Shown: piece by piece, positions 1 through 64,000 of the stretch
Layout of the letters: each line of letters opens with the position of its first letter
How positions within the stretch are numbered: position 1 is the first letter of the stretch
From: Kiritimatiellia bacterium
Lineage (GTDB): Bacteria > Verrucomicrobiota > Kiritimatiellia > PWTM01
NCBI GenBank assembly: GCA_026417735.1
Contig: JAOACR010000009.1
Span: 353,298-417,297 of the forward strand
Length of the DNA: 64,000 bases
Direction: 5' to 3'
The notes under the pieces: model-generated
Told to the model about the DNA's origin: nothing
Database searches by the model: none
Seen by the model: the letters and a program-made list of their open reading frames with translations, nothing else
Program-made: the position numbers and the translations under genes

Positions 1-893
1 ACATACGGCACGCCCGCCTCCACCAGCCGGCGGGCCACCAGGCACGACTGCCCGAACGTGTGGCGGCCGTAACGGTCCCGCAGCTTCGGGTCCTCTTTCG
101 AGAGGTCGAACACCGCTCTGCCTTCGCCCAGGATCAGGTTGTACGCCTGCTCGCGACACTCGCGGGAATGCGCCAGCTCGGGGTGATCGGGCGCCACACC
201 CGCCAGCGCGTTCATCTCATTCAACAAATCGCGGCGGGCCGCCTGCCGCTGGTCCGTGATCCCCCGCGCGACAACCCCCTCCACCTCAAACCGCGGCGCG
301 TTCGGATCGCCGCCGGTCGCAAACGGCTTGAACTTCGAACCCAAAAAGCCGGCCTCGGAGAACCGCCCCTGCGGCCGAGTGAGCACGACGTAGGGCGGGA
401 TCAGCCCCTTGTAGCCGGCCTGGTACCCCTTGAAAAGCGCAAACACCGCACCAATCGACGGATACGCCAGCCGCTCGCCGGGCATGTGGCCGGTCTGCAT
501 CAAATACGCGGCCGTCTCATGCCCGTTGTTGCCATGCGTCATGCTGCGAATCAACGAAAACTTGTCCGCCTGCTTCGCGAGCATCGGAAACAGATCGCTC
601 AGCAGGATGCCGTCCACGTTCGTTTTGATCGCCTTGTTGAACGTGCCGGTATAGTCATACCCGGCGTCGGGCTTCGGATCCCACGTGTCGGAATGGGACA
701 TGCCGCCCCACAAAAACACTTGGATCACCGACCGCGCCTTCGCCGGTGGTTTCGCCGCGGGTGCATCGCCGCGCGCTGCGCCCGCCAGCAGCGCGGCCGC
801 CCCTGCGCCCGTACGCCGCAGCGCCTCGCGCCGGGAAATGCCGCCGCCCCGCACAGACTCATTCACCGCGTTCGCCTTCATCGTCTTGCCCAT
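1..893 (-). CDS. DUF1501 domain-containing protein (sulfatase-like fold, Tat signal); 3-prime end truncated by window edge
   Basis: Manual reverse-strand translation from ATG at 893: MGKTMKANAVNESVRGGGISRREALRRTGAGAAALLAG...VIQVFLWGGMSHSDTWDPKP...RYGRHTFGQSCLVARRLVEAGV. Twin-arginine motif and the hallmark DUF1501 blocks are present. Absent from the ORF track because it runs off the window start. Usual partner of DUF1549/DUF1553 genes. Confidence 0.85.
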   Translation of the reverse strand, partial: MGKTMKANAVNESVRGGGISRREALRRTGAGAAALLAGAARGDAPAAKPPAKARSVIQVFLWGGMSHSDTWDPKPDAGYDYTGTFNKAIKTNVDGILLSDLFPMLAKQADKFSLIRSMTHGNNGHETAAYLMQTGHMPGERLAYPSIGAVFALFKGYQAGYKGLIPPYVVLTRPQGRFSEAGFLGSKFKPFATGGDPNAPRFEVEGVVARGITDQRQAARRDLLNEMNALAGVAPDHPELAHSRECREQAYNLILGEGRAVFDLSKEDPKLRDRYGRHTFGQSCLVARRLVEAGVPY

Positions 894-963
894 CCTGCGT
901 CCCGGCCGGCGTATAGACACGGCCGAATGACGTCATTATAACGGATTTCCGGGCCATTTCTTT

Positions 964-2562
964 TCAGTGACGGTACAAAAATTCGTCACTGTTCATCAGC
1001 GCCCAGACGACGTCGTTCCACAGCTCGCGGCCACGCACAACGCCCTTTTTCTCAAATGCTTGCAGCCGCTCTATTTCCGACGCAGTCGGCCGACGGCTCA
1101 GCGTCACCAGATACACATCCTCCGCAATATCGGCCATTTTGCGGTTGGGCTGAACAATGGCCCCCAGAACCGGGCTGGACTGAATTTTCTGCTGGATGTG
1201 GCTGGAGTTGAGCAGGTGCATCCACTGCGCCGGAATCGGACGGCTCGAGCGCTCGTTTTCCATGCCGGTGGCGCGCGCCGGCCGGCCGAAAAGCTCCAGA
1301 AACGGGCTGGTGATGCTGCCGTCGGGCAGCGCGACCGCGCTCTTGGTCTCCGGCACGAACGTGAAGGGCTCCGGAATCGGGCTGGTGTAGAGCTCCGTCG
1401 AACCGGTGACCTTGTTGATCGCGTCGATGAGCACCTCCGCATCCAACCGCCGCATCGGATAGAACGCAAACTTGCCCTCCGTCTTCGCGAGTTGCTCAGC
1501 AGTGGCAACGGAGGTGTGCTGCCAGGTCCGCGAGTTTAGGATCAACCGAAAGAGATGTTTCACATCGAATCCGGTGCGGACAAACTCCGCCCGCAGGTAC
1601 TCCAGCAGCGCCGGATTGGAGGGGGGGTTATCGGGCCGGAAATCGTCCGGCTCGTGCACAATGCCGCGCCCGAGCAACCAGCTCCATACCCGGTTGGCCA
1701 TCACCGTCGCGAACCACTGGTTCGTCGGCGTGATTAGCCAGTCTGCGAAAATCTCTCGCGGATCCCGCTCGCCGCGCAGCTCCACCTTTGTGCCGTCGGG
1801 AAACTCCGCAATTCGCGGCCCCTGTACCACCGCGGCCCCACTGGTGGCCGCGACCTTCGCGGGCAGGTCGGGATCCCAGAACACGATTTCTTCTTTCCAC
1901 TCCTTCGTGGGCTTGATCGCAAGCTCCGTGAAGAACATGCTCATCCCGGCGAGCCGGTTGCTGGGCCAGTGTTCCACCCGCGACCCCATGAACAGCAGAG
2001 CGACCGCCGTTGCCCACCCCTCCGGATTGCGGTTCTGCACCGCCCGATAAAAGTTCACCGGCCCGACGCGAAAATTGCTGCCGTTCGTCGTCAGCATTTC
2101 GCGCACAAAGCGATCGTAGGGCTTGTTCGCCCGCAGCGACTCGCGGATCCAGCGGTGAAAGGCCTGCGCGGCGTTCGGCCAGAGGTTCACGGGAAACTCG
2201 GCCTTCACACGGAGCAAATCGCTCCACTTCATCGCCCAGTAGTCCGCAAACTCCGGCCGCTCGAGCACCCGGTCGACCCAGGCCGCGCGCTTGTTTGCGT
2301 TCGTGTCGGCCAGAAACGCGGCCGCTTCCGCAGCGCTGGGCAGGATACCCGCAGCATCGAGATACAGCCGCCGAATGAAAACCGCGTCGGAACACAGCGC
2401 CGGCCGAATTCCAAGCTTCTCGAGCTCGGGGTACACGCGGCGGTCAATCTCGGTGGGCGGCGGATCGAGCGCGGGATCCTCAAAAATCGCCCGAAGGGGT
2501 GAGGGCTCATCCGCGACGGCGATGCTTGCCGCCGCCAGCAGTGGCATCCAGCGTCCGTTCAT
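964..2562 (-). CDS. DUF1549/DUF1553 (PSCyt2/PSD1) domain-containing protein
   Basis: Track ORF 964..2751 minus. Start trimmed to the internal ATG at 2562 (MNGRWMPLLAAASIAVA, signal-peptide-like). Motifs AAWVDRVLERPEFADYWAMKWSDLLRV (DUF1549-type) and NRVWSWLLGRGIVHEPDDFRPDNPPSNPALLEYLRAEF (DUF1553-type). Confidence 0.85.
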   Translation of the reverse strand: MNGRWMPLLAAASIAVADEPSPLRAIFEDPALDPPPTEIDRRVYPELEKLGIRPALCSDAVFIRRLYLDAAGILPSAAEAAAFLADTNANKRAAWVDRVLERPEFADYWAMKWSDLLRVKAEFPVNLWPNAAQAFHRWIRESLRANKPYDRFVREMLTTNGSNFRVGPVNFYRAVQNRNPEGWATAVALLFMGSRVEHWPSNRLAGMSMFFTELAIKPTKEWKEEIVFWDPDLPAKVAATSGAAVVQGPRIAEFPDGTKVELRGERDPREIFADWLITPTNQWFATVMANRVWSWLLGRGIVHEPDDFRPDNPPSNPALLEYLRAEFVRTGFDVKHLFRLILNSRTWQHTSVATAEQLAKTEGKFAFYPMRRLDAEVLIDAINKVTGSTELYTSPIPEPFTFVPETKSAVALPDGSITSPFLELFGRPARATGMENERSSRPIPAQWMHLLNSSHIQQKIQSSPVLGAIVQPNRKMADIAEDVYLVTLSRRPTASEIERLQAFEKKGVVRGRELWNDVVWALMNSDEFLYRH

Positions 2563-2833
2563 CTGGCTCCTTGGTTCACGGTCGCACCGTGATGCTCTAG
2601 AGCCTACACCGCGTCGGGGCATTGTCGAGCGCGCCGGGAGGCGGCCAGCCGTTCGCCGGCGGAGCAACAAGGATCCGGGCGTTGGAGGGCGACGCGAACC
2701 ACTCGTCCCATCCTTGGAACCGCATGGTCGACGAAGCCGACGCTTGACCAATCTCCCCTCGCACCCCTACGCTGCGTGCCGGACTATGGGGCGCCGGATT
2801 CCGGTGGCCCGCAACAACGGTTGGGGTTGTTGC

Positions 2834-3961
2834 ATGTTCAGAAGCACGATTGGGGCGGTCGTTCTCCTGGCAGCGTCCGGAACAGCGGGGTCGGTGGCAG
2901 GGGAACGTCCAGCCGTTCGGGTGTTCGCTTTCGGCAACAGCCTGACCGGTGCCACGATGCCCAAATGGCATGAGTCGCTGGGAGCCAGCGCCGGCGTTCG
3001 GTGGTTGTGCACGGCGTGGCTCGGCGCGGGTTGGCAGCTCTGGCAGCACCGCGAAGAGCTCACCTCTGGACGTTCGCTGTTCACGGCGGGCACCCAGGGG
3101 GACCTCACGATTGATGCATCGTTGCTCCAGCCCACCGCCGACCACGCCCGCCGGTTTCTCCGCGAGCAGTGGGATGCGGTCGTGCTGCAGCTCTTTGCTT
3201 CCCACGTGAGCCTCGTCACCAACCGAATGTGGGGTCGCGAGCTCGGCGGGGACCGCGACGTCGGCGACCTCGGTGCAGCAACCGACCTGATTCGCATCTT
3301 TCTCCAGCGAAACGCCACCGGCCGCGTCTTCATCTATCAGGTCTGGCCCCCTATGGACGCCGGCCGCATACCGCCACCAGAGGAACAGCCGGCGTGGGCG
3401 AGAGCGATGCAGAACCTGCGCGCGGCGGAGTTTCCCAACCGGAACGCGTTCGACTACGCGGCCCGGTGGCTGCAACCGTACGCGCCGCAACCCGGCCAGT
3501 GGACCGGCTGCGTTCACCGCACACGGGATTTCAGCATCCGCGTGTTCCGTGGTCTGCAGGAACGCTTTCCCGAACTCGCGGCCACCGGCCGGCTCCAGAT
3601 GATTCCTGCTGGAGATCTGTTCATGGAGCTCGACCGCCGGATGCGGGAGGGCCGCGTGCCGGGCGGCCGCGACATCCGCGACTTCTACACCGATGTGCAA
3701 CATCTTCGCTTCGGGCTGCCGCGCTACACCGTCGCAGCGCTGTTCTTCTGCGCGCTTTTCGACGCGCCGCCGGATCGCCTCGACTGGCGCCTGTACAACA
3801 ACCGCGACGCTTACGGTCCCGACCCTTACCACGATGGCGGCGAGATGTTCCCCATCACCGCCGAGAACGCCGCCGCCGTCCACACCGCAATTCGCGACCT
3901 GCTCGCGACCCATCCGTTTGCGGGGTGGACCGGCCGAGGTCTCACAGGAGATGGCTCATGA
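2834..3961 (+). CDS. secreted SGNH/GDSL-like hydrolase (putative carbohydrate esterase)
   Basis: Track ORF 2291..3961. Start chosen at ATG 2834 (MFRSTIGAVVLLAASGTAGSVAG, signal peptide); an ATG at 2786 is an alternative. FGNSLTG early and DVQHL late fit SGNH blocks I and V. Stop overlaps the next start as ATGA. Confidence 0.55.
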   Translation: MFRSTIGAVVLLAASGTAGSVAGERPAVRVFAFGNSLTGATMPKWHESLGASAGVRWLCTAWLGAGWQLWQHREELTSGRSLFTAGTQGDLTIDASLLQPTADHARRFLREQWDAVVLQLFASHVSLVTNRMWGRELGGDRDVGDLGAATDLIRIFLQRNATGRVFIYQVWPPMDAGRIPPPEEQPAWARAMQNLRAAEFPNRNAFDYAARWLQPYAPQPGQWTGCVHRTRDFSIRVFRGLQERFPELAATGRLQMIPAGDLFMELDRRMREGRVPGGRDIRDFYTDVQHLRFGLPRYTVAALFFCALFDAPPDRLDWRLYNNRDAYGPDPYHDGGEMFPITAENAAAVHTAIRDLLATHPFAGWTGRGLTGDGS

Positions 3962-6071
3962 TGTTCCGGCGACAATCTTCCGACACAGTTTGTTCCGCTG
4001 CGAAAATCGCGCTGGCATGCGCAATGGCGGCGCCCGCGCATGCGGCGCTGGAGGTCGTCGCGCTCGGTCGCACTTGGCGGCCGCCGCCCCAGCGGGCGAT
4101 CGTCGCACAGTCCCAATTCGACACCAGCGGCAATACCTCCGTGCGCAACCGCCGACCACCGGAATGGAAGGCAGCCGGCTACTTCCAGCGCAACCGCGAT
4201 CTCGGCCAGGTGTTCACCGCGCCGCGTGACTTCGTGCTGGAAGCCATCGTGCTGCGCACCGGTCCGGCCGACGCCGCCTTTCAGCCGGGCAGCGCCGGCG
4301 CGGCGGTGTTCGTGCAGTTCTTCGAGGTCGAGGGCCAGCCGCAGCTGGACGACAACCACACCCCCCCCGGCACACGCGCAACCCACGGCTTCTCGTCCAA
4401 CCACCGCTGCGACGACGTGATTCGGGGCGTCCGCTACCGACCGCTGAAGTTCGTACGGGGCGGCGTGATGCCCGACCTCGCGAAGGAGGGAGAGGGTGGG
4501 CGCTTGGTCTACATGCTTTGGCGACTCACCGGTGATGACCGGCTCGAGTGCCGCGCCGGGCGCCGCTACGCGTTTTTGGTCGGCTTCGAGCAGGCGGGCG
4601 AACGACGGGGATTCACCCTCGCGAACCGCAACCTTGCGGGCGATCCGGCGCCGCCGCGACTGGACGATCCCCGCGACCCTTACCCCGGCGGTTGGGCCAT
4701 CCGCCGTGAGGGCGACGGCACGCTACCACCGACGATGCGCCCCGGTCCCGCCCCACCGTCTGACCCCACGCCGCTGCTGCGCGAATCGCTGTTTCCGGAC
4801 GGCGAAGCGCGGTACGCGATCCCCCCCACCACCGACGGGTTTCCCGATGTGGACACCTACCGGGATCTGGAGTTTTCCCTGTTTGCGGCCGGCGAAAGCC
4901 CAACCACCTCCCAACGGCCCGCCGGTTCGACACTGCGCGAGCTGGCGGAACGGCTGAAATTTCATGTGAACCTCGACCGCCAGGGGGTCGCGTCCAGTCA
5001 GGTCGGTCCGGGGCGGTTCGAGCCGGCGGCGCGAATCGCTCGCGACCATTCCACCATCATGACCGCTAGCTGGGAGATGTTTCCCGCCCACTCGTGGAAA
5101 GGCGACAGCATCTATTCGATGGCACCGACCGCCACATCGACCGGTGCCGCGCAAACGGTATCCTTTTCCACGGACATGGCCTCGGGTACATGTTCCGCGA
5201 CGGCTGGAAGTTCCCAATGCTTCCTGTTGAAACCGAAGAGCAGCGCGCGCGGGCAGGGGAAACCCACGAACGTTACGTTCGTGACACCGCCGCGCGTTTG
5301 CGCGGGCGGCTCCACATGTGGGACGCCTGCCACGAACATCTGGCTCCGCTCCACCGCAGTGGCGGATGGTTGATCTGGAACCCTCGTGAGGGGCCGCGCG
5401 ACTACTGGAAGACCGACCCGATAGATCCGCGCGACGCCGAGCGCGGTCGGCGTTGGTACGAGGTGACGCTCCGCCTCGCCCACGAGGCCGATCCCGACGC
5501 GCGGCTGGTGCTGCTCAATTTCAACGACGAGATTGCTTCTCCCAAAAGCGACACGATGTTCGAGCTGTGCCGTGGGCTGCGCTACCCGGGCCGACCGCTG
5601 CACGGAGGAGGGTTTCAAATGCACATCAACACCGAGTACAAACGCCAACAGTGGAGGCGGGTCGCACTCGAGCTGGGCGCCCATTCCCGGGAGGACGACA
5701 ATGCCGACCTTCAGTACATGGACCGCAACAGCCGTCGATTTGCCTCGCTCCGCCTCGAGGTGTAAATGGCTACGATTTCCGTGCACCTGCACCCCGACCG
5801 CCCGCTGGACAATGAACCGGAACGTCAGGCCGAGGTGTACCGCCGCGCATTCGAGGTGTGTCTGCGCGAGCCCGGCGCGCGCGGCATCAAGCTCTGGGGT
5901 GTAATGGATCCGGCCCCGTCACCCCGCCGGCGGGCATCGCGTCCATCTTTGTTCGACAAGACCGGTCGAACAAAACCCGCTTTTTCGCGGTTCGTCGTGC
6001 GCTCGAGGATGAGCTGGCACGCCGACGCGCAGCGGGAATCAGATGAGCAATCGCGAGGAACTCCACCATGA
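3958..6071 (+). pseudogene. secreted protein with C-terminal GH10-like (xylanase family) domain, disrupted by a +1/-1 frameshift near 5113 and an in-frame TAA at 5763-5765
   Basis: Frame 1 from ATG 3958 (MMFRRQSSDTVCSAAKIALACAMAAPAHA, signal peptide) runs to 5373. GH10-like blocks continue in frame 3: HSTIMTASWEMF (frame 1), then FDGTDRHIDRCRANGILFHGHGLGYMF, WDACHEHL, NFNDE, GFQMHI (frame 3, ORF 5094..5765), TAA, then MATISVHL...GIKLWGVMD...SLFDKTGRTKPAF (ORF 5766..6071). Expected nucleophile position reads ISVHL rather than ITELD. Confidence 0.5.
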
Positions 6072-7897
6072 GTCGTGCACTATGGCGCAGCGCGGCGGCG
6101 GTGATCGCGGCTGGCGCCGCCGCGTATGAACCGGCAGATCCGCAGCTGATCCCGGAGGCGCGCGCGGTGCTGGAGTACTTGGTGTCCGTACACGGGCGAC
6201 GGACATTGCTGGGCATCTCCGGCTCCGACAACGCCGGCTGGTTGCGCGAAACGAGCGGGCGGTTACCCGCAATCGTCTCCTTCGATCTTTGCGGCTGGAA
6301 CAGTCCAACGTGGGGCCCGACGTACACGCCCGTCGTTGAGCGTACGATTGCGGAGGCGATGGAGTGGTGGGCGCGCGGTGGGATCGTGGCGATGCAGTTC
6401 CACTGGAAGCATCCGCAAAAACCGGAAGGTAGCGCGTGGGTCGGACCACACGGCGGCCGGCCGGCCAGCGGCACCTACGACATGGCGTCCGTCACCGTCA
6501 CCGGGACGCCCGCACACGAGGCCTTCATCCGCGACCTGGCCCGTCATGCGGACTACCTTGAACGGCTGGCAACCGCCCGCGTGCCGGTGCTCTGGCGACC
6601 ATTTCACGAGATCGACGGCGGCTGGTTTTGGTGGACCGACACTTCCGCGCCGGAGCACACCGCGGCAGCGTGGCGACTGATGTTCGAGTATCTGGTGCAC
6701 CAGCGTCGATTGCACAACCTGATCTGGGTGTGGAGCGCTGGCCTCCGCGCGGGCGGTTATGCGGATCTGCTCCGTCGCGAGAAACGCACCGGCTCGTTCG
6801 AGGAGGAAATCGCGTTTCGTCGCCGCTACTGGCCGGGCGACGCGTTCGTCGACATCGCCGGCATCGACATTTATCCGATCGAGGGCCGCCACATCTACCC
6901 CCATCAGGCCGAAGGGTACGGCCCGCCGGACCGGGACACCTATCCGGCGGCCTGGCGGATGGTCACGAACATTGCGCCGACGAAGCTCATCGCGCTGTGC
7001 GAGTGCCGAGGGCTGCTGGATCCGGCGCAGCTGGAACGGGAGGGACCCCGCTGGCTCTACGTGTTGCCCTGGTTTCCCGATCCGCCCGATTGGACGCGCC
7101 GCGTGCTCGCTCACCCCTACCTCGTCACGCTCGACCGCTTGCCGGTGCTCAACGCGGCGGCCGCACCGGACGTGAGGCTCGTCGCGCCGGCCGACGGCGC
7201 GGAGGTGCCGGCGGCCGAGTTCCCGCTCGCCGCGGAGACCCGCGCCGGCGGCGCACCGGTTGAGCAGGTTGAATTCTTCGCCCTCCCAGGGCGATGGAAA
7301 AATCTTTGGATGATGAGCGAAACGGAGAGGACCAACCTCTTCGCGAGTGCAACGATCGTCGGGGTTGTGACGACCCAGCCCTACACGGTGAACTGGCGGC
7401 CCGCGGCGCCGGGGATGTACACGCTCGGGGCGCGAGCGACCGATCGCTCCGGACGCCGGACGTTCTCCAACGGCGCACGAGTGACGGTCGGAGCGGAAAA
7501 CCTCGCACGGCGAGGCACGTGGACGGCCTCGTCCGGCGCGGCCAGCGCCGCGCGCGCGGGCGACGGTGACCTGTTCACTGCCTGGGAGGGAGACAAACGA
7601 GACGACCAGTGGCTGGCGGTGGATCTGGGTGCCGAGGTGGACGTGGGCGCGGTTGCCGTGTCGTGGTGGAAGGCCTACGCGCGCCAGTGGTCGATCGAAG
7701 TATCCACCGACGGGACCACATGGCGCGCGATGCATGCGCAGCCAAACAAGCGGGAGTTCCTCGGCCACACCGACGTTGTCCGGTTCGCGCCGGTGCGGGC
7801 GCGCCACATACGACTGAACTGCGAACGTCGCGGAACCGAGTGGGGCGGCTACACCGTGTATGAGCTCGGCGTGTACCGTGAGCTGCCCGGCAACTGA
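6068..7897 (+). CDS. GH26 family glycoside hydrolase (beta-mannanase-like) with Ig-like region and C-terminal F5/8 type C (discoidin/CBM32-like) domain
   Basis: 609 aa ORF. WRPFHEIDGGWFWWT matches the GH26 acid/base region. C-terminus GDLFTAWEG...WLAVDLGAEVDVGAVAVSWW...YTVYELGVY is discoidin-like. Start ATG 6068 overlaps the upstream stop as ATGA. Confidence 0.8.
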   Translation: MSRALWRSAAAVIAAGAAAYEPADPQLIPEARAVLEYLVSVHGRRTLLGISGSDNAGWLRETSGRLPAIVSFDLCGWNSPTWGPTYTPVVERTIAEAMEWWARGGIVAMQFHWKHPQKPEGSAWVGPHGGRPASGTYDMASVTVTGTPAHEAFIRDLARHADYLERLATARVPVLWRPFHEIDGGWFWWTDTSAPEHTAAAWRLMFEYLVHQRRLHNLIWVWSAGLRAGGYADLLRREKRTGSFEEEIAFRRRYWPGDAFVDIAGIDIYPIEGRHIYPHQAEGYGPPDRDTYPAAWRMVTNIAPTKLIALCECRGLLDPAQLEREGPRWLYVLPWFPDPPDWTRRVLAHPYLVTLDRLPVLNAAAAPDVRLVAPADGAEVPAAEFPLAAETRAGGAPVEQVEFFALPGRWKNLWMMSETERTNLFASATIVGVVTTQPYTVNWRPAAPGMYTLGARATDRSGRRTFSNGARVTVGAENLARRGTWTASSGAASAARAGDGDLFTAWEGDKRDDQWLAVDLGAEVDVGAVAVSWWKAYARQWSIEVSTDGTTWRAMHAQPNKREFLGHTDVVRFAPVRARHIRLNCERRGTEWGGYTVYELGVYRELPGN

Positions 7898-8345
7898 TCC
7901 ACATGCCGGCGACGCGGCGCAGGGGTGCCGCTTGCCGCCTCGCAAGCCGCGCAGGGGCGCGGCGCGCAGTGGCTTCACGCTCGTCGAGGCACTGGTGGCG
8001 GTGGCGATCGCCGCCGTGCTGGCGGGCGCGGCCGCCGGTGCGTTGATGCTCGTCGTTCGGCTCGACCGTCAGGCATCGCTCACCGAGGATCTTGCCCGGG
8101 CGACTCGCGCCGTTGCCACCGCTCGGCGGTGGGCGGGTTCGGCCGCCTGGTCCAATGGACAACCCGCAGGCGTTCGGGCAGAGTACCGCATAGTGCGGGA
8201 CGGCTCGGGGCCTGACACGGTGGAATGGGCGCTGTGGGAGCTCAGCTCCGTGGAGCGCCCCTCCACCCGTACGCGGCTTTGGTTGGATGGCGCAGCGCGC
8301 CGGTAAACAGACCCCGGATCCCGGTCTCCGCAACAGAGGTGCACA

Positions 8346-11300
8346 ATGAGGGGTCGGCATCGACATCTGCGCAATTGGCGTGCCCCCGCTCTGCTGTTGG
8401 TGTTGCTTGCCGGCTTCACCGGCGCAGACGATCTCGAACGCGCCTTTCGATCGCCGCCGCCGGCCACGGCGCCGTGGTGTTACTGGTACTGGATCAGCGA
8501 CAACGTTTCCACCGCCGGCCTCACGCGCGACCTCGAAGCGATGGCACGTGTGGGCATCCGCGGCGCGCTGATGGGCCACATCTTTTTGGAAGACACCGCC
8601 CGCGGTGACGTTCGGATGCTGTCGGAGGAGTGGTGGGCGGCAGTCGAACACGCCGTGCGAGAAGGAGGCCGACTCGGCGTGGAGATCGGGATGTTCAACT
8701 GTCCTGGCTGGAGCCAGTCCGGCGGGCCCTGGATCGCACCGACGCAGGCGATGCGGCGGGTCGCCTGGTCGGAACTGCGCGCGCGCGGCCCGCAGCCCAT
8801 CGAGCGCCCCCTCCCCCCTCCGCATGAACACTTTCAGGACATCGCGGTGCTCGCCTGGCCGGTCACTTCCGATTCCTCCTCGCCCCTCTGCGATCCCCTC
8901 GCCACCGTGACCGGGTCGCCATCCGTGACGAACGCAGAGCTGACCATGGACGGTCGGCTCGACACTGCGGCGATCGTGCTGCCGGGACCATCGGCGGCGA
9001 TCACCGTGACCACGGCGGTGCCGGCCGTGGTGCGCTCGCTGCAGATCCATCCCGCGCCGATGCCGTTTCGGTGCGACCTCGAGCTTCACGCTTGGCAGAG
9101 CGGCCTCGGCTGGGTTCCGCAGGCGCGCGCCGCCATCGCACGACACCACCTGCGGCCGATCGTCGGCTACTGGACCACCGGTCCGATCGCGATCGCGTGT
9201 GCCCCCGTCACTGCGACTTCGTTCCGGGTGGTGTTCAGTTCGCTCTCCGCGACCGCCGGCATCGCGGAGGTGGAGTTGCGCAGCGGGCCGGTCGTCGAGC
9301 GGTTCGTCGAGAAACAGCTCGCGAAAATGTGCCCCGACCCCGTCCCACCGTGGAGCCACTATCGATGGCGGCCGCAACCCGCCGCGGCAGAAACGGACGG
9401 CGCAGTAGACACTGCGCAGATCACCAACATTTCCGACCGGCTCGGCCCGGACGGCTGGCTGCGGTGGACTCCACCGCCGGGCGAGTGGCGGATCGTCCGC
9501 TTCGGCCTTGCGCCGACAATGGTCAGCAATCATCCCGCCGCACCGGAGGCGCGCGGGCTGGAGGTGGACAAGATGAACCGCGCGCACGCGCGGCATCACT
9601 TCCGCGCCTACGTCGGCCGGTTGCTCGAGCGGATGAGGCCGCGCGAGCGCCGCGCGCTGCGATGGATCGTCGCGGACAGCTACGAAACCGGTGCGCAGAA
9701 CTGGACGGATGGTTTCCGGGACGAATTCGTCCGACGCTATCGCTACGATCCGCTGCATTGGCTGCCGACGCTGCTCGGCGAGGTGGTCGGCACACCGGAC
9801 CGCTCGGATCGCTTTCTGTGGGACCTGCGTCGGCTCGTTGCGGACCGAATCGCAACGGAGTACGTCGGCGCGTTGCGCGATGAGTGCGCGCGGTATGGGC
9901 TGCGGCTGTGGCTGGAAAACTACGGCCACTGGGGATTCCCCTCCGAGTTTCTGTTGTACGGCCGCGAGTCCCACGAGATCGGCGGTGAATTCTGGGCACA
10001 GCCCGGCGGTACCGGCGAGGCGGAGCTGCGCGCGGCATCGTCCGCGGCGGCGGTGTACGGCCGGCGCCGGGTCTCCGCGGAGGCGTTCACCAGCATCCTG
10101 CAGTTCGAGAGCACGCCCGCCTCGCTGAAGGCGCGCGGCGACTGGGCGGTCACCCACAGCATCAACCACTGGGTGCTGCACGTCTACAACCACCAACCGT
10201 GGGACGAACGGCGGCCCGGCGTCAACGCCTGGTTCAGCACCGAGTTTAACCGGCACACACCCTGGTTCGAGCATCTGGGGCCATGGATCGATTACTGGCG
10301 ACGCATCCACGCGCTGATGCAGAGCGGCCGGCGGGTCGCCGACGTCGCGCTCTTCATCGGAGACGACGCGCCCGTGATGACCGGCCCGCGTGCGCGCGAG
10401 ATGCCGGCCGGCTTCGACTACGACTTTGTGAACGCGGACGCGCTCGCCGCTGCGCGGATCCGCGCAGGCCGCTGGACGCTGCGCTCCGGTGCAACGTACG
10501 CGCTGCTGGCTCTCCCCCCCTGGGACGCCATGCGACCGGAAACACTCGCCCGGCTGCGCGAGCTGGTGCGGGACGGTGGCGTGCTGTGGGGGCCACGCCC
10601 AGTCCGCTCACCCAGTCTGGCGGGCTGGCCAAAATGCGATGAGCAGGTCCGGCGCCTCGCGGAGGAGCTCTGGGGCCCCGAACCGCCGCCCGCGGCGGGC
10701 AGCGCGCCTCGCGCACGTACCGTCGGTCGCGGTCGGGTCATCGAGGGCGGCACGCTGGCGGAGGTGCTCACGCTTCTCGGCGTTCCGCCGGCGATCGCAA
10801 ACGCCGGCCCGTTGCTTTGGACCCATCGCACAACACCCGGCGGCGAGGTGTTCTTTGTTTGCCACGGCGGAAACGATCCGGTGATGGTGTCGCCCTGGTT
10901 CCGCGCGGGCCTGCGGCTGCCAGAAATCTGGGACCCCCTGCGCGGCACACAGCAAACCGCGGCCGTTTGGCGCGTGGAAAATGGGGGCATGCGGGTCGCG
11001 CTGCGGCTAGAGCCACGCGGCTCACGGCTGATTGTGTTTCGGCACTCACTTCCCCACCCCGCACTGGCGCTGAACGCCGTGGAGTCCGATGCTCACCGAG
11101 GGCTGACCGTCAACGCCCCCACCGGACCGGACGCACCCGCCGACTTCGCGCCGGCGTCCACCGCCGGCAACTTTACCCTCGCCGGTTGGGCACGACCGAC
11201 CGCGGCGACCGGGTTGCCCTCCGAGACCGCCACGGGAATTCATCTGCAAGTCCCGCGCAATGAGGCGGTGGTCCCGCGGCACGGTGATCACCTGTCGCCG

Positions 11301-12323
11301 GACAACACCTCCGGAACGCACGCGGGCGTCGGTGTCGCGGTCGGGACCAATGGCGTGGTGCTCTGGGAACATGGCGCCAGTTACTTCGTGCCGGTACTGG
11401 TCCATCCGGCAGCGATAACCGACCTCGTCCATATCGCGGTCGTGTACCGGGACCGTCGGCCGGAGCTATGGCTGGATGGGCGACTCGTACGACGGGGACT
11501 GACCGGTGACAAGTTCCCGCTCCCGTCGATCTCACGCCCGACGCCGCCGCCGCCGGAATATCGCGGCGACAGCCGCCCCTGGTTCGCATGGCCTCGGCCG
11601 CTGGAATCCAACGAGATCGCCCGCCTCATCGCGGCGCGGCCGATCGTCAACGAGCCCGAGGGTGATCTGGCGCCGACCGTCGATGCTCTCGATTCAAAGG
11701 GCCGCGCGCGGTTGCGGGTCTTCACGCCCGGAGAGTGGCGCGTCAAGTGGCAGGACGGCTTTTGCGCGACCACGCGGGTGCAGCTGCCGCCGCCGTTGGA
11801 GCTCTCTTGTGGCTGGCGCGTCGCGCTGGAAGGTGGGACGGCGGCGCATGGGCCGGTCGAGCTGGAACGGTTGATGCCGCTCAACGAACACACGAACCCG
11901 CTGCTGCGATACTGTGCCGGCCGCGCCACCTGGTGGATCACTTTCGACTGGACACCGCTGCGCGCGGACGAGGTTTGGCTCGACCTGGGCCGCGTGGAGT
12001 CGGTCGCAGAGGTCCGGCTGAACGGCGAACGGCTCGGCGTGCTGTGGACTCCGCCCTACGCGCTGGAGGTCACCGGCCGCCTGCGGCCGGGCCGCAACGA
12101 GCTAGAAGTGCGCGTGGCAGGCACGTGGCGCAATCGCGTGATCGGCCATCTCCGACATCCCGAGGGTCTTCCCGGCGCCAGCGACGATGACGAGCGTCCG
12201 TGGTTGGCCAGACCCCCGCGGCCGAGCGAGCTGAATGCAGACAGCCCGCTGCAACCCTTTGGCCTGATTGGACCGGTCCTCCTCCGCCCGGCACTCCGAC
12301 CAATCTTGCACCGGCCGGAGTGA
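8346..12323 (+). CDS. large secreted glycoside hydrolase-like protein (family not resolved; possibly GH106-like) with C-terminal jelly-roll domain
   Basis: 1325 aa ORF with GAGG upstream of ATG 8346. Signal peptide, then FRSPPPATAPWCYWYWISDNVSTAGLTRDLEAMARVGIRG. C-terminal block LDLGRVESVAEVRLNGERLGVLWTPPYALEVTGRLRPGRNELEVRVAGTWRNRVIG. Paralog of 48992..51979. Confidence 0.75.
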   Translation: MRGRHRHLRNWRAPALLLVLLAGFTGADDLERAFRSPPPATAPWCYWYWISDNVSTAGLTRDLEAMARVGIRGALMGHIFLEDTARGDVRMLSEEWWAAVEHAVREGGRLGVEIGMFNCPGWSQSGGPWIAPTQAMRRVAWSELRARGPQPIERPLPPPHEHFQDIAVLAWPVTSDSSSPLCDPLATVTGSPSVTNAELTMDGRLDTAAIVLPGPSAAITVTTAVPAVVRSLQIHPAPMPFRCDLELHAWQSGLGWVPQARAAIARHHLRPIVGYWTTGPIAIACAPVTATSFRVVFSSLSATAGIAEVELRSGPVVERFVEKQLAKMCPDPVPPWSHYRWRPQPAAAETDGAVDTAQITNISDRLGPDGWLRWTPPPGEWRIVRFGLAPTMVSNHPAAPEARGLEVDKMNRAHARHHFRAYVGRLLERMRPRERRALRWIVADSYETGAQNWTDGFRDEFVRRYRYDPLHWLPTLLGEVVGTPDRSDRFLWDLRRLVADRIATEYVGALRDECARYGLRLWLENYGHWGFPSEFLLYGRESHEIGGEFWAQPGGTGEAELRAASSAAAVYGRRRVSAEAFTSILQFESTPASLKARGDWAVTHSINHWVLHVYNHQPWDERRPGVNAWFSTEFNRHTPWFEHLGPWIDYWRRIHALMQSGRRVADVALFIGDDAPVMTGPRAREMPAGFDYDFVNADALAAARIRAGRWTLRSGATYALLALPPWDAMRPETLARLRELVRDGGVLWGPRPVRSPSLAGWPKCDEQVRRLAEELWGPEPPPAAGSAPRARTVGRGRVIEGGTLAEVLTLLGVPPAIANAGPLLWTHRTTPGGEVFFVCHGGNDPVMVSPWFRAGLRLPEIWDPLRGTQQTAAVWRVENGGMRVALRLEPRGSRLIVFRHSLPHPALALNAVESDAHRGLTVNAPTGPDAPADFAPASTAGNFTLAGWARPTAATGLPSETATGIHLQVPRNEAVVPRHGDHLSPDNTSGTHAGVGVAVGTNGVVLWEHGASYFVPVLVHPAAITDLVHIAVVYRDRRPELWLDGRLVRRGLTGDKFPLPSISRPTPPPPEYRGDSRPWFAWPRPLESNEIARLIAARPIVNEPEGDLAPTVDALDSKGRARLRVFTPGEWRVKWQDGFCATTRVQLPPPLELSCGWRVALEGGTAAHGPVELERLMPLNEHTNPLLRYCAGRATWWITFDWTPLRADEVWLDLGRVESVAEVRLNGERLGVLWTPPYALEVTGRLRPGRNELEVRVAGTWRNRVIGHLRHPEGLPGASDDDERPWLARPPRPSELNADSPLQPFGLIGPVLLRPALRPILHRPE

Positions 12324-13664
12324 GTGCGCGCAGCCAGTCGTTCGCCGCCAAGACTGCATGCGTCCTGTGCGCCGCACCGGCGGCGGCGATTCGCCCTGTA
12401 TTGTCGGCGACTGCTCTGAGGAGCGCTCAATACCCTCGCAATAGTCGTTGAACACCTCCACCAGACCGGCGCCAAACTCCTCCCAAAGAGAGGCGGACGG
12501 TGGTGCGGTGCGGCCGGCGATCCAGTTCGCGTTGAGCTCAAGAACTGCTGCGGTGATTCCGTAACGGACGAGCCAACCCTCTCCGAACGAACCGGGGTTC
12601 GAGAACGACGGCGCGCTGGTGCCCTCAGTGAACCACGTCCGCGCACGGAGACAGCGCTCGAATAGCGCGATGCGACGGAGGTAGCCCTCCGCCGCAACGC
12701 CCGCCGGTCGGGCGATGTGCAGCCGCCCCCCCGCGTCGTTGTGTAGATCCAGCGCGAGCGTCGGCGGGCCCACGTCGCGAATGCGGCGCTCGACCCACTC
12801 CTCCAGCGCCCGGTTCTCCGGCGCCAACTGGAGATCCGCCGGCCGGTCCATGCGCCGGTTCAGATCGGCACCCAGAACGTTGAAACGCGTCATACCGCGA
12901 GCAACGCCGTCCTTGTTCGCCATCGGCATCACGTGCACGGACGCGCGCGCCATCAGCCGCCGCACGCCCTCATCACCCTGCGCCAGCCGCCGAAGCAAAC
13001 CTTGCACGACCCAGCTCCCGCCCGCTTCCCAAGGGTGTGCGCGGGCGCGCACAAGGAACGCGTGGCGGGCGCGAGCCGGCCCGACCGAGACAATCTCCAA
13101 CGGCCGCCCCTCTACCGTTTGGCCGATCGTTTCAACCCGAACACCGTCCCGGCCGCGCAGCCCATCGAGCAGCTGCGCCAGATCGGAAAGGCGATAGGGC
13201 TCGACCCGCGCGACCCACACCGGCGAGGAAACCACTCCGATCTTTGCCCGCACCAAGTTCGAGTGCACCATTTCGGTGGGCACAGAAGTCCAGTTCTGAC
13301 CATCCGCGGAGACGACCAACCGCTTCAGCTCAACGGCGACCGAGCCGGGGCGCCCGTTCCAGATGTTCAGGAGGTTCGTGAACTCGAGCATCCAGGTCGT
13401 ACCCGCCGGCGCGTGAAATCGAAAATAGATGTGCCCCGCCGCGCGATTCGACGTGCCGCGTTCGTGGTCATACAGCAAATGGAGACGAAGCGCCCGTTCC
13501 CCCACTGGCTCCCACCACAGGGGCGAACCGTTTTCAATCGTGGTTTCAAGGAAGGGAAGTGTCGCAGGACCGTTGGCGGCGCCGTCATCCGCAAATACCG
13601 CAGCGATGAACACGAGGGCCACGCAAGCCGATCCTGCACGGGCTCGCACGGCCGGAGAGATCAT
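12102..13664 (-). CDS. M14-family zinc carboxypeptidase-like protein (secreted)
   Basis: Track ORF 12102..13691 minus. Start at ATG 13664 (MISPAVRARAGSACVALVFIAAVFA, signal peptide). ETIGQTVEGRPLEIVSVG...ARAHPWEAG...LALDLHND resemble M14 zinc-ligand blocks. The 3-prime 222 bp overlap the convergent gene ending at 12323. Confidence 0.6.
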   Translation of the reverse strand: MISPAVRARAGSACVALVFIAAVFADDGAANGPATLPFLETTIENGSPLWWEPVGERALRLHLLYDHERGTSNRAAGHIYFRFHAPAGTTWMLEFTNLLNIWNGRPGSVAVELKRLVVSADGQNWTSVPTEMVHSNLVRAKIGVVSSPVWVARVEPYRLSDLAQLLDGLRGRDGVRVETIGQTVEGRPLEIVSVGPARARHAFLVRARAHPWEAGGSWVVQGLLRRLAQGDEGVRRLMARASVHVMPMANKDGVARGMTRFNVLGADLNRRMDRPADLQLAPENRALEEWVERRIRDVGPPTLALDLHNDAGGRLHIARPAGVAAEGYLRRIALFERCLRARTWFTEGTSAPSFSNPGSFGEGWLVRYGITAAVLELNANWIAGRTAPPSASLWEEFGAGLVEVFNDYCEGIERSSEQSPTIQGESPPPVRRTGRMQSWRRTTGCAHSLRPVQDWSECRAEEDRSNQAKGLQRAVCIQLARPRGSGQPRTLVIVAGAGKTLGMSEMADHAIAPRACHAHF

Positions 13665-13779
13665 TCGCGCGCCGCGCTCACAAGCTCCCATTGTCGTCTT
13701 TCTGACTCATGCGTCATTCTACGTTCGGCTCAGCGCCGCCCCCCTCCAGCCCCCCTTCCGAACCACGCAGGCGGTGGCC

Positions 13780-14673
13780 CTAGCGGCCGGCTCCCGCAGC
13801 CTGCGGAAAGTCATTTACAAAGGAACGCACCACCTCCGCAAACGGCGTGAAACGAGAGAAGCCCAACCGCCGTATGAGGTCGGTCGCCAGTTGCGAGTCC
13901 CGTGGTCGAGCCGCACGACGCGGTACCACCTCCGAGGACGGGCGGATGTGCCCAGCGCTCCACCCAAGGACGTCGGCGGCAGCACGAATCATGTCATGGC
14001 GGGTCATGGCCTCTTCGCCGCTGTAGTGCACCACCCCCGCAAACCCCTGGCCAATGAGAAACCCGATCGCTTCTGCGACGTCGCGAATCCAGGTGGGAAA
14101 CCGCCGCAGCACCGCATCGGCGGTTTGCGGCGCCGGCGAGCGCAGCGCGCAGACGATTTGATACAGGAAACCGGACGACTCAAATGTCGGTCCCGACCCC
14201 ACCAACAAGGGAATCCGCAGCACGATCGAGTCCGGCCGGGTCAAGACCGCGTCTTCCGCCTCGATCTTGCTGCGGCCGTACTCATTCACTGCGCGGCGGG
14301 GGCTGTCCTCGCGGTACGGTGGCGAGTCGCCGTCAAATACATAGTCGGTGCTCACGAACAGCACCCTCGTGGAAGCGGGCAGCTCGTGCATCAGCTCGAT
14401 CACGGGCGCGGTGTTCAGCGCACGCGTTTCTTCCGGGTTTTCCTCACAGAAGTCCGGCTCGCGGTACGCGGCCAGATGCACGACCCAGTCGGGCCGATGT
14501 TCGGCCAGCAGAGGCCGCCAGACGCCCCGGCGGCGCAAGTCCAGCGCAATGCCCCCCTCCGGCGCGTGACGCCCGCCCACCGGCATCACCGTATGCTCCG
14601 CCGCCAGCCGGCGCGTCACCTCGCGGCCAAGAAAACCTGTCGCCCCTGTGATCAGCAGCTTCATTGCCGACAC
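13780..14673 (-). CDS. dTDP-4-dehydrorhamnose reductase family protein (RmlD-like NAD(P)-binding sugar-nucleotide reductase)
   Basis: 297 aa. MKLLITGATGFLG Rossmann motif, STDYVFDG and YGRSK blocks typical of the RmlD substrate-binding family. Confidence 0.75.
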   Translation of the reverse strand: MSAMKLLITGATGFLGREVTRRLAAEHTVMPVGGRHAPEGGIALDLRRRGVWRPLLAEHRPDWVVHLAAYREPDFCEENPEETRALNTAPVIELMHELPASTRVLFVSTDYVFDGDSPPYREDSPRRAVNEYGRSKIEAEDAVLTRPDSIVLRIPLLVGSGPTFESSGFLYQIVCALRSPAPQTADAVLRRFPTWIRDVAEAIGFLIGQGFAGVVHYSGEEAMTRHDMIRAAADVLGWSAGHIRPSSEVVPRRAARPRDSQLATDLIRRLGFSRFTPFAEVVRSFVNDFPQAAGAGR

Positions 14674-14782
14674 ACTATCCCCCGCGCCCCATGCTCAGAC
14701 AAGCTCCCACCGAGGGAAAGTGTAGAGCGCCCTCCGCCGTGACGGTTCTGCGGTCTGACGAAATCAGCACGTACGATGTCCG

Positions 14783-14811
14783 TGGAGGGCGCCGTTCCAC
14801 CGGCGCCGCGC
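14783..14811. repeat. 29-bp direct repeat copy 1 (TGGAGGGCGCCGTTCCACCGGCGCCGCGC), contains a 7-bp-stem hairpin GGCGCCG-TTCCAC-CGGCGCC
   Basis: Identical 29-mer recurs at 14959..14987 in the same intergenic region; read directly from the sequence. Confidence 0.8.
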
Positions 14812-14958
14812 AAGACGCCAACATGAGAGAGGTACGGTCCTGCGTGCCCAGTTTCTACGACGCGTGTTGGTTCACCGTTCCACGCAAGCGAGGAAGAACC
14901 GCGGCCCGGGGGGGGGAACCCGGCCCTCCAGATGCATCCACAATGCATGCCGCATGCC

Positions 14959-14987
14959 TGGAGGGCGCCGTTCCACCGGCGCCGCGC
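14959..14987. repeat. 29-bp direct repeat copy 2 (TGGAGGGCGCCGTTCCACCGGCGCCGCGC)
   Basis: Exact match to 14783..14811. Partial inverted matches GCGCCCTCC near 14727 and GGCCCTCCA near 14909. Confidence 0.8.
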
Positions 14988-15022
14988 GCGGATCGGAACG
15001 GAACAACGGCCGACGCGGCAGA

Positions 15023-15481
15023 TCAATCGAACGCCGGTGTGCCGTATTGGACGGGCGGGACCACGCGATTGGCTTGGCTGAAGCCGACAATCACCCATCC
15101 GCGGCCGCGCCGTTGCAGTCGAGCCACTTGTCGCTCGTTCCGATCTTCGAATACGAGCTCAACCTCGGCCTCCGCGAAGCTGTCCGGCGAGCCGCCCATC
15201 GTCTTCACCGCCACTCCCCGCAGCCCGCGGACCCACCCGGCCACCCCGTTGTCCGCACCGGAGGGGCGGGCCTCGCTGCGGAGGGCGTCGAGGGACTGCC
15301 TCAGCGGCCCCGCCGCCAGCCGCATTGCGGCGTTCGCATCGCCGCGCGCGACCGCATCAAACCAGGCGGTCACAACCTGCTCGGGCGTCGCCGGCGAGCT
15401 GCGGCGGCCCACCCAGACCCCAAAGGCCGCCAGTGTCGCGACGAGCGCCCCGCGGCCGATCCATTCCAAGGCCGATCTCAC
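15023..15481 (-). CDS. hypothetical small membrane-anchored protein, last gene of the SPFH operon
   Basis: In-frame GTG at 15481 overlaps the HflK-like stop as GTGA. Predicted product has one N-terminal hydrophobic helix (GALVATLAAFGVWV) then a soluble domain (VVTAWFDAVARGDANAAMRL...VELVFEDRNERQVARLQRRGRGWVIVGF). The track ORF 15023..15631 would extend the start into the upstream gene. Confidence 0.45.
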   Translation of the reverse strand: MRSALEWIGRGALVATLAAFGVWVGRRSSPATPEQVVTAWFDAVARGDANAAMRLAAGPLRQSLDALRSEARPSGADNGVAGWVRGLRGVAVKTMGGSPDSFAEAEVELVFEDRNERQVARLQRRGRGWVIVGFSQANRVVPPVQYGTPAFD

Positions 15482-16446
15482 CGTTCGACCGCCTCCGGCA
15501 GCACCAGGTCGACCCGCCGGCGTGCGCGTTCGTCCAGCACGATCATTCGCAGGCGAGGCAGAACCTCCTCCGCGGCTTCGATCGCAAGTCGTAGCGCCGT
15601 GGCGCTCGGGTCGACGCGGTACCGTTCCCACATCGCGAGGAATGCGGCCGCCTCGCCACGGGCACGCAGCACACGGTCGCCCGCCTCACCACGTGCAGCC
15701 GCAAGGATCTGGCCGGCCTCGCCTCTTGCCCGGGGCAGCAGCCGGCTCGCATAACCCTCCGCTTCGTTGATCGCCCGCTGCCGATCCTCGCGCGCGGCCG
15801 CGACGTCGCGAAAAGCGTCGGCCACTTCGGGAGGGGGGGCGATCTCCTCCATCGTCACCGCGACCACCCGCACACCCAGCCCGAGCGCGTCCGCAGCCTG
15901 CTGTGTGCGCGCGCGCAACGCCTCCTGAAGTTCGGGTCGCGCGACGGTCAGCAGCCGGTCCACATCCATGACCGCCACCTCACGACCCAACGCGGCGGCG
16001 GCCAGATCGCCGAGCATCGCCTCCAGCACAGCCGCCCGGAACAAAAATGCCCGTGGATCCTCGATCCGGTACTGCACCACGCCCGCCAGTCGGACGAGGT
16101 TCCGATCACCCGTCAGATGTTCGAGCGCGGCGCCGGGGCGTCCTGCATCGCGCACCGCGCTGAGCGGCCCGATCGGCACGCGTCGCAGCTCCTGCAGCCG
16201 CACGCGCCGCACCCGGTCCAGACCGATCGGCAGCCCCAGATGGAGGCCGGGGCCGCGCAGCTCCGGCAGCATGCGGCCCATCCGTTGAACCACCGCCTGT
16301 TCGTTCGGCTGCACGGTGTAGAGCCCCGTCAACCCCCATGCGACCATAGCCAGAACGATCGCGGCGGCTGCTGGGCGGCGGCCCCGCACGGCGCGCGGGA
16401 CCAGCGGCGTGGCGGGGCGCGCGGCCGGCGGATGGTCATGATGCAT
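15478..16446 (-). CDS. hflK: SPFH/band-7 protein, HflK-like
   Basis: LTGLYTVQPNEQAVVQRMGRMLPELRGPGLHLGLP...VVQYRIEDPRAFLF matches the HflK N-terminal SPFH region. Start ATG 16446 (GTG 16449 possible) overlaps the HflC-like stop. Confidence 0.8.
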   Translation of the reverse strand: MHHDHPPAARPATPLVPRAVRGRRPAAAAIVLAMVAWGLTGLYTVQPNEQAVVQRMGRMLPELRGPGLHLGLPIGLDRVRRVRLQELRRVPIGPLSAVRDAGRPGAALEHLTGDRNLVRLAGVVQYRIEDPRAFLFRAAVLEAMLGDLAAAALGREVAVMDVDRLLTVARPELQEALRARTQQAADALGLGVRVVAVTMEEIAPPPEVADAFRDVAAAREDRQRAINEAEGYASRLLPRARGEAGQILAAARGEAGDRVLRARGEAAAFLAMWERYRVDPSATALRLAIEAAEEVLPRLRMIVLDERARRRVDLVLPEAVER

Positions 16447-17342
16447 CACCGCGGCGACTCCGGCGCCATCGCGCCCGCCTCAAAAAGGTGCCGCAGCAGC
16501 GGCGAATCGGATGCCAGCAGTAGCGTTGTCTGCCGGTCAAGAAACCGCCGTGCCCCCTCGAGACTGCGGACGAGCTGGTAGAACACCGGATCCCGCCGAT
16601 GCGCCTCCGCGTAGATGCGGGTCGCCTCGGCCTCAGCCCGCCCTCGTACCTCCTCGGCCTCCGCCGCGGCCTGCGCCAGCAGCACGGTTCGTTCGCGGTC
16701 GGCCTCCGCGCGGATGCGCATCGCCTCCTCCTCGCCCTCCGCGCGGTACTGGCGGGCGATCCGCGCGCGCTCCGACCGCATACGCTGAAACACGTTCTCG
16801 CGCACCTGCGCCGGCAGGTTCACCCGTTTCACGCGGACATCGGCGATCTCAATCCCATAGGCCTCCGCGGCGCGCCTCGCGCATCGCTCCGCGACCGCCG
16901 CAACGATCCGGTCCAGCCGGTGTTCCGCCGCGTTCGTCGAAACGAACGCCTCCATTGGATTGCGCCCCGCTTCCGCCGCCATTTCCGACCACACCAAATC
17001 GTGCAGCCGCGCCTCCGCGCCGCCCATGTCAATCACGGTCTCCAGGAACCGGCGCGGCTGCACAATCCGCCAGATCACAAACAGGTCCAGATCGAGATTC
17101 TTCTTCTCGCGGGTCAGAAACTCGGACGGCCGCGGATCGTACAACTGCAGCCGGCGATCGAGCCGCAGCACCGACTGCCATGGCGCCGTCCAGTGCAGTC
17201 CCGGGCCGGGCAGATCGCGGACCGGCCGGCCGAACTGCGTGACGATCGCGTATTCCGTCTCATCCACGAAGACCGGTGTGCGCACCGCGGCGAGCACCAG
17301 CACGCCCGCGGCCAGCGCCTCAAGGAACCTCGACCGTTTCAT
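16446..17342 (-). CDS. hflC: SPFH/band-7 protein, HflC-like
   Basis: TPVFVDETEYAIVTQFGRPVRDLPGPGLHWTAPW...SEFLTREKKNLDLDLFVIWRI aligns with HflC blocks. Start ATG 17342 overlaps the upstream stop as ATGA. Confidence 0.8.
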   Translation of the reverse strand: MKRSRFLEALAAGVLVLAAVRTPVFVDETEYAIVTQFGRPVRDLPGPGLHWTAPWQSVLRLDRRLQLYDPRPSEFLTREKKNLDLDLFVIWRIVQPRRFLETVIDMGGAEARLHDLVWSEMAAEAGRNPMEAFVSTNAAEHRLDRIVAAVAERCARRAAEAYGIEIADVRVKRVNLPAQVRENVFQRMRSERARIARQYRAEGEEEAMRIRAEADRERTVLLAQAAAEAEEVRGRAEAEATRIYAEAHRRDPVFYQLVRSLEGARRFLDRQTTLLLASDSPLLRHLFEAGAMAPESPR

Positions 17343-20311
17343 TGCGGTGACCCTCTCGTTTCCTCAGCGGCCGGCGCCAGGCCGCGCTCCGCGCCGGCCG
17401 CCGGGGGTGTCGGCTCGAGGCGACCATCCGCCATCAGCCAGAGCACGCGCCGGCCTGCGCTGTCGCCGGCGTCCACGATCCATTTCGGGCGGCCCGCCAG
17501 TGCAGACTCCACCGCCTCCCAGCGCAGACGCGCGGCAACCACCTCTGGCGCCACCGCATAGGCGGAGGCGACCGCAGTGAACCGGCGCGCTTCGCCCGCG
17601 GCGCGGGTCCAGCGACTGGTCGCCGCCGCCCGCGCGCCGATCACCCGTGCCGCCGCCTCGCCGCGCGCGGCCGCGCGCAGCGCCAGCGCGTCCGCCTGCG
17701 CCGAGTTGATCTCCGCCTCGCGCGCCTCCTGAGCCGCCGCCACTTCGCGAAAAGCTGGCACCACTTCCAGCGGCGGATGCACATCCGCCAACCGCACGTC
17801 CCGCACTTCAAACGCGTTCGCGTACTGCGCCAGCAACCGCTCCAGCCGTTCCCGCACGCGCGCTTCGATCTCCGAGCGTTGCTCGGCCATCAGCTCGCTT
17901 GCCGATCTGGCTGCCGCCTCCGCGCGCAGCGCCGACTCCGCCGCCCGCCGGACCAGCTCGTCCCAGAGCGGGCGCCCCTCCCGATCGTTTCGGCCGAGGC
18001 GAAACAGCGCAGCGTAGGGATCGCGAATGCAGTAGTGCACGACCGCCTTGACGTCCACGAGGTTTTCGTCGCCGGTCCACACCTCCGCCTCGGCTGGCAC
18101 GCGGCTGTACCGGCCGCCCCGATGCTGCACGTTCCACTCGTACGCCGGCGGTTCGGTGTTCGCAGCGGTCAGATCTGCACGGAAGCCGATCTCCACACGA
18201 CGCACTTCCAGAGGCCGCAACCGATCACGCCGCCCGAATGGCCAGGGCGCATGCAGATGCAGGCCCGGCCCCAGCGGAGAGGCATGTGCACGGCCGAATG
18301 TGCGCACGATCGCCACCTCGCCAGGCCCGACCACCACCAGGCCACTCGTCCCCCATCCCAGCAGCCCCAGCGCGCACACAGCCCTCACCCAGCCCCGCCG
18401 GTGCGTTCTCGCCCATTCCGCCCAGCACTCGAGCCGATGTCGCCACGCGCCCGGCTCGACGAGCAGCCGCATCGAGTTCAATACCACTGCGAGCGAACCC
18501 ACTTGGTGCCAGACCGCCGCCGCCACCGGAGGCAACCATCCGGCCGCCGCCGCCGCAATGCCGATCACGTTGAAGCCAAACGTGAACAGCGCCACGTTTT
18601 CAATGATCGTCCGCCGGGCGCGGCGCGCGGTTGCGATCGCGCGCGGGATTTTTCGCAGATCACCCCCCACCAACACCACGCTGGCCGACTCCATGGCGAG
18701 GTCGGAGCCGATATCCGCAGGCGCAATCCCAACATCGGCGGCCTGCAGCGCCGGCGCGTCGTTCAGGCCATCGCCAACCATCGCCACCGGCCCGCCCTCC
18801 GCGGCGGCGCGGCGTACCTCCGCAATTTTGTCCGCCGGCAGCAGTTGCGCGCGCACCTCGGTGAGGCCGAGCGCGCGCGCGACCGCGCGGGCCACCGACT
18901 CGTGGTCGCCGGTCAGCATCCGTAGGCGGCGGATGCCAAGATGTTCGAGCTCGTGCAACGCGGCGGCGGCCTCGGAACGCACCACATCGGCGATCGCGAT
19001 CACGCCGATCGCACGCTCTCCGCGGGCAACCCAGACCAGCGTCAGACCGCGCTCCGCGAGCGCGAGGCCCCGCTCGTCCAGCTGACGCGTGACCGCCACA
19101 CCGGATTGCTCGAACCATCGTCGGTTGCCGGCCCGCGCGGTCCCGCCCGACACCACCGCCTCCGCGCCGAGGCCCGCTTGCGAACGCCAGTCCGTCGCCG
19201 GGGGCACCTGCAGGCCGCGTGCCTCGACCGCAGCGGTGATCGCGCGTGCCAGCGGATGCGCGGAGCCGGCTTCGACCGCCGCCGCGATCGCGAGCACCGA
19301 GTCCTCCGACTCACCCGGCTCCGCGACGACCTCCGTCACCACCAGCCGCGCCTGGGTCAGCGTGCCTGTTTTGTCGAACAGCACGGTTCGAACTCGTGCA
19401 AGGGTCTCCAGCGCCGCGCCGCCCTTCACCAGCACGCCATGCCGGGCCAGCGCGCCGATTGCCGCGACAACCGCGGTGGGCGTCGCCATCACCAGCGCGC
19501 AGGGACAGGCCACCACCAGCACCGAGACTGCCCGCACGAGGTCGCCGGTCCGCCAGCCCACCACCGCGGCGATCACGAGCACGATCGGGACAAACCATGA
19601 CGCCCATCGGTCCGCGAGGCGCTGGATCGGCGCGCGTGCGGCGGCGGCCTCCTCCACCAGATGCAGTAACCGACCGAGCGTGGTCTCCGCGCCCACTCGC
19701 TCGACCACCACGTCGAGCGCGCCATCGAGCGGCGTGGTGCCTTCGTACACCGGATCTCCGGCGGTCTTGTCCGCGGGGACCGATTCGCCCGTCAGCGCGC
19801 TCTCATCGACCGCCGCAGCGCCGGCAGCAATGCGGCCGTCGGCAGGCACGCGTTCGCCGGGCCGCAACCGCACCCGGTCGCCCGGCACCAACTGCCCGAC
19901 CGGGACGATCACCTCCACACCGTTGCGGAGCACCCGCGCGGTCTCCGGACGCATCCGCAGCAGCGCAGAGATGCCCGCCCGCGTGCGGGCGACAGTGGTC
20001 TCCTCGAGAAACTCCCCGAGGAGCATGATGAAGATGACTTCCGCGGCCGCGAGCGGCTGGCCGACGTAGAGCGCGCCCAACGCGGCCAGGGCCACCGCGA
20101 GGTCCGCGCACAGCCGGCCGTGCAGCAGCTCCGCGGCCGCGCGCCAGTAGATCGGCCAGCCGCCGGCCAGCGCCACCACCAGCGCCGCATCCCAGCCGGC
20201 GACCTCGCGCCAGCGTCCCGTCAAATACGCCAGCAGCCCTGCGCCGACCAGCGCCAGCCGAATCGCACCCCGCGCACGCGGCCGGATCAAAAACTCAACC
20301 GGACGGGGCAT
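17339..20311 (-). CDS. P1B-type heavy-metal-translocating P-type ATPase with C-terminal fused transmembrane helix and SPFH (HflK-like) domain
   Basis: 990 aa continuous ORF. ATPase motifs: TGESVP, CPC in ACPCALVMATPTAV, DKTGTLT, SAHPLA, GDGLNDAPAL; no N-terminal HMA domain. After the last ATPase helices comes WVRAVCALGLLGWGTSGLVVV, then GPGEVAIVRTFGRAHASPLGPGLHLHAPWPF...DVKAVVHYCIRDPYAALF (SPFH/HflK-like). Confidence 0.8.
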   Translation of the reverse strand: MPRPVEFLIRPRARGAIRLALVGAGLLAYLTGRWREVAGWDAALVVALAGGWPIYWRAAAELLHGRLCADLAVALAALGALYVGQPLAAAEVIFIMLLGEFLEETTVARTRAGISALLRMRPETARVLRNGVEVIVPVGQLVPGDRVRLRPGERVPADGRIAAGAAAVDESALTGESVPADKTAGDPVYEGTTPLDGALDVVVERVGAETTLGRLLHLVEEAAAARAPIQRLADRWASWFVPIVLVIAAVVGWRTGDLVRAVSVLVVACPCALVMATPTAVVAAIGALARHGVLVKGGAALETLARVRTVLFDKTGTLTQARLVVTEVVAEPGESEDSVLAIAAAVEAGSAHPLARAITAAVEARGLQVPPATDWRSQAGLGAEAVVSGGTARAGNRRWFEQSGVAVTRQLDERGLALAERGLTLVWVARGERAIGVIAIADVVRSEAAAALHELEHLGIRRLRMLTGDHESVARAVARALGLTEVRAQLLPADKIAEVRRAAAEGGPVAMVGDGLNDAPALQAADVGIAPADIGSDLAMESASVVLVGGDLRKIPRAIATARRARRTIIENVALFTFGFNVIGIAAAAAGWLPPVAAAVWHQVGSLAVVLNSMRLLVEPGAWRHRLECWAEWARTHRRGWVRAVCALGLLGWGTSGLVVVGPGEVAIVRTFGRAHASPLGPGLHLHAPWPFGRRDRLRPLEVRRVEIGFRADLTAANTEPPAYEWNVQHRGGRYSRVPAEAEVWTGDENLVDVKAVVHYCIRDPYAALFRLGRNDREGRPLWDELVRRAAESALRAEAAARSASELMAEQRSEIEARVRERLERLLAQYANAFEVRDVRLADVHPPLEVVPAFREVAAAQEAREAEINSAQADALALRAAARGEAAARVIGARAAATSRWTRAAGEARRFTAVASAYAVAPEVVAARLRWEAVESALAGRPKWIVDAGDSAGRRVLWLMADGRLEPTPPAAGAERGLAPAAEETRGSPQ

Positions 20312-20329
20312 CGGCAGCCGCCGCGCACA

Positions 20330-23300
20330 CTAGGGGGTGACCGTGATCCACATCGGCGAAACCCACACGAGCTCGCCGTCCGCCTGCTCTCCCCGCACAT
20401 AGTAGTAACGCGCCGGCCCCGGCTCCGCCGACATGTCGGTCCACTGGAAGTAGACGTCTGCCGAATTCGGTTCCTCGGTGTGCACGTAGGCGCCATCGCG
20501 GATGATGTGGACGCGCGCGAACGGCGCGGTACCCCGCAGCCTCACCTGCAACGTTGGCCGGCCGCGAATGGAGAACTCCTCTCCCATGAAATGTTCTCCG
20601 CAGCGGACGTCCGCAAGGATGTTGTCGGTGGCGCCGTACACGCGCCGCGCCTTCATCCCGGCGACGATTCCCTCGGGCGTGAGGTCTTCCACCCAAACGT
20701 TGCAGTAGCTGATGTGCGTGGAGGTATGGTCGCTCGAGGCCTGGAAACCGAGCCGATATCCCTTCTTCAGCGCGCGCGACACAAACCCAAGCGGCCGCCA
20801 GCCACCGATGGAGTGCTCCGCGGTGTTCGCCCTCGGCGCGCCGGGCATCTCGTAGTTCTGACGGCAACCCTGGTAGATTTCCACCACCGGTTCCACCTTC
20901 GGGTTGTTGTCGCGCCAATCGGTGCCCATGTCGGTCCCGCTGGTGTGACTGGCGCAAATCCCGTCGTGTTCCGCCAGATAGCGGTAGAGCATCTGTGTGT
21001 CCGGCGAGCTTGGCCGGTCCGCATCCTCCGGCAGATCGTCCATCGCTTTGCCGAGCCCTCCGCGCAGCCGGTGCAGCGTGCGCACACCCCGCTGCGCGAA
21101 CACCACGTTGCGGTGCCCATCGGGATAGCTCACGGACCGCTCATACGAGTAGACCGGCGCAAATGCGCCGGGCACTCGGAATAGATCCGTCGTTTTCTGG
21201 ATGATCCACCACGGATATTCCCGGCCACCGCCGTTGTCGTGGTCACCGTTGCCGATCCACTCCAGCGCAGCCGCATCGAGACCGTAGCGCCACATGTCCA
21301 TCAGCATACCGTCGCCGCCGCCATCGCTGGAGATTTCGGTGTGCCGGTGGAACTCGCCGCGCGCCAGCCGGTACGTCCGCCCACCCACCGTCACCCGCGC
21401 CGCGCGCAACGCGGCCACATCGCGCTCTTCTTTCCGCGCCCGCTCGTCCTTGCCCGCCACCGCCGGCGCCGTCGCCAACGGTCGCAGTTGCGGCGGTGCC
21501 GCGGGCCGGAAGGGCGACGAGAGCCGGGCGGCCACCAGCTCGCTGTTGACCGGATCCGGCCAACGAGCCTTTAGCACCGGCTCTGCCACCATTTGCCCTT
21601 CCCGGCGCAGTTCCCGCACAAACCAGTCGGGCAGACGCGCCGCGGTCTCGATGCGGCCGTCGGATGCGCACACCATCGCGAGCGCACCATCCGAAAGCGC
21701 CGCAAACGCGGGCCGGCTGTCCAGCAGGTGATCGCTGCGGTCGCAGATGATTTCGTCCGACCAGCGATCCCCCTCGTACCAGGCCAGATGCGTCAGCCAT
21801 ACCGTACCGACCCCTACCCGGCCGCCCGCGCGGGCGGTCCGCACCGCCAGCCACACCCGCCCCGCCGGATCATACGCCAGCACCGGCAGCGCAAGCGTGC
21901 CCCGGCGTCGGGCTCCTCGGCTGCCCGCCGCCGGCCGGCGCGAGGCTAGCGCGGGCGGCGCAAACGCCTCCGCCGCCGGCTGCACCGGCTCCGCCCAGCT
22001 TCCACGATCCCACACGCGCACCTCGACGGACCGCTCCATCAGCAAGCCAACGCCCTTGTCCCGCACCGCCGCACCAAAGTCCTTGCCCCAGAGCTCCGGG
22101 CTTTTCTCATACGCCACCCACAGTCGCCCATCACGGTCAAAGACCATGCTGGGCCGCATCTCGCCCGCCGCCGACGCGGCCACCGGCACGATCTCCTCCC
22201 AACGGCCGGCCGCCCATCGCCGCAAAAACACGTCGTAGTTGCCATGTTCGTATGAATCCCACGCGATCGCGACCTGACCGTCCTCCGATGCCGCGATTGC
22301 CGGCCCCCACTGGTTCCCCGGCCGGTCGCTCACCACCTGGGGCGACCCGATCCGCTCCCCCTCCTGCCGCGCGGCCAGTATGTCCGCATGGCCATCCTCG
22401 CGGAACGCCATCCACGTCACCCACACCCGCCCCTCCCGATCCCTCGCTGCCGCGGGCAAGAGATCAGGGCCGGCCGACTTCGTCAGCGCCTGCGCCGGCG
22501 ACCACTCGTCCGCCGCGCGCCGTCTCGCGAAGAGATCCCAACGGCCATCCTGTTTTGCGGTCCAAAACACCCACACCGATCCCTGTCCATCCACCGCGGC
22601 AGCCGGCCGGAACACGTCGCCACCGGCCGGCGTAACCTCCCAGGGGCCATCCCAGCGGCCGTTCTTCCAGCGCATCAGCAGAACCTGGTCGCCGCCGGTC
22701 GGCTCCGCGAGATCCGCAAATGAATCCGGCATCTCGGTTGGTTCATTGCGCACCCGGAACTTCTCCCCGTGCCGGAACGCTACATACGCGACATACAGCC
22801 CACCGTCCGGCCCCACCGCGACGGCCGGCCAGTCGTCCTCGGTCGGTGCGGAGAGAATCGTTGTGGCCGCGGCCGCTCGAGACACGGCCACCAGCCCATC
22901 CATCCGCCAGACCGCGCGGCCACCGTCCAGCTCGTTGAGCCGCACCTGAAAGTCCCCCTGCGCGGTGCGGAACCGCAGCTCGGTCTCCGCGGTGGTATCG
23001 GCCAGCTCGATCAGCAGCGCCGAGTCCTGCAGCGGCATCGTCTCATGGCCGCGCTGTCGCTGTTCCCGATTCCACGGAATGGACCGCCGCGTGGTCACCT
23101 TCCAGGTCGCCCCGGTGACCAGATCGCGCGGATCCCGCCACCAGCTGCGAATCGCGACCACTCGCCCCGGGGAGACTTCAAGCGAGCCGTCCCACACCGT
23201 CGGTTCCTTTCGGCCGGCCGCGCCGCGGCTGCCGAACTCAACCCGCAGCACGGTCAGGCCGGCCGCCGGAAGCGGCGAGGTGGTGGGCGCCTCCTCTGCA

Positions 23301-23449
23301 CCACCGCTGCCGCCCCCCACCACGGTCCGCCGCCGCCCCACCCGTGCGCGGGCCTCCGCGCCAAACGCCGACCATGCCGCCGCCACCATCGCCGCCAGCG
23401 CCACCGCGCCCACAGCAAGGGGCGCCCATCGTCGCAGCCACCGGCTCAT
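20330..23449 (-). CDS. secreted protein with N-terminal beta-propeller-like repeats and C-terminal PHP-like (CehA/McbA-type) metallohydrolase domain
   Basis: 1039 aa with signal peptide MSRWLRRWAPLAVGAVALAAMVAAAWSAFGA. Repeated W-x-W...DG..D-hydrophobic blocks (VWVFWTAKQDGRWDLFARR, VWVTWMAFREDGHADILAAR, VAIAWDSYEHGNYDVFLRRW). C-terminal GEFHRHTEISSDGGGDG...GNGDHDNGGG resembles the PHP HxH...DG motif. Confidence 0.6.
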   Translation of the reverse strand: MSRWLRRWAPLAVGAVALAAMVAAAWSAFGAEARARVGRRRTVVGGGSGGAEEAPTTSPLPAAGLTVLRVEFGSRGAAGRKEPTVWDGSLEVSPGRVVAIRSWWRDPRDLVTGATWKVTTRRSIPWNREQRQRGHETMPLQDSALLIELADTTAETELRFRTAQGDFQVRLNELDGGRAVWRMDGLVAVSRAAAATTILSAPTEDDWPAVAVGPDGGLYVAYVAFRHGEKFRVRNEPTEMPDSFADLAEPTGGDQVLLMRWKNGRWDGPWEVTPAGGDVFRPAAAVDGQGSVWVFWTAKQDGRWDLFARRRAADEWSPAQALTKSAGPDLLPAAARDREGRVWVTWMAFREDGHADILAARQEGERIGSPQVVSDRPGNQWGPAIAASEDGQVAIAWDSYEHGNYDVFLRRWAAGRWEEIVPVAASAAGEMRPSMVFDRDGRLWVAYEKSPELWGKDFGAAVRDKGVGLLMERSVEVRVWDRGSWAEPVQPAAEAFAPPALASRRPAAGSRGARRRGTLALPVLAYDPAGRVWLAVRTARAGGRVGVGTVWLTHLAWYEGDRWSDEIICDRSDHLLDSRPAFAALSDGALAMVCASDGRIETAARLPDWFVRELRREGQMVAEPVLKARWPDPVNSELVAARLSSPFRPAAPPQLRPLATAPAVAGKDERARKEERDVAALRAARVTVGGRTYRLARGEFHRHTEISSDGGGDGMLMDMWRYGLDAAALEWIGNGDHDNGGGREYPWWIIQKTTDLFRVPGAFAPVYSYERSVSYPDGHRNVVFAQRGVRTLHRLRGGLGKAMDDLPEDADRPSSPDTQMLYRYLAEHDGICASHTSGTDMGTDWRDNNPKVEPVVEIYQGCRQNYEMPGAPRANTAEHSIGGWRPLGFVSRALKKGYRLGFQASSDHTSTHISYCNVWVEDLTPEGIVAGMKARRVYGATDNILADVRCGEHFMGEEFSIRGRPTLQVRLRGTAPFARVHIIRDGAYVHTEEPNSADVYFQWTDMSAEPGPARYYYVRGEQADGELVWVSPMWITVTP

Positions 23450-23518
23450 ATCGACACCCTCCGCGCTACCTCCGTGCCGTCACCTCAGGCCGATCTCTCA
23501 TCGGCGTTCTCGTGCAAT

Positions 23519-24181
23519 TCATGGCAGCGCTTCAATCACCACATTGCGGAAATGGATCTCACCACCCTCCGACTGCAGGCCCACCGGCCCCGGTACGACT
23601 TCACAGTCCTCTGCCGCATTCACCTGCCGGCCGTTCACCATCACACGAAGGATCCCGCCCCGCAGCTCAACCTCCATCGAGTTCCATTCGCCCGGCTCCT
23701 TTTCCGCCGCCTCCGCCTTTCTCACGCCCGTGAGGGTGCCGCCCATCGGGTGCCCCTCGCGGCGAAAGGTTCGGTCCTCCGGACCGCGAAGCGCCATCCC
23801 GTGAAAACCGTACAGCGCGCCGGCATCGCCACTCTTGAGCTGCACCTCGATCGAGCGCGGCAGCGGCCGCGGCTCGCCATTGATTCGCAACAGCACACCG
23901 CTGTTGCCCGGCGCACTGCCCGGCGCCCAGCGCCACTCCAGACGCAGACGGAGGTTCGTATAGACCGCCTTCGTGAACAGATATCCCATCGGCTCGCCCC
24001 GGCACACCAGCACACCGTCGCGCACGCTCCACACGTCGCCCTTTCGAGCGGACGGCTCCGCAAGAAATGCGTCCCACTGATCCAGGTCAAATGGGGCCAG
24101 CGTCTGCGCGGCGATCGCGACCGTCGCGAACGCCAAAATCCCCCAGACTCCAGCGAGAGGACGGACTCGGCTCATGATCAC
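23519..24181 (-). CDS. DUF1080 (3-keto-disaccharide hydrolase / LamG-like jelly-roll) domain protein, secreted
   Basis: 220 aa with signal peptide. WSVRDGVLVCRGEPMGYLFTKAVYTNLRLRLEWRW...GEWNSMEVELRGGILRVMVNGRQV...GPVGLQSEGGEIHFRNVVI matches the DUF1080 pattern. Confidence 0.75.
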   Translation of the reverse strand: MIMSRVRPLAGVWGILAFATVAIAAQTLAPFDLDQWDAFLAEPSARKGDVWSVRDGVLVCRGEPMGYLFTKAVYTNLRLRLEWRWAPGSAPGNSGVLLRINGEPRPLPRSIEVQLKSGDAGALYGFHGMALRGPEDRTFRREGHPMGGTLTGVRKAEAAEKEPGEWNSMEVELRGGILRVMVNGRQVNAAEDCEVVPGPVGLQSEGGEIHFRNVVIEALP

Positions 24182-24450
24182 AACCTCCTTTAGCCCTTCC
24201 GAGGCTGCGCCGATTCGGCAAGCGGCACGCCTCTCGCGCCACTATACGCGCGAACCCCAATGTGCGCGAACTTTTCCCGGCCCTCCCGAGCGCGACGCGC
24301 GGCGCGTTCCCGCCGCCCTCATCTGCGCGAGGGTGAACTCACTCCATGGAGGGTCACGCCGGCCGAAGGCGGCCCCCTCTCACGGCCCCCCACCGCCGGA
24401 CCCGCCCGCGGGGCAGATATTCCTGCGGCCGCCGAACCGCCCAACGCCAC

Positions 24451-26811
24451 TCAACGTACCGGCGCCAGAGGGAACTCGACAATCGTCGCCGAATGCGGCG
24501 GCAGTTCGAGAACGTCCGGCCCGACCGCGGTCACGTCACTGATCACCACGACGTCGGGCCGGCGCGGATCGTTGTGTGCGGCGGGATCGTTGCCGGCGAC
24601 CCGCCATCCGCGGCCACCGCCCGCCACCGCGCCGCCCCGCCATTCAAGGGGTACCCGCAGCGGCTCGCTCCATGGGTTGACCACTCCCAACCGCACGGTC
24701 CGACCATCGGGCGACCTGAGCGCCTGCGCATCGATCCACGGTCCGCAGCTCGTGCGCAGGGGTGCGCCGAGGAAATGCTCGCGGTACATCGCCAGCACCC
24801 AGCCCGTCGTCTCCATCGCCGCGCGGGAACGGTCGGTCTTCACCGCGCCGATCACGTTCACGGTTTGCGCATAGAACGCCGCGGTGATCAGCTCGCTTTG
24901 CCGTGCGTACTCGTGGATTCCCGCCGCAATGCCGAGCGCATCGCGTAGAAAGTACCGCGTGCCGAGCTCTCCAAAGACGTGCGGCCCGTACCAGTAGTTC
25001 CACTCCGTCACCGCCACGCGGATGTCCCGCCCGGCCAGCTCGGCTATCTCCGTTCGGTAACGCCGGTGCGCCTCGGCAATTCGGCGGATCGCATCGGGAA
25101 TCTGGCGGACATGGCTCATCTCGCCCGCCTGTTCCCTGCAGTAGAAGTGCTCCGCAATCCAGTCGATGCGGTCCGCGCACTGCCGCAGCATCAGTTCGTC
25201 CCAGCGGCCGATCTGGCCGGACGCGATCGCGATGAAGTCCGGTTGCACCGCCCGCATCGTGTCCACCACCCAGTTGTGTTTGAGCATGTAGTGCTCCGGT
25301 TTCATGTGTCCGAGCTGCCAACTGCCCCACATTTCGTTCCCGATGCACCAGTAGCGGACACCGAACGGCTCGCGCGCGCCGTTCTCCGCGCGACGCCGCC
25401 CCCAATACGTACCGCGCGCGCTCCCGTTCGCGTACTCGAGCAGCGCCGCCGCGGAATGCGCATCGCCAAAGCCAGTGTTCACCGTGATCAGCGGTTCCGC
25501 ACCCACCTCGCGGCAGAACCGAATGAACTCGTGCAGACCAAAGTCGTTCGGCTCCACACCCGTCCAGGCGGGGTTCGCCCGCGGTGGACGCCGATCGCGC
25601 TCGCCGATCCCGTCGCGCCAGTCGTAGCCCGAAACAAAGTTCCCGCCCGGCCATCGGTAGATCGGCGCGCGGAGACGCCGCAGCAGCGCCAGCGTATCCC
25701 GCCGCATCCCCGCGACGTGATCGGCCGGCATCAGCGAAACCGCCCCGATCACCACCGGCGCACCGTCCGCCCGAAGCTGGAACGCTGCGTCGTGCAGCGT
25801 CGTCGTCGCGACGAACGCGAAAGAAATCTTTTCGTAATCGCCAGCGCCAATCGCAAACGTGCCGTGGCGCTCGGGCACTGCGCCCTCCAACGCGACCCCC
25901 AGCCGTGCGCCGCGACCCTCCGCCCGCGCCCACACGCAGCCCTCGTACCGTCGCCCCACCTCGATTTCCAGGTACCGCTGCTGTATCGCCGCGCCCACAC
26001 TCAGCCTCGGCGCGTGCGGCGCCGCAAACGGACGATTCGTCACCATCACCACCGCGGTGGAGGCGCCGCCCTCGGCCACAATCTGCCAGGGCGAGGCCCG
26101 CAAAATCGGGAACGGCGCCTCAGGGCTCGGGCGCACTCCCGGTCCGTACGGCGCATACTCCGCGCGGATCGGATAAAAGAACTTCCGGTCCTCCAGCATT
26201 TCGGCCCAGATGCCCCCGTAGATGCACCGGCCCATGTGTTCGATGAACTGGCTGTACACCCGCTCGTCCAGGGGTGCCCCCGCCGCCGCGACCTCCACCG
26301 TAATCGCCCCCGCCGGCAGCGGCGGCATCGCGACCGGTTCGATCGCCAGACGTTCGACCGCCACCACCCCCCTGGCGAGCGGCCTGCCGACCACCCCGAC
26401 CTCGAGCTCCACCGAGTCCGCCGCGCCGCTGTCGAACTCTAGCCCCACCTCGCGCCACTCTCCCGGGCCGCCGGCCGGTTCGGACCGCTCCGGCCGGTTG
26501 CGGAGTCGCATCAGCGCCTCGCCTCCCTCCACCCCCTCCGCGCGCAGCCGACCGCCCATCCGGTAGCGCGCATGCGGCCGCACACCCACCGCCAGGCGCC
26601 AGACCGCATGCGTGCACCCCGTCTCGACTCTGACCATCAGCCGGCGCTCGCCCGCGGGCTCCCGCACCACGTCGAATTTCGCCTCCCCGCCGGCCGCGGA
26701 TGTACGCCAGAAGCCCGAACGGTCGCCCACACCCTCCGGCAACGGCAGCGGCCGCCCGCCAACCTCGAGCACAAGGGCCACGCCCAGCACGAATCCCAGT
26801 CTCGCCTTCAT
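24451..26811 (-). CDS. GH51 family alpha-L-arabinofuranosidase-like glycoside hydrolase
   Basis: Track ORF 24451..26832; start at ATG 26811 (MKARLGFVLGVALVL, signal peptide). IYRWPGGNFVSGYDWRDGIG and YWCIGNEMWGSWQLGHM match the GH51 acid/base region. Confidence 0.8.
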   Translation of the reverse strand: MKARLGFVLGVALVLEVGGRPLPLPEGVGDRSGFWRTSAAGGEAKFDVVREPAGERRLMVRVETGCTHAVWRLAVGVRPHARYRMGGRLRAEGVEGGEALMRLRNRPERSEPAGGPGEWREVGLEFDSGAADSVELEVGVVGRPLARGVVAVERLAIEPVAMPPLPAGAITVEVAAAGAPLDERVYSQFIEHMGRCIYGGIWAEMLEDRKFFYPIRAEYAPYGPGVRPSPEAPFPILRASPWQIVAEGGASTAVVMVTNRPFAAPHAPRLSVGAAIQQRYLEIEVGRRYEGCVWARAEGRGARLGVALEGAVPERHGTFAIGAGDYEKISFAFVATTTLHDAAFQLRADGAPVVIGAVSLMPADHVAGMRRDTLALLRRLRAPIYRWPGGNFVSGYDWRDGIGERDRRPPRANPAWTGVEPNDFGLHEFIRFCREVGAEPLITVNTGFGDAHSAAALLEYANGSARGTYWGRRRAENGAREPFGVRYWCIGNEMWGSWQLGHMKPEHYMLKHNWVVDTMRAVQPDFIAIASGQIGRWDELMLRQCADRIDWIAEHFYCREQAGEMSHVRQIPDAIRRIAEAHRRYRTEIAELAGRDIRVAVTEWNYWYGPHVFGELGTRYFLRDALGIAAGIHEYARQSELITAAFYAQTVNVIGAVKTDRSRAAMETTGWVLAMYREHFLGAPLRTSCGPWIDAQALRSPDGRTVRLGVVNPWSEPLRVPLEWRGGAVAGGGRGWRVAGNDPAAHNDPRRPDVVVISDVTAVGPDVLELPPHSATIVEFPLAPVR

Positions 26812-26930
26812 CGCACACCTCCGTGCGGGCATCCTTCATCGCAGCGGGCCGAAGGCTCGTCAAGCCTCTCGAACCCGTCCCGCCCGCCCTGCGGGTTGCG
26901 AGCAGCCACCTAAACGCGCATCATCGCAAC

Positions 26931-28094
26931 GTGAAGATCGTCTGCGCGGAGAGCGTGCTGGCCGGCGCGGAAGCGTTCACCACGCTCGGGGAAACCACCG
27001 TGCTGCCCGACCGCGCCATCCGGCGCGAGCACCTGCTGGATGCGGACGCTCTCGTGATCCGATCGAAGACTCGCGTCACGCGCGAGCTGCTCGACGGCAC
27101 GCCTGTAAAGTTCGTCGGCACCGCGACCGCCGGATTCGACCACATTGACATCGCCGCGTGCGAGGCGCTCGGCATCGCGTGGACCGCCGCCCCCGGCTGC
27201 AACGCGACCAGCGTTGCGGAGTGGCTCGTCGCCGCATTGCTCGTCTGGTCCCAGCGCCGCGAGCGGACGCTGCAGGGCCGTTCGATCGCGGTGATCGGTG
27301 TCGGCCAAGTCGGCAGCCGGGTGGCTCGCCGCGCAGAAATCCTCGGTCTGCGGCCATTGCTGAACGACCCACCGCGCGCGCTCGCGGAGGGCGACCCCTG
27401 CTTCCGGCCGCTCGATGAAGTGTTGCCCAGCGCCGACATCGTCACGTTACACGTTCCGCTGACCGACCAGGGCCCGTTCGCCACGCGCGGCATGGCGGAC
27501 TGCCGTTTCTTCGAGCAGCTGAAGCCGGGCGCGCTGTTCGTGAACGCCTCCCGCGGGGAGGTCGTGGACGAGGACGCGCTGACTCTGGCGCTCGACAGCG
27601 GCCAGGTCAGCGACGCGGTGCTGGACGTCTGGCAGCACGAGCCGGCGATTTCGCCGCGTCTTTTGGAGCGCGCGCTGCTCGGCACCCCCCACATCGCCGG
27701 CTACTCGTGGGACGGCAAGCTCGCTGGCACCGTTCAGGTCTACCAGGCGTGCTGTCGCTTCTTTGAGGTCCGCCCGCTGTGGCGGCCGGCGGAGGTTTCG
27801 CCGGGCGTCCCTCCCCCACGCATCGAGGTCATGCCCGATGCCGACGCTTCGCTGCGCGCCGCAGTTCGCGCCGTGTACGATATCGAGCGTGATGACCGCG
27901 CACTGCGCGGCGACGGCGCGCCACCGGGCGAGACGCTCGCGGACCGCTTCGAGCGGCTGCGGCGGCGCTACCCCGTACGCCGCGAGTTCGCCGCCGCCAC
28001 GCTGCTATGGCCCGGCCAGCTCGACGATCCGCCGGCCCGGCGGCTTGCCGCGCTCGGCTTCCAGGTGCAGCCAGCAAAGGGCCTCAACTCGTGA
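26931..28094 (+). CDS. pdxB: erythronate-4-phosphate dehydrogenase
   Basis: Strong PdxB-like collinearity from the GTG at 26931: VKIVCAESVLAGAEAF...DADALVIRSKTRVTRELLDGTPVKFVGTATAGFDHID...APGCNATSVAEW...VIGVGQVGSRV...LHVPLT...HIAGYSWDGK...VYDIERDD. The track ORF start at 26700 would overlap the GH51 gene. Confidence 0.85.
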   Translation: MKIVCAESVLAGAEAFTTLGETTVLPDRAIRREHLLDADALVIRSKTRVTRELLDGTPVKFVGTATAGFDHIDIAACEALGIAWTAAPGCNATSVAEWLVAALLVWSQRRERTLQGRSIAVIGVGQVGSRVARRAEILGLRPLLNDPPRALAEGDPCFRPLDEVLPSADIVTLHVPLTDQGPFATRGMADCRFFEQLKPGALFVNASRGEVVDEDALTLALDSGQVSDAVLDVWQHEPAISPRLLERALLGTPHIAGYSWDGKLAGTVQVYQACCRFFEVRPLWRPAEVSPGVPPPRIEVMPDADASLRAAVRAVYDIERDDRALRGDGAPPGETLADRFERLRRRYPVRREFAAATLLWPGQLDDPPARRLAALGFQVQPAKGLNS

Positions 28095-28131
28095 TAATTT
28101 GGAAGGGAGACTCACAACCCAGGGAGACACC

Positions 28132-29001
28132 ATGAACAACCACATCCGGATCCACACGATGAGCTCGCTACTGATGGTGCTGGCCGGCGTGATCGGTGCG
28201 CCCGGCAAACCGCCGACCGAGGAGCAGATGGAAAAAATCCGCGCGGCGATTCCCGACCGCCCGCAGGTGGCACCCCGAAAGCCCCGCCGCCTGCTCGTGT
28301 TTTCGCTGACCAAGGGTTTCCGGCACTCGGCGGTCGAGTGTGGCGCGTTCACGCTGTTGGAGATGGGCCGTAAAACCGGCGCGTACACCGCCGAGGAGAG
28401 CACCGACCCTGCGGTGTTCGCTGCCGCCTCGCTCCAGCGCTTCGACGCGGTCGCGTTCAACAACACCACCGGCGAGCTGTTCGATGACCCGGCACTCAAG
28501 TCCGCGTTCATGAGCTGGGTGCGCGCCGGTGGCGGCGTCGTCGGCATTCACGCAGCGACGGACACCTTCTACAAGTGGCCCGAGTTCGGCGAGATGATGG
28601 GCGGCTACTTCGATGGCCATCCCTGGCACGAAAAGGTCGTGCTGCGCATCGAAGAGCCGGATCACCCGCTGCTGCGCGCGTTCGGCGGGCGCGACCGGTT
28701 CGAAGTCACCGACGAAATCTACCAGTTCCGCGATCCCTATTCGCGCAGCCGGCTGCGAGTGCTGATCAGCCTCGACCCTGACCGGATCGACATGACGAAG
28801 AAGGGCATTAAGCGCACCGACCGCGACTTCGCTGTGTCATGGGTGCGCCGGTTCGGTGAAGGCCGCGTGTTTTACTGCTCGCTCGGCCATCGCGAGGAGA
28901 TTTTCTGGAACACGACGGTGCTCACGCACTTCCTTGACGGCATCCAGTTCGCGCTCGGCGACCTTCCCGCCGACGCGACTCCGCGCCCCGGGCCCCGGTA
29001 A
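28132..29001 (+). CDS. ThuA-like protein (class I glutamine amidotransferase-like fold, trehalose-utilisation family), secreted
   Basis: GGGAGA upstream of ATG 28132. MNNHIRIHTMSSLLMVLAGVIGA signal. RLLVFSLTKGFRHSAVECGAFTLLEMG...AFNNTTGELFDDPALKSAFMSWVRAGGGVVGIHAATDTFYKWPEFGEMMGGYFDGHPW is the ThuA pattern. Confidence 0.75.
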   Translation: MNNHIRIHTMSSLLMVLAGVIGAPGKPPTEEQMEKIRAAIPDRPQVAPRKPRRLLVFSLTKGFRHSAVECGAFTLLEMGRKTGAYTAEESTDPAVFAAASLQRFDAVAFNNTTGELFDDPALKSAFMSWVRAGGGVVGIHAATDTFYKWPEFGEMMGGYFDGHPWHEKVVLRIEEPDHPLLRAFGGRDRFEVTDEIYQFRDPYSRSRLRVLISLDPDRIDMTKKGIKRTDRDFAVSWVRRFGEGRVFYCSLGHREEIFWNTTVLTHFLDGIQFALGDLPADATPRPGPR

Positions 29002-29028
29002 ACAGGCGGCGGGCGGGGCGCTTGCGCC

Positions 29029-29607
29029 ATGGCGGCGGTGGCAACAGACCGCGAACCGGCCCCATCGGCCCTGCTCGAGCTGGCTCGCCGTCGCAGCAGT
29101 TGCCGCGCGTACGCGCCGGAGCCAGTACCGGAGGCAACCATCCGGCTCTGTCTCGAATGCGCGCGACTGGCCCCCTCCGCCTGCAACCGGCAGCCGTGGC
29201 GGTTTGCGGTCGTCCGCGATCCCCCGTTGCGAGCGCGCATCGTGCACGAAGGCTTCCTGCCCGGCCTGGGCATGGCGTGGGCCGCGGAGGCGCCGGTGTT
29301 GCTGGTGCTGGGCATGGTGCGCGACCTCGTCACCCATCGCATCGGCGCGGGGGTCGCCGGCGTCGACTACCCCTGGGTGGACATCGGGATCGCCGGCGAA
29401 CACTTCGTGCTGGCCGCCACCGAACAGGGGCTGGGGACCTGTTGGATCGGCTGGATTCGTCCCCGCACGCTGCGACGGCTTCTCGGCTGGCCACCGACCG
29501 TACGGCCGGTCGCGGTCATCACGGTCGGCCGGCCCGCCCCGGACGCACCGCCGCGCCCGCCCGCAGAGCGACGACGCCCGCTGGAGGACCTGGTGCTGTG
29601 GCGCTGA
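29029..29607 (+). CDS. nitroreductase family protein
   Basis: 192 aa. SCRAYAPEPVPEATIRLCLECARLAPSACNRQPWRFAVVRD is the nitroreductase N-terminal block; WIGWI later. Confidence 0.75.
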   Translation: MAAVATDREPAPSALLELARRRSSCRAYAPEPVPEATIRLCLECARLAPSACNRQPWRFAVVRDPPLRARIVHEGFLPGLGMAWAAEAPVLLVLGMVRDLVTHRIGAGVAGVDYPWVDIGIAGEHFVLAATEQGLGTCWIGWIRPRTLRRLLGWPPTVRPVAVITVGRPAPDAPPRPPAERRRPLEDLVLWR

Positions 29608-30644
29608 GCGCTCGCCCCTTGCGCAACGGCCGCCGCCTGGCGAAGAGCGTGCTGGTGATGTCTGCGCTTGGCGCGCTGCACTGCGCCGGCGCCCCCGGCA
29701 CCGTCCCCCCACCCGCCTCGGTCGGCTACGTGCTGCAGTACGAGACCCTCGGCCACGGCCGCCAGGAAGTGCTCCAGCGACTGGCGGCATCCCGCCGGGA
29801 ATGGCTCGTGTTGGAACCCGCTTGGGAAACCGGCGCCGGTCCCGCCGGACGATGGAGCCGCACCGAGCTGGAGGCGCTCCGCGCCGCCCATCCCGGCCGC
29901 CGTCTCCTCGCGTACCTCTCAATCGGCGAAGCCGAGGACTATCGCGATTACTGGGTGCCCGCCTGGGACGCGAACCGCGACGGCCGCCCCGACCCCGGTG
30001 CGCCGCGCTGGCTCCTTCCCGAGAATCCCGACTGGGAAGGCAACTACCGCGTGCGGTACTGGTCGCCGGACTGGCAGGCAATTGTGCTCGCCGAACTCGC
30101 CCGCTGTCTCGCCAGCGGGTTTGACGGTCTCTATCTCGACATTGTGGATGCGTTCGAAACGTTCGAGTACGACGCCGCACGACGGCAGTGGATCGACCAT
30201 CGCCGCAATCCGGAGACCGGCCGCTCCTATCGCGCTGACATGATCGAATGGGTTCGGCGCATCGCCGCTCACGCGCGGGAACTGCGGCCGGGTGCGCTGA
30301 TCGTGCCGCAAAACGGCGAGGCGCTGCTCGCTTCCGCCGACTACCGTGCCGCGATCGATGCGGTGGCGCTGGAAGACCTGTGGAGCGACGGCCACCGACG
30401 GCAGGACCCGCGCGAGATCGCCTGGCGGCTGAAGCTGTTGCAGCCCTGGCGCGCGGAGGGCGGCTGGACCTTCACCATCGAGTACCCGGAACGCGACGAT
30501 CTGCGCCGCGCGGTGGTCGAGGCGGCCGCCCGCGCCCGTCTGCCGCTGCTGCTGACCGACCGCGAACTGCAGACGCTGGGCACATGGGTTCCCGTGCCCG
30601 CCCCGCCGCGGTCGGAGCCAGCGCCCCGCCGCCGCCGACCCTGA
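29598..30644 (+). CDS. GH114-like (MJ1477/TM1410 family) putative polysaccharide hydrolase
   Basis: Within track ORF 29022..30644. Start GTG 29598 overlaps the nitroreductase stop; an ATG at about 29656 is an alternative. RLLAYLSIGEAEDYRDYWVPAWDAN...APRWLLPENPDWEGNYRVRYWSPDWQAIVLAEL...GFDGLYLDIVDAFE matches the family. Confidence 0.6.
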   Translation: MALSARPLRNGRRLAKSVLVMSALGALHCAGAPGTVPPPASVGYVLQYETLGHGRQEVLQRLAASRREWLVLEPAWETGAGPAGRWSRTELEALRAAHPGRRLLAYLSIGEAEDYRDYWVPAWDANRDGRPDPGAPRWLLPENPDWEGNYRVRYWSPDWQAIVLAELARCLASGFDGLYLDIVDAFETFEYDAARRQWIDHRRNPETGRSYRADMIEWVRRIAAHARELRPGALIVPQNGEALLASADYRAAIDAVALEDLWSDGHRRQDPREIAWRLKLLQPWRAEGGWTFTIEYPERDDLRRAVVEAAARARLPLLLTDRELQTLGTWVPVPAPPRSEPAPRRRRP

Positions 30645-30649
30645 TTCGC

Positions 30650-31996
30650 ATGGCGCCGTTGCGCCACGCCCGTCCAAACATTGGAAAATGTCCGACGTAC
30701 CGCTTCCAACCGTTGGACCGACAGAAACACGCGCGCGCCGTCGTGCTGCTCGCCCTCCTCCTGCGGCTGTTTTCCGCCGTTGCCGACGATGGACCCGCTG
30801 GCGTGCTGCTCGACGCAACCGATACGGCGACCCCATGGTACGAGACCCACGGCAACGCCCCGGGACCTATCGTCGTGCTCGTCGGCGGCACACACGGCGA
30901 CGAGATCGCCGGCGCCATCGCGGCCGATCAGATCCGCCGATGGCCGTTGTGTCGCGGCCGGCTGCGCGTGCTGCCACGCGCCAACGTCCGCGCGATCGCG
31001 GCCGGACGACGCACCGCGCCGGATCAGCCCTCCGCGACCGCGAATCTGAACCGCAACTTCCCCACCGGCCGGCTGCCGGAACCGCGTGGCGAGCTCGCCG
31101 CCGCGATCTGGCGGTGGCTCTCCGCCGAACCGCCGGACTGGGTGCTGGACCTGCACGAGGGCAGCGGTGTGCACGCGACCAACCGCGGAACTGTCGGCAG
31201 TTCGTTGATCGTGCCCCCCGACGCAAACGTTCGCGCGATCGCAACGCAGCTGTGGCGCCGTGTGAACACAACCGTCACCGATCCCTCACTGCAGTTTACG
31301 ATTCTGGCGACCGGCGGTGTCACCGGCGGGCTGATGCGCGCGGCATGGGAACGACTCGGCGCCCGAGCGATCACGCTCGAGACAACAATGGCGTATCCAC
31401 TGGCGCTGCGTGTTCGTCAGCACCGGCTGATGGTCCACGAGCTGCTCCGCCGGCTGGAGATGATCGGTGAAGAGGTCCGCCCCGAAGTGCCGCTGGCGCC
31501 ACGCGGCCCTCGTCCGCCCCAGGGGTGCGAACTGCGGGTCGCGGTGTACGCGGATGCGGGCGCCGAGCCGGCGGCGGTGCGCGGTTTGCTCGCTGAGCTG
31601 GAAGCCCCCGGCCGGGTCGTGATGCCGGTTGGCGCGGCCGAGATCGCGGACAGCGCGCTGGCAGCGTTCGATGTGCTGGTCGTGCCGGATGAACCCACGA
31701 CGCGGGCCGGCGCGCTGCGTACCGAGTTCGATGCGCGCGTCGCCGAGAGGATTCGCCACTTCGTTCGGAGCGGCGGTGGCTACGTGGGGCTCGGCGCCGG
31801 CGCAGACGCCGGCAGGGAGCTCGGGTTCGTCCGCGCACCGCCCGCAAGCCCCACCGGCGCAGTGAGCATCAGATCGGGCGGCGGGCGCGTAGCGCTTTTT
31901 CGTGTTCTGCCGAGCAGCCAGACGGCATCACTGATCGCGGCGATCGAGTGGGCCGGAGGCGCCGCCAACGCGAGCGCGCCGGCGCCCGGCCACTGA
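30650..31996 (+). CDS. succinylglutamate desuccinylase/aspartoacylase (AstE/AspA, M14-like) family protein fused to a C-terminal class-I glutamine amidotransferase-like domain
   Basis: Start ATG 30650 within track ORF 30248..31996. IVVLVGGTHGDEIAGAIAADQIRRW and WVLDLHEGSG are the zinc-ligand blocks. C-terminal LRVAVYADAGAEPAAV...FDVLVVPDEP...SGGGYVGLGAGA is GATase1/DJ-1-like. Confidence 0.55.
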   Translation: MAPLRHARPNIGKCPTYRFQPLDRQKHARAVVLLALLLRLFSAVADDGPAGVLLDATDTATPWYETHGNAPGPIVVLVGGTHGDEIAGAIAADQIRRWPLCRGRLRVLPRANVRAIAAGRRTAPDQPSATANLNRNFPTGRLPEPRGELAAAIWRWLSAEPPDWVLDLHEGSGVHATNRGTVGSSLIVPPDANVRAIATQLWRRVNTTVTDPSLQFTILATGGVTGGLMRAAWERLGARAITLETTMAYPLALRVRQHRLMVHELLRRLEMIGEEVRPEVPLAPRGPRPPQGCELRVAVYADAGAEPAAVRGLLAELEAPGRVVMPVGAAEIADSALAAFDVLVVPDEPTTRAGALRTEFDARVAERIRHFVRSGGGYVGLGAGADAGRELGFVRAPPASPTGAVSIRSGGGRVALFRVLPSSQTASLIAAIEWAGGAANASAPAPGH

Positions 31997-32039
31997 GCGG
32001 CGGCGCGCAGGGACGGCGACCGCATGCTACACTGAGGCC

Positions 32040-32843
32040 ATGAGCAGCGGCTCCGACGTGTGGACCGTCGCGCGCGTGCGCGCGCTGAAAGGCCGCCGGT
32101 TCGCCTGCGTCACCGCGACCGACGCGGTGACCGCCCGCTGGGCGGACGAGGCCGGGCTGCCACTGGTGCTGGTCGGCGACTCGCTGGCGATGACGGTGCT
32201 CGGCCACCCGACCACGCTGCCGGCAACCATGTCCGCGATGCTGCACCATGCCGCCGCGGTGGTGCGCGGCACGAACCGCGCGCTGGTGATCGCGGACATG
32301 CCCTTCCTCTCCTACCAGGTGTCCGACGAAGAGGCTCTGCATAACGCGGGCCGCTTTCTGCAGGAGGCCGGCGTCGCGGGAGTGAAGATGGAGGGCGGCC
32401 GCGTGCGCGCGGCGACGGTGCGGCGGCTGGTGGACAACGGCGTGCCGGTGCTCGGCCACATCGGGCTGCTGCCGCAGAGCGTGCGGGCGATGGGCGGCTA
32501 CGCGGTGCAAGGGCGGACCGCATCGGACGCGGCGCGGTTGCTGGCCGACGCGCGCGCGCTGGAAGCCGCGGGCGTGTTCGCGATCGTGCTGGAAGGGATG
32601 CCCGCCGCGGTTGCGCGGCGCATCACCGCGAGTGTGAAAGTGCCGACGATCGGCATCGGTGCCGGCCCTCACTGCGACGGCCAGATCCTCGTGCTGCACG
32701 ATCTGCTGGGCATGACCGCCGGCCGCGCCCCGAAATTCGTCCGCCGCTACGCGGAGCTCGGCGCGGAGGCGGTCGCCGCGCTGCAGCGGTTCCGCCACGA
32801 TGTGGAAACGGGCCGCTTTCCCACTGCCGAACACTGCTATTGA
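32040..32843 (+). CDS. panB: 3-methyl-2-oxobutanoate hydroxymethyltransferase
   Basis: 267 aa. VTATDAVTARWADEAGLPLVLVGDSLAMTVLGHPTTLP...GVAGVKMEGG...PVLGHIGLLPQSV...VPTIGIGAGPHCDGQILVLHDLLG is the PanB pattern. Confidence 0.9.
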   Translation: MSSGSDVWTVARVRALKGRRFACVTATDAVTARWADEAGLPLVLVGDSLAMTVLGHPTTLPATMSAMLHHAAAVVRGTNRALVIADMPFLSYQVSDEEALHNAGRFLQEAGVAGVKMEGGRVRAATVRRLVDNGVPVLGHIGLLPQSVRAMGGYAVQGRTASDAARLLADARALEAAGVFAIVLEGMPAAVARRITASVKVPTIGIGAGPHCDGQILVLHDLLGMTAGRAPKFVRRYAELGAEAVAALQRFRHDVETGRFPTAEHCY

Positions 32844-32851
32844 GGCCGCGC

Positions 32852-33712
32852 ATGGAGGTGATCCGCGATCCGGCGCAGATGCAGCAGAGCGCGCTCGCCT
32901 GGCGGGCGGAGGGTCGGCGGATCGCGGTGGTCCCCACGATGGGTGCGCTGCACGACGGCCACCGCTCGCTGATCCGGCTCGCGCGCGGGCGGGCGGACCG
33001 ACTCGTCGTCACCCTGTTCGTGAACCCGACCCAGTTCGGTCCCGGCGAGGACTTCGCGCGGTACCCGCGGAACTTCGAGCGCGACCGCGCAATCTGCGAG
33101 GCGGACGGTGTGGACGTGCTGTTCGCGCCCGACGTGGCGGCGATGTACGCGCCCGACCACAGTGTCTGGGTCGAAGAGACCGCGCTGTCGCGCGGGCTCT
33201 GTGGCGCCCGCCGCCCCGGCCACTTCCGCGGCGTCGGCACAGTGGTGGTGAAGCTCTTCATGCTCACCCAGCCCCATGTGGCCGTGTTTGGCGAAAAGGA
33301 CGCCCAGCAGCTGCGCGTGGTCCGGCGCATCGTCCGCGATCTCAACCTGCCGGTGGAGATTGTTGCCGCTCCGACCGTGCGGGAACCGGACGGGCTGGCG
33401 ATGAGCTCGCGGAACGAGTACTTGACCCCCGACGAACGCCGGCAGGCCATCGCGCTGCGGCGTGCGTTGGAGGAGGCGGCGGGCCGCGTCGCGGCCGGCG
33501 AGCGGGACCCCGCAGTGCTTCGCGCTGCGATGGACGCGACAATCCGACGGCTCGCGCCGTCCGCAGAGCCCGACTACATCGAGATCGTGGACAGCGAGAC
33601 GCTCGAGCCGGTCGCCTGGGTGGATCGTCCCGTGCTGGCGGCGATCGCGGTACGTTTCCCCTCCGCCCGTTTGATTGACAACGACCTGTTACGGCCGCCG
33701 GCGGCTCGCTAA
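32852..33712 (+). CDS. panC: pantoate--beta-alanine ligase
   Basis: ATG 32852 (MEVIRDP). VPTMGALHDGHRSLIRLAR, VTLFVNPTQFGPGEDF, HFRGVGTVVVKLF and FGEKDAQQL are PanC signature blocks. Immediately after panB. Confidence 0.9.
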   Translation: MEVIRDPAQMQQSALAWRAEGRRIAVVPTMGALHDGHRSLIRLARGRADRLVVTLFVNPTQFGPGEDFARYPRNFERDRAICEADGVDVLFAPDVAAMYAPDHSVWVEETALSRGLCGARRPGHFRGVGTVVVKLFMLTQPHVAVFGEKDAQQLRVVRRIVRDLNLPVEIVAAPTVREPDGLAMSSRNEYLTPDERRQAIALRRALEEAAGRVAAGERDPAVLRAAMDATIRRLAPSAEPDYIEIVDSETLEPVAWVDRPVLAAIAVRFPSARLIDNDLLRPPAAR

Positions 33713-34201
33713 TCAATCCGCGCGGCGCCGCGCCCGCCGGTAGCGGCGAACGGTGACACCGGCGATCTCCAGCAGCCGGCGCGCCGCGTCGGAGAATGAG
33801 TATTCTTCCTCGTACACCACCTCGCGGATGCCGGCATTGATGATCATTTTGCAGCACATCAGGCAGGGGCTGGTCGTACAGTAGAGCGTTCCGCCGCGCA
33901 CCGCGATGCCGTGATAGGCGGCCTGCACGATCGCGTTCTCCTCCGCGTGCGCGCAAATGCAGTCGCCCAGGCGCTCGCCGCTGGCCGTCGTGGAGGCGCA
34001 GCGCGCGCACCCGCCGTCCATGCAATTCGGCACGCCGCGCGGTGTGCCGTTGTAGCCGGTGGAGACAATCCGCCGGTCGCAGACGATGAGCGCCGCCACG
34101 CGCCGCCGGCGGCAGTTGCTGCGGCGCGCAACCACATGCGCAATGTCAATGAAGTACTCGTCCCAGTCGGGCCGGTCTGAGGTTCGTCGCGGGCGCGGCA
34201 T
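33713..34201 (-). CDS. dCMP/cytidine deaminase family protein (ComEB-like deoxycytidylate deaminase)
   Basis: 162 aa. HAEENAI zinc-binding motif and CTTSPCLMCCKMIINAGI. Stop abuts the panC stop with no intergenic space (convergent). Confidence 0.8.
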   Translation of the reverse strand: MPRPRRTSDRPDWDEYFIDIAHVVARRSNCRRRRVAALIVCDRRIVSTGYNGTPRGVPNCMDGGCARCASTTASGERLGDCICAHAEENAIVQAAYHGIAVRGGTLYCTTSPCLMCCKMIINAGIREVVYEEEYSFSDAARRLLEIAGVTVRRYRRARRRAD

Positions 34202-34249
34202 CGTGCGCGAGTGTGTGCAGAGGACGGCGGCCGGTCAACCGCAGCCGAC

Positions 34250-34999
34250 TCACCACCACACCGCCGCTCGCCGGCGTCGGCGACAGGCGGCCAGACGCCG
34301 CGGGTCGCAAAATAACCGCACCAGCCCAACGCCGGCGAGGAACCCGCCCACGTGCGCCCAGAACGCGACGCCGCCCGACGCCGGTCCCACCGAAAACAAC
34401 GTTCCGAGCAGCTGCAAAAGAAACCAATAGCCGAGCATCACGATCGCCGGCATCACGACCACCCGCGCCCAGAACCCGAAGAGTATCAGCGTCTGCACCG
34501 GCCGCGTCGGGAACAACATCGCGTACGCCCCCATCACCCCACCGATCGCACCGGACGCACCGACCATCGGCACCGGACTGGCGGGGTTGGAGAGGATCTG
34601 CGCGGCGGCGGCCGCCAGACCGCAAAGCAGATAAAAGATCGTGAACCGCACCGGCCCCATCGCGTCCTCGACGTTGTCGCCGAAAATCCAAAGAAACCAC
34701 ATGTTGCCGAGCAGATGCAGCCAGCTGCCGTGCAGAAACATCGAGGTCAGCAACGTCCACCAGTTCGCATGGTCCTCGATCACGCACACGAACTCGCGCG
34801 AAATCGGGATCATCGTGCCCGGCCGCACCGTGCCGAGCAGCTCGCCCGGGATCACTCCCCAGGAGCAGATCGAACGCACCAGCGGTTCCGGCGCACCGAG
34901 CCCCTGCACGAAGATCCAGGCGGCCAGGTTCGCCGCCACGATCAGCACCATCGCCACCGAAGTGTGAACGGTCGGGTTTTCGTCGCGCAGTGGCAGCAT
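34250..34999 (-). CDS. rhomboid family intramembrane serine protease
   Basis: 249 aa polytopic membrane protein. Catalytic-serine block GASGAIGGVMGAY and histidine block AHVGGFLAG. Confidence 0.8.
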   Translation of the reverse strand: MLPLRDENPTVHTSVAMVLIVAANLAAWIFVQGLGAPEPLVRSICSWGVIPGELLGTVRPGTMIPISREFVCVIEDHANWWTLLTSMFLHGSWLHLLGNMWFLWIFGDNVEDAMGPVRFTIFYLLCGLAAAAAQILSNPASPVPMVGASGAIGGVMGAYAMLFPTRPVQTLILFGFWARVVVMPAIVMLGYWFLLQLLGTLFSVGPASGGVAFWAHVGGFLAGVGLVRLFCDPRRLAACRRRRRAAVWW

Positions 35000-35076
35000 G
35001 TCGGCCGAAGCCTACTCGAGCCTCCGCCGCCGAACAAGGAGCGGCTCCCGGCGGCGGGCGGCGCGTCGGGCGAGAG

Positions 35077-36921
35077 CTATTCCACGGTAACGCTCTTTGC
35101 GAGGTTGCGCGGCTGGTCGATTTCGCAGCCGCGCCGCCGGGCCACATGGTAGGCGAGCAGCTGCATCGCGACCGCGGCGACCACCGGCGCCACCAACGGC
35201 GCGCAGCGCGGCAGGGCGATCGTGTGCGTGGACATCGCCGGAACTGTGTCGTCGCCCTCGGTGACCACCGCGACCACCGGCGCGCCACGCGCGCGGCACT
35301 CCTGAATGTTGCCGATCATCTTGTCGCGGCCCGGCACGTCCAACGCGAGCGCCACCACCGGCACCGACGGCTCCAGCAACGCGATCGGTCCGTGCTTCAG
35401 CTCCGCCGCATGATAGCCCTCCGCGTGGAGATAGCTGATCTCCTTCAGTTTCAGTGCCCCCTCCAGCGCGACGGGATAGAGCAGACCGCGCCCGATGTAG
35501 AACGCGTCGCGCGCATCGGCGATCTCGGCGGCGACCGCCGCAATCGCCTCGTTGCGCTGCAGGACCCGGCGCACCAGCGCCGGCAGCGCACGCAGATGCG
35601 CAATGATGTCCAAGCCGGCCTCCCGGGAGAGCCGCCGACAGCGTCCAAATTTCAACGCCATCATCAGCAACACCGCGACCTGCGAGGTAAACGCCTTCGT
35701 CGAGGCCACGCCGATCTCCGGCCCCGCATGCAGGTACACCCCGCGCCCGGTCTCCCGCGCGATCGTCGAGCCCACCACGTTGCAGATCCCGCAGAGCGCC
35801 GCGCCCTTCTGCCGCGCCTCCCGCACCGCGGCGAGCGTATCGGCGGTCTCCCCGGACTGACTGATCGCCACCACCAGATCGCGCGGGGTCAGAATCGGAT
35901 TGCGATACCGAAACTCCGCGGCTTGCTCCACCGACGCCGGCAGGTCCGCGAGATCCTCGAAATACAACCGGCCCACCATGCCGGCATGCAACGACGTGCC
36001 GCAGGCGACCAGCACCACGCGCTGCACGTCCGCGATCTCCCGCGGCGTCATCGCCAGACCGCCGAGCTTTGCGGTGCCTGCGCTCACATCCAGACGCCCG
36101 CGAAGGGAGTTTTCCAGCGACTCCGGCTGCTCGAAGATCTCCTTCAGCATGAAGTGCTCGAACCCGCCCTTCTCCGCCGCGCGCACATCCCAGTCCACCT
36201 GCGACACCGCCCTCGAGACCGGCGTATTCTGCACCGTCCGCACATCGATGGAGCCCGCGGCGAGCTCCGCAATGTCGTCATCGTCGAGATAGATCACGCG
36301 GTTCGTGTGTGCGACGATCGCGGCCGCATCGCTGGCGACCAACGTTTCGTCGTCGCCGACGCCGATCACAATCGGGCTGCCGCGCCGCGCCACCCAGATA
36401 CGACCCGGGTGATCCGCGTGCACGACCGCGATACCAAGCGTGCCCTCCACCTGCCGCAGTGCCGCACACAGCGCGCCGATCGGGTCCTGCGCAAACCCCA
36501 GACTGCCGAGCAAATGGGCGAGCACCTCGGTGTCGGTGTCGGACCGGAAGGTGTGGCCGCGCGCCTCGAGCTGGCGGCGCAGCTCCGCGTAGTTCTCGAT
36601 GATGCCATTGTGCACGAGCGCGAGCCGCCCGCTCGCATCGAAGTGCGGATGCGCGTTGGCTTCGGTCGGCGGTCCGTGGGTCGCCCAACGCGTGTGCGCG
36701 ATGCCGCACGCGGCCCGCTCGGCGGGGGTGCCGGGCCATTCCGCGGCGACACGCTCCGCCAGCGCCTGCACCTTCCCGGGCAGCTTCAGCCACTGCAGCG
36801 CGCCGTCCGTCACCACCGCGATGCCGGCGGAGTCATACCCTCGATACTCCAGCCGCCGCAGATTTCCGATCAGTGTCTCCGGAGCCGGCCGCGGCCCCGC
36901 ATAACCCACAATCCCGCACAT
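35077..36921 (-). CDS. glmS: glutamine--fructose-6-phosphate aminotransferase (isomerising)
   Basis: 614 aa starting MCGIVGYAG (N-terminal nucleophile Cys). Two SIS domains and C-terminal LAYHVARRRGCEIDQPRNLAKSVTVE. Confidence 0.95.
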   Translation of the reverse strand: MCGIVGYAGPRPAPETLIGNLRRLEYRGYDSAGIAVVTDGALQWLKLPGKVQALAERVAAEWPGTPAERAACGIAHTRWATHGPPTEANAHPHFDASGRLALVHNGIIENYAELRRQLEARGHTFRSDTDTEVLAHLLGSLGFAQDPIGALCAALRQVEGTLGIAVVHADHPGRIWVARRGSPIVIGVGDDETLVASDAAAIVAHTNRVIYLDDDDIAELAAGSIDVRTVQNTPVSRAVSQVDWDVRAAEKGGFEHFMLKEIFEQPESLENSLRGRLDVSAGTAKLGGLAMTPREIADVQRVVLVACGTSLHAGMVGRLYFEDLADLPASVEQAAEFRYRNPILTPRDLVVAISQSGETADTLAAVREARQKGAALCGICNVVGSTIARETGRGVYLHAGPEIGVASTKAFTSQVAVLLMMALKFGRCRRLSREAGLDIIAHLRALPALVRRVLQRNEAIAAVAAEIADARDAFYIGRGLLYPVALEGALKLKEISYLHAEGYHAAELKHGPIALLEPSVPVVALALDVPGRDKMIGNIQECRARGAPVVAVVTEGDDTVPAMSTHTIALPRCAPLVAPVVAAVAMQLLAYHVARRRGCEIDQPRNLAKSVTVE

Positions 36922-36946
36922 GTGTGCCCGTCCTCCGGCTCGACCT

Positions 36947-38299
36947 TCAGGCGCCGATCTCTTGTTTCAGCAGCTCCACAATGCGACCACACCACTCCTG
37001 CACGGCCTCGGCGCTGGGGCCCTCGACAAGCACCCGCACCTTGGGCTCCGTGCCGGAGTAGCGCACCACCACACGGCCGTTGGTGCCCAGCGCACGGCGT
37101 GCCTCGTCAAGCCGCTGGCTCAAGCCGGATACCGTCTCCAACGGCGGGCGCGCGCGGACCGGCAGACTCACCAGCTTCTGCGGATACTCGACCATGCAGC
37201 CGGCCAGCTCCCGCAGCGGCTGGCCAGTCGTTTTCATCAGCCGCAAGACTTGCAGCGCGGTGATGATGCCGTCTCCGGTCGTCGCATGGTCCATAAAAAT
37301 CACATGACCGGATTTCTCGCCGCCCAGGTTGTAGCCGCCGGCCCGCATGGCCTCGATCACCTGGCGGTCGCCCACGTTCGTCGTGACCACCCGGATGCCA
37401 CGCTCGGCCATGGCCGCGTGCAGCCCGAGATTGCTCATCGTCGTCACGACAAGCGTCTCGCGCGCCAACCGCCCGCGAGAATGGAAGTCCAGCGCGCACA
37501 TTGCCAGAATCCGGTCGCCATCCACCACCTCGCCCGCACTATCGGTGAAAATCACGCGGTCCGCGTCGCCATCGAGCGCAATACCCACGTCCGCCTTGTG
37601 CTGCCGCACCAGCTGGCCAACCGTCTCCGGGTGTAGCGCACCACAGCCGTTGTTGATGTTGTAGCCGTCGGGCGAGGCATAGGCCTTCGTCACTCGCGCC
37701 CCCAGCTCCTCGAAGATCCACGGCCCGATCCGATACGCCGCGCCATTGCTGCAGTCCAGCACGACGTGCAGCCCCGACAGGTTCTGATGGCCGACCGTCC
37801 CCTTCGCGAACTCAATGTAACGGCCCCTCGCGTCCTCAATCCGGTACGCCTTTCCCATCGTGTCGCTGCGAATGTGCTCCGCGGTCAGATCACCGTTCAC
37901 CACGTGGCGCTCAATCTGCAGCTCGAGGTCATCGGAGAGCTTGAACCCCTCGCCATCGAAAATCTTGATCCCGTTGTCGTCGTAGGGATTGTGCGAGGCG
38001 GTCAGCATGATGCCCACCGTCGCCGCCATCGAGCGGGTCAGATGCGCCACCGCCGGCGTCGGCAACACGCCCACCAGAAACACGTCCATCCCCATCGAGA
38101 CCAGCCCGCTCGTCAGCGCCGTTTCCAGCATGTAGCCCGACAGCCGCGTGTCCTTCCCCAGCACCGCGCGGCGACTTCCATGCCCGGAAGCACCAAACAC
38201 ATGCGCGATCGCTTTCCCGACCTGCAGCGCGACCTCCGGTGTGATCGGGTGATAGTTTGCCCGCCCGCGGATTCCGTCCGTTCCGAACAGTCGTTCCAT
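36947..38299 (-). CDS. glmM: phosphoglucosamine mutase
   Basis: Start at ATG 38299 (MERLFGTDGIRG) within track ORF 36947..38443. Phosphoserine loop GIMLTASHNPYDDNGIK, DGDADR and GGEKSGH blocks. Sits next to glmS. Confidence 0.93.
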   Translation of the reverse strand: MERLFGTDGIRGRANYHPITPEVALQVGKAIAHVFGASGHGSRRAVLGKDTRLSGYMLETALTSGLVSMGMDVFLVGVLPTPAVAHLTRSMAATVGIMLTASHNPYDDNGIKIFDGEGFKLSDDLELQIERHVVNGDLTAEHIRSDTMGKAYRIEDARGRYIEFAKGTVGHQNLSGLHVVLDCSNGAAYRIGPWIFEELGARVTKAYASPDGYNINNGCGALHPETVGQLVRQHKADVGIALDGDADRVIFTDSAGEVVDGDRILAMCALDFHSRGRLARETLVVTTMSNLGLHAAMAERGIRVVTTNVGDRQVIEAMRAGGYNLGGEKSGHVIFMDHATTGDGIITALQVLRLMKTTGQPLRELAGCMVEYPQKLVSLPVRARPPLETVSGLSQRLDEARRALGTNGRVVVRYSGTEPKVRVLVEGPSAEAVQEWCGRIVELLKQEIGA

Positions 38300-38447
38300 G
38301 ATTGGTGCTCCGATGCGATGGCCCGTCCGCCGGCTGCAACTTATCACACCACAAAGCGTCGCCGCAACGAAATGGCGCCGTAGCCGCCGGCGAGTTCCAG
38401 CGTGCCTCCCCTCACGCTCCGCCGGCCGGCTCACGGCGACCACTCGC

Positions 38448-38476
38448 TTGCCGGCTGGTCAGCCGCGGGGTATGAT
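38448..38476 (+). promoter_or_regulatory. putative sigma-70-type promoter for tRNA-Cys (TTGCCG-N17-TATGAT)
   Basis: TTGCCG at 38448-38453 and TATGAT at 38471-38476, spacer 17 nt, about 38 nt upstream of the tRNA 5-prime end. Pattern match only. Confidence 0.3.
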
Positions 38477-38514
38477 GAAACTGTCTTTGGGGCCTGCGGG
38501 CCCGCCGCGACGGT

Positions 38515-38589
38515 GGCGCGGTAGCCAAGTGGTAAGGCGGAGGTCTGCAAAACCTCTATGCATCGGTTCGATTCCGATCCGCGCCTCCA
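38515..38589 (+). tRNA. tRNA-Cys (anticodon GCA)
   Basis: Manually folded cloverleaf: acceptor stem GGCGCGG/CCGCGCC, anticodon arm GAGGT-CTGCAAA-ACCTC with GCA at positions 34-36, T-arm ATCGG-TTCGATT-CCGAT, discriminator T, encoded CCA. Confidence 0.9.
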
Positions 38590-38691
38590 TTTCTCCCGCT
38601 GAAGCACGAAGGAGCCGCGCGGTTTGACGTTGTGGCGGCAGCCCGATAGCGTGCGGCGCGGTACCGACCTTCGGCATCCGGTTGACACCGC

Positions 38692-40128
38692 ATGGCGTCC
38701 GATCGGGAATTGCGTCCGCTGGCCGTCGCCACCGCAACGGCGGCGCTGGTGATCGCCGCCGGTCTGTGGGGGATCGCGGACTGGCTCCGCCGCGAACCGC
38801 CGTTCGAGCTCGCCGAGCGCCTACCGGAACCCGAAACGCCGCCGGCCACCGCGCCGACGGTGGATCTGCGTGGCAGCTTTTCCGCGGGGCCCGGAACCCC
38901 CTCCGTGGTGACCTCTATGTGGCCCCGGTTCCGGGGACCGTTGGCCGATGGCATCTCGCGCGAGCCAGTTCCATTGGCGGCTCGGTGGCCCTCCAACGGA
39001 CCGCCCGTGCTCTGGCAGGTGGCCGTCGGCGACGGCCATGCAGGTCCGGCGGTGCGGCACGGCCGCGTTTACCTGCTCGACTACGACGAAGAACGCCGCG
39101 GCGACGTGCTGCGCTGCCTCTCGCTGGATGACGGGCGCGAGATCTGGCGACGGTTCTATGCGGTCGACATCCGCCGCAACCACGGCATCTCGCGCACGGT
39201 GCCGGCGGTCTCCGAGCGGGTGGTGGTTTCAATCGGCCCTCGCTGCCACGTGCTGTGCGTCGACGCCTTTAGCGGGGAGTTTCTGTGGGGAATGGACCTG
39301 GTGCGCGAGCAGGGTGCGAAGGAACCGCTCTGGTATACCGCCCAGTGCCCGCTGCTCGACGGAGAGGTTGCGGTGCTGGCGCCCGCCGGCCGCGTGCTGA
39401 TGCTGGGGGTCGAGGTCACCTCCGGGCGGGTGGTGTGGGAGACGCCCAACGAGGACGGATGGTCAATGTCCCATGGGTCGGTGATCCCCATGGAGTTTAA
39501 CGGCCGACGCATGTATGTGTATCCGGCGCTCGGCGGGCTCGTTGGCGTCGCCGCCGACGGGCCGCAGGTCGGCCGCATCCTCTGGAAAACCTCCGAGTGG
39601 CGCACCAGCGTGCAGGCGCCCTCCGCGCTGCCGCTGCCTGGCGGCCGAGTGCTGATCACTGCCGGTTACGGTGCCGGCAGCGCACTGTTCCAGCTGCGGC
39701 CCGACGGCGACCGCTTTCGCGCCGAGCTGGTCTGGCGAGCGGACAAAACCACGTTCGGATCGGAACAGCAGACGCCGCTGTTCCATCGCGACCATCTCTT
39801 CGCGGTGATGCCCAACGACGGCGGCGCGCTGCGGCGGCAACTGGTCTGCTATGATCTCGGCGGCCGGCTCGTGTGGTCGAGCGGTCCGCAGCGACGGTTC
39901 GGACTCGGACCACTGCTGATCGCCGCGGCGGACGACCGGTTGCTGGTGATGGATGACGAGGGTACGTTGACGATGGTGCGCGCGACGGCGGATGGCTACC
40001 ACGAGCTGGCCCGCGCCACCGTGCTGCCGAACGCCCGGGATTCCTGGGGTCCGATGGCGCTGGTGGATGGCCGTCTGCTGGCGCGGGAATCGACGCGGTT
40101 GGTGTGCCTGGACTTGCGGCGCCGATGA
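38692..40128 (+). CDS. membrane-anchored PQQ-like (BamB-type) beta-propeller repeat protein
   Basis: 478 aa. N-terminal anchor LRPLAVATATAALVIAAGLWGIADWL, then repeated beta-propeller blades (VLWQVAVGDGHAGPAVRHGRVYLLDYD, RVVWETPNEDGWSMSHGSV). First gene of a coupled operon; paralogous to 43233..44957. Confidence 0.7.
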   Translation: MASDRELRPLAVATATAALVIAAGLWGIADWLRREPPFELAERLPEPETPPATAPTVDLRGSFSAGPGTPSVVTSMWPRFRGPLADGISREPVPLAARWPSNGPPVLWQVAVGDGHAGPAVRHGRVYLLDYDEERRGDVLRCLSLDDGREIWRRFYAVDIRRNHGISRTVPAVSERVVVSIGPRCHVLCVDAFSGEFLWGMDLVREQGAKEPLWYTAQCPLLDGEVAVLAPAGRVLMLGVEVTSGRVVWETPNEDGWSMSHGSVIPMEFNGRRMYVYPALGGLVGVAADGPQVGRILWKTSEWRTSVQAPSALPLPGGRVLITAGYGAGSALFQLRPDGDRFRAELVWRADKTTFGSEQQTPLFHRDHLFAVMPNDGGALRRQLVCYDLGGRLVWSSGPQRRFGLGPLLIAAADDRLLVMDDEGTLTMVRATADGYHELARATVLPNARDSWGPMALVDGRLLARESTRLVCLDLRRR

Positions 40129-41078
40129 ACACCCTGCCCTCGATCGCGTTGTATGCGGCGCTCGCCGCGATCACGGCGGTCACCACGGTGGCACGCGAGG
40201 ACCCTGGTCCCGCCTTCACGCTGAACCTGGATCCGCTCAAAACGGTGCCTCCGCAGTGGCGCCGCTGGTACGAGCAATCACCTCTGCGCACCAATCTGTC
40301 CCACCTGACGGCCATCGCAATCGCAACGGACGACCGATTCGCGATCGTGGCCGGTCGAACGCTGATCCGCGGCACTCTCGGCGAACCACCGGAGCGCGAC
40401 ACCCGCACCGAACTGCCCGACGCCGGCCGCGCCGCTACCTTCGGACCGGACGGTCAGCTGTGGATCGCCCGCGACCGTGGATGGATCGCGTTTCCCCCCG
40501 GCGGCGACCCCGAAGAAGGCCCCCCCCTTTCCATCTCCAGCCGGATCACCTCGATCGCAGTGACCACGGGCAACGTCTGGCTTGCCGACGCTGGCGAACG
40601 GATCGTGTGGGTGTTCGACCGGACCGGCACGCTGCGCGCGCAGGTCCGCGGCGCAGACGCCCACGGCTTCGTGATCCCCAGCCCGCACTTCGACGTCGCA
40701 CCGGCCGGACCCGACTCGGCCTGGATCGTCAATCCCGGTGAGCTCCGCGTAGAGCTATGGACCGCCGACGGCCGCCGCCTTCGCAGTTGGGGACGCCCGG
40801 GTATGGACCTCGAGGGCTTTTGTGGCTGCTGCAACCCAACCGACATTGTCCTCCTGCCCGATGGCTCGGTCGCCACCGCGGAAAAGGGCATCGTGCGCGT
40901 GAAAGTCTACCGTGCCGACGGTTCGCTGGAGAGCGTCGCCGCGGCACCGGACCAGTTTGCGCCGGACACGGTCGGCCTAGACCTGGCATCGGATGCGGCC
41001 GGCCGGCTCTACGTCGCCGATCCTGCCCGGCGGGCGGTGCGGGTGTTCGCGCGCCGCGCAAAAACGGGGGCGCCATGA
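40125..41078 (+). CDS. NHL-repeat-like beta-propeller protein with CGCC motif, signal peptide
   Basis: Start ATG 40125 overlaps the upstream stop as ATGA. MNTLPSIALYAALAAITAVTTVA signal. NHL-like repeats (VWLADAGERIVWVFDRTG, RLYVADPARRAVRVF). Unusual EGFCGCCNPTD motif. Confidence 0.6.
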   Translation: MNTLPSIALYAALAAITAVTTVAREDPGPAFTLNLDPLKTVPPQWRRWYEQSPLRTNLSHLTAIAIATDDRFAIVAGRTLIRGTLGEPPERDTRTELPDAGRAATFGPDGQLWIARDRGWIAFPPGGDPEEGPPLSISSRITSIAVTTGNVWLADAGERIVWVFDRTGTLRAQVRGADAHGFVIPSPHFDVAPAGPDSAWIVNPGELRVELWTADGRRLRSWGRPGMDLEGFCGCCNPTDIVLLPDGSVATAEKGIVRVKVYRADGSLESVAAAPDQFAPDTVGLDLASDAAGRLYVADPARRAVRVFARRAKTGAP

Positions 41079-41302
41079 GACCGGAGCCCTCCACATCGGC
41101 CAGATCGCGGCGCGAGTGGCTTCGCAACGTCGCCCGCCTCGGCGCCGGGGCGGCGATTGTGGCCATAGTTGGCCGCGCCGCGCGCTCCTTCACGCCGGCG
41201 ACCGCGCCGGACGCGGCCAGCGGCTGCGCCCACTGCCCCTGGGCGGCCAACTGTCGAATCAGTCCACAACGATGTGCGCAGCGAGCAGCACCCCTTCGAT
41301 GA
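41075..41302 (+). CDS. small twin-arginine-signal protein with Cys motif (75 aa), hypothetical
   Basis: ATG 41075 overlaps the upstream stop as ATGA; its TGA at 41300-41302 overlaps the next ATG (41299) as ATGA. Product MRPEPSTSARSRREWLRNVARLGAGAAIVAIVG...GCAHCPWAANC has a Tat-like SRREWL plus hydrophobic stretch. Confidence 0.4.
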   Translation: MRPEPSTSARSRREWLRNVARLGAGAAIVAIVGRAARSFTPATAPDAASGCAHCPWAANCRISPQRCAQRAAPLR

Positions 41303-41919
41303 ACTCCGACTCTCCATCGTCGCCGACCTCTGACCGCCGGCAGTTCTTGCTGCGCGGCGCGGCCGCCGCCGCCGGATTTGCGGTCGCCACACTCGCCGGC
41401 GCAGCCGCGCGCGGTGCCGCCTCCCGCGACCGCATGGTATGGCAGATCGACCCTCACAAGTGCATCCAGTGCGGTCGCTGCATGACGAACTGTGTGCTGA
41501 CACCGTCCGCGGTGAAATGCGTGCACACCTACGCGATGTGCGGGTACTGCCGGTTCTGTTTCGGCTATTTCGACCCTGGCGCGGCGGAGCTCAACAGCGC
41601 CGCGGAAAATCAGATGTGCCCGACCGGCGCGATCCGTCGCCGTTTCATTGAGCCGCCATACTACGAGTACTCGATCATCGAACAGCTGTGTACCGGCTGC
41701 GGCAAGTGCGTGAAGGGCTGTAACACTTTCGGCAACGGCTCCCTGCAGCTTCAGATCCTCCATGACCGCTGCGCGCAGTGCAATGAGTGTGCGATCGCAC
41801 GCCGCTGTCCCGCACAGGCGATCGAGCGCGTTCCGCTGAGGGCGTGGAACCGGATGAAGGCCGAATTCGGGCCGGCCGGCGCCGCGTGGACAAACCCGGA
41901 GCCCCCGGCGCATGCGTGA
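41299..41919 (+). CDS. Tat-exported 4Fe-4S polyferredoxin (NapG-like periplasmic ferredoxin)
   Basis: Start ATG 41299 (ATG 41272 alternative) within track ORF 40993..41919. Tat motif SDRRQFLLRGAAAAAGFAVATLAGAAA. Cysteine clusters CIQCGRCMTNC, CGYCRFC, CTGCGKCVKGC and CAQCNECAIARRCP. Confidence 0.7.
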   Translation: MNSDSPSSPTSDRRQFLLRGAAAAAGFAVATLAGAAARGAASRDRMVWQIDPHKCIQCGRCMTNCVLTPSAVKCVHTYAMCGYCRFCFGYFDPGAAELNSAAENQMCPTGAIRRRFIEPPYYEYSIIEQLCTGCGKCVKGCNTFGNGSLQLQILHDRCAQCNECAIARRCPAQAIERVPLRAWNRMKAEFGPAGAAWTNPEPPAHA

Positions 41920-43222
41920 GTATCGTCTCCGCACGACCCGGCGGATCAGTATCGCGGTGCTGCTTGTCACCGCGATCGCAGTCGCCGCGGAGCAACGGTT
42001 CCCAAAACCAGATTTCAAGTCCGGCTACACTCAGCCCGTCTATCGCCCCCCTCTGCCCGCACGCTCCGCCGCACGTGAGTGGGCGGACGTCGGGTTGCTG
42101 GCCACCGCGTTGGTCGCCGCCGCATGGCTAGCGCTGCGCGCGCGCTCGCGCCGGGGCCTGTGGGCGCTCTCCATCGGCGCGCTCGTATGGTTCGGTCTGG
42201 TCCGCCAGGGCTGCATCTGCCCGGTGGGCTCAATCCAGAACGTCGCGCTTGCGCTCGCTGACCGTACCCATGCAATCCCGCTGACCACCGCGCTGATCTT
42301 CGCACTGCCGCTGATGGCGGCACTGTGCTGGGGACGGGTCTTTTGCGCGGCGGTGTGTCCGCTCGGCGCACTCCAGGACCTGGTGGTCCTGCGGCCGGTG
42401 CGGCTGCCGCGACCGCTGAACCGCGCGCTCGCGATGCTGGGCCCCACCGTGCTCGCGTTCGGCCTGGCGCTCACCTTCGCCGGCGCAGGCTTCTGGATCT
42501 GCCGCTACGACCCCTTCGTTCCGCTCTACCGGCGCAGCGGTTCGGCCGGCATGATCGCCACCGGCATCGCGTTGCTGGTGCTCGGCACCGTCGTGGCTCG
42601 GCCCTACTGCCGATATTTCTGCCCCTACGGCGTGCTGCTGGGATGGTGCTCGCGCCTTGCCCGCCGCCACCTCACCATCACCCCGGACGAATGCATCGAG
42701 TGCCGGCTCTGCGAGACCTCCTGTCCATTCGATGCGATCCGCGCCCCCGAGCCGCCCCATCCGGACCGCGCCGCCGCGCGCCGTGCGCTCGTTCGCGCGC
42801 TGAGCCTCGCGCCGCTTCTGATCGCAGCAGCCGCCGGCGCGGGGCGCACAGTGCTGCTGGCGCTCGCCCCACACGTTCACCCTGCCGTCACGCTTGAGGC
42901 GCAGCTGCTCGCCGAAGAGGCCGCCGGCACGCCCGACCTCACTTGGGAAACCCGCGCGTTCCGCCTCTCCGGCGCCCCTCGCGAGACGGCGACCACCGCG
43001 GCCGCCACCGCCCGCGGAAGGCTCGCCTCCGCGGGCCTTTGGGCCGGCGGTTTCGTCGGCCTGGTCGGCGTCACGCGCATCGTCGCCTCGCTGCGGCGCA
43101 GCGACCGTCGCGACTGGGTGCCGGACCGCGGCGAATGCCTCAGCTGCGGCCGGTGCTTCGCGCATTGCCCCCGTGAGTACGTCCGGCTCGGCCGGCTCGA
43201 CGGTCCGATCGGAAACCCGTAG
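41912..43222 (+). CDS. NapH/MauN-type membrane-bound polyferredoxin (CX3CP motifs plus 4Fe-4S clusters)
   Basis: 436 aa polytopic protein. CICPVGSIQ, RVFCAAVCPLGALQD and RPYCRYFCPYGVLLGW are NapH-family CX3CP blocks. CIECRLCETSCP and CLSCGRCFAHCP are ferredoxin motifs. Start overlaps the upstream gene by 8 nt. Confidence 0.75.
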   Translation: MREYRLRTTRRISIAVLLVTAIAVAAEQRFPKPDFKSGYTQPVYRPPLPARSAAREWADVGLLATALVAAAWLALRARSRRGLWALSIGALVWFGLVRQGCICPVGSIQNVALALADRTHAIPLTTALIFALPLMAALCWGRVFCAAVCPLGALQDLVVLRPVRLPRPLNRALAMLGPTVLAFGLALTFAGAGFWICRYDPFVPLYRRSGSAGMIATGIALLVLGTVVARPYCRYFCPYGVLLGWCSRLARRHLTITPDECIECRLCETSCPFDAIRAPEPPHPDRAAARRALVRALSLAPLLIAAAAGAGRTVLLALAPHVHPAVTLEAQLLAEEAAGTPDLTWETRAFRLSGAPRETATTAAATARGRLASAGLWAGGFVGLVGVTRIVASLRRSDRRDWVPDRGECLSCGRCFAHCPREYVRLGRLDGPIGNP

Positions 43223-43232
43223 AGAAAACCGC

Positions 43233-44957
43233 ATGAGCGCCGACCGCACTCCCGCCAGCCGCACGCTCGCCGCCGCGCTGCGCGGTCTGCTCTTCGGTGC
43301 CGGTTTCGTCTGCGCGGTCGCCGGAGCAGTCGCGCTGCTCAACTGCGTGCAACTGCGTCGGGCGGACCCGTTGAACTCGCCGCTGCGGCTTGAAGCGATC
43401 CGCGCCGCACAGTCGCAACCGGCCAACGCTGATCTCGTCGCCGAAGCGCGACGTCTCGACCTGCTGGCACGCCGAGCATTTTTCTCCGCGCAAACGCTCG
43501 CGGAGCAGGCCGGCCGCCTGCTGTGGATTGGTGCGGCGCTGATCCTCGGTGCGATCGCGGGCGCGCGCTGGCTCGAGCCGCGCGTCGCGCCGCCCCCCGC
43601 GCCGTTGCCAACCCCCGATGTCGGCGAACGCGAAGCGCGGGCGGCCCGCCGCGCCGTGGCCGCCTACCTCGCGTTGCTGATCGCCGGCGGTGCCGCGGCC
43701 GCCCGTACGCTCCGCGCGCGGCCGGCAGGGGCCCCCGGCGACGTCGCCCCCCCACCCACGACGAACCAGCCGGCACTCCCCGAGGACTCCGCACTGGCCG
43801 AGGCGTGGCCCTCCTTTCGCGGCCATTTCGGCCGCGGCGGCCGCGACAGGCCCGCCCCCACCCGTTGGGATGTACCCACCGGCCGCAACGTCCGATGGAG
43901 CATCGAGGTGCCACGGCCCGGATTCAGTTCCCCAATCTTCTGGAACAGCCGCGTCTTTCTCACCGGCGCGGACACCTCCACCGCCGAACTCTACGCGTTC
44001 TGCGCGGACACCGGCCGACTGCTCTGGCGGCATGAGGCGCGCGATGTGCCCGGATCCCCCCGCACCCCGCCCAAGACCAGCGAGGAAGTGGGTCTGGCCG
44101 CACCAACACCCACCACCGACGGCCTGCGCGTGTACGCAATGTTTGGCACCGGCGATCTCATCGCCTGCGACCTTGAGGGCCGCCGCCTGTGGGCCCGCCA
44201 TCTCGGCTCGCCGAAAAATCCCTACGGCCACTCCTCCTCTCCGATCGCAGTGCGCGGTCGCCTGATCGTCCAGTTCGACGACGAAACCGGCGGCCGACTG
44301 CTGGCGCTGGACGGGGCCACCGGCCGCACGATTTGGGAAACCCGCCGGGACGTTCGGCCCGGCTGGTCCACGCCGGTCGCCGCAGAACACAACGGCCGGC
44401 TTCGAATCGGGGTGCTCGCACAGCCGTTCTTCGCGGTCTACGACTGGGCGGACGGGCGCGAGCTGTGGCGCGTCCCCGAGCTTGAGGCGGAGATCGGCAC
44501 CTCTCCCGCGTTTGCGGACGGTCGTTGGTATGCGGGCAATGACAACACGCGGTTCGTCGCGGCCGACGACGTCGACGGCCGCGTACTCTGGGAGACCGAC
44601 GAGGATCTCCCGGACGTCGCCTCTCCGCTGGTCTGGCGCGGGCTGGTCGTTTTGGCGGCCAGCTCGGGGATCGTCACCGCGCGCGATGCGGCAACCGGCG
44701 AAAAGTTGTGGAGCCAAGAATGGGAGGAAGGGTTCTACGCCTCGCCAGTGGCGGCGGGTGAGGCGATCTACTTGCTCGATCGCGCGGGTCGCGCACGGGT
44801 GGTGCGTGCTGCGCGCCAGTTCGAGCTGATCGCCGAGAACCCGGTGGGCGAGGAGTGCGGCGCAACGCCCGCACTTGCGGGCGACCGTCTCTACCTGCGT
44901 ACTCGACACCGGCTGATCGCCATCGAAGAGGCAACGACCGCCCCCACCGCGCCATGA
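43233..44957 (+). CDS. membrane-anchored PQQ-like beta-propeller repeat protein (second copy)
   Basis: Start ATG 43233 within track ORF 42894..44957. N-terminal helices LLFGAGFVCAVAGAVALL and LLWIGAALILGAIAGA, then propeller repeats (RLLWRHEARD, RRLWARHLGS, RTIWETRRD, RELWRVPELE, RVLWETDED, EKLWSQEWEE). Confidence 0.7.
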   Translation: MSADRTPASRTLAAALRGLLFGAGFVCAVAGAVALLNCVQLRRADPLNSPLRLEAIRAAQSQPANADLVAEARRLDLLARRAFFSAQTLAEQAGRLLWIGAALILGAIAGARWLEPRVAPPPAPLPTPDVGEREARAARRAVAAYLALLIAGGAAAARTLRARPAGAPGDVAPPPTTNQPALPEDSALAEAWPSFRGHFGRGGRDRPAPTRWDVPTGRNVRWSIEVPRPGFSSPIFWNSRVFLTGADTSTAELYAFCADTGRLLWRHEARDVPGSPRTPPKTSEEVGLAAPTPTTDGLRVYAMFGTGDLIACDLEGRRLWARHLGSPKNPYGHSSSPIAVRGRLIVQFDDETGGRLLALDGATGRTIWETRRDVRPGWSTPVAAEHNGRLRIGVLAQPFFAVYDWADGRELWRVPELEAEIGTSPAFADGRWYAGNDNTRFVAADDVDGRVLWETDEDLPDVASPLVWRGLVVLAASSGIVTARDAATGEKLWSQEWEEGFYASPVAAGEAIYLLDRAGRARVVRAARQFELIAENPVGEECGATPALAGDRLYLRTRHRLIAIEEATTAPTAP

Positions 44958-47371
44958 CCCGGGCCGCCCAGCGTCCACCCGCCGCTCCACCCGACCTGAG
45001 CGAAGTCGACCGCATCGTCAACGCGATCGGTCGTTCCCCCGAGCAGGCGCTGCCGCTGCTGCAGGCGGTGCAGGCGCGCTTCGGTTATCTGCCCGAGGCA
45101 GTGCTGCGCCGAATCTGTGAAATCACCGAAATCCGTCCCGCGGACCTGTGGAGCGTCGCGACCTTCTATCCGCAGCTGCGACATCGGCCCGCAGGACGAC
45201 ATTCGATCTGCGTATGCGTCGGGACCGCATGCCACGTGAAGGGCGCGGAACGGGTCTACGAGGCGATTGCGCGCGAACTCCGACTGCCAGCGGGGGAGGA
45301 CACGGACGCCGCCGGTGAGTTCACTGTTCGCAAGGTCGCCTGTCTGGGCTGTTGCACGCTGGCGCCAGTGGTGATGCTCGACCGCGTCACCTACGGCCAT
45401 CGCACCGCGGACAACATCCGCGAGATGCTGGATGATTTTACCGCCCGACCGGCCGACCGCGAGGGGGACCCCCTCGCCGAGGCCACGCCGATCGACCCGC
45501 CCGAAGCCGCCGGAGAGATCCGGATTGGTCTGGGCTCCTGCTGCATCGCCGGCGGCAGTGCGGCGGTCGAATCAGCGCTGCGCACGGCGGTGCGATCGCT
45601 CGGCGTACCGATCCGCATCCGGCCGGTCGGATGCGTCGGGATGTGCCACCGTACGCCCCTCCTCGAAGTCGTGCGCCCCGGCGCCGAACCCGTGCGCTAC
45701 GAGCGGGTCCGCGCCGCGGATGTCGAAGCGATCGTGCGCCGCCACTTCAGCCCCGGGCGATGGCGTCGCTGGCGGGCGCAGACGGCGGACGCATTGGACG
45801 AGTGGCTCGGACGGGGGCGGGGGGCGGTGGGGCCAGCCCCCGTGCTCGACCCCCGTGACGGGCCCGTCCAAGCGTTCCTATGCCGCCAGCTTCATATCGC
45901 CACCGAGGCGTGCGGTGCGCTCCATCCGCTGGATCTGGATCAGTACCGCGCCGGCGGCGGCCTGCGCGCGCTGGAGGACTGCCTCGCCCGCCGTTCTCCG
46001 GATGAAGTGATCGCCGCGATCGAGGCCGCCGGCCTCCGCGGCCGCGGCGGCGCCGGATTTCCCACCGGCCGAAAGTGGCGCGCGGTGCGCGACGCACCGG
46101 CCGGTGACCGCTACATCATCTGTAACGGCGACGAGGGCGACCCCGGCGCGTTCATGGACCGCATGCTCTTCGAGTCCTATCCCTATCGTGTGCTCGAAGG
46201 GATGATCATCGCCGCCTGGGCGGTTGGCGCGCGGGAAGGTATCCTCTACATTCGTGAGGAGTATCCGCTCGCGGTGCGACGCGTGCAGGCCGCAATCGAC
46301 CGGCTGCGCGACGCTGGCGTGCTCGGGCCGGACATTCTGCGTTCCGGGGTGTCCCTCGAATTGCGGATTGTGCAGGGCGGCGGCGCGTTCGTCTGTGGGG
46401 AGGAGACCGCGCTGATCGAGTCCATTCAGGGTCGCCGAGGCTCGCCCGTGCTGCGCCCTCCGTTCCCTGCACAACGCGGCTTCCGTGGCGCGCCGACGCT
46501 CGTCAACAACTGCGAGACGCTCGCGATGGTGCCTTGGATTCTGCGGCACGGACCCGCCGCGTTCGCGGCGATCGGCACCGCCCACAGCAAGGGCACCAAG
46601 GTGTTCGCGCTGGCCGGCAAGGTGGCGCGGGGCGGCCTGATCGAGGTGCCGATGGGCATGACGCTGCGCGAGATCATCGAGGAGATCGGCGGCGGCGCCG
46701 CAAACGGGCGCCCGTGGAAAGCAGTGCAGGTCGGCGGGCCGTCCGGTGGTTGCGTGCCCGCGACGCTCGGCGACACGCCCGTTGACTACGAGGCGCTCAC
46801 CGAAGTGGGCGCCATGATGGGCAGCGGAGGGCTCGTCGTGCTCGACGACACCGACTGCATGGTGGACGTCGCGCGCTATTTTCTCTCCTTCACCTGCCGC
46901 GAGTCGTGCGGGAAGTGCACCCCCTGCCGCATCGGCACCCGCCGCATGCTCGACATCCTCGACCGCCTCTGCGAAGGGCGCGCGGCGCCGGACGACCTCG
47001 CGCGACTGGAGGAGCTCGCCGAGACCACCCGCCGCCAGAGCCTCTGCGGCCTGGGTCGAACCGCGCCCAACCCGGTGCTGACGACGCTGCGCTACTTCCG
47101 CGACGAGTACGAGGCGCACCTGCGCGGCATTTGCCCTGCCGGCCGCTGCGTGCACCTCATCGCGTACGAGGTCGGCGCCGAGTGCATCGGCTGCACCCGC
47201 TGCGCACAGGTCTGCCCCGTCGTGGCGATCCGGCCGGACCCGATGCGCCGCCATGTGATTGACGGTGGTTTGTGTGTGCGGTGCGATCTGTGCCGGACTG
47301 CCTGTCCGACAGGTGCGATCCGGATTGTGCCCCGGCAAACGGCGTCGGCCCCCGGAGCGGCGGAGCGATGA
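44954..47371 (+). CDS. NAD(P)H-binding iron-sulfur flavoprotein, NuoE-like plus NuoF-like fusion (HndC/HoxF/FdsB-type)
   Basis: Start ATG 44954 overlaps the upstream stop as ATGA. Thioredoxin-like 2Fe-2S block CVCVGTACHVKG...VACLGCCTLAP, second ferredoxin-like block SCCIAGGS...VGCVGMCH, NuoF core GLRGRGGAGFPTGRKW and GGGAFVCGEETALIESIQG, ESCGKCTPCRIG, then C-terminal 2x 4Fe-4S (CIGCTRCAQVCP, CVRCDLCRTACP). Confidence 0.8.
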   Translation: MTRAAQRPPAAPPDLSEVDRIVNAIGRSPEQALPLLQAVQARFGYLPEAVLRRICEITEIRPADLWSVATFYPQLRHRPAGRHSICVCVGTACHVKGAERVYEAIARELRLPAGEDTDAAGEFTVRKVACLGCCTLAPVVMLDRVTYGHRTADNIREMLDDFTARPADREGDPLAEATPIDPPEAAGEIRIGLGSCCIAGGSAAVESALRTAVRSLGVPIRIRPVGCVGMCHRTPLLEVVRPGAEPVRYERVRAADVEAIVRRHFSPGRWRRWRAQTADALDEWLGRGRGAVGPAPVLDPRDGPVQAFLCRQLHIATEACGALHPLDLDQYRAGGGLRALEDCLARRSPDEVIAAIEAAGLRGRGGAGFPTGRKWRAVRDAPAGDRYIICNGDEGDPGAFMDRMLFESYPYRVLEGMIIAAWAVGAREGILYIREEYPLAVRRVQAAIDRLRDAGVLGPDILRSGVSLELRIVQGGGAFVCGEETALIESIQGRRGSPVLRPPFPAQRGFRGAPTLVNNCETLAMVPWILRHGPAAFAAIGTAHSKGTKVFALAGKVARGGLIEVPMGMTLREIIEEIGGGAANGRPWKAVQVGGPSGGCVPATLGDTPVDYEALTEVGAMMGSGGLVVLDDTDCMVDVARYFLSFTCRESCGKCTPCRIGTRRMLDILDRLCEGRAAPDDLARLEELAETTRRQSLCGLGRTAPNPVLTTLRYFRDEYEAHLRGICPAGRCVHLIAYEVGAECIGCTRCAQVCPVVAIRPDPMRRHVIDGGLCVRCDLCRTACPTGAIRIVPRQTASAPGAAER

Positions 47372-48954
47372 GCGTGCGTGTGATCGTGGATGGCCGGGCG
47401 GTCGAGCTGCCCGATGGCGCCACGCTTCTGGAGGCGACCCGCGCACTGGGCATCCGTGTGCCAACCCTTTGCCACCGCGACGGTCTTCCTCACTACACCT
47501 CCTGTATGGTCTGCGCAGTGCGCGAACTGTCGGGCGGCCGCCTGCTCCCCGCCTGCTCGTACCCGGCCACCGACGGCATGGAGGTGGACGCCTCGTCCGA
47601 CGAAGTCCGTGCGGCCCGGCGCCGTGTGCTCGAGCTGCTGCTGAGTGAACACGTCGGCGACTGCGAAGCGCCCTGCCGGCGCGCCTGCCCGGCGCACCTG
47701 CGTATCCCCGAGCTGCTGCGCGACGCCGCCCGCGGTGCATGGGCCCAAGCCGCCCGTCTCGCCGCGGAGGATCTTGTGCTGCCCGCCGCGCTCGGCCGCA
47801 TCTGCCCCGCCCCCTGCGAACGAAGCTGCCGACGCGCCCAGCACGATGCTGCGTTGCCGATCCGCGAGCTGCACCGGCGGCTCGGCGAATCGCCGGAACT
47901 GGCCGGCGCCCGGCAGCGCCCCGCCGCCACATCGCCGCGCACAGCCCGCGTGACGGTTGTCGGTGCCGGACCCGCCGGCCTCGCTGCTGCTGCGTTTCTC
48001 CGTCGCGCCGGCGTCGAGGTGACCTTGCGCGATCGCGCCCTCCAGCCGGGAGGCGCGCTGCGCGATCCGGCGGTGTCCGATCGGCTGCCGGCCCACGTTC
48101 TCGACGCGGAAATCCGCGAGGTGCTCGCCGCCGGCATTCGGTTCGAACCGGGCGCCGACGTGCTCGAACCGGGCGCGCTCGATCGCTGGATCGAAAACGC
48201 CGATGCGGTCGTGCTCGCTTGCGGTGCGCTGGACGCGCGCTCCATCGCCGCGCTCGGCCTCGAGAGTGGACCCCGCGGCGTCCGCGCGGATGCGAACACC
48301 CGGCAAACCTCGCGACGCGGTGTGTTCGCAGCGGGCGCGATGGTTCAACCGATGCGCTTGGCGGTACGCGCGGTGGCGGATGGTCGTCTTGCCGCAGAGG
48401 CGGTCCTCGTCTGGCTCGAGCTGCGCCCGGCCCCCCCCTGGCCCGTCCGATTCGACAGCCGCATCGGTCCTCTCCACCCCAGCGAAGTGGCACAATGGCT
48501 GCCCGATGCCTCGCCTGCCTCGCCCGGCTGGCCGGACACGGAGAGCGGTACCGCGCTGGACGATCGCGCCGCCGCGGATGCGCGCCGCTGCCTCGGCTGC
48601 GACTGCCGCAAAGCCCGCAGCTGCCGCCTGCGCCGCCTTGCCGACGAGTATCGCGCATCCCCCGCCCGCTTCGCGGCCACCGCGCGCCCCCCTGTTATCC
48701 TGCGCCGAGACCATCCGCGCCTGGTCTACGAACCGGGCAAGTGCATCCACTGCGGCATCTGCGTGCGTCTCGCCGCGCGATCTCGCGGCACGATGACGTT
48801 CCAGCGCCGCGGTTACGAACAACAGGTCGCGCCCGCGTTCAACAATGGCCTGGACGCGGGGCTGGGTGCCGCGGCGGACGAAGCAGTTCGCGCCTGTCCC
48901 ACCGCCGCGCTCGCTTTTCGCACTTGGGAACCCATCTCCGGAATATCTCGATGA
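47368..48954 (+). CDS. 2Fe-2S ferredoxin (NuoG N-terminal-like) fused to GltD-like FAD/NAD(P)-binding oxidoreductase with C-terminal Fe-S motif
   Basis: Start ATG 47368 overlaps the upstream stop as ATGA. MSVRVIVDGRAVELPDGATLLEATRALGIRVPTLC is the 2Fe-2S N-terminus. VTVVGAGPAGLAAAAFLRRAGVEVTLRD is a dinucleotide-binding fold. CLGCDCRKARSC and CIHCGICVRLA are C-terminal cysteine motifs. Confidence 0.7.
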   Translation: MSVRVIVDGRAVELPDGATLLEATRALGIRVPTLCHRDGLPHYTSCMVCAVRELSGGRLLPACSYPATDGMEVDASSDEVRAARRRVLELLLSEHVGDCEAPCRRACPAHLRIPELLRDAARGAWAQAARLAAEDLVLPAALGRICPAPCERSCRRAQHDAALPIRELHRRLGESPELAGARQRPAATSPRTARVTVVGAGPAGLAAAAFLRRAGVEVTLRDRALQPGGALRDPAVSDRLPAHVLDAEIREVLAAGIRFEPGADVLEPGALDRWIENADAVVLACGALDARSIAALGLESGPRGVRADANTRQTSRRGVFAAGAMVQPMRLAVRAVADGRLAAEAVLVWLELRPAPPWPVRFDSRIGPLHPSEVAQWLPDASPASPGWPDTESGTALDDRAAADARRCLGCDCRKARSCRLRRLADEYRASPARFAATARPPVILRRDHPRLVYEPGKCIHCGICVRLAARSRGTMTFQRRGYEQQVAPAFNNGLDAGLGAAADEAVRACPTAALAFRTWEPISGISR

Positions 48955-48991
48955 CCCGCGCCTTGCCCGCACCCTTGACAGGAGCCGCCTG

Positions 48992-51979
48992 ATGAACCCA
49001 ACCGTTGTCGCCGCGCTCCTATGGAGCGTTGCTGCCGTTGCTTCCTCCGCCCCGCCGCTCGAAGCGCGCTTCCGCTCACCTCCGCGCGAACATCGGCCAT
49101 GGGCCTACTGGTGGTGGCTCAAGGGCAACGTGGACGAAGAGACGATCACGCGCGATCTCGAGGCGATGAAATGGGCCGGCTTTGGCGGTCTGCTGCAGTT
49201 TGACGTGCGCGGCTACCATGAGGCCGTCGTGCCACCGCCCCCCGAACGCACACCCTATATGAGCGCACGCTGGCGGGAACTGATGAGACATGCGCTGCGC
49301 GAGGCGGACCGGCTCGGCCTTGAAGTCAGCATCAATCTCAGCATGTGCGCCGGCGCGCTGATGGGGCCCACGACCGCCGGCGCGGACGCCCCAAAGAAGC
49401 TGATCTGGACCGGCACCGAAGTCGTCGGCCCCGCCCGGCTCGACTGCCGGCTTCCGGCCATCCCGGGCGAAGGCGCGGTGGAAATCGCGCTGCTCGCGGT
49501 GCGCCTCCGCGAGAGCTCCCCACCGGAACCACCGGCCGTGCACGCACATCCAGCGCCCGCTTGGCCGCCCCATTGGCGCTCCGATCTCCCCGCCACCAAC
49601 GCGCCCACCCCGGTGGCCGGCGAGCCGCTCGACCTGACCGACAAGCACGACGCCGAAGGACGCCTCACCTGGGAAATCCCTCCCGGCCGATGGGCGGTGA
49701 TCCGTTTCGCCTCCGTTCTGGCCGTCGGCGACCCCGTTCACCACGGTCAACTCGTCACTCCGTTCGACGTGGACGTGCTCGACGCCGACGCGGTGCGGCG
49801 GCACTTCGAGCGCCTCGGCGGTGAGCTGTTGAAAGACGCCGGGCCGCTGGCGGGTCGCACCCTCACTCATTTCTACAGCGTGAGCTGGGAAGGTGCCGCG
49901 CCGACCTGGACCGCCCGTTTCGAAGAACAGTTTCGAAATGCTCGCGGTTACGCTCTTCGTCCGTGGCTACCGGTGCTCGCCGGGTTCGAGGTCGGCGGAT
50001 CCGAGGCCGCGCGCCGCTTTGTGAACGATTATCACGCAACGCTCGCCGAACTGATGATGAACAACTTCTACGGCGAACTGCAGCATCGCTGCCACGCCGT
50101 GGGTCTCAAATGGCATGCCGAATCCGGCGGCCCGTGGAACCGGCGTCTCCCCACCTTTGCGCGCGCCGATCAGCTCGCCTTTCTCGGGCGCACCGACATG
50201 CCGCAGGGCGAATTCTGGTTCACCGGCGGGCGCGCCATCGGTCGACCGCCCGAGTTCAACCGCCCCGCCGCAATGGCCGCGCACATCTACGGCCGACCGC
50301 TGGCCGCCGCAGAAGCCTTCACCCACATGGTGCAGCACTGGTCAGAGCATCCCGCCGCACTGAAACCTCTCGCCGACATCGCCTTCTGCGACGGCATCAA
50401 CCACCTGATCTGGCACACCTTTACCGCCTCGCCGCCGGAGTTCGGTCTGCCGGGCGTCGAATATTTCGCCGGCAGCCATCTGAACCCCAACGTCACCTGG
50501 TGGCCGTTCGCCCGCCCGTTCATCGAGTACCTCGCACGCTGTCAGACAATGCTGCGCCACGGCCGTCCGGTCGCCGACCTCGCCGTGTTCATCGGCGAAC
50601 ACCCCTACCAACACTGGGGCCGCGGCTCACAGTGGAGCGAACGTGCGACACTCCATCCGCCCGCCGGCCACACCTATGACCTCGTCAACATCGAGGTGCT
50701 CTGCTCGCGCCTCGACGTGGTCGACGGCGGACTCCGGTTGCCGGAGGGGCTCGGCTATCGTGCACTGGTCGTGGACCTCGAGCAGGAGACCCTCCGACCC
50801 GAGCCGCTCCGGCGGATTCTCGAACTCACCGAACGCGGCGCAACCGTCATCCTCGGGCAACGCCGCCCCACCGCCTCCAGCAGCCTCGCCGGCTGGCCCG
50901 ACGCTGATACCGAGGTGCGCCGTCTAGCCGATGTGCTGTGGGGTGCCGTGAACGCAGCGTCGCCGGAGGAGCCCGTGCGGCTCGGTGCAGGTCGTGTGTT
51001 CCGCCGCAGTTCCGTCGCCGACGCGTTTGCCCGCCTCGGCGTTACCCCCAATGTGGAGGGCCCCTTCGAGTTCGCACACCGCACCGATGCGGAGACGGAC
51101 GTGTACTTCCTCACCGGTCACCGCCCCGGCGACGCGATTTTTCGGGTGACCGGTCGCCGCCCCGAACTCTGGGACCCCGTCACCGGCACAATTCGCCCGC
51201 CGCACGGCTGGTCCCCCACGGCCGACGGCAGAACACGCGTTCATCTCCGCCTGCCCACCAACGGCAGCACATTTGTGGTCTTCCGCGAACCCGCCCGAGG
51301 CTTGCCCCCCTACGAGCCACCCCCGCCCGACGTCGAGATCCTCAGCCTCACCAACGGCCATGTCGAAGTCCGGGTGTGGACCGCTCAGCCCGTTGAGTGG
51401 ACGCTCCGCCACGGCCATACCGTGCACCTCAACCCCAACACGCCCCCCCCACTGGAGCTGACCGGCCCATGGACCGTTGTGTTCGAATCGGGCCGGGGCG
51501 CGCCGCCGCAGCTGGTGATGGAGCGGCTGACCGACTGGACCGAACATCCCGATCCGAATGTGCGGTTTTTCTCCGGCCGTGCGACGTACCGTCACACCAT
51601 CGAGCTCGATGCAGATCGGGCCTCCTCTCCGGCCCGCCTCGAACTCCATCGCGTGGGTGTGATCGCCCGTGTCACCGTGAACGGCCGGAACGCGGGCATC
51701 CTCTGGACCTTCCCCTGGGAGGTTGAGCTCACGGGACTTCTACGCGCGGGCCCCAACGACATCGAAATCGAGGTCGCCAACGTGTGGGTCAACCGGCTGA
51801 TCGGTGACGCCTCGCTGCCGCCGGAAAAACGGACTACCCGGACCAACGTCGCTCTGCAGCCCGGTGAGCGCACCGTCCGGATCTATCAGGGATTTGGCGC
51901 GAACGATCCGCTCGTGCCCTCCGGACTCCAGGGGCCAGTTCGCTTGCGGTTCGGCCGGGATGTCTCCGTCCGGCTGTGA
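48992..51979 (+). CDS. large secreted glycoside hydrolase-like protein (paralog of 8346..12323; possibly GH106-like)
   Basis: Start ATG 48992 (MNPTVVAALLWSVAAVASSAPP signal; GGAG 8 nt upstream) within track ORF 48845..51979. FRSPPREHRPWAYWWWLKGNVDEETITRDLEAMKWAGFGG. C-terminal LELHRVGVIARVTVNGRNAGILWTFPWEVELTGLLRAGPNDIEIEVANVWVNRLIGD. Confidence 0.75.
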   Translation: MNPTVVAALLWSVAAVASSAPPLEARFRSPPREHRPWAYWWWLKGNVDEETITRDLEAMKWAGFGGLLQFDVRGYHEAVVPPPPERTPYMSARWRELMRHALREADRLGLEVSINLSMCAGALMGPTTAGADAPKKLIWTGTEVVGPARLDCRLPAIPGEGAVEIALLAVRLRESSPPEPPAVHAHPAPAWPPHWRSDLPATNAPTPVAGEPLDLTDKHDAEGRLTWEIPPGRWAVIRFASVLAVGDPVHHGQLVTPFDVDVLDADAVRRHFERLGGELLKDAGPLAGRTLTHFYSVSWEGAAPTWTARFEEQFRNARGYALRPWLPVLAGFEVGGSEAARRFVNDYHATLAELMMNNFYGELQHRCHAVGLKWHAESGGPWNRRLPTFARADQLAFLGRTDMPQGEFWFTGGRAIGRPPEFNRPAAMAAHIYGRPLAAAEAFTHMVQHWSEHPAALKPLADIAFCDGINHLIWHTFTASPPEFGLPGVEYFAGSHLNPNVTWWPFARPFIEYLARCQTMLRHGRPVADLAVFIGEHPYQHWGRGSQWSERATLHPPAGHTYDLVNIEVLCSRLDVVDGGLRLPEGLGYRALVVDLEQETLRPEPLRRILELTERGATVILGQRRPTASSSLAGWPDADTEVRRLADVLWGAVNAASPEEPVRLGAGRVFRRSSVADAFARLGVTPNVEGPFEFAHRTDAETDVYFLTGHRPGDAIFRVTGRRPELWDPVTGTIRPPHGWSPTADGRTRVHLRLPTNGSTFVVFREPARGLPPYEPPPPDVEILSLTNGHVEVRVWTAQPVEWTLRHGHTVHLNPNTPPPLELTGPWTVVFESGRGAPPQLVMERLTDWTEHPDPNVRFFSGRATYRHTIELDADRASSPARLELHRVGVIARVTVNGRNAGILWTFPWEVELTGLLRAGPNDIEIEVANVWVNRLIGDASLPPEKRTTRTNVALQPGERTVRIYQGFGANDPLVPSGLQGPVRLRFGRDVSVRL

Positions 51980-52080
51980 TTCGGCGCGCGGCCTTTGGCG
52001 GTACGCGGTGCCCCGAAGTCCCGTGCGCGTTGCCGCGTCATCTTGTTTTTCTCGGTCCCAAATGGTTCGATCTGCGCAAT

Positions 52081-53142
52081 GTGAATCCGCCCTCGCGCAC
52101 CTCCGACTTTGACTACGCATTGCCGGCCGAGCTGATCGCGCAGCAGCCGGTGGAACCGCGCGACGCAGCGCGGATGCTCGTGCTGGGGGCCGACGGCGCG
52201 CTGTCGCACCGGCTGGTCCGCGAGCTACCGGCCCATCTGCTGCCGGGCGACGTGATGGTCGTCAACAACTCCCGTGTGATTCCAGCTCGCACCTGGGCGC
52301 GGCGCGAAACCACCGGAGGGCGTGTGGAACTGCTTTGGATCGAGCCGCGGGATGACGGCTCGTGGACCGCACTCGTCCGCTCACGGCGGCCAGTGAGGCC
52401 GGGCGACCGGCTACGGATCGGAACGCAGGTGGTGGTTGTGGAAGACGGGCGCTTCGCGGACGGCACCATCGCGGTGCGCCTCGAGGGAGACGCCGACGTG
52501 CTCGAACTGCTCGAGCACGAAGGGCATACACCGCTGCCACCCTACATCCGGCGCGGACGGGACGAGCCGGCCGATCGCGAGCGCTACCAGACCGTGTACG
52601 CCCGTCGCCCCGGTTCGGTCGCGGCCCCGACCGCCGGCCTGCACTTCACCGAGGAGTTGCTCTGCACGCTGCGGGAGCGTGGGGTGCAGATCGTCGAGCT
52701 CACGCTGCACGTCGGGCCGGGCACGTTCCGGCCGGTGCGCGAGGAGGACCCCGCTCGTCATTCGATGCACGTCGAACGCTTTGAAATCCCCGAGGCCACC
52801 GCGGAGGCCATAAGCCGGGCGCGGAGCGAAGGCCGCCGCGTGCTCGCGATCGGCACCACGGTGGTCCGCGCGCTCGAAAGTGTCGCCGACGAGCACGGGC
52901 GCGTTCGGCCTGGTGCCGGCCGCACCGCATTGTTCATCCGACCCCCCTACGAATTTCGTGTGGTGGATCTGCTGCTCACCAACTTTCACCTGCCGCGCTC
53001 AACGCTGCTGATGCTGGTGTGTGCGTTCGCAGGCACCGACCGCGTTCTCGCCGCGTACCATACCGCCATCGAACATCGCTATCGCTTCTACAGCTACGGC
53101 GACTGCATGCTGCTGGCCCGTCCCGCCCGCCGCATTGAATGA
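52081..53142 (+). CDS. queA: S-adenosylmethionine:tRNA ribosyltransferase-isomerase
   Basis: GTG 52081 (SDFDYALPAELIAQQP) within track ORF 51976..53142. MLVLGADGALSHRLVRELP, GHTPLPPYIRR, TAGLHFT and LLTNFHLPRSTLLMLV are QueA blocks. Confidence 0.85.
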   Translation: MNPPSRTSDFDYALPAELIAQQPVEPRDAARMLVLGADGALSHRLVRELPAHLLPGDVMVVNNSRVIPARTWARRETTGGRVELLWIEPRDDGSWTALVRSRRPVRPGDRLRIGTQVVVVEDGRFADGTIAVRLEGDADVLELLEHEGHTPLPPYIRRGRDEPADRERYQTVYARRPGSVAAPTAGLHFTEELLCTLRERGVQIVELTLHVGPGTFRPVREEDPARHSMHVERFEIPEATAEAISRARSEGRRVLAIGTTVVRALESVADEHGRVRPGAGRTALFIRPPYEFRVVDLLLTNFHLPRSTLLMLVCAFAGTDRVLAAYHTAIEHRYRFYSYGDCMLLARPARRIE

Positions 53143-53256
53143 ACACGTGGCGCGGAAGCGCCAGTCCACCCACACGGCCGCCAGTTGCAGTCCGCAAGCG
53201 GAACCGGCATACTCTTTCGCCTTTTTCGTCTCGAACCCGAGACCCAGAACACGCGC

Positions 53257-55338
53257 ATGAGAACCATCGAACTGTCGAAGGTGCGGAACATCGGCATCAT
53301 GGCGCACATCGATGCGGGCAAAACCACCTGCAGCGAGCGCATCCTCTACTATGCCGGCAAGACCCACAAGGTCGGCGAGGTCCACGAGGGCACCGCAGTG
53401 CTCGACTGGATGCCGCAGGAGCAGGAACGCGGCATCACGATCACCGCGGCCGCCACCACGTTCGAATGGCGCGGGCACCGCATCACATTGATCGACACGC
53501 CCGGCCATGTGGACTTCACGATGGAGGTCGAACGCTCGCTGCGAGTGCTCGATGGCGCAATCGCGCTGTTCTGCGCGGTCGGCGGCGTGCAACCGCAGTC
53601 CGAACGGGTGTGGCGCCAGAGCGAAAAGTACAATGTGCCGAAGATCGCCTTCATCAACAAGATGGACCGGGCCGGTGCCGACTACTTCCGCGTGCTCGAC
53701 GAAATCCAGGAAGAACTGGGCGCGAACGCGGTGCCAGTGGTGATCCCGATCGGCGCAGAAGAACGGTTCGCCGGCATCATTGATCTGGTCACCATGAAGG
53801 CGATCTACTACCCGGAAGAAACTCTCGGGCGCGACTATTACGAAACCGAGATTCCGCCGCAGCACTTGGACGAGGCGCGCCGCTGGCGGGCAAATCTCGT
53901 CGAAAAGTGCGCGGAGCAGGACGACACCATGCTCGCCCGTTTCCTCGAGCGCGGCGACCTCAACGAGCAAGAGATTCAGACGATTCTCCGAAGGGCGACG
54001 ATCGCGCGCCGCGTCGTGCCTGTCTACTGCGGCTCCGCATTCCGCAACAAGGGCATCCAGCGGCTGCTCGACGGAGTGATCCGCTGCCTGCCCGCACCCA
54101 ACGAAATTCCGCCCATCATCTGCGCCCGGGAGCCGGAGGTGAACACGCGCAACCCCAGCGACGACGACCCCTTCTCCGCCCTCGCGTTCAAGGTGGTCGC
54201 GGATCGGCACATGGGCAAGCTCACCTATCTGCGCGTGTACTCCGGCAGCATCCGCGCCGGCGAAACGGTGCTGAACAGCTCGCGGGACCGCCTACAACGA
54301 ATCGTCCGGCTTTTCCGCATGCACGCGAACCGGCAAGAATCCATCGAGTCCGCGCACTGCGGCGACATCGTCGCGGCGGTCGGCCTCGCCGACACGCGCA
54401 CCGGCGACACGCTCTGCCACGTGGACCACCCCATTCACCTGGAAGCGATCGAGTTTCCGTCGCCGGTGATGTCGATCAGCATCGCACCCGAAAGCCGCGC
54501 GGATGCGGACCGCCTCGGCGAGGCGCTGCACCGCCTCGCGGACGAAGACCCGACCTTCGTCGTCGGCTACAACGCGGAGACTCACGAGACGGTCGTCTCG
54601 GGCATGGGCGAGCTGCACCTCGAGATCATCGTGGATCGACTGAAACGCGAGTTCAACGTCGCCGCCAAGGTTGGCCCGCCGGAGGTCGCCTACCGTGAGA
54701 CGATCACCGAGCCCGCGGAGGGTTCCTACAAGCACGTGAAACAGACGGGCGGGCGCGGTCAGTACGCGCACGTGGTGATGCGGATCGAGCCGACCGCACC
54801 GGGGGAGGGATTCGAGTTCGTCAACCGCGTGACGGGCGGGCGGATCCCCGCCGCGTATATCCCCGCCGTGGAAAAGGGAGTGCTCGCGGCGATGGCGAGC
54901 GGACCGGCCGCGGGATATCCGGTGGTCGATGTGCGCGTGACGTTGCTCGACGGCAGCTACCACGAGGTGGACTCTAGCGATCAGGCGTTTCAGGAGGCGG
55001 GCCGGGCGGGGTTTGTCGAGCTCTACGGCCGCGCAAGCCCGGAGCTGCTGGAGCCGGTGATGTCGGTCGAAATCGAAACGCCGGAAGAGTACATGGGCGC
55101 CGTGACCGGCTCCATCTGTTCACGACGCGGCCGCATCGAGGGCATGGAAGCCCGCGGCGACACCCGCATCATCCGAGGGCTCGTTCCGCTGGCGGAAATG
55201 TTCGGCTACGCGGGCGCGCTCCGCACGCTCACGCAGGGACGCGCGACCTTCACGATGCATTTCGAGCACTACGAGGCGGTGCCGGCCGCATTGGCCGAGG
55301 ACATCATTCGCGAAGCCCGCGAACGGCGCCGCCGCTGA
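53257..55338 (+). CDS. fusA: elongation factor G (EF-G family translational GTPase; not in a str-operon context, possibly a second paralog)
   Basis: Start ATG 53257 within track ORF 53185..55338. [16 protein letters not shown] (G1), [12 protein letters not shown], and collinear EF-G domains II-V through the C-terminal [29 protein letters not shown]. Confidence 0.88.
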
Positions 55339-55903
55339 GGCGCTGCGCGCGGCGCGTTTTCCAACGGCCCGGCAGATGGGCTCCCGCCGAGATGACCGCA
55401 CCGCCCGACCGCCCTGTCTGCATCATGCCCTGTCTCAACAGCAAGAACAGATCTGCCGTGAAGAGGGCCCATTCATGAGCCTCTACGATTCGGGCGATCC
55501 CGACGAGCGCGCACGCCGACCGCGCGGACGGCGCCGACGAACTGGACATCGCCGCGACGGTCGAACACCGTCCGACGCGGCCGGAGGTGGACCACCGCGT
55601 CGCGAACGTCATCACGATCTTCTTCAGGGTGGGCGGCCGCGTGCGCGACGCCGCCTCCACTGCAGGGGTCCTCGACGCGGACGCCCGATGCGTCTCGATC
55701 CGCTGCGCGTCGGTCTTCCACCTCCACCGCATTCGAATCCCGCAGGTGAAACGCGATCTACACAAGCATCGCACGTGGTTCGACACGCCCTGAAACGCCG
55801 GCATCTGCCGGCGGACCGCTCTCTTGATTCGGGAAGCCGCCCGCGAATATCATCGGTGCGTGATTCATTGCGATCACCGCTCGCCTCCCAACCGGAGACG
55901 GCC

Positions 55904-56617
55904 ATGTCCGCCGGCGAATTTTCCGGTTCATTTGCAGTAAACGGCATGGTCTGGCTGGCGGGGTTTGCGCCGGGGTCTCTCGCCTTGCAGTGGCATCTCG
56001 GCGAAACGCTATGGACCGAGCTGCGGGCGGCGAGTCCCTCCGGCACCCTCGCACTAATACTGCGACGACAGGAGGGGCCATCCACCACCACCGGCGGCGC
56101 GCTGACGCTGCTGGGCGCCGCACCCGCCGGTTTTCGTCGGCTCGAAGCGGCTCCAGGAACCTATGACGGAGAATTCGGCTGGCTCGACCCGGCGGGGGAG
56201 TTCACCCGGCTCGCGCAGCTCGGACCGGCCCGACCGCTGCCCGCCGCGCCCGCCGTCGACATCTCGCTAGCCTTGATGGCACCTTCCGGCGCGTCCGTCG
56301 GTGCCGCCCTTCAACGCATGGGCAAAGTGGAAAGGGCGGCCAGCGTCACGTGGATCCGAAGGCCGCAAGCGTTTGCACGGGTTTGCCCAGCGCTGCCGAC
56401 CAACCCCGTGCCAGCGGGCTCGTCGTTCCCGCCAATCCCCGCGACACCTCCGGTGGTTGGAGAGGCCGGCCCGGCTGCGGACTGGACGACGAATGGCGAT
56501 GAACCAGCGCCGGCTGCGACAGCCGGGCAAGCATGGCGCGCATCGGGCGGGCATCAACCGCCGCCGGAGGTCGGTTGGCCGACCGCTACCGCCGCCAACA
56601 CGCTGGGAGTGATCTGA
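55904..56617 (+). CDS. hypothetical protein (Ala/Pro-rich), translationally coupled to the GH57 gene
   Basis: ATG 55904 with GGAGA upstream. Its stop overlaps the GH57 ATG as TGATG. No recognisable domain by eye. Confidence 0.4.
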   Translation: MSAGEFSGSFAVNGMVWLAGFAPGSLALQWHLGETLWTELRAASPSGTLALILRRQEGPSTTTGGALTLLGAAPAGFRRLEAAPGTYDGEFGWLDPAGEFTRLAQLGPARPLPAAPAVDISLALMAPSGASVGAALQRMGKVERAASVTWIRRPQAFARVCPALPTNPVPAGSSFPPIPATPPVVGEAGPAADWTTNGDEPAPAATAGQAWRASGGHQPPPEVGWPTATAANTLGVI

Positions 56618-58107
56618 TGCCGCCGGCCCATCTCATGCTCGTGCTGCACGCGCACCTTCCCGACCTGCGCGATGGGGGCGGACTCGAACAGCGCTGGTTC
56701 TTTGAAGCCGTCGCACAAAGCTATCTGCCACTGCTCGAGGTGTTCGAACGGCTGGACCGCGAGAACGTGCCGTTCCGTGTCGCGCTGTCCGTCTCACCAA
56801 CTCTCGCCGCGATGCTCCAAGACTCCGTCATGATCGGGCGATGCGCCGCACATCTTCAGTCCCTCGCGGAGCTCGCCGCGGAGGAGACCCGCCGCCACCG
56901 CTGGGATGTGCGGTTCGAACGGCTCGCCCGACGCTGGCAGACATTCTATGAGCACCGCCGACGGGATCTGGAGCAGCGGGACGGCCGGCTGTTACCGGCG
57001 CTGGCCCGCCTCGCCGATCGCGGTCGCATCGAGCTGTTCACCACCGCGGCCACCCATGGCTATTTGCCGCTGCTGGCCGCCGTCCCCTCCGCCGCCAGCC
57101 GTCAAATTCGCCTGGGCCTGACCGCGCACCGGCGCTGGGCGGGTCGCCCCGCCGATGGCTTCTGGCTCCCCGAAATGGGATGGACGCCCTCGCTCGAAGA
57201 CGAACTGCGGGCGGGCGGCGCGAACTGGACGCTGGTGGACGCCCACGCGGTCGTCTGGGCGGATCGCCGTCCCTATGCCGGCACTTTTGCCCCGCTCGTC
57301 ACGCCGGGCGGATTGATTGTCTTTCCGCGCGACGCGGAACTCACGCGCGCAGTCTGGAGCGCGCACGACGGTTACCCCGGTGCGCCGTGGTACCTTGAAT
57401 ACCATCGCGACATCGGATGGGAACGTCCCGCCGAAGAGCTCGGACCACTCGCCCCGCCGCCCGGCACCCGCTGGCCGGTCGGCATCAAATACCACCGCGT
57501 CACCGCTCGGACCGCCGACAAGCAACCGTACGAGCCGGACCGCGCGATCGCACTAGCCCGCGAACATGCCGCGGACTTCCTGCGTCGGACGTTGGACCGC
57601 GCGGGCCGCGCCGCGGTCGCGATGGACCGCTCCCCGCTGTTGGTGGCCGCGTTCGATGCGGAGCTCTTCGGACACTGGTGGCATGAAGGCCCCCTCTGGC
57701 TCGAGCAGGTGTTGCGCCTCGCAAGCGCAACGCCGGCCCTGTCCCTCGTCACGCCGTCCGACTACCTCGCACGCTACCCCTGGCTCCAGTGTGCGACGCC
57801 GGCCGAGTCAAGCTGGGGTGACGGCGGCGGCCACGCCAGCTGGTGGAACGAAACCACCGCGCCGATGTGGACGTGGCTCCATCAGGCCGCGTTGCGGCTG
57901 GATTGCGCCGAACGCCACAGTTCATCCCATACGCAGAATGGCCGCCTCACAGAGGCGCGCGACCATCTGCTCCTTGCCCAAGCATCGGATTGGATGTTTA
58001 TGCTCTGCCACCAAACCGCGCCCGACTATGCGCGACGCCGCTGGCGGCAGGCGGTGGAACGGTTCGAGTCCGCGATGAACGACGCCCCTCGTCCGGGCAG
58101 GGAGTGA
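56617..58107 (+). CDS. glycoside hydrolase family 57 protein (probable 1,4-alpha-glucan branching enzyme)
   Basis: Start ATG 56617 (MPPAHLMLVLHAHLP). The HxHLP start, WFFEAVAQSYLPLLEVF and LFGHWWHEG are GH57 hallmarks. Directly upstream of glgA. Confidence 0.75.
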   Translation: MPPAHLMLVLHAHLPDLRDGGGLEQRWFFEAVAQSYLPLLEVFERLDRENVPFRVALSVSPTLAAMLQDSVMIGRCAAHLQSLAELAAEETRRHRWDVRFERLARRWQTFYEHRRRDLEQRDGRLLPALARLADRGRIELFTTAATHGYLPLLAAVPSAASRQIRLGLTAHRRWAGRPADGFWLPEMGWTPSLEDELRAGGANWTLVDAHAVVWADRRPYAGTFAPLVTPGGLIVFPRDAELTRAVWSAHDGYPGAPWYLEYHRDIGWERPAEELGPLAPPPGTRWPVGIKYHRVTARTADKQPYEPDRAIALAREHAADFLRRTLDRAGRAAVAMDRSPLLVAAFDAELFGHWWHEGPLWLEQVLRLASATPALSLVTPSDYLARYPWLQCATPAESSWGDGGGHASWWNETTAPMWTWLHQAALRLDCAERHSSSHTQNGRLTEARDHLLLAQASDWMFMLCHQTAPDYARRRWRQAVERFESAMNDAPRPGRE

Positions 58108-58112
58108 CGGCC

Positions 58113-59585
58113 ATGTTCATCATCCAAATCGCCTCGGAGTGCGCGCCGGTCGCGAAGGTCGGCGGCCTCGCCGATGTCGTCTACGGTCTCTCCCGCGAGC
58201 TGGAGATCCGCGGCAATGCGGTCGAAATCATTCTGCCGAAGTACGACTGCCTGCGCTATGACCGCATCTGGGGCCTGCAGGAGGTCTGGAAGGACCTCTG
58301 GATCCCGTGGGAGGGCGGCGCGGTCCACACCTCCATCTGGTTTGGGTTCGTCGAGGGGCGGAAATGCTTTTTTGTTGACCCGCATTCCCATCACAACTTT
58401 TTCAACCGACGGGTCTTCTACGGACAGGGCGACGACGACCGGCGCTTTGCATTCTTCTGTCGCGCCGCCCTCGAGTTCATGCTGAAGGCGAACAAACACC
58501 CGGAGATCATCCACGTCCATGATTGGCAGACCGCGCTGGTGCCGGTGCTGCTGTACGAGATTTACGAAAAGATCGGCATGCGGCATCCCCGTGTCTGCTT
58601 CACTCTGCACAACGTCCGCCATCAGGGCGTCACGGGCCCCCACCTGCTCTGGTCGGTGGGCTTGGGCCGGCCGGAGTATTTTCTGCATCCGGACCGGCTC
58701 CAGGACGATCACCACCCCGGCGCGCTGAACCTGATGAAGGGAGGAATTGTCTACTCGAACTTCGTCACGACCGTTTCCCCCCGCTACGCGCACGAGATCC
58801 GCTTCACCGAGCAGGGGTGCGGGCTCGGTCACACCCTCTGGAAACACCACCAGAAGTTCGGCGGTGTATTGAACGGCGTGGACTACGATGTCTGGAACCC
58901 GGAGATTGACCCGCATATACCGGCGCGATACGGCCCGGCGACGATCAACCAAAAATACGTGAACAAGGGCGCGCTGCGGCGGCGGCTCTGGCTTCGCGAC
59001 CGCTTTTGCCCGATCGTCGCGTTCATCGGTCGGCTCGACCACCAGAAGGGCGTACCGCTGATCCGCCACGCGCTGTTCTGGTGCCTAGCGAACGGCGCGC
59101 AGTTCGTGCTGCTCGGCTCAAGCCCCGACCCAGCGATCCAGCACGAGTTTCAAGAACTGAAGCGCCGCATCAATGACAATCCGGACTCCCACCTCGAACT
59201 CGCGCACAACGAAGAGCTCGCCCACCTAGTGTACGCCGGTGCGGACCTGATGATTGTGCCCAGCCTCTTCGAGCCCTGCGGGCTGACTCAGATGATCGCG
59301 ATGAAGTACGGAACCCTTCCGATCGTCCGCGAGGTCGGCGGCCTCGCCGACACAGTGTTCGATGTGGACCACTCGGACCGGCCCCCCGAACAACGCAACG
59401 GGTACACGTTCAAGACCTTTGACAACGGCGGCATTGAGTCGGCGCTCGTGCGCGCGGTCGGACTGTGGAATCACTACCCCGACAAGTTCCGCCAGGTGAT
59501 GCTCCAAGCGATGGCCTGCGACTACTCCTGGAACGAGCCGGGCCGTCATTACCTCAACATCTACGACTACATTCGCGACAAGTAA
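58113..59585 (+). CDS. glgA: glycogen synthase (ADP-glucose-type starch/glycogen synthase)
   Basis: Start ATG 58113 (MFIIQIASECAPVAKVGGLADVVYGL). KVGGLADVV is the GlgA N-terminal motif; IIHVHDWQTA; C-terminal GT-B block EPCGLTQMIAMKYGTLPIVREVGGLADTV. Confidence 0.9.
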   Translation: MFIIQIASECAPVAKVGGLADVVYGLSRELEIRGNAVEIILPKYDCLRYDRIWGLQEVWKDLWIPWEGGAVHTSIWFGFVEGRKCFFVDPHSHHNFFNRRVFYGQGDDDRRFAFFCRAALEFMLKANKHPEIIHVHDWQTALVPVLLYEIYEKIGMRHPRVCFTLHNVRHQGVTGPHLLWSVGLGRPEYFLHPDRLQDDHHPGALNLMKGGIVYSNFVTTVSPRYAHEIRFTEQGCGLGHTLWKHHQKFGGVLNGVDYDVWNPEIDPHIPARYGPATINQKYVNKGALRRRLWLRDRFCPIVAFIGRLDHQKGVPLIRHALFWCLANGAQFVLLGSSPDPAIQHEFQELKRRINDNPDSHLELAHNEELAHLVYAGADLMIVPSLFEPCGLTQMIAMKYGTLPIVREVGGLADTVFDVDHSDRPPEQRNGYTFKTFDNGGIESALVRAVGLWNHYPDKFRQVMLQAMACDYSWNEPGRHYLNIYDYIRDK

Positions 59586-60181
59586 CAGGCGCTCCGCTGG
59601 ATCGGTGCTGCAGCCTTGGGGCTTCGCATACGGTCCACAAAACGACCTGCGTTGAGGCAGCGCCAGAGACAATGCGCGCCAGATTCGCGGAAGATTTGCC
59701 GTTGTCACCGGCAAGCACAATAACACGCGAGCTCACTTCGCGCTCCGCAACCGCGGCCGACCTACAGCACCACTCCCCACGGCTCGCCGCGCCGTCGAGC
59801 CAAGAACTCACCATCCCCTCAAAAAGTCCGCGGCTCACCATGCCGCACGGCACCCACGAGGAGCCCCACCGCGGTCCCGACACCGCCCGGCCCGGAGAGG
59901 GGGCGGTGAACGGGCGGACTCACCAGTGGCACTACGTCTGCGGGCCGCAGTGGATCTGCGACCAGTTGCCCGAGCCGTTCCGCCCTGACGCCCGTCGCCT
60001 CGACAGCGGAAGAGTCTGAGCAAGCACCGCTCTTCCCCCCGCTGGGCGTTCGCGTCTCAAGGCCCAGCCGGCGCATTCAAAACATCTGCGCCCGCTCAGG
60101 TCCGACCGCCAGCCCTCCTCCATCGCGGCCTCCTCGCGAGGGCCCCGGGCAGCCCACGGAGTGTTGGACCCGCGACTCGAA

Positions 60182-63100
60182 TCAGCGAAGCCGACGGCGC
60201 AGCAGAATCCCCGCGGCGATCATGCCCACCAGCCCCAGCGTAGACGGCTCCGGAATGACGGTGAGCGTGATGTCGCTCGCGTTGTAGTCAATCTGGAACT
60301 GCGTCGAACCGACATTGAACGTGCTGCCCGAGCTCGGCAGCCCGCTGAAGGTGCCGGACAGCGTCGAGAACCCGCTCACAATCTGGAACGTGTCGCCCAG
60401 GCTCGGCGTGAAGCCCAGGATCACCGACAGCGTCGGATTCGACAGCGTCAGCGTTGTGCCGGTCCCCATCAGCAACTGGTCGTACAGCGTCCCCGGCGTG
60501 GTCCCGTTCAGCTCCACCTCGAAGAACGCGCCGCTCTGCAGCGTCACGTTCGCGTTCGCGGTGAAGATGCCGGCACTCGAGCCGGGCGCCAGCGTGCCGC
60601 CCGAGAGCACGTTGATCGCGCCGGCGACTGACCCGTTGCCCTCGAGGCGCCCGCCCACCACCGTGATCAAACCTCCGCCGGTGTGCGCACCTTGGATCCG
60701 CAACGCACCGTTCGAGACAATCGTCGGACCCGTGTACGGGTTGTTGAACGTCAACACCGTCGTACCCGAACCGATCTGCGCCAGCGTGCCCGCCCCTCGA
60801 ATCTCGTTGGTCACAACATGGACGTCGCTGCGGTCAAACCACAACTGCGTGCGGTTCGTGACCACGCCGGAACCAAGATTGCCGACCGTCCCGCCCTCTC
60901 CGATGCGCAGCACGCCGTTGCTGACGAATGTCCAACCGCCGGCCTGGTTCTGGGCCGCAATGGTCCAGATGCCCGGCCCCTCTTTCAGAATCGGCAGATC
61001 GGTCATGATGCCATTCGAGATCACCCCGCGCAGGATGCCCATTCCCGCGCCGTCAAGCTGCAGAATGCGGCCGGTCGCGCTCGGGAAAATCACGCCGTGC
61101 AAGATCAAGCCAGCGCCCGCATCCGCTGCGAAGCGGGAGCTGCCCGCACCCGCCGTCATGTTGATGGTGCTGACCCACGCGTTCGTGCCCGCCACACTGC
61201 GGATCACGCCGAGCGTGTTGCTGAAGCCCGTCCCGCTGGTCTGGATCACCTTCCCCGTGACACCAATGTTACCCGACATCCACAGCGCCCGGCTGCCCAA
61301 GCCGCCACTCTGGTAGTTCACGAACACCGTGCCGGTGCCGTGCGCACCGAGCGCGTAACTCTTCGTAATCCACAGCGCCCCGGTTCGCACCTCCCAGTTC
61401 CCGAAGAAGTCGGGGCTGTCCTGCGTGAGCTGCAGCAGGCCGTCCGAACCCTGCTGGCGGATCGTGCCGGTGCCGACAAACACGTTCGAGGAGATCAGAA
61501 AGCCCGGCATCGCAAACTCCACGATCGCGCCGAGGTTCGTAATCGGTTGCGTCGTCGGGACTCGCACACCTTCCACAATGTTGCTGTGGCCCAACCGAAG
61601 CGTGCCGCCGGAGACGAGAATCCCACCCGTGAACGCGTTCGTGTTGATCAGGTTGAGGAAGCCGGTGCCCGCCTTGATCAGCCCGCCGCTGCCATAGATT
61701 GGCTGGTCCACCGTCTGCGCGTTCGAATGGTTGAACGCGAGCAGGCCCATGTTCGTCACCGGCCCCGAGACCATCGGGCTAGACGGCGCCCCGCCCGTGC
61801 CGATTTGCAGCAGGCCGTTGCTGATCATCACAAACGTGGCCGTCAGCCCCGGGTTCGGAAGCACCAGCGCGCCCGGCCCCGTCTTCACCAGCGGCACCGG
61901 GCTCGTCATCGTCAGCGTGCTGCTGACCACGCTCGTAAATCCGACGCCGGCAATGTGGTACACCGTGGGTCCCTGAATCAGGTGCGGGCCGCTCATCGTC
62001 AGCGTCTGACCGTTCGTTCCGGACAGGGTCAGATAGACACCGGCGTTCGTGAACGGGCCACTCAGCGTCACGTCCGGTGGCCCCTTCAGTTGGATGACGG
62101 AGCCGGCCTGCACATTGAAGGGGCTTGCGATCGCATACGAACTGGTCGAGACGATGAACATCGAACCATCGCCCGGATCCACCATCATCGAATAGTTGAA
62201 CTCGTTCGACTCCCCTCGGCCCTGCGGATCGTAGCCGAACCCAAACGGCCAATTCGCCGACGGGCCGACACCGCCGGAACCCTGGCCGAATGCGACTTCG
62301 AAGGAGTGGTATCCGGGGGTCAGCTCCACCGTCGCCCAGGTGGCAACGTTGTGAGCGATACCATTGGTGATTCGGATGATCCCGTCGATGACGAGCCGCA
62401 CGCTGTCGTCGAAGTTCTCCGCAAATGTCCAGGTGACGTTCGTCGGGCCGGGAATGTAGAGAAAGCCCGTGTACATGTAGGTCGAGGTGTCTGGGAAACC
62501 TCCGCTGCCGGTGATCGTCGTCTGGCCGTAGCTCGGTCCCAGCCGCACCGCCTGCTTCGGGTTCGCGGCGCTCGACAACAACGACACACTGTGGACGTTT
62601 GTCCGCCCCTCAAAGAGCCCAGCGCCGGTCAAAATCACATCCCCACCCGCCAGTGTCACCACGCCGGCATTGGTTGGCGCCGCGCCAAGGAACACCTTCG
62701 TGCCGGGAGCCGCCGTCACACTGTGATAGCGCCCAACCAGCGCAATTTCGGCACCGGCCGCCACCGAAATCAGCGCAGTGGGCGCAGAGTCCAGCGCCAG
62801 ACGACCGCCCAACACTTCCACCGAATAGAGCTGATTCGTCCCTACGGCGGGAAGCGAAGCAACGCCGGTGCCGATTTTCTGCAGCGAGAGGAGCCCACTC
62901 GAGCCGATGAGATTCCCGGCCCAGTTCAGGCTGTTCGCATTCCCACCCCCAACGACCAGCAGCGACGGCGCAACGCCCGCGTTGAGGACCCGCGCGGCAC
63001 GCGAGCCAGCGATCGAAGAAACCGCTTGCGTGAAGCCGTTCAGGTCCACCGTTGCCCACGTCTGGAGCGGATTCGTCCCACCCAGCGCCCAGGGCGAGCC

Positions 63101-64000
63101 CACCACCAGCGTGCCCCCGGTCACGATCGTCCCGCCACTGAACGCGTTCGTGCCGGCGAGCGTGACGGCGCCGCTTCCCGCTTTGCGGAACGCCACTGTC
63201 CCCGGCCCATCCACAATGTTTACGAAGTTGGTCGCCGTACCGCCGTTCTGGCCCAGCGTGAACTCCGCCGGCGCCGTGCTGCGGTTGGTGATCCAGCCGG
63301 TACCGGTCAGGTTGTTCCACCCCTCCGCGCGACCGTTCAGATCGAACACACCGCCACTCATGTGCAGGTTCGCCGTGCTGACCAGCTGATCATCGCCCGT
63401 ACCGTCGAGCAGAATCACCGCGTTCAGGTTCGTGTTGTTCTGCGACAGCGCCCGGATCGTGCTGCCGCTGACCGCCTTCGCCAGCACCGCGGTGCCGCCG
63501 CTGATGGTGATGTTGAACGAGTCGTTGTCACCCGTTCCCGCGAACACCACCGTGCCGGGTCCGGTCAGCCAGTTGTTCTGCGCCGCCGCGCCGCGCAGCC
63601 GCCCCTCAAAAATGACGACGCCCGTCGCCTGCGCGACCTCGATCGTCGCGATGCCCGTGTTGTCGAGCCACACCGTTCGCTCCGTGCGCGAGGTGCCCGT
63701 ACCGGTGACCCGCAGCCGCGTGCCGCCGTATAGCTCCAGAAAGTTTTTGCCCGGATCGGTGGGCACCGACGGGCCGAGCTGGCCGGTATTGTCATCGGTG
63801 ATCGCGCTGACCGAGAGCGTTCCCGCAAACACTTCCGTCGCGTTCGTGTAGCTGTTCTGACCGGACAGCGTCAGCGTGCCGGCGCCATATTTCTGCAGCC
63901 GGCCGTTGCCGGAAATATTCTCCGCAAAGGCAATGTCGTCGGAACGGAAGAAGCGCAGCGTGCCGTTGTTGATCACGGCGCCCGTGCCCAACGTGCCCGA
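60182..64000 (-). CDS. PEP-CTERM-anchored autotransporter-associated beta-strand repeat protein with internal PA14-like domain; 5-prime end beyond window
   Basis: More than 1269 aa, Gly/Thr/Ser/Asn-rich with recurring GTLxLxG and NxxSGGTxV repeats. PA14-like segment YMYTGFLYIPGPTNVTWTFAENFDDSVRLVIDGI. C-terminus VIPEPSTLGLVGMIAAGILLRRRLR is a PEP-CTERM sorting signal. Confidence 0.8.
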   Translation of the reverse strand, partial: SGTLGTGAVINNGTLRFFRSDDIAFAENISGNGRLQKYGAGTLTLSGQNSYTNATEVFAGTLSVSAITDDNTGQLGPSVPTDPGKNFLELYGGTRLRVTGTGTSRTERTVWLDNTGIATIEVAQATGVVIFEGRLRGAAAQNNWLTGPGTVVFAGTGDNDSFNITISGGTAVLAKAVSGSTIRALSQNNTNLNAVILLDGTGDDQLVSTANLHMSGGVFDLNGRAEGWNNLTGTGWITNRSTAPAEFTLGQNGGTATNFVNIVDGPGTVAFRKAGSGAVTLAGTNAFSGGTIVTGGTLVVGSPWALGGTNPLQTWATVDLNGFTQAVSSIAGSRAARVLNAGVAPSLLVVGGGNANSLNWAGNLIGSSGLLSLQKIGTGVASLPAVGTNQLYSVEVLGGRLALDSAPTALISVAAGAEIALVGRYHSVTAAPGTKVFLGAAPTNAGVVTLAGGDVILTGAGLFEGRTNVHSVSLLSSAANPKQAVRLGPSYGQTTITGSGGFPDTSTYMYTGFLYIPGPTNVTWTFAENFDDSVRLVIDGIIRITNGIAHNVATWATVELTPGYHSFEVAFGQGSGGVGPSANWPFGFGYDPQGRGESNEFNYSMMVDPGDGSMFIVSTSSYAIASPFNVQAGSVIQLKGPPDVTLSGPFTNAGVYLTLSGTNGQTLTMSGPHLIQGPTVYHIAGVGFTSVVSSTLTMTSPVPLVKTGPGALVLPNPGLTATFVMISNGLLQIGTGGAPSSPMVSGPVTNMGLLAFNHSNAQTVDQPIYGSGGLIKAGTGFLNLINTNAFTGGILVSGGTLRLGHSNIVEGVRVPTTQPITNLGAIVEFAMPGFLISSNVFVGTGTIRQQGSDGLLQLTQDSPDFFGNWEVRTGALWITKSYALGAHGTGTVFVNYQSGGLGSRALWMSGNIGVTGKVIQTSGTGFSNTLGVIRSVAGTNAWVSTINMTAGAGSSRFAADAGAGLILHGVIFPSATGRILQLDGAGMGILRGVISNGIMTDLPILKEGPGIWTIAAQNQAGGWTFVSNGVLRIGEGGTVGNLGSGVVTNRTQLWFDRSDVHVVTNEIRGAGTLAQIGSGTTVLTFNNPYTGPTIVSNGALRIQGAHTGGGLITVVGGRLEGNGSVAGAINVLSGGTLAPGSSAGIFTANANVTLQSGAFFEVELNGTTPGTLYDQLLMGTGTTLTLSNPTLSVILGFTPSLGDTFQIVSGFSTLSGTFSGLPSSGSTFNVGSTQFQIDYNASDITLTVIPEPSTLGLVGMIAAGILLRRRLR

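Follow-up and report, generated by a model that had tools for sequence, protein, structure and literature searches.

A conserved fusion of a P1B-type metal ATPase with an HflK-type SPFH domain suggests that SPFH cages may organise metal export

What does a metal pump do with a cage subunit built into its own polypeptide? The functions and clients of SPFH cages (HflK/C, stomatin, flotillin and prohibitin) are debated. For HflK, the hallmarks are association with FtsH and a 12:12 alternating cage formed with HflC. The question is raised by a locus in a 64-kb window (the whole 64,000-nucleotide stretch of Kiritimatiellia DNA analysed here), where the client is encoded in the same gene as the SPFH domain. 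The features of the locus are listed in Table 1, in which HflK' denotes the fused SPFH part and HflC' and HflK'' the two free SPFH proteins encoded downstream.

Table 1. Features of the fusion locus, with positions in the window.
Feature	Position	Strand	Remarks
Secreted/anchored protein	20330..23449	-	1039 aa; 18-nt gap to pump ATG
Pump::HflK' fusion ORF	17339-20311	-	990 aa, single ORF
P1B-type ATPase part	18452..20311	-	residues 1-620; MA, MB, M1-M6, A/P/N domains
Arg/His-rich linker, from M6 to the extra helix	18395..18451	-	residues about 621-639
Ninth TM helix	18326..18394	-	residues about 640-662; hydropathy peak 644-662
HflK-type SPFH1/SPFH2, coiled-coil and C-terminal region of the fusion	17432..18343	-	residues about 657-960
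Family-specific SPFH insert	18086..18178	-	residues about 712-742, '...TEPPAYEWNVQHRGGRY...E'
D843 and H845 in 'DVHPP' motif	17777-17785	-	outside the insert, part of the signature
HflC-like SPFH protein (HflC')	16446..17342	-	298 aa, one N-terminal TM helix; NCBI 'protease modulator HflC', MCX7818596.1
Free HflK-like SPFH protein (HflK'')	15478..16446	-	322 aa from ATG at 16446, one TM helix; NCBI MCX7818595.1
Small protein	15023..15481	-	152 aa, N-terminal TM anchor; GTG start overlaps HflK'' stop; NCBI hypothetical

An earlier note on this DNA had described the 990-aa ORF as a complete P1B core running on in one frame into an extra transmembrane helix and an HflK-type SPFH domain, and each part of that description was borne out. 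Profile searches of the product recovered E1-E2_ATPase (residues 120-291, 7.6e-58), Hydrolase (307-526, 5e-33) and Band_7 (660-875, 1e-22) from Pfam, and a score of 563.3 bits against the NCBIfam P1B model TIGR01525 (cutoff 346.25). Reading from the N terminus, an intact P1B-type ATPase is followed by an Arg-rich linker, then by a ninth TM helix and finally by an HflK homologue of full length; neither a stop nor a frame change interrupts the ATPase/SPFH junction. NCBI holds an identical 990-aa protein.

The locus comes from one MAG contig, which would favour an artefact of assembly or annotation in which a stop codon was lost, or the frame shifted, between a pump gene and hflK. Because 119 of the 120 best database relatives (42–76% identity, about 950–1300 aa, from many sources) have all three domains in a single ORF, we conclude that the fusion is conserved and give the artefact virtually no credence. 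The architecture is represented by at least 119 protein clusters, and among 81 loci examined, from at least five phyla, 67 contained full-length fusion ORFs; the linker and ninth helix are conserved as well. Gene order (pump::HflK'-HflC'-HflK''-small protein) is likewise widely maintained, with HflC' at 62, HflK'' at 61 and the small protein at 52 of 63 loci. Taxa with the system include Planctomycetota, Acidobacteriota, Armatimonadota, Verrucomicrobiota/Kiritimatiellia and some Proteobacteria. As to the novelty that the earlier note had suspected, we found no description of the fusion in the literature searched; in databases, however, it is common (relatives in 370 species genomes from at least five phyla), and Pseudomonas aeruginosa has an unfused look-alike by gene content. 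Database names for the fusion are automatic (e.g., 'heavy metal translocating P-type ATPase' and 'HflK protein').

The motifs of the ATPase half are TGES (position 174), CPC (269), DKTGT (313), SAHP (350) and GDGLNDAP (513), all of them invariant in 30 relatives. Residues 39–617 align with residues 152–729 of ZntA (E = 1.8e-97), beyond which one additional N-terminal hydrophobic segment, together with the GG kink of MB, gives an eight-helix topology. Bit scores against ZntA (331), CopA (325) and sCoaT (308) are similar. An HMA domain was matched neither in the 990-aa protein, which has only about 16 residues N-terminal of MA, nor in seven longer relatives; N-terminal HMA or other metal-binding domains are common in P1B ATPases but not obligatory. 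With CopA (3rfu, 3j08), ZntA (4umv) and sCoaT (7qbz) the fusion shares the core fold, the TGES/CPC/DKTGT/HP/GDGxNDxP motifs and eight TM helices including the MB kink; it differs from them in lacking HMA and in its TM5 (F..N, not YN or K) and TM6 (HQ..S..NS, not MxxSS or DxG).

Assignment to P1B-1 (Cu+/Ag+) was rejected, given that TM5 YN and TM6 MxxSS are missing (F-N and V-x-x-N-S occur instead, with an extra HQ upstream, when aligned to LpCopA and AfCopA) and that the fusion scores 349 bits against a CopA equivalog cutoff of 1316. P1B-2 (Zn2+/Cd2+/Pb2+) fared no better: K693 of SsZntA is replaced by N and AD714 by HQ, leaving no TM5 Lys and no TM6 DxG, and scores against the ZntA models were 387–430 bits with cutoffs of 1005–1240. 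The ligand set of TM4 (CPC), TM5 (F..N581) and TM6 (H602-Q603..S606..N612-S613) fits none of the solved P1B subtypes. Judged by these motifs, the pump appears to be a catalytically intact, HMA-less ATPase of a distinct P1B subtype.

Across the junction, the linker consensus 'RRRR' directly precedes the ninth helix and, by the positive-inside rule, the linker is probably cytoplasmic. The ninth helix aligns with residues 80–100 of E. coli HflK and corresponds to HflK's single TM helix; the SPFH part is predicted to be periplasmic. A profile of the fused part matched E. coli HflK (7vhp) at 1.3e-56 over residues 80–371 and HflC at just 2.6e-14. It is colinear with HflK 80–141 and 148–371 (TM, SPFH1/2, CC1/2 and C-terminal region), with a family-specific insert as the sole interruption. 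All three SPFH proteins passed the Band_7 (PF01145) cutoff of 23.6 bits (81.5 for the fusion, 100.6 and 77.6 for the other two). The fused domain stayed below the cutoff of the HflK equivalog TIGR01933 (134.6 vs. 159.4 bits), which the free paralogue HflK'', 35% identical to it, exceeded with 185 bits.

The insert measures 20–37 residues in exporter-fused SPFH domains and is absent from the free paralogues, including HflK''; it spans about 37 profile positions against 6 residues in E. coli HflK, and amounts to about 18 extra residues when set against the free paralogue. It carries invariant Y724, W726, H730 and E741. The signature W726/H730/E741/D843/H845 was kept in 67 of 67 P1B-fused and 26–27 of 27 CDF-fused SPFH domains; in 66 free HflK-like paralogues both His positions are never His (as also in HflK''), and the remaining positions are gaps or other residues. 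The insert residues together with D843 and H845 make a candidate periplasmic metal site, and the fused SPFH part is a variant in its own right, set apart by this insert and by its His, Asp and Glu signature residues.

This variant is also fused to CDF (Cation_efflux) exporters, in which TM2 and TM5 each carry HxxxD. Downstream of these fusions lie orthologues of HflC' (45–47% identity) and HflK'' (36–40%); the small protein was missing from the two CDF-type cassettes examined. By these comparisons, HflK' seems to have been joined to two unrelated exporter families independently. The CDF fusions, the SPFH insert and signature, and the gene upstream of the pump go beyond the earlier description of the locus.

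The downstream genes overlap stop to start exactly as the earlier note had read them, at ATGA (17339–17342), GTGA/TGATG (16446–16449) and GTGA (15478–15481), and the region is best read as a translationally coupled operon. The HflK'' ORF may alternatively be taken as 15478–16449 (323 aa); NCBI picks the ATG at 16446. HflC' scores 177.6 bits against the equivalog TIGR01932 (cutoff 134.4). The 152-aa protein, whose family occurs at 64 of 81 loci across phyla, combines an alpha3-beta4 domain with a conserved C-terminal 'PYGTPV/AF' tail; since its AF2 model had a low pLDDT of 52, secondary structure alone was used. It had no Pfam or NCBIfam match, NfeD included, even at E ≤ 10. A motif scan for the FtsH signature (HEXGH plus GPPGxGKT) found none in the 64-kb window, in agreement with the earlier note, or in 82 related loci. 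This absence carries little weight because E. coli hflKC, too, is presumably not adjacent to ftsH.

Upstream, the 1039-aa gene is probably the first of the unit. Its product has an N-terminal signal or anchor helix (hydrophobic residues 11–29), a 7-bladed beta-propeller and a C-terminal DUF3604-like domain (AF2 pLDDT 86.7, with propeller matches). The Pfam matches to Reg_prop and DUF3604 are weak, and many homologues have PF12228. Invariant residues are H701, H703, D736-H737-D738, E770, H779, H835, D907-H908 and H912; this pattern and the weak matches suggest that the DUF3604-like domain may be a metal enzyme. A homologue lies within ±10 kb at 19 of 48 loci and directly upstream at 11 of 48, so that the gene is enriched beside the cassette yet missing from about 60% of loci, as befits a facultative partner.

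Taking together how the fusion is built, how widely it is conserved, its CDF counterpart and the signature residues, all computed here, we infer, leaning slightly towards this reading, that the operon encodes a dedicated metal-exporter/SPFH assembly. By homology to E. coli HflK/HflC, the fused HflK' would co-assemble with HflC' and HflK'' into a ring or cage, one of whose subunits bears its own client, the pump standing where HflK has its N-terminal tail. A divalent transition metal would be carried by the pump out of the cytoplasm into the periplasm, probably a Zn/Co-like one, because His2Asp2 CDF exporters are fused to the same SPFH variant. Release would occur beside the W/His/Glu/Asp/His cluster confined to exporter-fused SPFH domains, with hand-over to the small anchored protein and also, at the roughly 40% of loci that have it, to the secreted DUF3604-like propeller protein. 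The likely purpose would be local retention of metal, controlled hand-over to periplasmic partners, and clustering and stabilisation of the pump, possibly independently of FtsH. The induction of the look-alike P. aeruginosa cluster by Zn depletion counts against simple detoxifying efflux.

A bolder version, which we think unlikely, has the three SPFH paralogues form a closed periplasmic chamber with P1B or CDF pumps as wall subunits, a nanocompartment for metallation or metal retention. Zn-like ions would be caught by the His/Glu/Asp site of the SPFH wall and passed to enclosed or docked clients (the small protein and DUF3604-like enzymes), and would thereby be kept from diffusing off through the outer membrane. 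If true, this would give SPFH cages a function not previously known for them and would add a new route by which envelope metalloproteins mature.

The SPFH trio could instead be a normal HflK/C cage around FtsH, within which the fusion tethers the pump while FtsH sets its turnover. HflC' and HflK'' both score above the equivalog cutoffs that NCBIfam sets for FtsH modulators, so a link to FtsH may yet exist; homology to HflK extends over the whole fused part, and FtsH degrades another P-type ATPase, MgtA, under the control of small proteins. A permanent covalent tie to a degradation chamber would nonetheless be an odd way to regulate a pump, and the independent fusion of two unrelated exporters, with a His/Asp/Glu signature that only the fused SPFH domains share, points to a metal-related rather than a protease-related role. 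The lack of ftsH at the loci adds weak evidence in the same direction, and we consider this explanation unlikely. Distinctly unlikely, in our view, is that SPFH acts as a stomatin-like cis-regulatory or lipid-sensing module of the pump, with no closed cage and with the extra paralogues in a separate complex. Eukaryotic stomatin-family proteins do modulate channels and transporters, and SPFH proteins also make open arcs, according to an HflK/C study. Against such a module, HflK', HflC' and HflK'' are near-perfectly co-inherited with overlapping codons, in P1B and CDF cassettes alike, and the fused part retains its entire coiled-coil and C-terminal region; both features favour a hetero-oligomer of which the fusion is a part.

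The direction of transport bears on a further alternative, in which the cassette is the fused counterpart of P. aeruginosa hmtA-PA2436-PA2439 and serves uptake, or the supply of scarce Zn to envelope proteins, rather than detoxification. HmtA of PAO1, reported to be a Zn/Cu importer, adjoins three SPFH genes in a cluster of matching gene content. A weak putative Zur site belongs to that cluster, whose transcripts and proteins are both induced by Zn depletion. The likeness to PA2435-PA2439 rests, however, on gene content, and the SPFH variant is shared with CDF proteins, which to our knowledge move metal solely out of the cytoplasm. P1B ATPases, too, are generally exporters according to a review. 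We hold acquisition quite improbable; export to metallate periplasmic enzymes under metal scarcity is compatible with our main explanation and no true rival to it.

A conserved and apparently undescribed pump-cage fusion that recurs with a second kind of exporter suggests that SPFH cages organise metal export and do not serve FtsH alone. A cage subunit joined to two unrelated exporter families, with the same two partner subunits kept, is Rosetta-stone evidence for metal exporters as a new client class, and the fusion, a complex tethered by nature, lends itself well to cryo-EM. In terms of metal biology, the locus offers an uncharacterised, HMA-less P1B subtype (CPC / N / HQ..S..NS) with a candidate periplasmic acceptor site; the taxa involved make relevance to metal handling in soils and sediments likely.

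Among known systems, the E. coli HflK/HflC-FtsH complex (7vhp, 7wi3, 9cz1) is homologous to HflK', HflK'' and HflC', each of which has one N-terminal TM helix, SPFH, a coiled coil and a C-terminal region, in the same predicted topology (N-in with a periplasmic body). The cassette differs in that a whole P1B ATPase replaces the cytoplasmic N-terminal tail of HflK and in having three paralogues, not two; HflK' further departs from E. coli HflK in its 20–37-residue insert, its His/Glu/Asp signature and its score under the HflK equivalog cutoff. SPFH-NfeD operons (stomatin/QmcA with NfeD/YbbJ) likewise pair an SPFH protein with a small membrane-anchored partner; we rejected a reading of the cassette as such a pair, the small protein having no NfeD or other Pfam match and showing the alpha3-beta4 pattern and PYGTP tail. 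In Mycobacterium tuberculosis, the P1B ATPase CtpC needs the co-encoded, membrane-anchored, flotillin-like scaffold PacL1 for clustering and stabilisation in membrane foci, which exclude, and do without, the flotillin homologue Rv1488 (PMC9374683). This is a precedent for P1B-ATPase platforms and shares the idea of a scaffolded pump with our cassette, a likeness that is functional only: PacL1, a small cytoplasmic protein of the DUF1490 family that contains Glu/Ala repeats, is neither SPFH nor fused to its pump (PMC9374683), and DUF1490 had no match in any cassette protein. Closest by gene content is HmtA-PA2437-2439 of P. aeruginosa, where PA2434-PA2439 comprise the same parts list, a P1B ATPase, three SPFH genes (HflC-family, HflC and HflK-family) and small hypotheticals, with pump and SPFH genes as separate locus tags in PAO1 where ours are fused. 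Those SPFH genes have received passing mention as presumed FtsH partners, and the fusion described here offers a possible reading for these neglected neighbours of hmtA.

The minus strand between 15023 and 20311 carries four consecutive ORFs in our ORF listing, and the stop/start overlaps described in the earlier note (ATGA, GTGA/TGATG, and GTGA) are all present in the sequence. The 990-aa product of the first gene contains each element of the P1B ATPase core claimed for it (TGES, CPC, DKTGT, HP, and GDGLNDAP), scores 563 bits against the NCBIfam P1B model TIGR01525 (cutoff 346), and in a Pfam scan matched E1-E2_ATPase (7.6e-58), Hydrolase (5e-33), and Band_7 (1e-22). NCBI already has an identical 990-aa protein, from a 551-kb contig, under the title [quoted passage not shown] Many long antisense ORFs were also seen in the window, the usual by-product of DNA with ∼70% G+C.

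Features of the cassette and its surroundings (window positions)
Feature	Position	Strand	Remarks
Fusion ORF (pump::HflK′)	17339-20311	-	990 aa
HflC′ ORF	16446-17342	-	298 aa
Free HflK″ ORF	15478-16449	-	323 aa; NCBI start is the ATG at 16446, giving 322 aa
Small-protein ORF	15023-15481	-	152 aa; same length in NCBI annotation
Insert and signature of fusion	18086-18178		residues 712-742
Signature of fusion	17777-17785		residues 843-845
Secreted or anchored protein	20330-23449	-	1039 aa; ends 18 nt before the pump ATG
GH26	6068-7897
GH106 rhamnosidase	8346-12323
M14 peptidase	12102-13691
RmlD-like reductase	13780-14673
Arabinofuranosidase-like	24451-26832
ThuA	27763-29001

All three Pfam domains were found in 119 of the 120 best relatives (42–76% identity, ∼950–1300 aa); the sole exception, 770 aa long, comes from a contig of 4 kb. 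When one genome per species was scanned with two peptide patterns that single out the SPFH part, 370 genomes proved to have relatives. The sequence character of the linker and extra helix that follow the pump is likewise conserved. The conservation of this architecture therefore excludes a frameshift or lost stop codon as its origin, and we regard an artifactual fusion as virtually impossible. By record title, the best 80 relatives, all of them MAGs, comprise 38 Acidobacteriota, 25 Planctomycetota, 8 Armatimonadota, 2 Verrucomicrobiota, 1 Gammaproteobacteria, and 6 unclassified entries.

Within the pump, residues 39–617 align with Shigella ZntA (4umv, 1.8e-97), and matches to CopA (3j08, 3rfu) and the P1B-4 pump 7qbz are about equal. 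Another hydrophobic segment lies upstream of the aligned region and the GG kink is retained in MB, so the pump has the standard eight helices; no HMA domain was found by domain scan in the pump or in the longer relatives examined. Across 30 family members, C269-P270-C271 (TM4), F576 and N581 (TM5), and P595, H602, Q603, S606, N612, and S613 (TM6) are invariant. Where CopA has YN and M..SS, the family has FN and V..NS, and where ZntA has a Lys in TM5 and an Asp region in TM6, the family has N and HQ. Because of these differences, alignment to the solved CopA and ZntA rules out the Cu(I) (P1B-1) and Zn (P1B-2) subtypes, and the pump is classed by sequence as a P1B ATPase that is neither, which sets it apart from these two subtypes alone.

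The HflK-like character that the earlier note assigned to the C-terminal part was borne out by a profile of residues 636–990 and relatives, which matched E. coli HflK (7vhp) at 1.3e-56, from the HflK TM helix through residue 371, vs. only 2.6e-14 for HflC. As the CopA and ZntA structures have established, P1B pumps end on the cytoplasmic side after M6. In the fusion, M6 is followed by an Arg-rich linker and one more helix (hydropathy peak at 644–662), which by topology rules and homology would place the SPFH body in the periplasm, as in HflK. The fused domain is 35% identical overall to the co-encoded free HflK″ and falls below the HflK equivalog cutoff (134.6 < 159.4 bits); the free HflK-like protein and the HflC-like protein each exceed their respective cutoffs, in agreement with their NCBI names.

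An insert interrupts the alignment of the fused domain with HflK (∼37 profile positions vs. 6 residues in HflK); relative to free HflK″ it amounts to ∼18 residues, “TEPPAYEWNVQHRGGRYS”. When 67 P1B-fused, 27 CDF-fused (Cation_efflux exporter), and 66 free HflK-like domains were aligned, W726, H730, E741, D843 (D or E), and H845 showed little or no variation in either fused class, whereas the free paralogues never had His at either His position and had gaps or other residues at the remaining ones. The insert is followed by a strand that begins just past E741, and D843 and H845 belong to the “DVHPP” with which the SPFH domain ends. We suspect that these residues are close in space, and the signature may be a periplasmic metal site.

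The CDF fusions were recovered by phmmer with residues 690–770 (the insert and its flanks) against 1.84 billion representatives, which returned 184 matches. The best 148 of these include, by motif, at least 41 P1B fusions and 21–29 proteins of 550–660 aa with CDF motifs; Cation_efflux plus Band_7 was confirmed by Pfam in all eight CDF candidates tested. TM2 and TM5 of the CDF parts each contain HxxxD, a pairing that corresponds to the His2Asp2 site of Zn-type CDFs. In both genomic contexts retrieved (L083 7256–11094; L084 133–3714), two Band_7 genes come after the CDF::SPFH gene; they are orthologous to those of the window, one to HflC′ (45–47% identity, E 1e-87 to 1e-94) and the other to free HflK″ (36–40%, ∼1e-69). 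One SPFH trio is therefore shared by two exporter families that are unrelated to each other and that both move metal from the cytoplasm to the periplasm. The small protein was not found in the L083 and L084 CDF cassettes. One apparent stand-alone SPFH protein with the insert, P0354, was rejected, as it sits at a contig start and its reading frame runs on from a CDF fragment upstream; two other apparent stand-alone candidates, P0322 and P0335, are also at contig starts, each beginning 13 nt from the end of its contig.

When the window proteins were compared with 82 related loci by tblastn, the cassette order was kept almost everywhere. Among the 63 loci with at least 3 kb of downstream sequence, the fusion is followed by HflC′ in 62, by HflK″ in 61, and by the small protein in 52; by clustering, 64 of the 81 loci encode a member of the small-protein family. 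In the small protein, an N-terminal anchor precedes a helices-then-strands domain, and the C-terminal tail, PYGTP(V/A)(F/Y), is strongly conserved across phyla. This tail resembles a docking peptide. No family match for the small protein was found in Pfam or NCBIfam, and the word index gave just four relatives; its AF2 model (pLDDT 52) is unreliable. Sulfatase, kinase, NRPS-like, and similar genes were considered as conserved neighbors and set aside as chance (at most 12 of 81 loci). At L002 (4496–7998) the small protein and a homologue of the 1039-aa protein, the latter split over several frames, lie upstream of the pump, and at L031, L032, L044, L046, L071, and L075 pump or SPFH genes occupy two or three frames; these multi-frame genes may be assembly indel errors rather than real pseudogenes.

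Of the 48 loci with enough upstream sequence, 19 have a homologue of the 1039-aa upstream protein no more than 10 kb from the cassette, and in 11 it lies immediately upstream on the cassette strand; such homologues are found near the cassette in Kiritimatiellia, Planctomycetota, Armatimonadota, Acidobacteriota, and a gammaproteobacterial MAG, sometimes in two copies or on the opposite strand. The protein combines a signal or anchor helix with a 7-bladed propeller, modeled with confidence (AF2 pLDDT 86.7), and a C-terminal domain in which HxH, DHD, E, H, H, DH, and H are invariant. DUF3604 is annotated in many of its homologues, and the window protein itself has a weak match to it; sequence search found no relative of solved structure. 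As a possible lead, the His/Asp pattern of the C-terminal domain resembles PHP or amidohydrolase-type metal centers. Regions 3169–14673 and 24451–31996 are rich in carbohydrate-active and envelope enzymes, none of which is conserved beside the cassette in other genomes.

The architecture, its conservation, the operon coupling, the occurrence of two independent exporter fusions whose partner genes are orthologous, and the fused-domain-specific signature are direct observations. As a family of explanations we lean slightly toward a metal-exporter/SPFH-ring assembly, in which pump::HflK′ (K′), HflC′ (C′), and HflK″ (K″) would form an HflK/C-like ring and the pump, replacing the HflK N-terminal tail, would sit within or upon the membrane area that the ring surrounds. 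The metal, divalent and probably Zn/Co-like, would then be released at the periplasmic face beside the His/Glu/Asp cluster, and free HflK″ may lower the density of the bulky subunits that carry a pump. Such an assembly may serve metal retention and hand-over to envelope proteins, pump stabilization, or both; the strong form, with the SPFH assembly as a metallation chamber, seems unlikely to us.

FtsH-mediated turnover of the pump is an alternative that we consider improbable. The absence of a nearby FtsH gene held up in a motif scan, which found the FtsH signature neither in the window nor in any of the 82 loci, and it carries little weight here because E. coli hflKC is not known to be adjacent to ftsH either. 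We give still less credence to a role in uptake or metal limitation, as proposed for HmtA, which is partly compatible with export that metallates when metal is scarce, and an equally slim chance to cis-regulation of the pump by its SPFH domain without a cage.

The fusion described in the earlier note is thus confirmed and extended. The exporters and the SPFH proteins are both already well-known families. We consider the system of high interest for its covalent joining of pump and cage subunit, for the reappearance of this design in CDF exporters, for the dedicated signature, and because the literature searched yielded no account of an SPFH domain fused to either a P-type or a CDF exporter. In M. 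tuberculosis, the P1B pump CtpC depends on the flotillin-like scaffold PacL1 (PMC9374683), which is a non-SPFH protein. In P. aeruginosa PAO1, the P1B ATPase HmtA is encoded beside three SPFH genes in PA2434–PA2439, all induced by Zn depletion and with a weak putative Zur site (PMC4542158, PMC11761036); HmtA has been reported as a Zn/Cu importer. Likened by gene content alone, the PAO1 genes and our cassette share the same parts list, unfused in PAO1.

Follow-up and report, generated by a model that had tools for sequence, protein, structure and literature searches.

An eight-gene operon from a Kiritimatiellae genome that may encode a membrane-spanning iron-sulfur conduit between NADH and the periplasm

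NapH in the strict sense is considered a quinol dehydrogenase. In NapGH, NosGH and MauMN a Tat-exported four-cluster ferredoxin adjoins a polytopic Fer4_5 protein that carries a pair of CX3CP motifs plus a 2x[4Fe-4S] domain in the cytoplasm, and the module is placed to feed a periplasmic partner (NapA, NosZ or MADH). The NapH-family membrane Fe-S proteins NosR, NirI and RdhC (PceC) are thought to pass electrons to periplasmic reductases without heme. On the cytoplasmic side, NfnABC/Stn (PDB 9BOV/9BP5, 9N5U, 8OH5) is an electron-bifurcating transhydrogenase of the Bfu family (PMC11829005, PMC10482914, PMC7483475). In WorABCSL a BfuABC core is the 'plug' on a polyferredoxin nanowire, a string of Fe-S clusters that leads toward a distant catalytic site (PMC12318220). 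WorABCSL is soluble, has a tungstopterin catalytic subunit and passes electrons from aldehyde to NAD+ and ferredoxin, whereas in the operon described here the wire would span the membrane and terminate at propellers. No published description of this gene system was found in full-text literature searches and its products missed all NCBIfam equivalog cut-offs, which agrees with the view, taken in a preliminary description of the sequence, that it matches no known system.

The operon lies in a Kiritimatiellae MAG, within a window (the whole stretch of DNA analysed, 64,000 nucleotides) of 69% GC. It comprises eight tightly packed genes, g1 to g8, at 38692-48954 on the + strand, as read from the ORF list and translations; GC3 exceeds 0.8 for its ORFs wherever measured. 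The eight ORFs of the preliminary description are all present, and its overlaps read as given: five ATGA junctions (40125, 41075, 41299, 44954, 47368) and 8 nt, ATGCGTGA, between g4 and g5 (41912-41919). Genes g5 and g6 are spaced by a 10-nt gap, the g6 start being assigned to the ATG at 43233 after rejection of the upstream TTG of a longer ORF. The glmM gene (- strand, end at 38443) is divergent from g1. The intergenic region between them (38444..38691, +) holds a single match to the sigma-70-like consensus (38448-38476), weak evidence with 9/12 positions against a chance expectation of 0.5. The genes flanking the operon are housekeeping rather than respiratory ones. The operon products carry no CxxCH heme motif and domain searches found no molybdopterin domain anywhere in the cluster, in line with the earlier remark that no catalytic molybdo- or heme subunit is visible.

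The gene order (g1)n-g2-g3-g4-g5-g6-g7-g8 was seen again in 80/80 species-level loci, fetched from at least 582 matches. Their hosts are sediment and gut-type bacteria of about 12 or more phyla: Bacteroidales (including the cultured Marinifilum), PVC, Planctomycetota, Aminicenantes, KSB1, Calditrichota, Armatimonadota, Spirochaetales and others. Across these loci g1 is followed by g2 in 71/73 cases, g2 by g4 in 69/78, g4 by g5 in 64/65, g5 by g6 in 53/57, g6 by g7 in 45/51 and g7 by g8 in 41/44. Since this adjacency is kept in the 80 loci, the arrangement is far beyond chance; a synteny search, suggested in the preliminary description, thus yields homologs that co-occur in the same order in more than 12 phyla. 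No other conserved neighbour accompanies the operon genes across the species-level loci. In two loci (L009 and L021) g1-g2 and g4-g8 are arranged divergently, and accessory soluble propellers with a signal peptide vary in number from 0 to 6. Gene g8 is absent from L018 and L004/L042; its being dispensable in at least two lineages was counted against a membrane-spanning conduit.

The cytoplasmic module starts with g7 (44954..47371, +), in which Pfam, NCBIfam and PDB matches identify a BfuC/NuoE-like [2Fe-2S] protein fused with a BfuB/NuoF-like subunit. Its domains are 2Fe-2S_thioredx, Complex1_51K, NADH_4Fe-4S and two Fer4. The BfuB part comprises an N-terminal [2Fe-2S], an FMN/NADH site with conserved glycine-rich loops, an N3-type [4Fe-4S] and a C-terminal 2x[4Fe-4S]. 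Alignment to NfnB/StnB/HydB is full-length, with E values of ~1e-200 for NfnB/StnB (9bov_B (Csac NfnB) 4e-203, 9n5u_B 1e-198, 8oh5_B (Stn) 4e-196; HydB 9e-184), and includes the N- and C-terminal cluster domains that are the mark of bifurcating Bfu enzymes (Schut et al., PMC9304861). The BfuA/NfnA-like g8 (47368..48954, +; Fer2_4, Fer4_20 and Pyr_redox_2), also cytoplasmic, displays an N-terminal [2Fe-2S], a GltD-type 2x[4Fe-4S], an FAD fold and then two further Fe-S motifs, sharing with NfnA/StnC the [2Fe-2S], the GltD-type clusters, the FAD fold and HydA-like clusters. Judged by sequence, g7 and g8 have their nearest solved relatives in the NfnABC/Stn (Bfu-type) enzymes. They differ from these in that BfuC and BfuB form one protein, that the operon includes membrane and periplasmic partners, and that two regions are missing from g8 family-wide. 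One is the NAD(P)H-binding Rossmann subdomain of the GltD/NfnL FAD fold (~126 residues): in alignments to 9bov_A, 9n5u_A and 8oh5_C residue 297 jumps to chain residues ~424-452, and in g8 orthologs GxGxxG and GVFAAG are 119 aa apart, most of these proteins having a single GxGxxG. The other is the Fdh/NuoG-like C-terminal half of NfnA/StnC. The domain calls of the preliminary description were borne out, except that its label of a cytoplasmic NAD(P)H flavoprotein module fits g7 and not the GltD-like g8. The loss of the g8 subdomain leaves the NuoF-type site of g7 as the only nicotinamide site and NADH as the only nicotinamide input; together with that of the Fdh-like half, it leaves the retained A4/A5-like clusters free as an exit. 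These two losses also rule out that the complex acts as an NADPH:NAD+/Fd transhydrogenase.

The membrane protein g5 (41912..43222, +; Fer4_5, 45 bits) combines a signal peptide with 7 predicted TMs, and its family is uniform in length (420-460 aa). NapH models are its best named-family matches (TIGR02163 3.7e-10, PRK09477 9e-9), with a TIGR02163 score of 39.8 bits vs a cut-off of 213, while the NosR model gives 28.8 vs 1000; the earlier reading as a NapH-type membrane polyferredoxin holds, but at a score far below both cut-offs. Relatives of g5 carry the automatic JGI annotation 'NosR/NirI family', and no solved structural relative was found. Family-averaged hydropathy and charge place two CX3CP and two split ferredoxin motifs on the predicted cytoplasmic side and the conserved C101-x-C103 and C197 in the predicted periplasmic half. 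From NapH, g5 is set apart by a signal peptide, three additional TMs, two TMs that interrupt its ferredoxin domain, and the extra conserved Cys; in contrast to NosR, NirI and RdhC it has no periplasmic FMN-binding domain and other partners. It is a distinct NapH/NosR-family protein. The NapA, NosZ or MADH partner is missing here and a cytoplasmic NADH flavoprotein is co-encoded. No fusion of g5 with g7 or g8 is found among the top 120 g5 relatives, an observation also counted against the conduit.

Two Cys-rich exported proteins with conserved Tat motifs are encoded upstream of g5, both as described earlier. The NapG-like polyferredoxin g4 (41299..41919, +), supported by Fer4 family matches, has the Tat motif RRQFL, with R13-R14-x-F16 conserved in the family, and 17 conserved Cys, sufficient for four [4Fe-4S] clusters. 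The 75-aa g3 (41075..41302, +) is a signal-anchor mini-protein with the Tat motif SRREWL and four Cys, free of any Pfam or NCBIfam match; ~50 loci have an equivalent short ORF between g2 and g4. The window copy reads C-x2-C-x5-C-x6-C and the family consensus C-x4/5-C-x2-C-x5-C-x-L-P; this displacement of the first Cys in the window copy was again counted against the conduit. From its family pattern, g3 is a conserved 4-Cys component and a candidate for a single Fe-S site. Motifs alone suggest Fe-S binding by g3 and by the membrane Cys of g5.

Three anchored propellers complete the operon. The eight-bladed BamB-like/PQQ_2 propeller g1 (38692..40128, +), with one N-terminal TM, is the most conserved periplasmic component. 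It is 50-57% identical across phyla and displays the invariant W77-P-x-F-R-G82, W152-R-R, cationic loop K/R161-R-N-H164-G-x-S-R168-T and H261. Its closest structural neighbours are the non-catalytic binding propellers YxaL, BamB and Rv3035, a resemblance likewise counted against the conduit. Identity to these and to the eight-bladed, cofactor-less tetrathionate hydrolase is only 13-18%, the BamB model gives 22 bits vs a cut-off of 285, and g1 differs from the BamB group by a TM anchor instead of a lipobox and by family-specific invariant loops. The six-bladed NHL propeller g2 (40125..41078, +), also anchored, was defined by Pfam NHL, alignments, AF2 and Foldseek; structure predictions covered monomers of g1 and g2. 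Its AF2 model has a pLDDT of 93, its top Foldseek matches are TRIM2/3 NHL domains (generic NHL only), and its family counts 629 clusters at 50% identity (E<=1e-30). The CGCC motif noted previously is present as FCGCCNP in the window copy, within the invariant F232-x-G-C235-C236-N-P, and T251-x-E-K-G-x-x-R258-x-K260 is also invariant. In some organisms g2 is joined to the g1 C-terminus and has lost its anchor (fusions P0165, P0200, P0213, P0218), so both propellers would be together on the same membrane side. Three conserved N-terminal TMs precede the periplasmic PQQ_2 propeller (121.6 bits) of g6 (43233..44957, +), as indicated by the conserved TMs and loop charges; family conservation revealed no conserved Cys in g6. 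The PQQ_2/NHL domains proposed earlier are thus confirmed, but these are not PQQ enzymes: the propellers rank nearer cofactor-less BamB-like proteins than PQQ dehydrogenases and missed the quinoprotein models in the curated family search.

The balance of the evidence leans towards the operon encoding one membrane-spanning redox complex, a heme- and molybdenum-free Fe-S conduit fed by a Bfu module, through which NADH would supply a periplasmic thiol/Fe-S reductase site. The preliminary suggestion that an uncharacterised trans-membrane conduit links NAD(P)H with a substrate in the periplasm is supported by the domain, synteny and literature results. The input would be the Bfu-type flavoprotein of g7 (BfuC-BfuB fusion) and g8 (BfuA, with an NfnL-like FAD fold whose NADPH site is lost), where NADH would be oxidised at the NuoF-type FMN, possibly with ferredoxin through flavin-based bi- or confurcation. 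Electrons would leave by the Fe-S chain of this module to the cytoplasmic ferredoxin motifs of g5, cross the membrane via Cys-bound centres (two CX3CP at the inner face, C101-x-C103 and C197 at the outer face) and enter g4. They would end in a membrane-anchored periplasmic assembly of the g1-g2 pair, g3 and g6, outward flow being aided by the membrane potential. The terminal site would most likely be a vicinal-Cys/Fe-S centre made by GCCNP of g2 and the four Cys of g3 and lined by invariant Arg/Lys/His of g1 and g2, where a soluble, probably anionic periplasmic oxidant would be reduced. That the substrate contains an S-S bond or is an oxyanion (polysulfide, thiosulfate, tetrathionate or disulfide) is a guess drawn only from charge pattern and fold resemblance. 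This reading is preferred because the eight genes are tightly coupled in an order shared by loci of more than 12 phyla, because the predicted g5 topology puts ferredoxin and CX3CP motifs inside and three other conserved Cys outside, and because the Tat motifs of g3 and g4 are conserved. It also draws on the anchorless g1-g2 fusions and the conservation of g1 with its cationic loop, on the alignments of g7 to NfnB/StnB/HydB and of g8 to NfnA/StnC, on the absence of heme and molybdopterin, and on the precedent of a Bfu core plugged into a polyferredoxin wire (PMC12318220).

The same conduit could instead serve envelope maintenance or maturation, reducing disulfides, sulfoxides or metal for envelope and secreted proteins in the manner of DsbD, MsrPQ or CcoG, its clients then being proteins or cofactors and not a small molecule of respiratory type. 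This appears rather unlikely. CcoG, a NapH-family member, is a cupric reductase, the invariant vicinal Cys pair fits thiol-disulfide exchange, the flanking genes are housekeeping, and the protein-binding folds nearest g1 would suit client-binding scaffolds, of which the variable accessory propellers resemble an adaptor diversification. However, for a repair task the machinery is heavy, with a large Bfu-type input rich in Fe-S clusters and a periplasmic ferredoxin with four of them. Thioredoxin-fold, Msr and Dsb domains were found in no component, and no conserved client gene was found nearby. In any case, given the non-catalytic neighbours of g1 and the generic NHL fold of g2, the propellers may serve as scaffolds, and electrons may really go to another acceptor, for instance a protein.

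The input is also open to another reading: as NapH proper counts as a quinol dehydrogenase, g5 could draw electrons from menaquinol rather than from g7/g8, g5/g4 acting like NapH/NapG towards the propeller module. Then g7/g8 would be a separate enzyme of the same operon, unwired to g5, either a soluble Bfu enzyme or an NADH:quinone input refilling the pool. The NapH models matching g5, the NapG-like g4, the lack of g5-g7/g8 fusions, the lineages without g8 and the two loci with divergent g1-g2 fit this view. It is nevertheless unlikely, for the g5 score, TMs and Cys fall outside the NapH profile, g7/g8 come with neither a membrane anchor nor a quinone-site subunit, and the position of g7 after g6 across phyla would be unusual for an unrelated soluble enzyme; moreover, Bfu enzymes always come with a third substrate module (PMC9304861) and no other is encoded here. 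Bfu enzymes are reversible (PMC9304861) and periplasmic dehydrogenases and lactonases use PQQ_2 and SGL-like folds, so that propellers oxidising a low-potential donor might send electrons inward to NAD+ and/or ferredoxin in a redox loop building proton-motive force. We consider this very unlikely: inward transfer would run against the membrane potential and the donor would have to lie well below -320 mV, the operon lacks genes for a hydrogenase, a formate dehydrogenase or any other low-potential catalytic site, and the propellers are nearer to cofactor-less proteins. Many spurious long ORFs arise in a GC-rich window such as this, yet the chance that the genes form no functional unit is negligible, all eight ORFs having strong family matches or conserved orthologs and high GC3. 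Chance adjacency or artefact is refuted by the 80-locus order and the g1-g2 fusion proteins.

If the preferred reading, a Bfu-fed conduit from NADH to a periplasmic reductase site, is true, the operon would provide fermentative or facultatively anaerobic polysaccharide degraders with a quinone-independent NADH electron sink.

The eight ORFs of the operon (g1 to g8, used here for genes and products; 38692-48954, + strand) are present as the preliminary description had placed them, with ATGA overlaps at 40125, 41075, 41299, 44954 and 47368 and an 8-nt overlap at 41912-41919. The g6 gene starts at ATG 43233 and is separated from g5 by a 10-nt gap. All domain assignments made earlier from the DNA were backed by Pfam and NCBIfam searches. 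Exact protein matches trace the window to a Kiritimatiellae MAG; NCBI has a protein identical to the window g2, for which an exact search of the contig index gave no match. The operon neighbours are unrelated housekeeping or glycan genes, namely glmM, glmS, rhomboid and tadA (- strand) upstream of g1 and GH106, queA and EF-G downstream of g8. The unit is therefore delimited by the divergent intergenic region 38444-38691 and the g8 stop. A promoter and terminator scan gave nothing beyond background; the window GC content is ~69%.

Genes coding GH106 alpha-L-rhamnosidase-like proteins are found at 8307-12323 and 48992-51979 (both + strand). The second begins 37 nt past g8, a GH106 position next to the cluster that is not kept in other loci. 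With a GH26 gene carrying a F5/8 type C domain (6047-7897) and an arabinofuranosidase-like gene (24451-26835, - strand), they identify the host as a polysaccharide degrader. The - strand also codes for a 996-residue P-type ATPase (17339-20329; E1-E2_ATPase and HAD hydrolase) whose C-terminal SPFH/Band 7 domain (residues 666-881) makes it look like an unusual fusion, for a 1049-residue protein (20330-23479) with a faint Reg_prop match and otherwise no family, and for a protein of more than 1271 residues with PATR (autotransporter passenger) repeats (60182-64000) that runs past the window end.

Relatives of the g2 propeller, sought in one genome per GTDB species, occur in at least 582 of these genomes. 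At 50% identity (E<=1e-30) the family falls into 629 clusters, and its members across many phyla are named merely "hypothetical" or "NHL repeat" protein. The 80 related loci fetched come from Bacteroidales (including the cultured Marinifilum flexuosum DSM 21950 and M. fragile JCM 15579, and a Labilibaculum MAG), Kiritimatiellia, Lentisphaeria, Verrucomicrobiota, Planctomycetota, Aminicenantes and Calditrichota, with further hosts in KSB1, Latescibacterota, Armatimonadota, Spirochaetales, Sumerlaeota, Anaerolineales and Neomarinimicrobiota. Comparison of the window proteins with all ORFs of the 80 loci by phmmer gave the order (g1)n-g2-g4-g5-g6-g7-g8-(g6) almost everywhere. Adjacency is kept for g1>g2 in 71/73 cases, g2>g4 in 69/78, g4>g5 in 64/65, g5>g6 in 53/57, g6>g7 in 45/51 and g7>g8 in 41/44. 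The homologs, whose failure to co-occur elsewhere would have spoken against a common system, thus keep their order across phyla; the same neighbours stand in the same order on contigs of Latescibacterota, KSB1, Capsulimonadaceae and Aminicenantes. That the genes are adjacent by chance is excluded.

In rare rearrangements, g1-g2 is oriented divergently from g4-g8 (loci L009 and L021) or g5 stands ahead of g4 (the Anaerolineales locus L067). It follows that separate transcription units are possible for the propeller pair and the electron-transfer genes. Two KSB1 loci have an IS200-like Y1_Tnp transposase gene between g6 and g7 (L002 14918-15352, L003 15415-15849) that leaves the rest of the cluster undisturbed. 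The g7 of the draft genome of M. fragile JCM 15579 (L083) is spread over three consecutive ORFs, which could be due to frameshifts, to a pseudogene or to sequencing errors. The flanks of related loci contain no further conserved gene family beyond a GT4 glycosyltransferase, found after the last propeller in 11 loci.

The cytoplasmic end of the system is defined by g7 and g8. Protein g7 combines a NuoE-type domain (2Fe-2S_thioredx, residues 19-162), a second [2Fe-2S] region (213-268) matching a NCBIfam 2Fe-2S ferredoxin, a NuoF-type domain (Complex1_51K, 356-527; NADH_4Fe-4S, 638-722) and two Fer4 motifs (742-790). Full-length alignments were obtained to Caldicellulosiruptor NfnB (9bov_B, 4e-203), archaeal NfnB (9n5u_B, residues 189-793), Sporomusa StnB (8oh5_B) and HydB. 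An N-terminal [2Fe-2S] and a C-terminal two-cluster domain set bifurcating BfuB proteins of the Bfu flavoprotein family apart from the NuoF type (Schut et al., PMC9304861). Judged by these features, g7 is of the BfuB type, with both added cluster domains and a NuoE-like BfuC fused in front. It does not reach the cut-offs of the complex I equivalogs NuoE and NuoF (TIGR01959, 435.6 vs 558.65; NF005722, 131.8 vs 141) and no other nuo genes adjoin it.

Protein g8 (Fer2_4, Fer4_20 and Pyr_redox_2 in Pfam and NCBIfam) resembles the BfuA component and aligns to residues 4-297 of NfnA/StnC and then to ~424-452 and 553-671. Its retained features are the [2Fe-2S] and the GltD-type clusters, both FAD motifs (GxGxxG and GVFAAG), and the HydA-like clusters. 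The ~126 residues of 9bov_A in between (chain 298-423) have no counterpart in g8; this is the region where NfnA binds NADPH (PMC11829005). The Fdh/NuoG-like C-terminal half of NfnA is also absent, g8 stopping at chain residue ~671 of 1178. The g8 orthologs have the same 119-residue spacing and a single GxGxxG, and the GltD model TIGR01318, whose NADPH domain g8 lacks, gives 113 vs a cut-off of 483. A transhydrogenase of the Stn/Nfn type is ruled out by the absence of the NADPH subdomain. Since g8 has neither this subdomain nor the Fdh/NuoG-like half, the module is of Bfu type without transhydrogenase, and its sole evident nicotinamide site is that for NADH at the g7 FMN. One Verrucomicrobiota and one Capsulimonadaceae locus lack g8 and keep g7; the essential link to the membrane is probably made through g7.

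The relatives of the membrane protein g5 form a uniform family of 420-460 residues with 45-55% identity across phyla, free of fusion proteins among the best 120. No solved structure resembles g5 beyond its ferredoxin motifs. Its architecture is NapH-like, that of a polytopic membrane protein with two CX3CP motifs and, at the C-terminus, a 2x[4Fe-4S] domain in the cytoplasm; C145x3C149P, C233x3C237P and the CxxCxxCxxxCP motifs at 261-272 and 409-420 are kept in 67 orthologs. Its topology, derived from family-averaged hydropathy and charge by the positive-inside rule, is predicted to comprise a signal peptide, a conserved periplasmic R-F-P-x-P-x-F segment and seven TMs. The cytoplasmic side would bear the two CX3CP motifs and the two ferredoxin half-sites (261-272 and 409-420, with two TMs between them), and the periplasmic half the conserved C101, C103 and C197. 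The alignment to NapH models covers residues 124-273 alone, far below cut-off (TIGR02163, 39.8 vs 213 bits; PRK09477, 34.8 vs 234 bits). Partner genes for NapA, NapB, NapC, NosZ or MADH are absent from the window operon and from the 80 related loci. The NosR/NirI model NF046105 scores 28.8 vs 1000 and g5 has no match to FMN_bind, the periplasmic FMN domain of NosR/NirI.

Two proteins carry features of Tat substrates. The polyferredoxin g4 has a RRQFL motif and Cys residues for four [4Fe-4S] clusters (Pfam and NCBIfam), with R13-R14-x-F16 found in at least 90% of 69 orthologs. Protein g3 (75 residues) has the motif SRREWL, a hydrophobic stretch and four Cys, and no family match in Pfam or NCBIfam. 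Between g2 and g4, ~50 loci have a g3-like ORF (RRxF/L, hydrophobic stretch, C-x4/5-C-x2-C-x5-C-x-L-P), by a scan that admitted only ORFs with RR and hence gives a biased frequency of the Tat motif in g3. The conserved RR motif and hydrophobic region predict export of both g3 and g4. An analogy to methylamine dehydrogenase/MauMN or QHNDH, by which a small Tat Cys/Trp subunit would have a peptide quinone inside a propeller, was dropped: orthologs share the four Cys of the window g3, not its Trp.

The remaining products are propellers. Protein g1, a PQQ_2 propeller with a single N-terminal TM (Pfam and NCBIfam), is the best conserved (50-57% identity between phyla), with invariant W77-P-x-F-R-G, W152-R-R, the loop K/R161-R-N-H164-G-x-S-R168-T, and H261. 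The NHL protein g2 (FCGCCNP motif; Pfam and NCBIfam) has ~35% identity across phyla, with F-x-G-C235-C236-N-P and T251-x-E-K-G-x-x-R-x-K invariant in 104 sequences. AlphaFold2 models of the separate monomers display an eight-bladed propeller for g1 (pLDDT 95) and a six-bladed NHL fold for g2 (pLDDT 93), the latter resembling solely generic NHL domains. Four g1-g2 fusion proteins (761-772 residues) have lost the g2 anchor; both propellers therefore work together on the same membrane side. A role of g1 Cys as Fe-S ligands is unlikely, C185 and C219 being substituted in some fusion proteins; they more likely form disulfides. Additional g1-like PQQ_2 paralogs, zero to six upstream of g1 and often one after g8 (e.g. 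L001, L025, L041, L057, L071), are soluble proteins with cleavable signal peptides and without the R-N-H-G loop. Protein g6 combines a PQQ_2 propeller with three TMs that are retained in 56 orthologs; the TM pattern and the basic second loop predict that this propeller is periplasmic, and it has no conserved Cys. PQQ-dependent dehydrogenases are not supported, the quinoprotein model cut-off being missed and PQQ enzymes not being closest in the fold ranking. The BamB model TIGR03300 (cut-off 285) gives 22 bits for g1 and 70 bits for g6, which have TM anchors instead of the BamB-type lipobox. Propellers of NosZ or hydrazine synthase type are ruled out by the lack of cupredoxin and heme motifs.

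The most economical reading is that the products would form one complex whose Bfu core oxidises NADH. From there electrons would move into the Fe-S domain that g5 has in the cytoplasm, traverse the membrane on the Cys-bound centres of this protein, and reach a g1-g2-g3 assembly through Tat-exported g4. Taken as a whole, this conduit from NADH to the periplasm is on balance probable. The lack of a catalytic molybdo- or heme subunit noticed in the preliminary description holds, the window genes coding no CxxCH and no molybdopterin domain; among 618 cluster ORFs of related loci, CxxCH occurs in five g5 copies and nowhere else. There is precedent for a Bfu core that supplies a long Fe-S wire (PMC12318220). 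Since the known Bfu enzymes all link NAD(H) and ferredoxin with a third substrate (PMC9304861), the periplasmic chain may play that part here. In the periplasmic proteins, invariant residues capable of redox chemistry are limited to the g2 vicinal Cys pair and the four g3 Cys, around which the invariant Arg, Lys and His of g1 and g2 would be placed. This suggests, as a lead, a terminal site of Fe-S-assisted thiol chemistry on an anionic substrate, for which ferredoxin:thioredoxin reductase and HdrB are analogues. That the substrate is an S-S or oxyanion compound is a guess of low probability.

Other readings were weighed. A system in which g5 and g4 are fed by quinol as in NapGH, with g7 and g8 operating separately, is quite improbable. 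The conduit might instead serve maintenance of an envelope protein or cofactor rather than act as an electron sink, which is considered unlikely. Inward electron flow along the same chain is very unlikely. The membrane potential favours outward transfer, and NADH could consequently reduce acceptors whose potential is no higher than that of NADH itself.

The building blocks of the NADH-to-periplasm conduit are already known: a Bfu flavoprotein, NapGH-type polyferredoxins and propellers. Their combination is undescribed, as are the truncated NfnA, the distinctive subfamily of g5 and the propeller/4-Cys end module. Pfam and NCBIfam have no curated models for g1, g2, g3 and g5, none of the g1-g8 products reaches a curated equivalog cut-off (NapH, NosR, NuoE/F, GltD, BamB, quinoproteins), and sources give the cluster proteins generic names only. 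Literature on this gene set was not found in full text, subscription-only papers being outside the scope of the search. The Bfu survey lists 17 BfuB clades without assigned function. That the complex is categorically new in mechanism, an unrecognised energy-metabolism class in which a membrane-bound Bfu enzyme would have a periplasmic "third substrate", is possible, though less probable than not.

If true, NapH-family Cys-bound Fe-S centres would carry electrons across the membrane without heme or quinone, and the terminal catalyst would be an active site of a new kind, located where two cofactor-less beta-propellers meet a 4-Cys Tat mini-protein (vicinal Cys and Fe-S). If the wiring is right, the cluster would provide a third membrane-bound Bfu type, a function for one unassigned Bfu clade, new periplasmic reductase chemistry and a tractable case in which a NapH/NosR-type protein moves electrons across the membrane without heme, a question that NosR, RdhC and NapH themselves also pose. 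The cultured hosts M. flexuosum DSM 21950 and M. fragile JCM 15579 make the question directly testable. Groups bearing the cluster are the dominant degraders of organic matter in anoxic sediments; their electron sinks are, to our knowledge, poorly known. If the reading is true, NADH oxidation would be tied to an environmental electron acceptor across many uncultured sediment phyla, perhaps with coupling to ferredoxin through bifurcation.

Follow-up and report, generated by a model that had tools for sequence, protein, structure and literature searches.

The question raised by this locus is whether a frame of only 75 codons, lying between a gene for an NHL-repeat protein and a gene for a ferredoxin, is a gene at all and, if so, what its product might do among the redox proteins encoded around it. 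The frame lies in a window of 64,000 nt, the whole stretch of DNA analysed here, on a contig of a Kiritimatiellia bacterium. A preliminary description had presented it as an unannotated Tat-signal ORF nested by ATGA overlaps on both sides, and had suggested that it may encode a small periplasmic metal- or cofactor-binding subunit or chaperone of the operon.

The small ORF and its operon

The genes of the operon in the window are as follows.

38692..40128, + strand: PQQ_2/BamB-like beta-propeller, 478 aa, first cluster gene in the window
40125..41078, + strand: NHL-repeat beta-propeller with an N-terminal anchor and a GFCGCCNP motif
41075..41302, + strand: small ORF, 75 aa plus stop (translation; family profile match; syntenic homologues)
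41299..41919, + strand: Tat-signal polyferredoxin, 206 aa, 17 invariant Cys, about four [4Fe-4S] motifs, NapG/RnfB-like
41912..43222, + strand: NapH/MauN-like membrane polyferredoxin, 436 aa (Fer4_5 and TIGR02163 matches), conserved 3' of the ferredoxin
43233..44957, + strand: second PQQ_2/BamB-like beta-propeller, position conserved
44954..47371, + strand: NuoE-NuoF fusion flavoprotein with a C-terminal 2x[4Fe-4S] part, in ATGA overlap with the PQQ_2 gene, conserved in the cluster
47368..48954, + strand: protein with Fer2_4, Fer4_20 and Pyr_redox_2 (GltD/NfnB-like NAD(P)H oxidoreductase), in ATGA overlap with the NuoEF gene

Within and at the ends of the small ORF the following features were distinguished.

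41075..41078, + strand: ATGA overlap of the small-ORF ATG (41075) with the TGA of the NHL gene, gcgccATGAgacc
41105..41125, + strand: twin-arginine motif S11-R-R-E-W-L-R17 (family alignments; hhalign to the ferredoxin Tat signal; weak TIGR02811/TIGR01409 matches)
41135..41176, + strand: R21, uncharged h-region or helix L22-G33, and R34 (AF2 helix; family statistics)
41225..41275, + strand: cysteine motif C51-x2-C54-x5-C60-x6-C67 (family alignments; in register with RseC C26/C29/C35)
41299..41302, + strand: ATGA overlap of the small-ORF TGA (41300-41302) with the ferredoxin ATG (41299), ccttcgATGAactc

The translation of 41075-41302 (+) is MRPEPSTSARSRREWLRNVARLGAGAAIVAIVGRAARSFTPATAPDAASGCAHCPWAANCRISPQRCAQRAAPLR followed by a stop, identical to the 75 aa quoted earlier, and together with the two junction sequences it confirms the nested arrangement. 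Five of the seven operon junctions are of the ATGA type, both small-ORF junctions among them. The NHL gene likewise has its ATG (40125) in an ATGA overlap with the gene upstream, its longest ORF running from GTG 40104.

The 206-aa ferredoxin read from 41299 is identical to the NCBI-annotated protein (P0001), and the N-termini of its homologues are equal in length to that of the window ferredoxin. A ferredoxin start far upstream in another frame, which had been named as a possible refutation of the small gene, is ruled out by this agreement between the annotated start and the homologue N-termini. As a separate observation, ATG 41272 is a possible alternative ferredoxin start, with a 31-nt overlap with the poorly conserved tail of the small ORF.

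Every neighbouring redox gene encodes an Fe-S protein, and the cluster contains no formate dehydrogenase. A literature search on the gene cluster found nothing relevant. Two further product classes were considered and rejected: a RiPP precursor, as there is no radical-SAM or other maturase in the cluster, and a lipoprotein, as there is no lipobox ahead of the first Cys.

Evidence that the small ORF is a gene

The GC content of the window is 68 % and dozens of spurious ORFs arise in it, so ORF length alone is no evidence for a gene. The frame could be a chance ORF, a mere coupling spacer or a partially duplicated ferredoxin 5' end now in decay, with no functional peptide made. Besides the abundance of spurious ORFs, such an origin would fit the GC3 of only 0.25 in the last 16 codons, the similarity of the family to the ferredoxin N-terminus and the absence of the small gene from the source annotation. 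It would also fit the pairwise dN/dS of the small ORF, which at 0.3–0.6 indicates that the sequence outside the motifs is weakly constrained. The two least-diverged pairs gave 0.3–0.5, and with dS saturated in most pairs this measure, proposed earlier as a check on the frame, proved uninformative.

Other data point the opposite way. A family profile built from 40 members without the window sequence had this frame as its sole match among the 959 six-frame ORFs of the window (E=3.5e-12), and a profile from distant, mostly Bacteroidota, members matched it at E=7e-6. Codons 1–59 have a GC3 of 0.88, compared with means of 0.82 for in-frame genes and 0.66 for off-frame windows, only 3.6 % of which attain this value. 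The cysteine residues are invariant across phyla in about 1,900 representatives, and the small gene has been kept after rearrangement and fused in frame to its neighbour (see below). The conservation data already contradict an origin by chance or as a remnant, which we regard as highly improbable. Together with the conserved position and the prevailing ATGA style of the junctions, the unique profile match and the GC3 bear out the earlier view that the frame is not due to chance, and 41075-41302 is almost certainly a real, translated gene and a member of the unnamed family described below.

No RNA family was found by Rfam in 40800-41600, and promoter and terminator scans gave none inside the operon around the small ORF. 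The exact small-ORF sequence is absent from a collection of 15 billion proteins that holds the neighbouring NCBI ferredoxin; this agrees with the preliminary description of the ORF as unannotated and supports the conclusion that the small gene was missed by the source annotation.

Conservation of the gene and fusions to the ferredoxin

Homologues were retrieved by synteny, anchored on the ferredoxin. A separate homologue of the small ORF was present in 61 of 80 ferredoxin-anchored loci, in the same cluster; it lies directly upstream of the ferredoxin in 56 and has moved upstream of the NHL gene in five. The carriers span Kiritimatiellia, Verrucomicrobiota, Planctomycetota, Bacteroidota, Calditrichota, KSB1 and Firestonebacteria (at least six phyla), so the lack of conservation in related loci that might have told against the frame was not found. 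By record titles they are mostly anaerobes from sediments and digesters, and cultured carriers include Marinifilum (M. fragile/flexuosum), Sunxiuqinia elliptica, Gaoshiqia sediminis and Perlabentimonas gracilis. All three family members that were retrieved without recourse to the ferredoxin also lay inside the same 8–10-gene cluster. The CCNP-type motif is found upstream in 70 of the 80 loci, and the GltD/NfnB-like gene is present in locus L089 too. The small gene is absent from seven of the 80 ferredoxin loci, indicating that it is not indispensable to the cluster.

In four further loci (L044, L064, L068 and L072) an in-frame fusion joins the small module to the ferredoxin core (E 9e-11 to 8e-19). 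The fused module replaces the ferredoxin's own Tat signal and lies about 11 residues before VWQLDP-CxxCxxC, whereas the unfused ferredoxin homologues carry a near-invariant RR Tat signal. Seven additional candidates (L018, L028, L043, L048, L051, L066 and L076; HMM E about 1e-5) were rejected as fusions, the matched region being in reality the ferredoxin's own Tat signal and first Cys motif. It is very probable that the small protein acts physically with the ferredoxin. Of the two roles suggested at the outset, that of an operon subunit is therefore strengthened by the in-frame fusions, while that of a chaperone received no support.

An unnamed family of small cysteine-motif proteins

The small ORF belongs, by its profile match, to a large, unnamed and undescribed family of tiny Tat-like cysteine-motif proteins, 58–92 aa in length. 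Clustered at 50 % identity, the family numbers 1,922 representatives with a threshold of E<=1e-3 and 133 with one of E<=1e-10. The approximately 1,900 representatives are all labelled 'hypothetical'; Pfam and NCBIfam have no model for the family, and no member has a solved structure. A single-sequence search with the small ORF against an index of 5.8 billion proteins gave no match, because the sequence is too divergent and too short for a word index. Searches of Pfam, NCBIfam and PDB sequences with the ORF, seven relatives and 150 members likewise gave no family, only sub-threshold Tat-signal matches and scattered noise.

The shared architecture consists of an n-region R(R/K)xF(L/I), a conserved Arg, a moderately hydrophobic uncharged helix of 15–16 residues, a basic residue (R/K), a short linker and the motif CX5CX2CX5C, of which the last three Cys are invariant (C51, C54 and C60 in the window). 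In alignments of 34–150 members these three were invariant and R12 was at least 90 % conserved. The CxxC...C motif noticed at first thus corresponds to the invariant core of the family. The 5-2-5 spacing was found in 217 of 232 members, and a 2-5-6 spacing in four sequences, those of the window's clade. In this clade the motif is CX2CX5CX6C, with the fourth Cys placed downstream and not five residues upstream of the CxxC; the small ORF accordingly has Pro45 where the family usually has the upstream Cys, and its downstream C67 is conserved within the clade.

Probable Tat signal and possible membrane anchoring

The motif S11-R-R-E-W-L-R17 agrees with the Tat consensus S/T-R-R-x-F-L-K, and the n-region consensus of the family is (T/N)RR(D/E)F(I/L). 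An hhalign comparison of the family with the Tat signal and first Cys motif of the ferredoxin family gave a probability of 92.7 % (E=4.3e-7), so that the twin-arginine-like motif and hydrophobic stretch first noted by eye hold up at the profile level. The only curated models that matched the family recurrently, TIGR02811 and TIGR01409, are both Tat-signal models. TIGR02811 weakly matched 37 of 150 members; for the small ORF (E=0.01) the score was 16.1 bits, compared with a cutoff of 48.45, and covered the signal part only (residues 8–42). The small ORF had no match to TIGR01409 or PF10518, for which weak matches were seen in 23 and six of 150 members, respectively. Tat-dependent helices follow a rule of low hydrophobicity plus positive charge (PMC5449189), and the basic residue after the helix, present in 177 of 232 members, agrees with it. 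At the second twin-arginine position 174 of 232 members have R and 44 have K; RK is thus found in 19 % of the family, with RN, RQ or KK in a few, and these variants would weaken Tat recognition. Overall, the small protein is probably targeted to the Tat pathway.

The AF2 model has a helix at residues 12–36 (pLDDT >90). The helix is 15–16 residues long in 207 of 232 members, with conserved L and G positions, and its mean Kyte-Doolittle value is 1.9 in the family versus 1.7 in the ferredoxin signals. In the window protein the uncharged stretch L22-G33 has 12 residues and is followed by the basic R34. AxA sites are found in 14 of 232 family members versus 52 of 119 ferredoxin signals. The conserved length and residues of the helix and the rarity of AxA make a membrane anchor likelier than a soluble periplasmic protein, and the N-terminal helix may, on a slight balance, be an uncleaved signal anchor.

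Alternatively, the Tat signal could be cleaved to release a soluble periplasmic Cys peptide of about 35–40 aa, either a loosely bound subunit or a free carrier of metal or cofactor. The Tat-like n-region and short 12-aa h-region of the window protein would allow this, as would a possible small-residue site at G33-R-A35|A36 and the profile-level likeness to the ferredoxin signal, which is itself probably cleaved. Set against the scarcity of AxA sites and the fixed length and conserved residues of the helix, which are unusual for a discarded signal, and with a mature product of merely 30–40 aa or so with a low-complexity tail, cleavage seems unlikely.

The net charge is about +3 on each side of the helix, so the positive-inside rule leaves the topology unfixed. 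This balance is compatible with a helix that is a plain anchor and a Cys module that is cytoplasmic, serving the NapH-like or NuoEF-like Fe-S domains, and so are the RK, RN and RQ variants; moreover, the identical motif of RseC is cytoplasmic and acts on Rsx/Rnf (PMC11729352). In the fusions, however, the module sits between the sole export signal and a ferredoxin core that normally bears an RR Tat signal, so module and ferredoxin should share a side of the membrane, and the n-region is similar at the profile level to the ferredoxin Tat signal. A cytoplasmic module is consequently judged improbable, and a periplasm-facing one is preferred.

Cysteine motif and possible cofactor

Three of the four Cys of the motif are invariant and the fourth migrates, being upstream in most members and downstream in the window's clade. 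The assignment of the conserved Cys as Fe-S ligands is drawn entirely from these invariant residues, the Tat-like signal, the Fe-S neighbours and the precedent of RseC, and by this reasoning Fe-S ligation has about an even chance of being correct. From what is established on the Tat pathway, a protein with a signal of this type is expected to fold, or to receive its cofactor, before it is exported.

The cysteines may instead not be cofactor ligands, but form structural or redox-active disulfides (CxxC thiol-disulfide) or bind periplasmic Zn or Cu. The core of the motif is a CxxC, no Fe-S family model showed significant similarity, and AF2 does not place four Cys around a cluster, in a Cys region of low confidence (pLDDT about 53 even with 150 sequences, the helix alone being resolved). 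These points are offset by the pre-export folding or loading that a Tat-type signal implies, by neighbouring redox genes that all encode Fe-S proteins, by carriers that are mostly anaerobes of sediments and digesters, and by the RseC motif, which has the same conservation pattern and reconstitutes a [4Fe-4S]-like chromophore. Disulfides or other metals are for these reasons rather unlikely, and an Fe-S cluster is the cofactor used in the proposal below.

Proposed role of the small protein

The reading that we consider somewhat favoured, from the sequence comparisons above, is that the product enters the membrane by the Tat pathway, keeps its signal as an anchor, faces the periplasm and serves as an Fe-S or metal mini-subunit of a module formed by the NapG/RnfB-like ferredoxin and the NapH-like protein. 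The comparisons show that the gene is real and belongs to the family, as well as the conserved synteny, the ferredoxin fusions, the conserved motif and the N-terminal helix; we infer Tat dependence, retention of the signal, a module directed to the periplasm, Fe-S as the cofactor, and which way and to what end electrons flow. The genes for PQQ_2, NHL, small ORF, ferredoxin, NapH-like, PQQ_2, NuoEF-like and GltD-like proteins would form a translationally coupled chain. Cofactor loading of the Cys module would take place in the cytoplasm; the precedent of the identical RseC motif pattern makes an Fe-S cluster the most plausible cofactor. The Tat pathway would then insert the protein, with the N-terminal helix staying as an uncleaved anchor and the Cys module directed toward the periplasm. 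There the small protein would bind the Tat-exported four-cluster ferredoxin encoded beside it, tethering it at the membrane near the NapH-like polyferredoxin, adding a redox centre, or both. The whole chain would link the beta-propeller proteins of the periplasm to a NuoEF/GltD-like module that oxidises NAD(P)H in the cytoplasm, carrying electrons between the two.

A model for this family would mend a systematic annotation gap, as about 1,900 clusters at 50 % identity are without a Pfam or NCBIfam model. The family also marks, and helps to delimit, a conserved and uncharacterised redox cluster of 8–10 genes in at least six phyla, mostly of anaerobes. The natural split and fused forms provide a ready hypothesis on which proteins touch, and the motif held in common with RseC offers a second, simpler system, a 30-residue module beside a defined ferredoxin, for probing the function of CX2CX5C.

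Comparison with known systems

The proteins of TIGR02811 ('formate dehydrogenase region TAT target') also have a Tat signal and a length of about 66 aa, and their genes lie next to those of Tat-exported redox enzymes, but they differ from the small ORF in C-terminal motif and genomic context. The FeoB-associated Cys-rich membrane protein (PF12669) is, like the family, tiny, with one TM helix and a short Cys-rich tail; its motif and context are unlike those of the family, and weak matches were seen in five of 150 members (best E=0.018). In Rieske-type Tat signal-anchor Fe-S proteins (PMC5449189) the RR-helix is likewise modestly hydrophobic, stays uncleaved and precedes positive charge, and the domain with the cofactor lies outside. 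The folded [2Fe-2S] domain of Rieske proteins has about 130 aa, whereas the extracytoplasmic part of the small protein would be about 30–40 residues.

The NapG/NapH quinol dehydrogenase module (PMC5449189) likewise combines a Tat-exported four-cluster ferredoxin with a NapH-type membrane polyferredoxin. Nap operons, however, are without such a small Cys protein, NHL or PQQ_2 propellers, or NuoEF/GltD-like genes, and the NapH-like protein here scored 39.8 bits against TIGR02163, far under the cutoff of 213.

RnfB/RsxB has the order N-terminal anchor, Cys-rich Fe-S domain (PF04060), ferredoxin domains, and fusions L044, L064, L068 and L072 are ordered alike, as N-terminal helix, short Cys module and polyferredoxin. 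The ferredoxin homologues are labelled 'RnfB' by JGI and have weak TIGR01944 matches. The RnfB motif CX2CX4CX16C is cytoplasmic and differs in spacing from that of the family, and PF04060 had no match at E<=1 among 150 members; furthermore, the family has a Tat-like signal, and its anchor and Cys module are usually encoded by a gene of their own.

RseC/MucC (PF04246) and the N-terminal Cys domain of RnfF have an identical cysteine motif pattern. In Escherichia coli RseC, where the motif is CX5CX2CX5C, conservation is confined to the last three Cys and the first can be dispensed with; the protein can be reconstituted with an O2-sensitive [4Fe-4S]-like cluster and has RsxB/RsxD as interaction partners (PMC11729352); in C. 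ljungdahlii, rseC adjoins rnf (PMC9124969). Both RseC and the family are small membrane proteins tied genetically or physically to an RnfB-type polyferredoxin system, and AlphaFold is unsure about the Cys region of RseC as it is for the small protein. The likeness could be shown at the motif level only, and homology is not established: hhalign placed family columns 43–62 in register with RseC residues 18–37 over 20 columns only, at a probability of 6 %, and PF04246 (RseC_MucC) had no match to the small ORF and matched two of 150 members at E about 0.9. RseC is about 150–160 aa, with its cytoplasmic N-terminal motif followed by two TM helices and no Tat-like signal, whereas the small protein has 75 aa (mostly 60–80 in the family), a single N-terminal Tat-like helix before the motif and a predicted location on the periplasmic side.

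In a wider and more tentative reading, the small protein could be a periplasmic counterpart of RseC, and RnfB/NapG-type polyferredoxins on both sides of the membrane would generally use the CX2CX5C Fe-S mini-module as their adaptor or anchor. The small protein might then be part of an undescribed, widespread transmembrane electron-export machine of anaerobic PVC bacteria and Bacteroidota, with a chain leading from the NuoEF/GltD-like NAD(P)H module through the NapH-like polyferredoxin to the small protein and Tat-ferredoxin, and on to the NHL(CGCCNP) and PQQ_2 beta-propellers.

Coding signals of the small ORF

Translation of the frame between the NHL-repeat gene and the Tat-signal polyferredoxin gene (hereafter ferredoxin) reproduced the 75 residues quoted in the preliminary description, and the ATGA overlaps reported on both sides were likewise confirmed, the ATG overlapping the NHL stop and the TGA overlapping the ferredoxin ATG. 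The features of the region are as follows.

38515-38589 (+), tRNA-Cys (GCA) gene
38692-48954 (+), cluster of 8–10 genes containing the small ORF
40104-41078, NHL-repeat gene with the motif EGFCGCCNPTD
41075-41302 (+), small ORF
48845-51979, 51976-53142, 53185-55338 and 56533-59585, downstream and unrelated: GH106 alpha-L-rhamnosidase, QueA, EF-G, GH57 branching-enzyme-like, starch/glycogen synthase
60182-63991 (-), downstream and unrelated: 1,269-aa protein with PATR (passenger-associated transport) repeats

The GC content of the window was 68 %, and the 82 ORFs of at least 50 aa in a 10-kb ORF list were mostly spurious. Because spurious ORFs abound at this GC content, a length of 75 codons is alone no evidence of a gene, and the frame has to be judged by its conservation and coding signals. 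GC3 over codons 1–59 was 0.88, compared with a mean of 0.82 for real genes in the window; off-frame 59-codon windows averaged 0.66 and only 3.6 % of them reached 0.88. The last 16 codons (41252-41302), 3' of the third conserved Cys and directly upstream of the ferredoxin start, had a GC3 of 0.25 and encode the tail, where conservation within the protein is lowest. A second ATG in the ferredoxin frame, at 41272, is a candidate alternative start. The drop in GC3 may reflect either AT-biased synonymous sites keeping the downstream initiation region open or a ferredoxin beginning 27 nt earlier and overlapping the small-ORF tail.

Among 959 six-frame window ORFs, the sole match to a family HMM built without the window sequence was the small-ORF frame (E=3.5e-12), which was still matched by an HMM from distant members only (E=7e-6). 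Without the small ORF, a 220-nt untranslated hole would interrupt an otherwise gap-free operon, and scans of the NHL–ferredoxin interval for an Rfam family, promoter or terminator gave none accounting for it. Despite the uninformative length, a non-functional small ORF is scarcely credible.

Conservation and distribution

A direct sequence search with the small ORF as query gave no match; the neighbouring ferredoxin has thousands of homologues. In the nearest syntenic contigs (ferredoxin 78–82 % identical), the NHL–ferredoxin interval was ~230 nt and all carried the ORF, with RR(E/D)WLR, a hydrophobic stretch and CxxC(PW)xxxC...C. One of these contigs has the equivalent ORF annotated, at 76 aa and with the same two ATGA overlaps.

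A ferredoxin profile, applied to one genome per species, was used to collect 80 loci from Kiritimatiellia, Lentisphaerae, Verrucomicrobiota, Planctomycetota, Bacteroidota, Calditrichota, KSB1 and Firestonebacteria, which were scored with the family HMM that omits the window sequence. Conservation of the frame in related loci, a check proposed in the preliminary description, was borne out by a separate small ORF in 61/80 loci. It lay directly upstream of the ferredoxin in 56 of the 61 and had moved upstream of the NHL gene in five (e.g. Akkermansiaceae); in the Verrucomicrobiota loci L045, L054, L062, L069 and L079, which include Akkermansiaceae MAGs, it preceded the NHL gene and was 1.0–1.6 kb upstream of the ferredoxin. 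The small module was fused in frame to the ferredoxin in 4/80 loci, and in 7/80 (L039, L046, L049, L060, L084, L085 and L086) the ferredoxin was present and no small ORF was detected with the family HMM. The remaining loci were truncated or matched only via the ferredoxin's own signal. In L084 the NHL protein ends in ...ACGQCDADCPLKL, and in L046 and L085 (Planctomycetota) it has an additional ECC motif.

Exhaustive HMMER searching of 1.84 billion representatives returned 1,922 proteins at E<=1e-3, of which 133 reached E<=1e-10. Among the 150 top-scoring of these, almost every protein was 58–92 aa, and members that carry a name in their sources are called 'hypothetical protein'. Three of three members picked irrespective of ferredoxin (loci L088, L089 and L090) fell within the same gene cluster. 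The proposed dN/dS check gave pairwise values of 0.3–0.6 at saturated dS; the small protein is fast-evolving outside a few constrained islands.

Organization of the gene cluster

The cluster order, also found in L088, L089 and L090 and recurring in Bacteroidota, PVC and other phyla, was PQQ_2 (one to four genes), NHL, small ORF, Tat-ferredoxin, NapH-like polyferredoxin, PQQ_2, NuoE-NuoF fusion and a Fer2_4/Fer4_20/Pyr_redox_2 protein, the PQQ_2 genes encoding PQQ_2/BamB-like propellers. Five of the seven operon junctions were 4-nt ATGA overlaps, at 40125, 41075, 41299, 44954 and 47368 (PQQ_2/NHL, NHL/small, small/ferredoxin, PQQ_2/NuoEF and NuoEF/GltD-like), and the ferredoxin/NapH-like junction was an 8-nt overlap (ATGCGTGA), implying tight translational coupling across the whole cluster. 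A literature search for the cluster found no paper, and this redox cluster is apparently undescribed. The window ferredoxin product has an identical counterpart at NCBI, which comes from a Kiritimatiellia MAG.

The NHL protein matched no specific family among curated models. Its G(F/L)(C/S)GCCNP motif is strongly conserved, and a CCNP-type motif occurred upstream of the ferredoxin in 70/80 loci. The tRNA-Cys gene lies ~100 nt upstream of the Cys-rich Fe-S operon and is preceded by the region's only sigma-70-like promoter match (38448-38476). In L090, an IS200-type Y1 transposase gene (10448-10969) sits between the second PQQ_2 and the NuoEF-like gene; the cluster is otherwise intact.

Family features and probable membrane anchoring

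Across 232 unique members, the n-region consensus was (T/N)-R-(R/K)-x-F-(I/L), with the first Arg at least 90 % conserved and RR in 174 or RK in 44 members. Nine residues later, a conserved Arg was present in 188/232. An uncharged stretch of 15–16 residues with conserved L/G positions (207/232) was immediately followed by a basic residue in 177/232, and a linker of ~8–10 residues separates helix and Cys motif. C-x5-C-x2-C-x5-C was found in 217/232, usually with LP(E/Q)A next, ahead of a short charged tail; the last three of these Cys are invariant. In the four-sequence window clade the first Cys is absent (Pro45 in the window protein) and an extra Cys is conserved six residues downstream, giving C51-x2-C54-x5-C60-x6-C67. 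AlphaFold2 with 150 sequences predicted helix 12–36 at pLDDT >90 and the Cys region at ~53.

Recurrent curated-model matches were limited to Tat-signal models (TIGR02811, 37/150; TIGR01409, 23/150), all sub-threshold. Tat-dependent membrane helices have modest hydrophobicity followed by positive charge (PMC5449189), and the family helix resembles those of such signal-anchored substrates. AxA occurred in 14/232 members versus 52/119 ferredoxin signals. The fixed length, conserved residues and near absence of AxA argue that the helix is kept as a predicted anchor; cleavage to a free periplasmic peptide is unlikely.

Relationship to the ferredoxin

Natural in-frame fusions of the small module to the ferredoxin core were located in four of the surveyed loci.

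L044, 3779-4456
L064, 2529-3275
L068, 3815-4489
L072, 3893-4645

The fused module comprises the RR helix and CX5CX2CX5C, exactly at the position of the unfused ferredoxin's own Tat signal, with its last Cys ~11 residues before VWQLDP-CxxCxxC. The ferredoxin homologue P0115 looks like a further fusion with a truncated start. These fusions are classical gene-fusion evidence for the small protein and ferredoxin acting together, both on one side of the membrane. A cytoplasmic orientation of the Cys module, as in RseC, is on that evidence improbable, charge balance giving no decision.

The RR signal is near-invariant in the ferredoxin family, and the small-family alignment matched ferredoxin residues 5–67 (Tat signal and first Cys motif) with a probability of 92.7 % (E=4.3e-7). 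This likeness is a hint that the family arose from a partial duplication involving the ferredoxin 5' end, and is also compatible with fission of a fused ancestor.

Proposed function and comparison with known families

Only the genetic observations (synteny, fusions and conservation) are demonstrated; targeting, topology, cofactor and direction of electron flow are inferred. The invariant Cys, Tat-type signal and all-Fe-S neighbourhood point to a putative Fe-S cluster; Cys serving disulfides or another metal seems unlikely beside such neighbours. Together with the fusions and anchor, this led us to propose that the small protein is most likely an Fe-S mini-subunit that is inserted by Tat, held by its signal anchor and faces the periplasm. 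Its role would be to keep the exported four-cluster ferredoxin attached at the NapH-like membrane protein and/or to lengthen the ferredoxin's cluster chain, in a pathway that may join the NuoEF-like and GltD-like NAD(P)H module of the cytoplasm to the periplasmic propeller proteins. The earlier suggestion of a small periplasmic subunit or chaperone was supported with refinements: the subunit is retained and the chaperone dropped, and a soluble protein is revised to a probably anchored one given the conserved helix and rare AxA.

Membership of PF04246, PF04060, TIGR02811 and PF12669 was ruled out, the models being unmatched and the architectures different, and no solved structure was related by sequence to the family. 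It is best filed as an undescribed family of the known kind of small redox accessory subunit. No new principle is involved; the small protein is widespread and has been missed systematically, occurs naturally both split and fused, and has an RseC-type motif that was not expected.

The closest cofactor precedent found, by analogy, is Escherichia coli RseC, which interacts with RsxB/RsxD and on reconstitution gives an O2-sensitive [4Fe-4S]-type chromophore; its cytoplasmic N-domain has CX5CX2CX5C, conserved at the last three Cys only (PMC11729352). The RseC motif is in register with the family motif, but over 20 columns only. The family also resembles the N-terminal part of RnfB, an anchor and Cys module ahead of a polyferredoxin, so that the small protein may be likened to a cross of the RseC motif and this part of RnfB. 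It is tentatively possible that it is a periplasmic counterpart of RseC within an undescribed electron-export machine.
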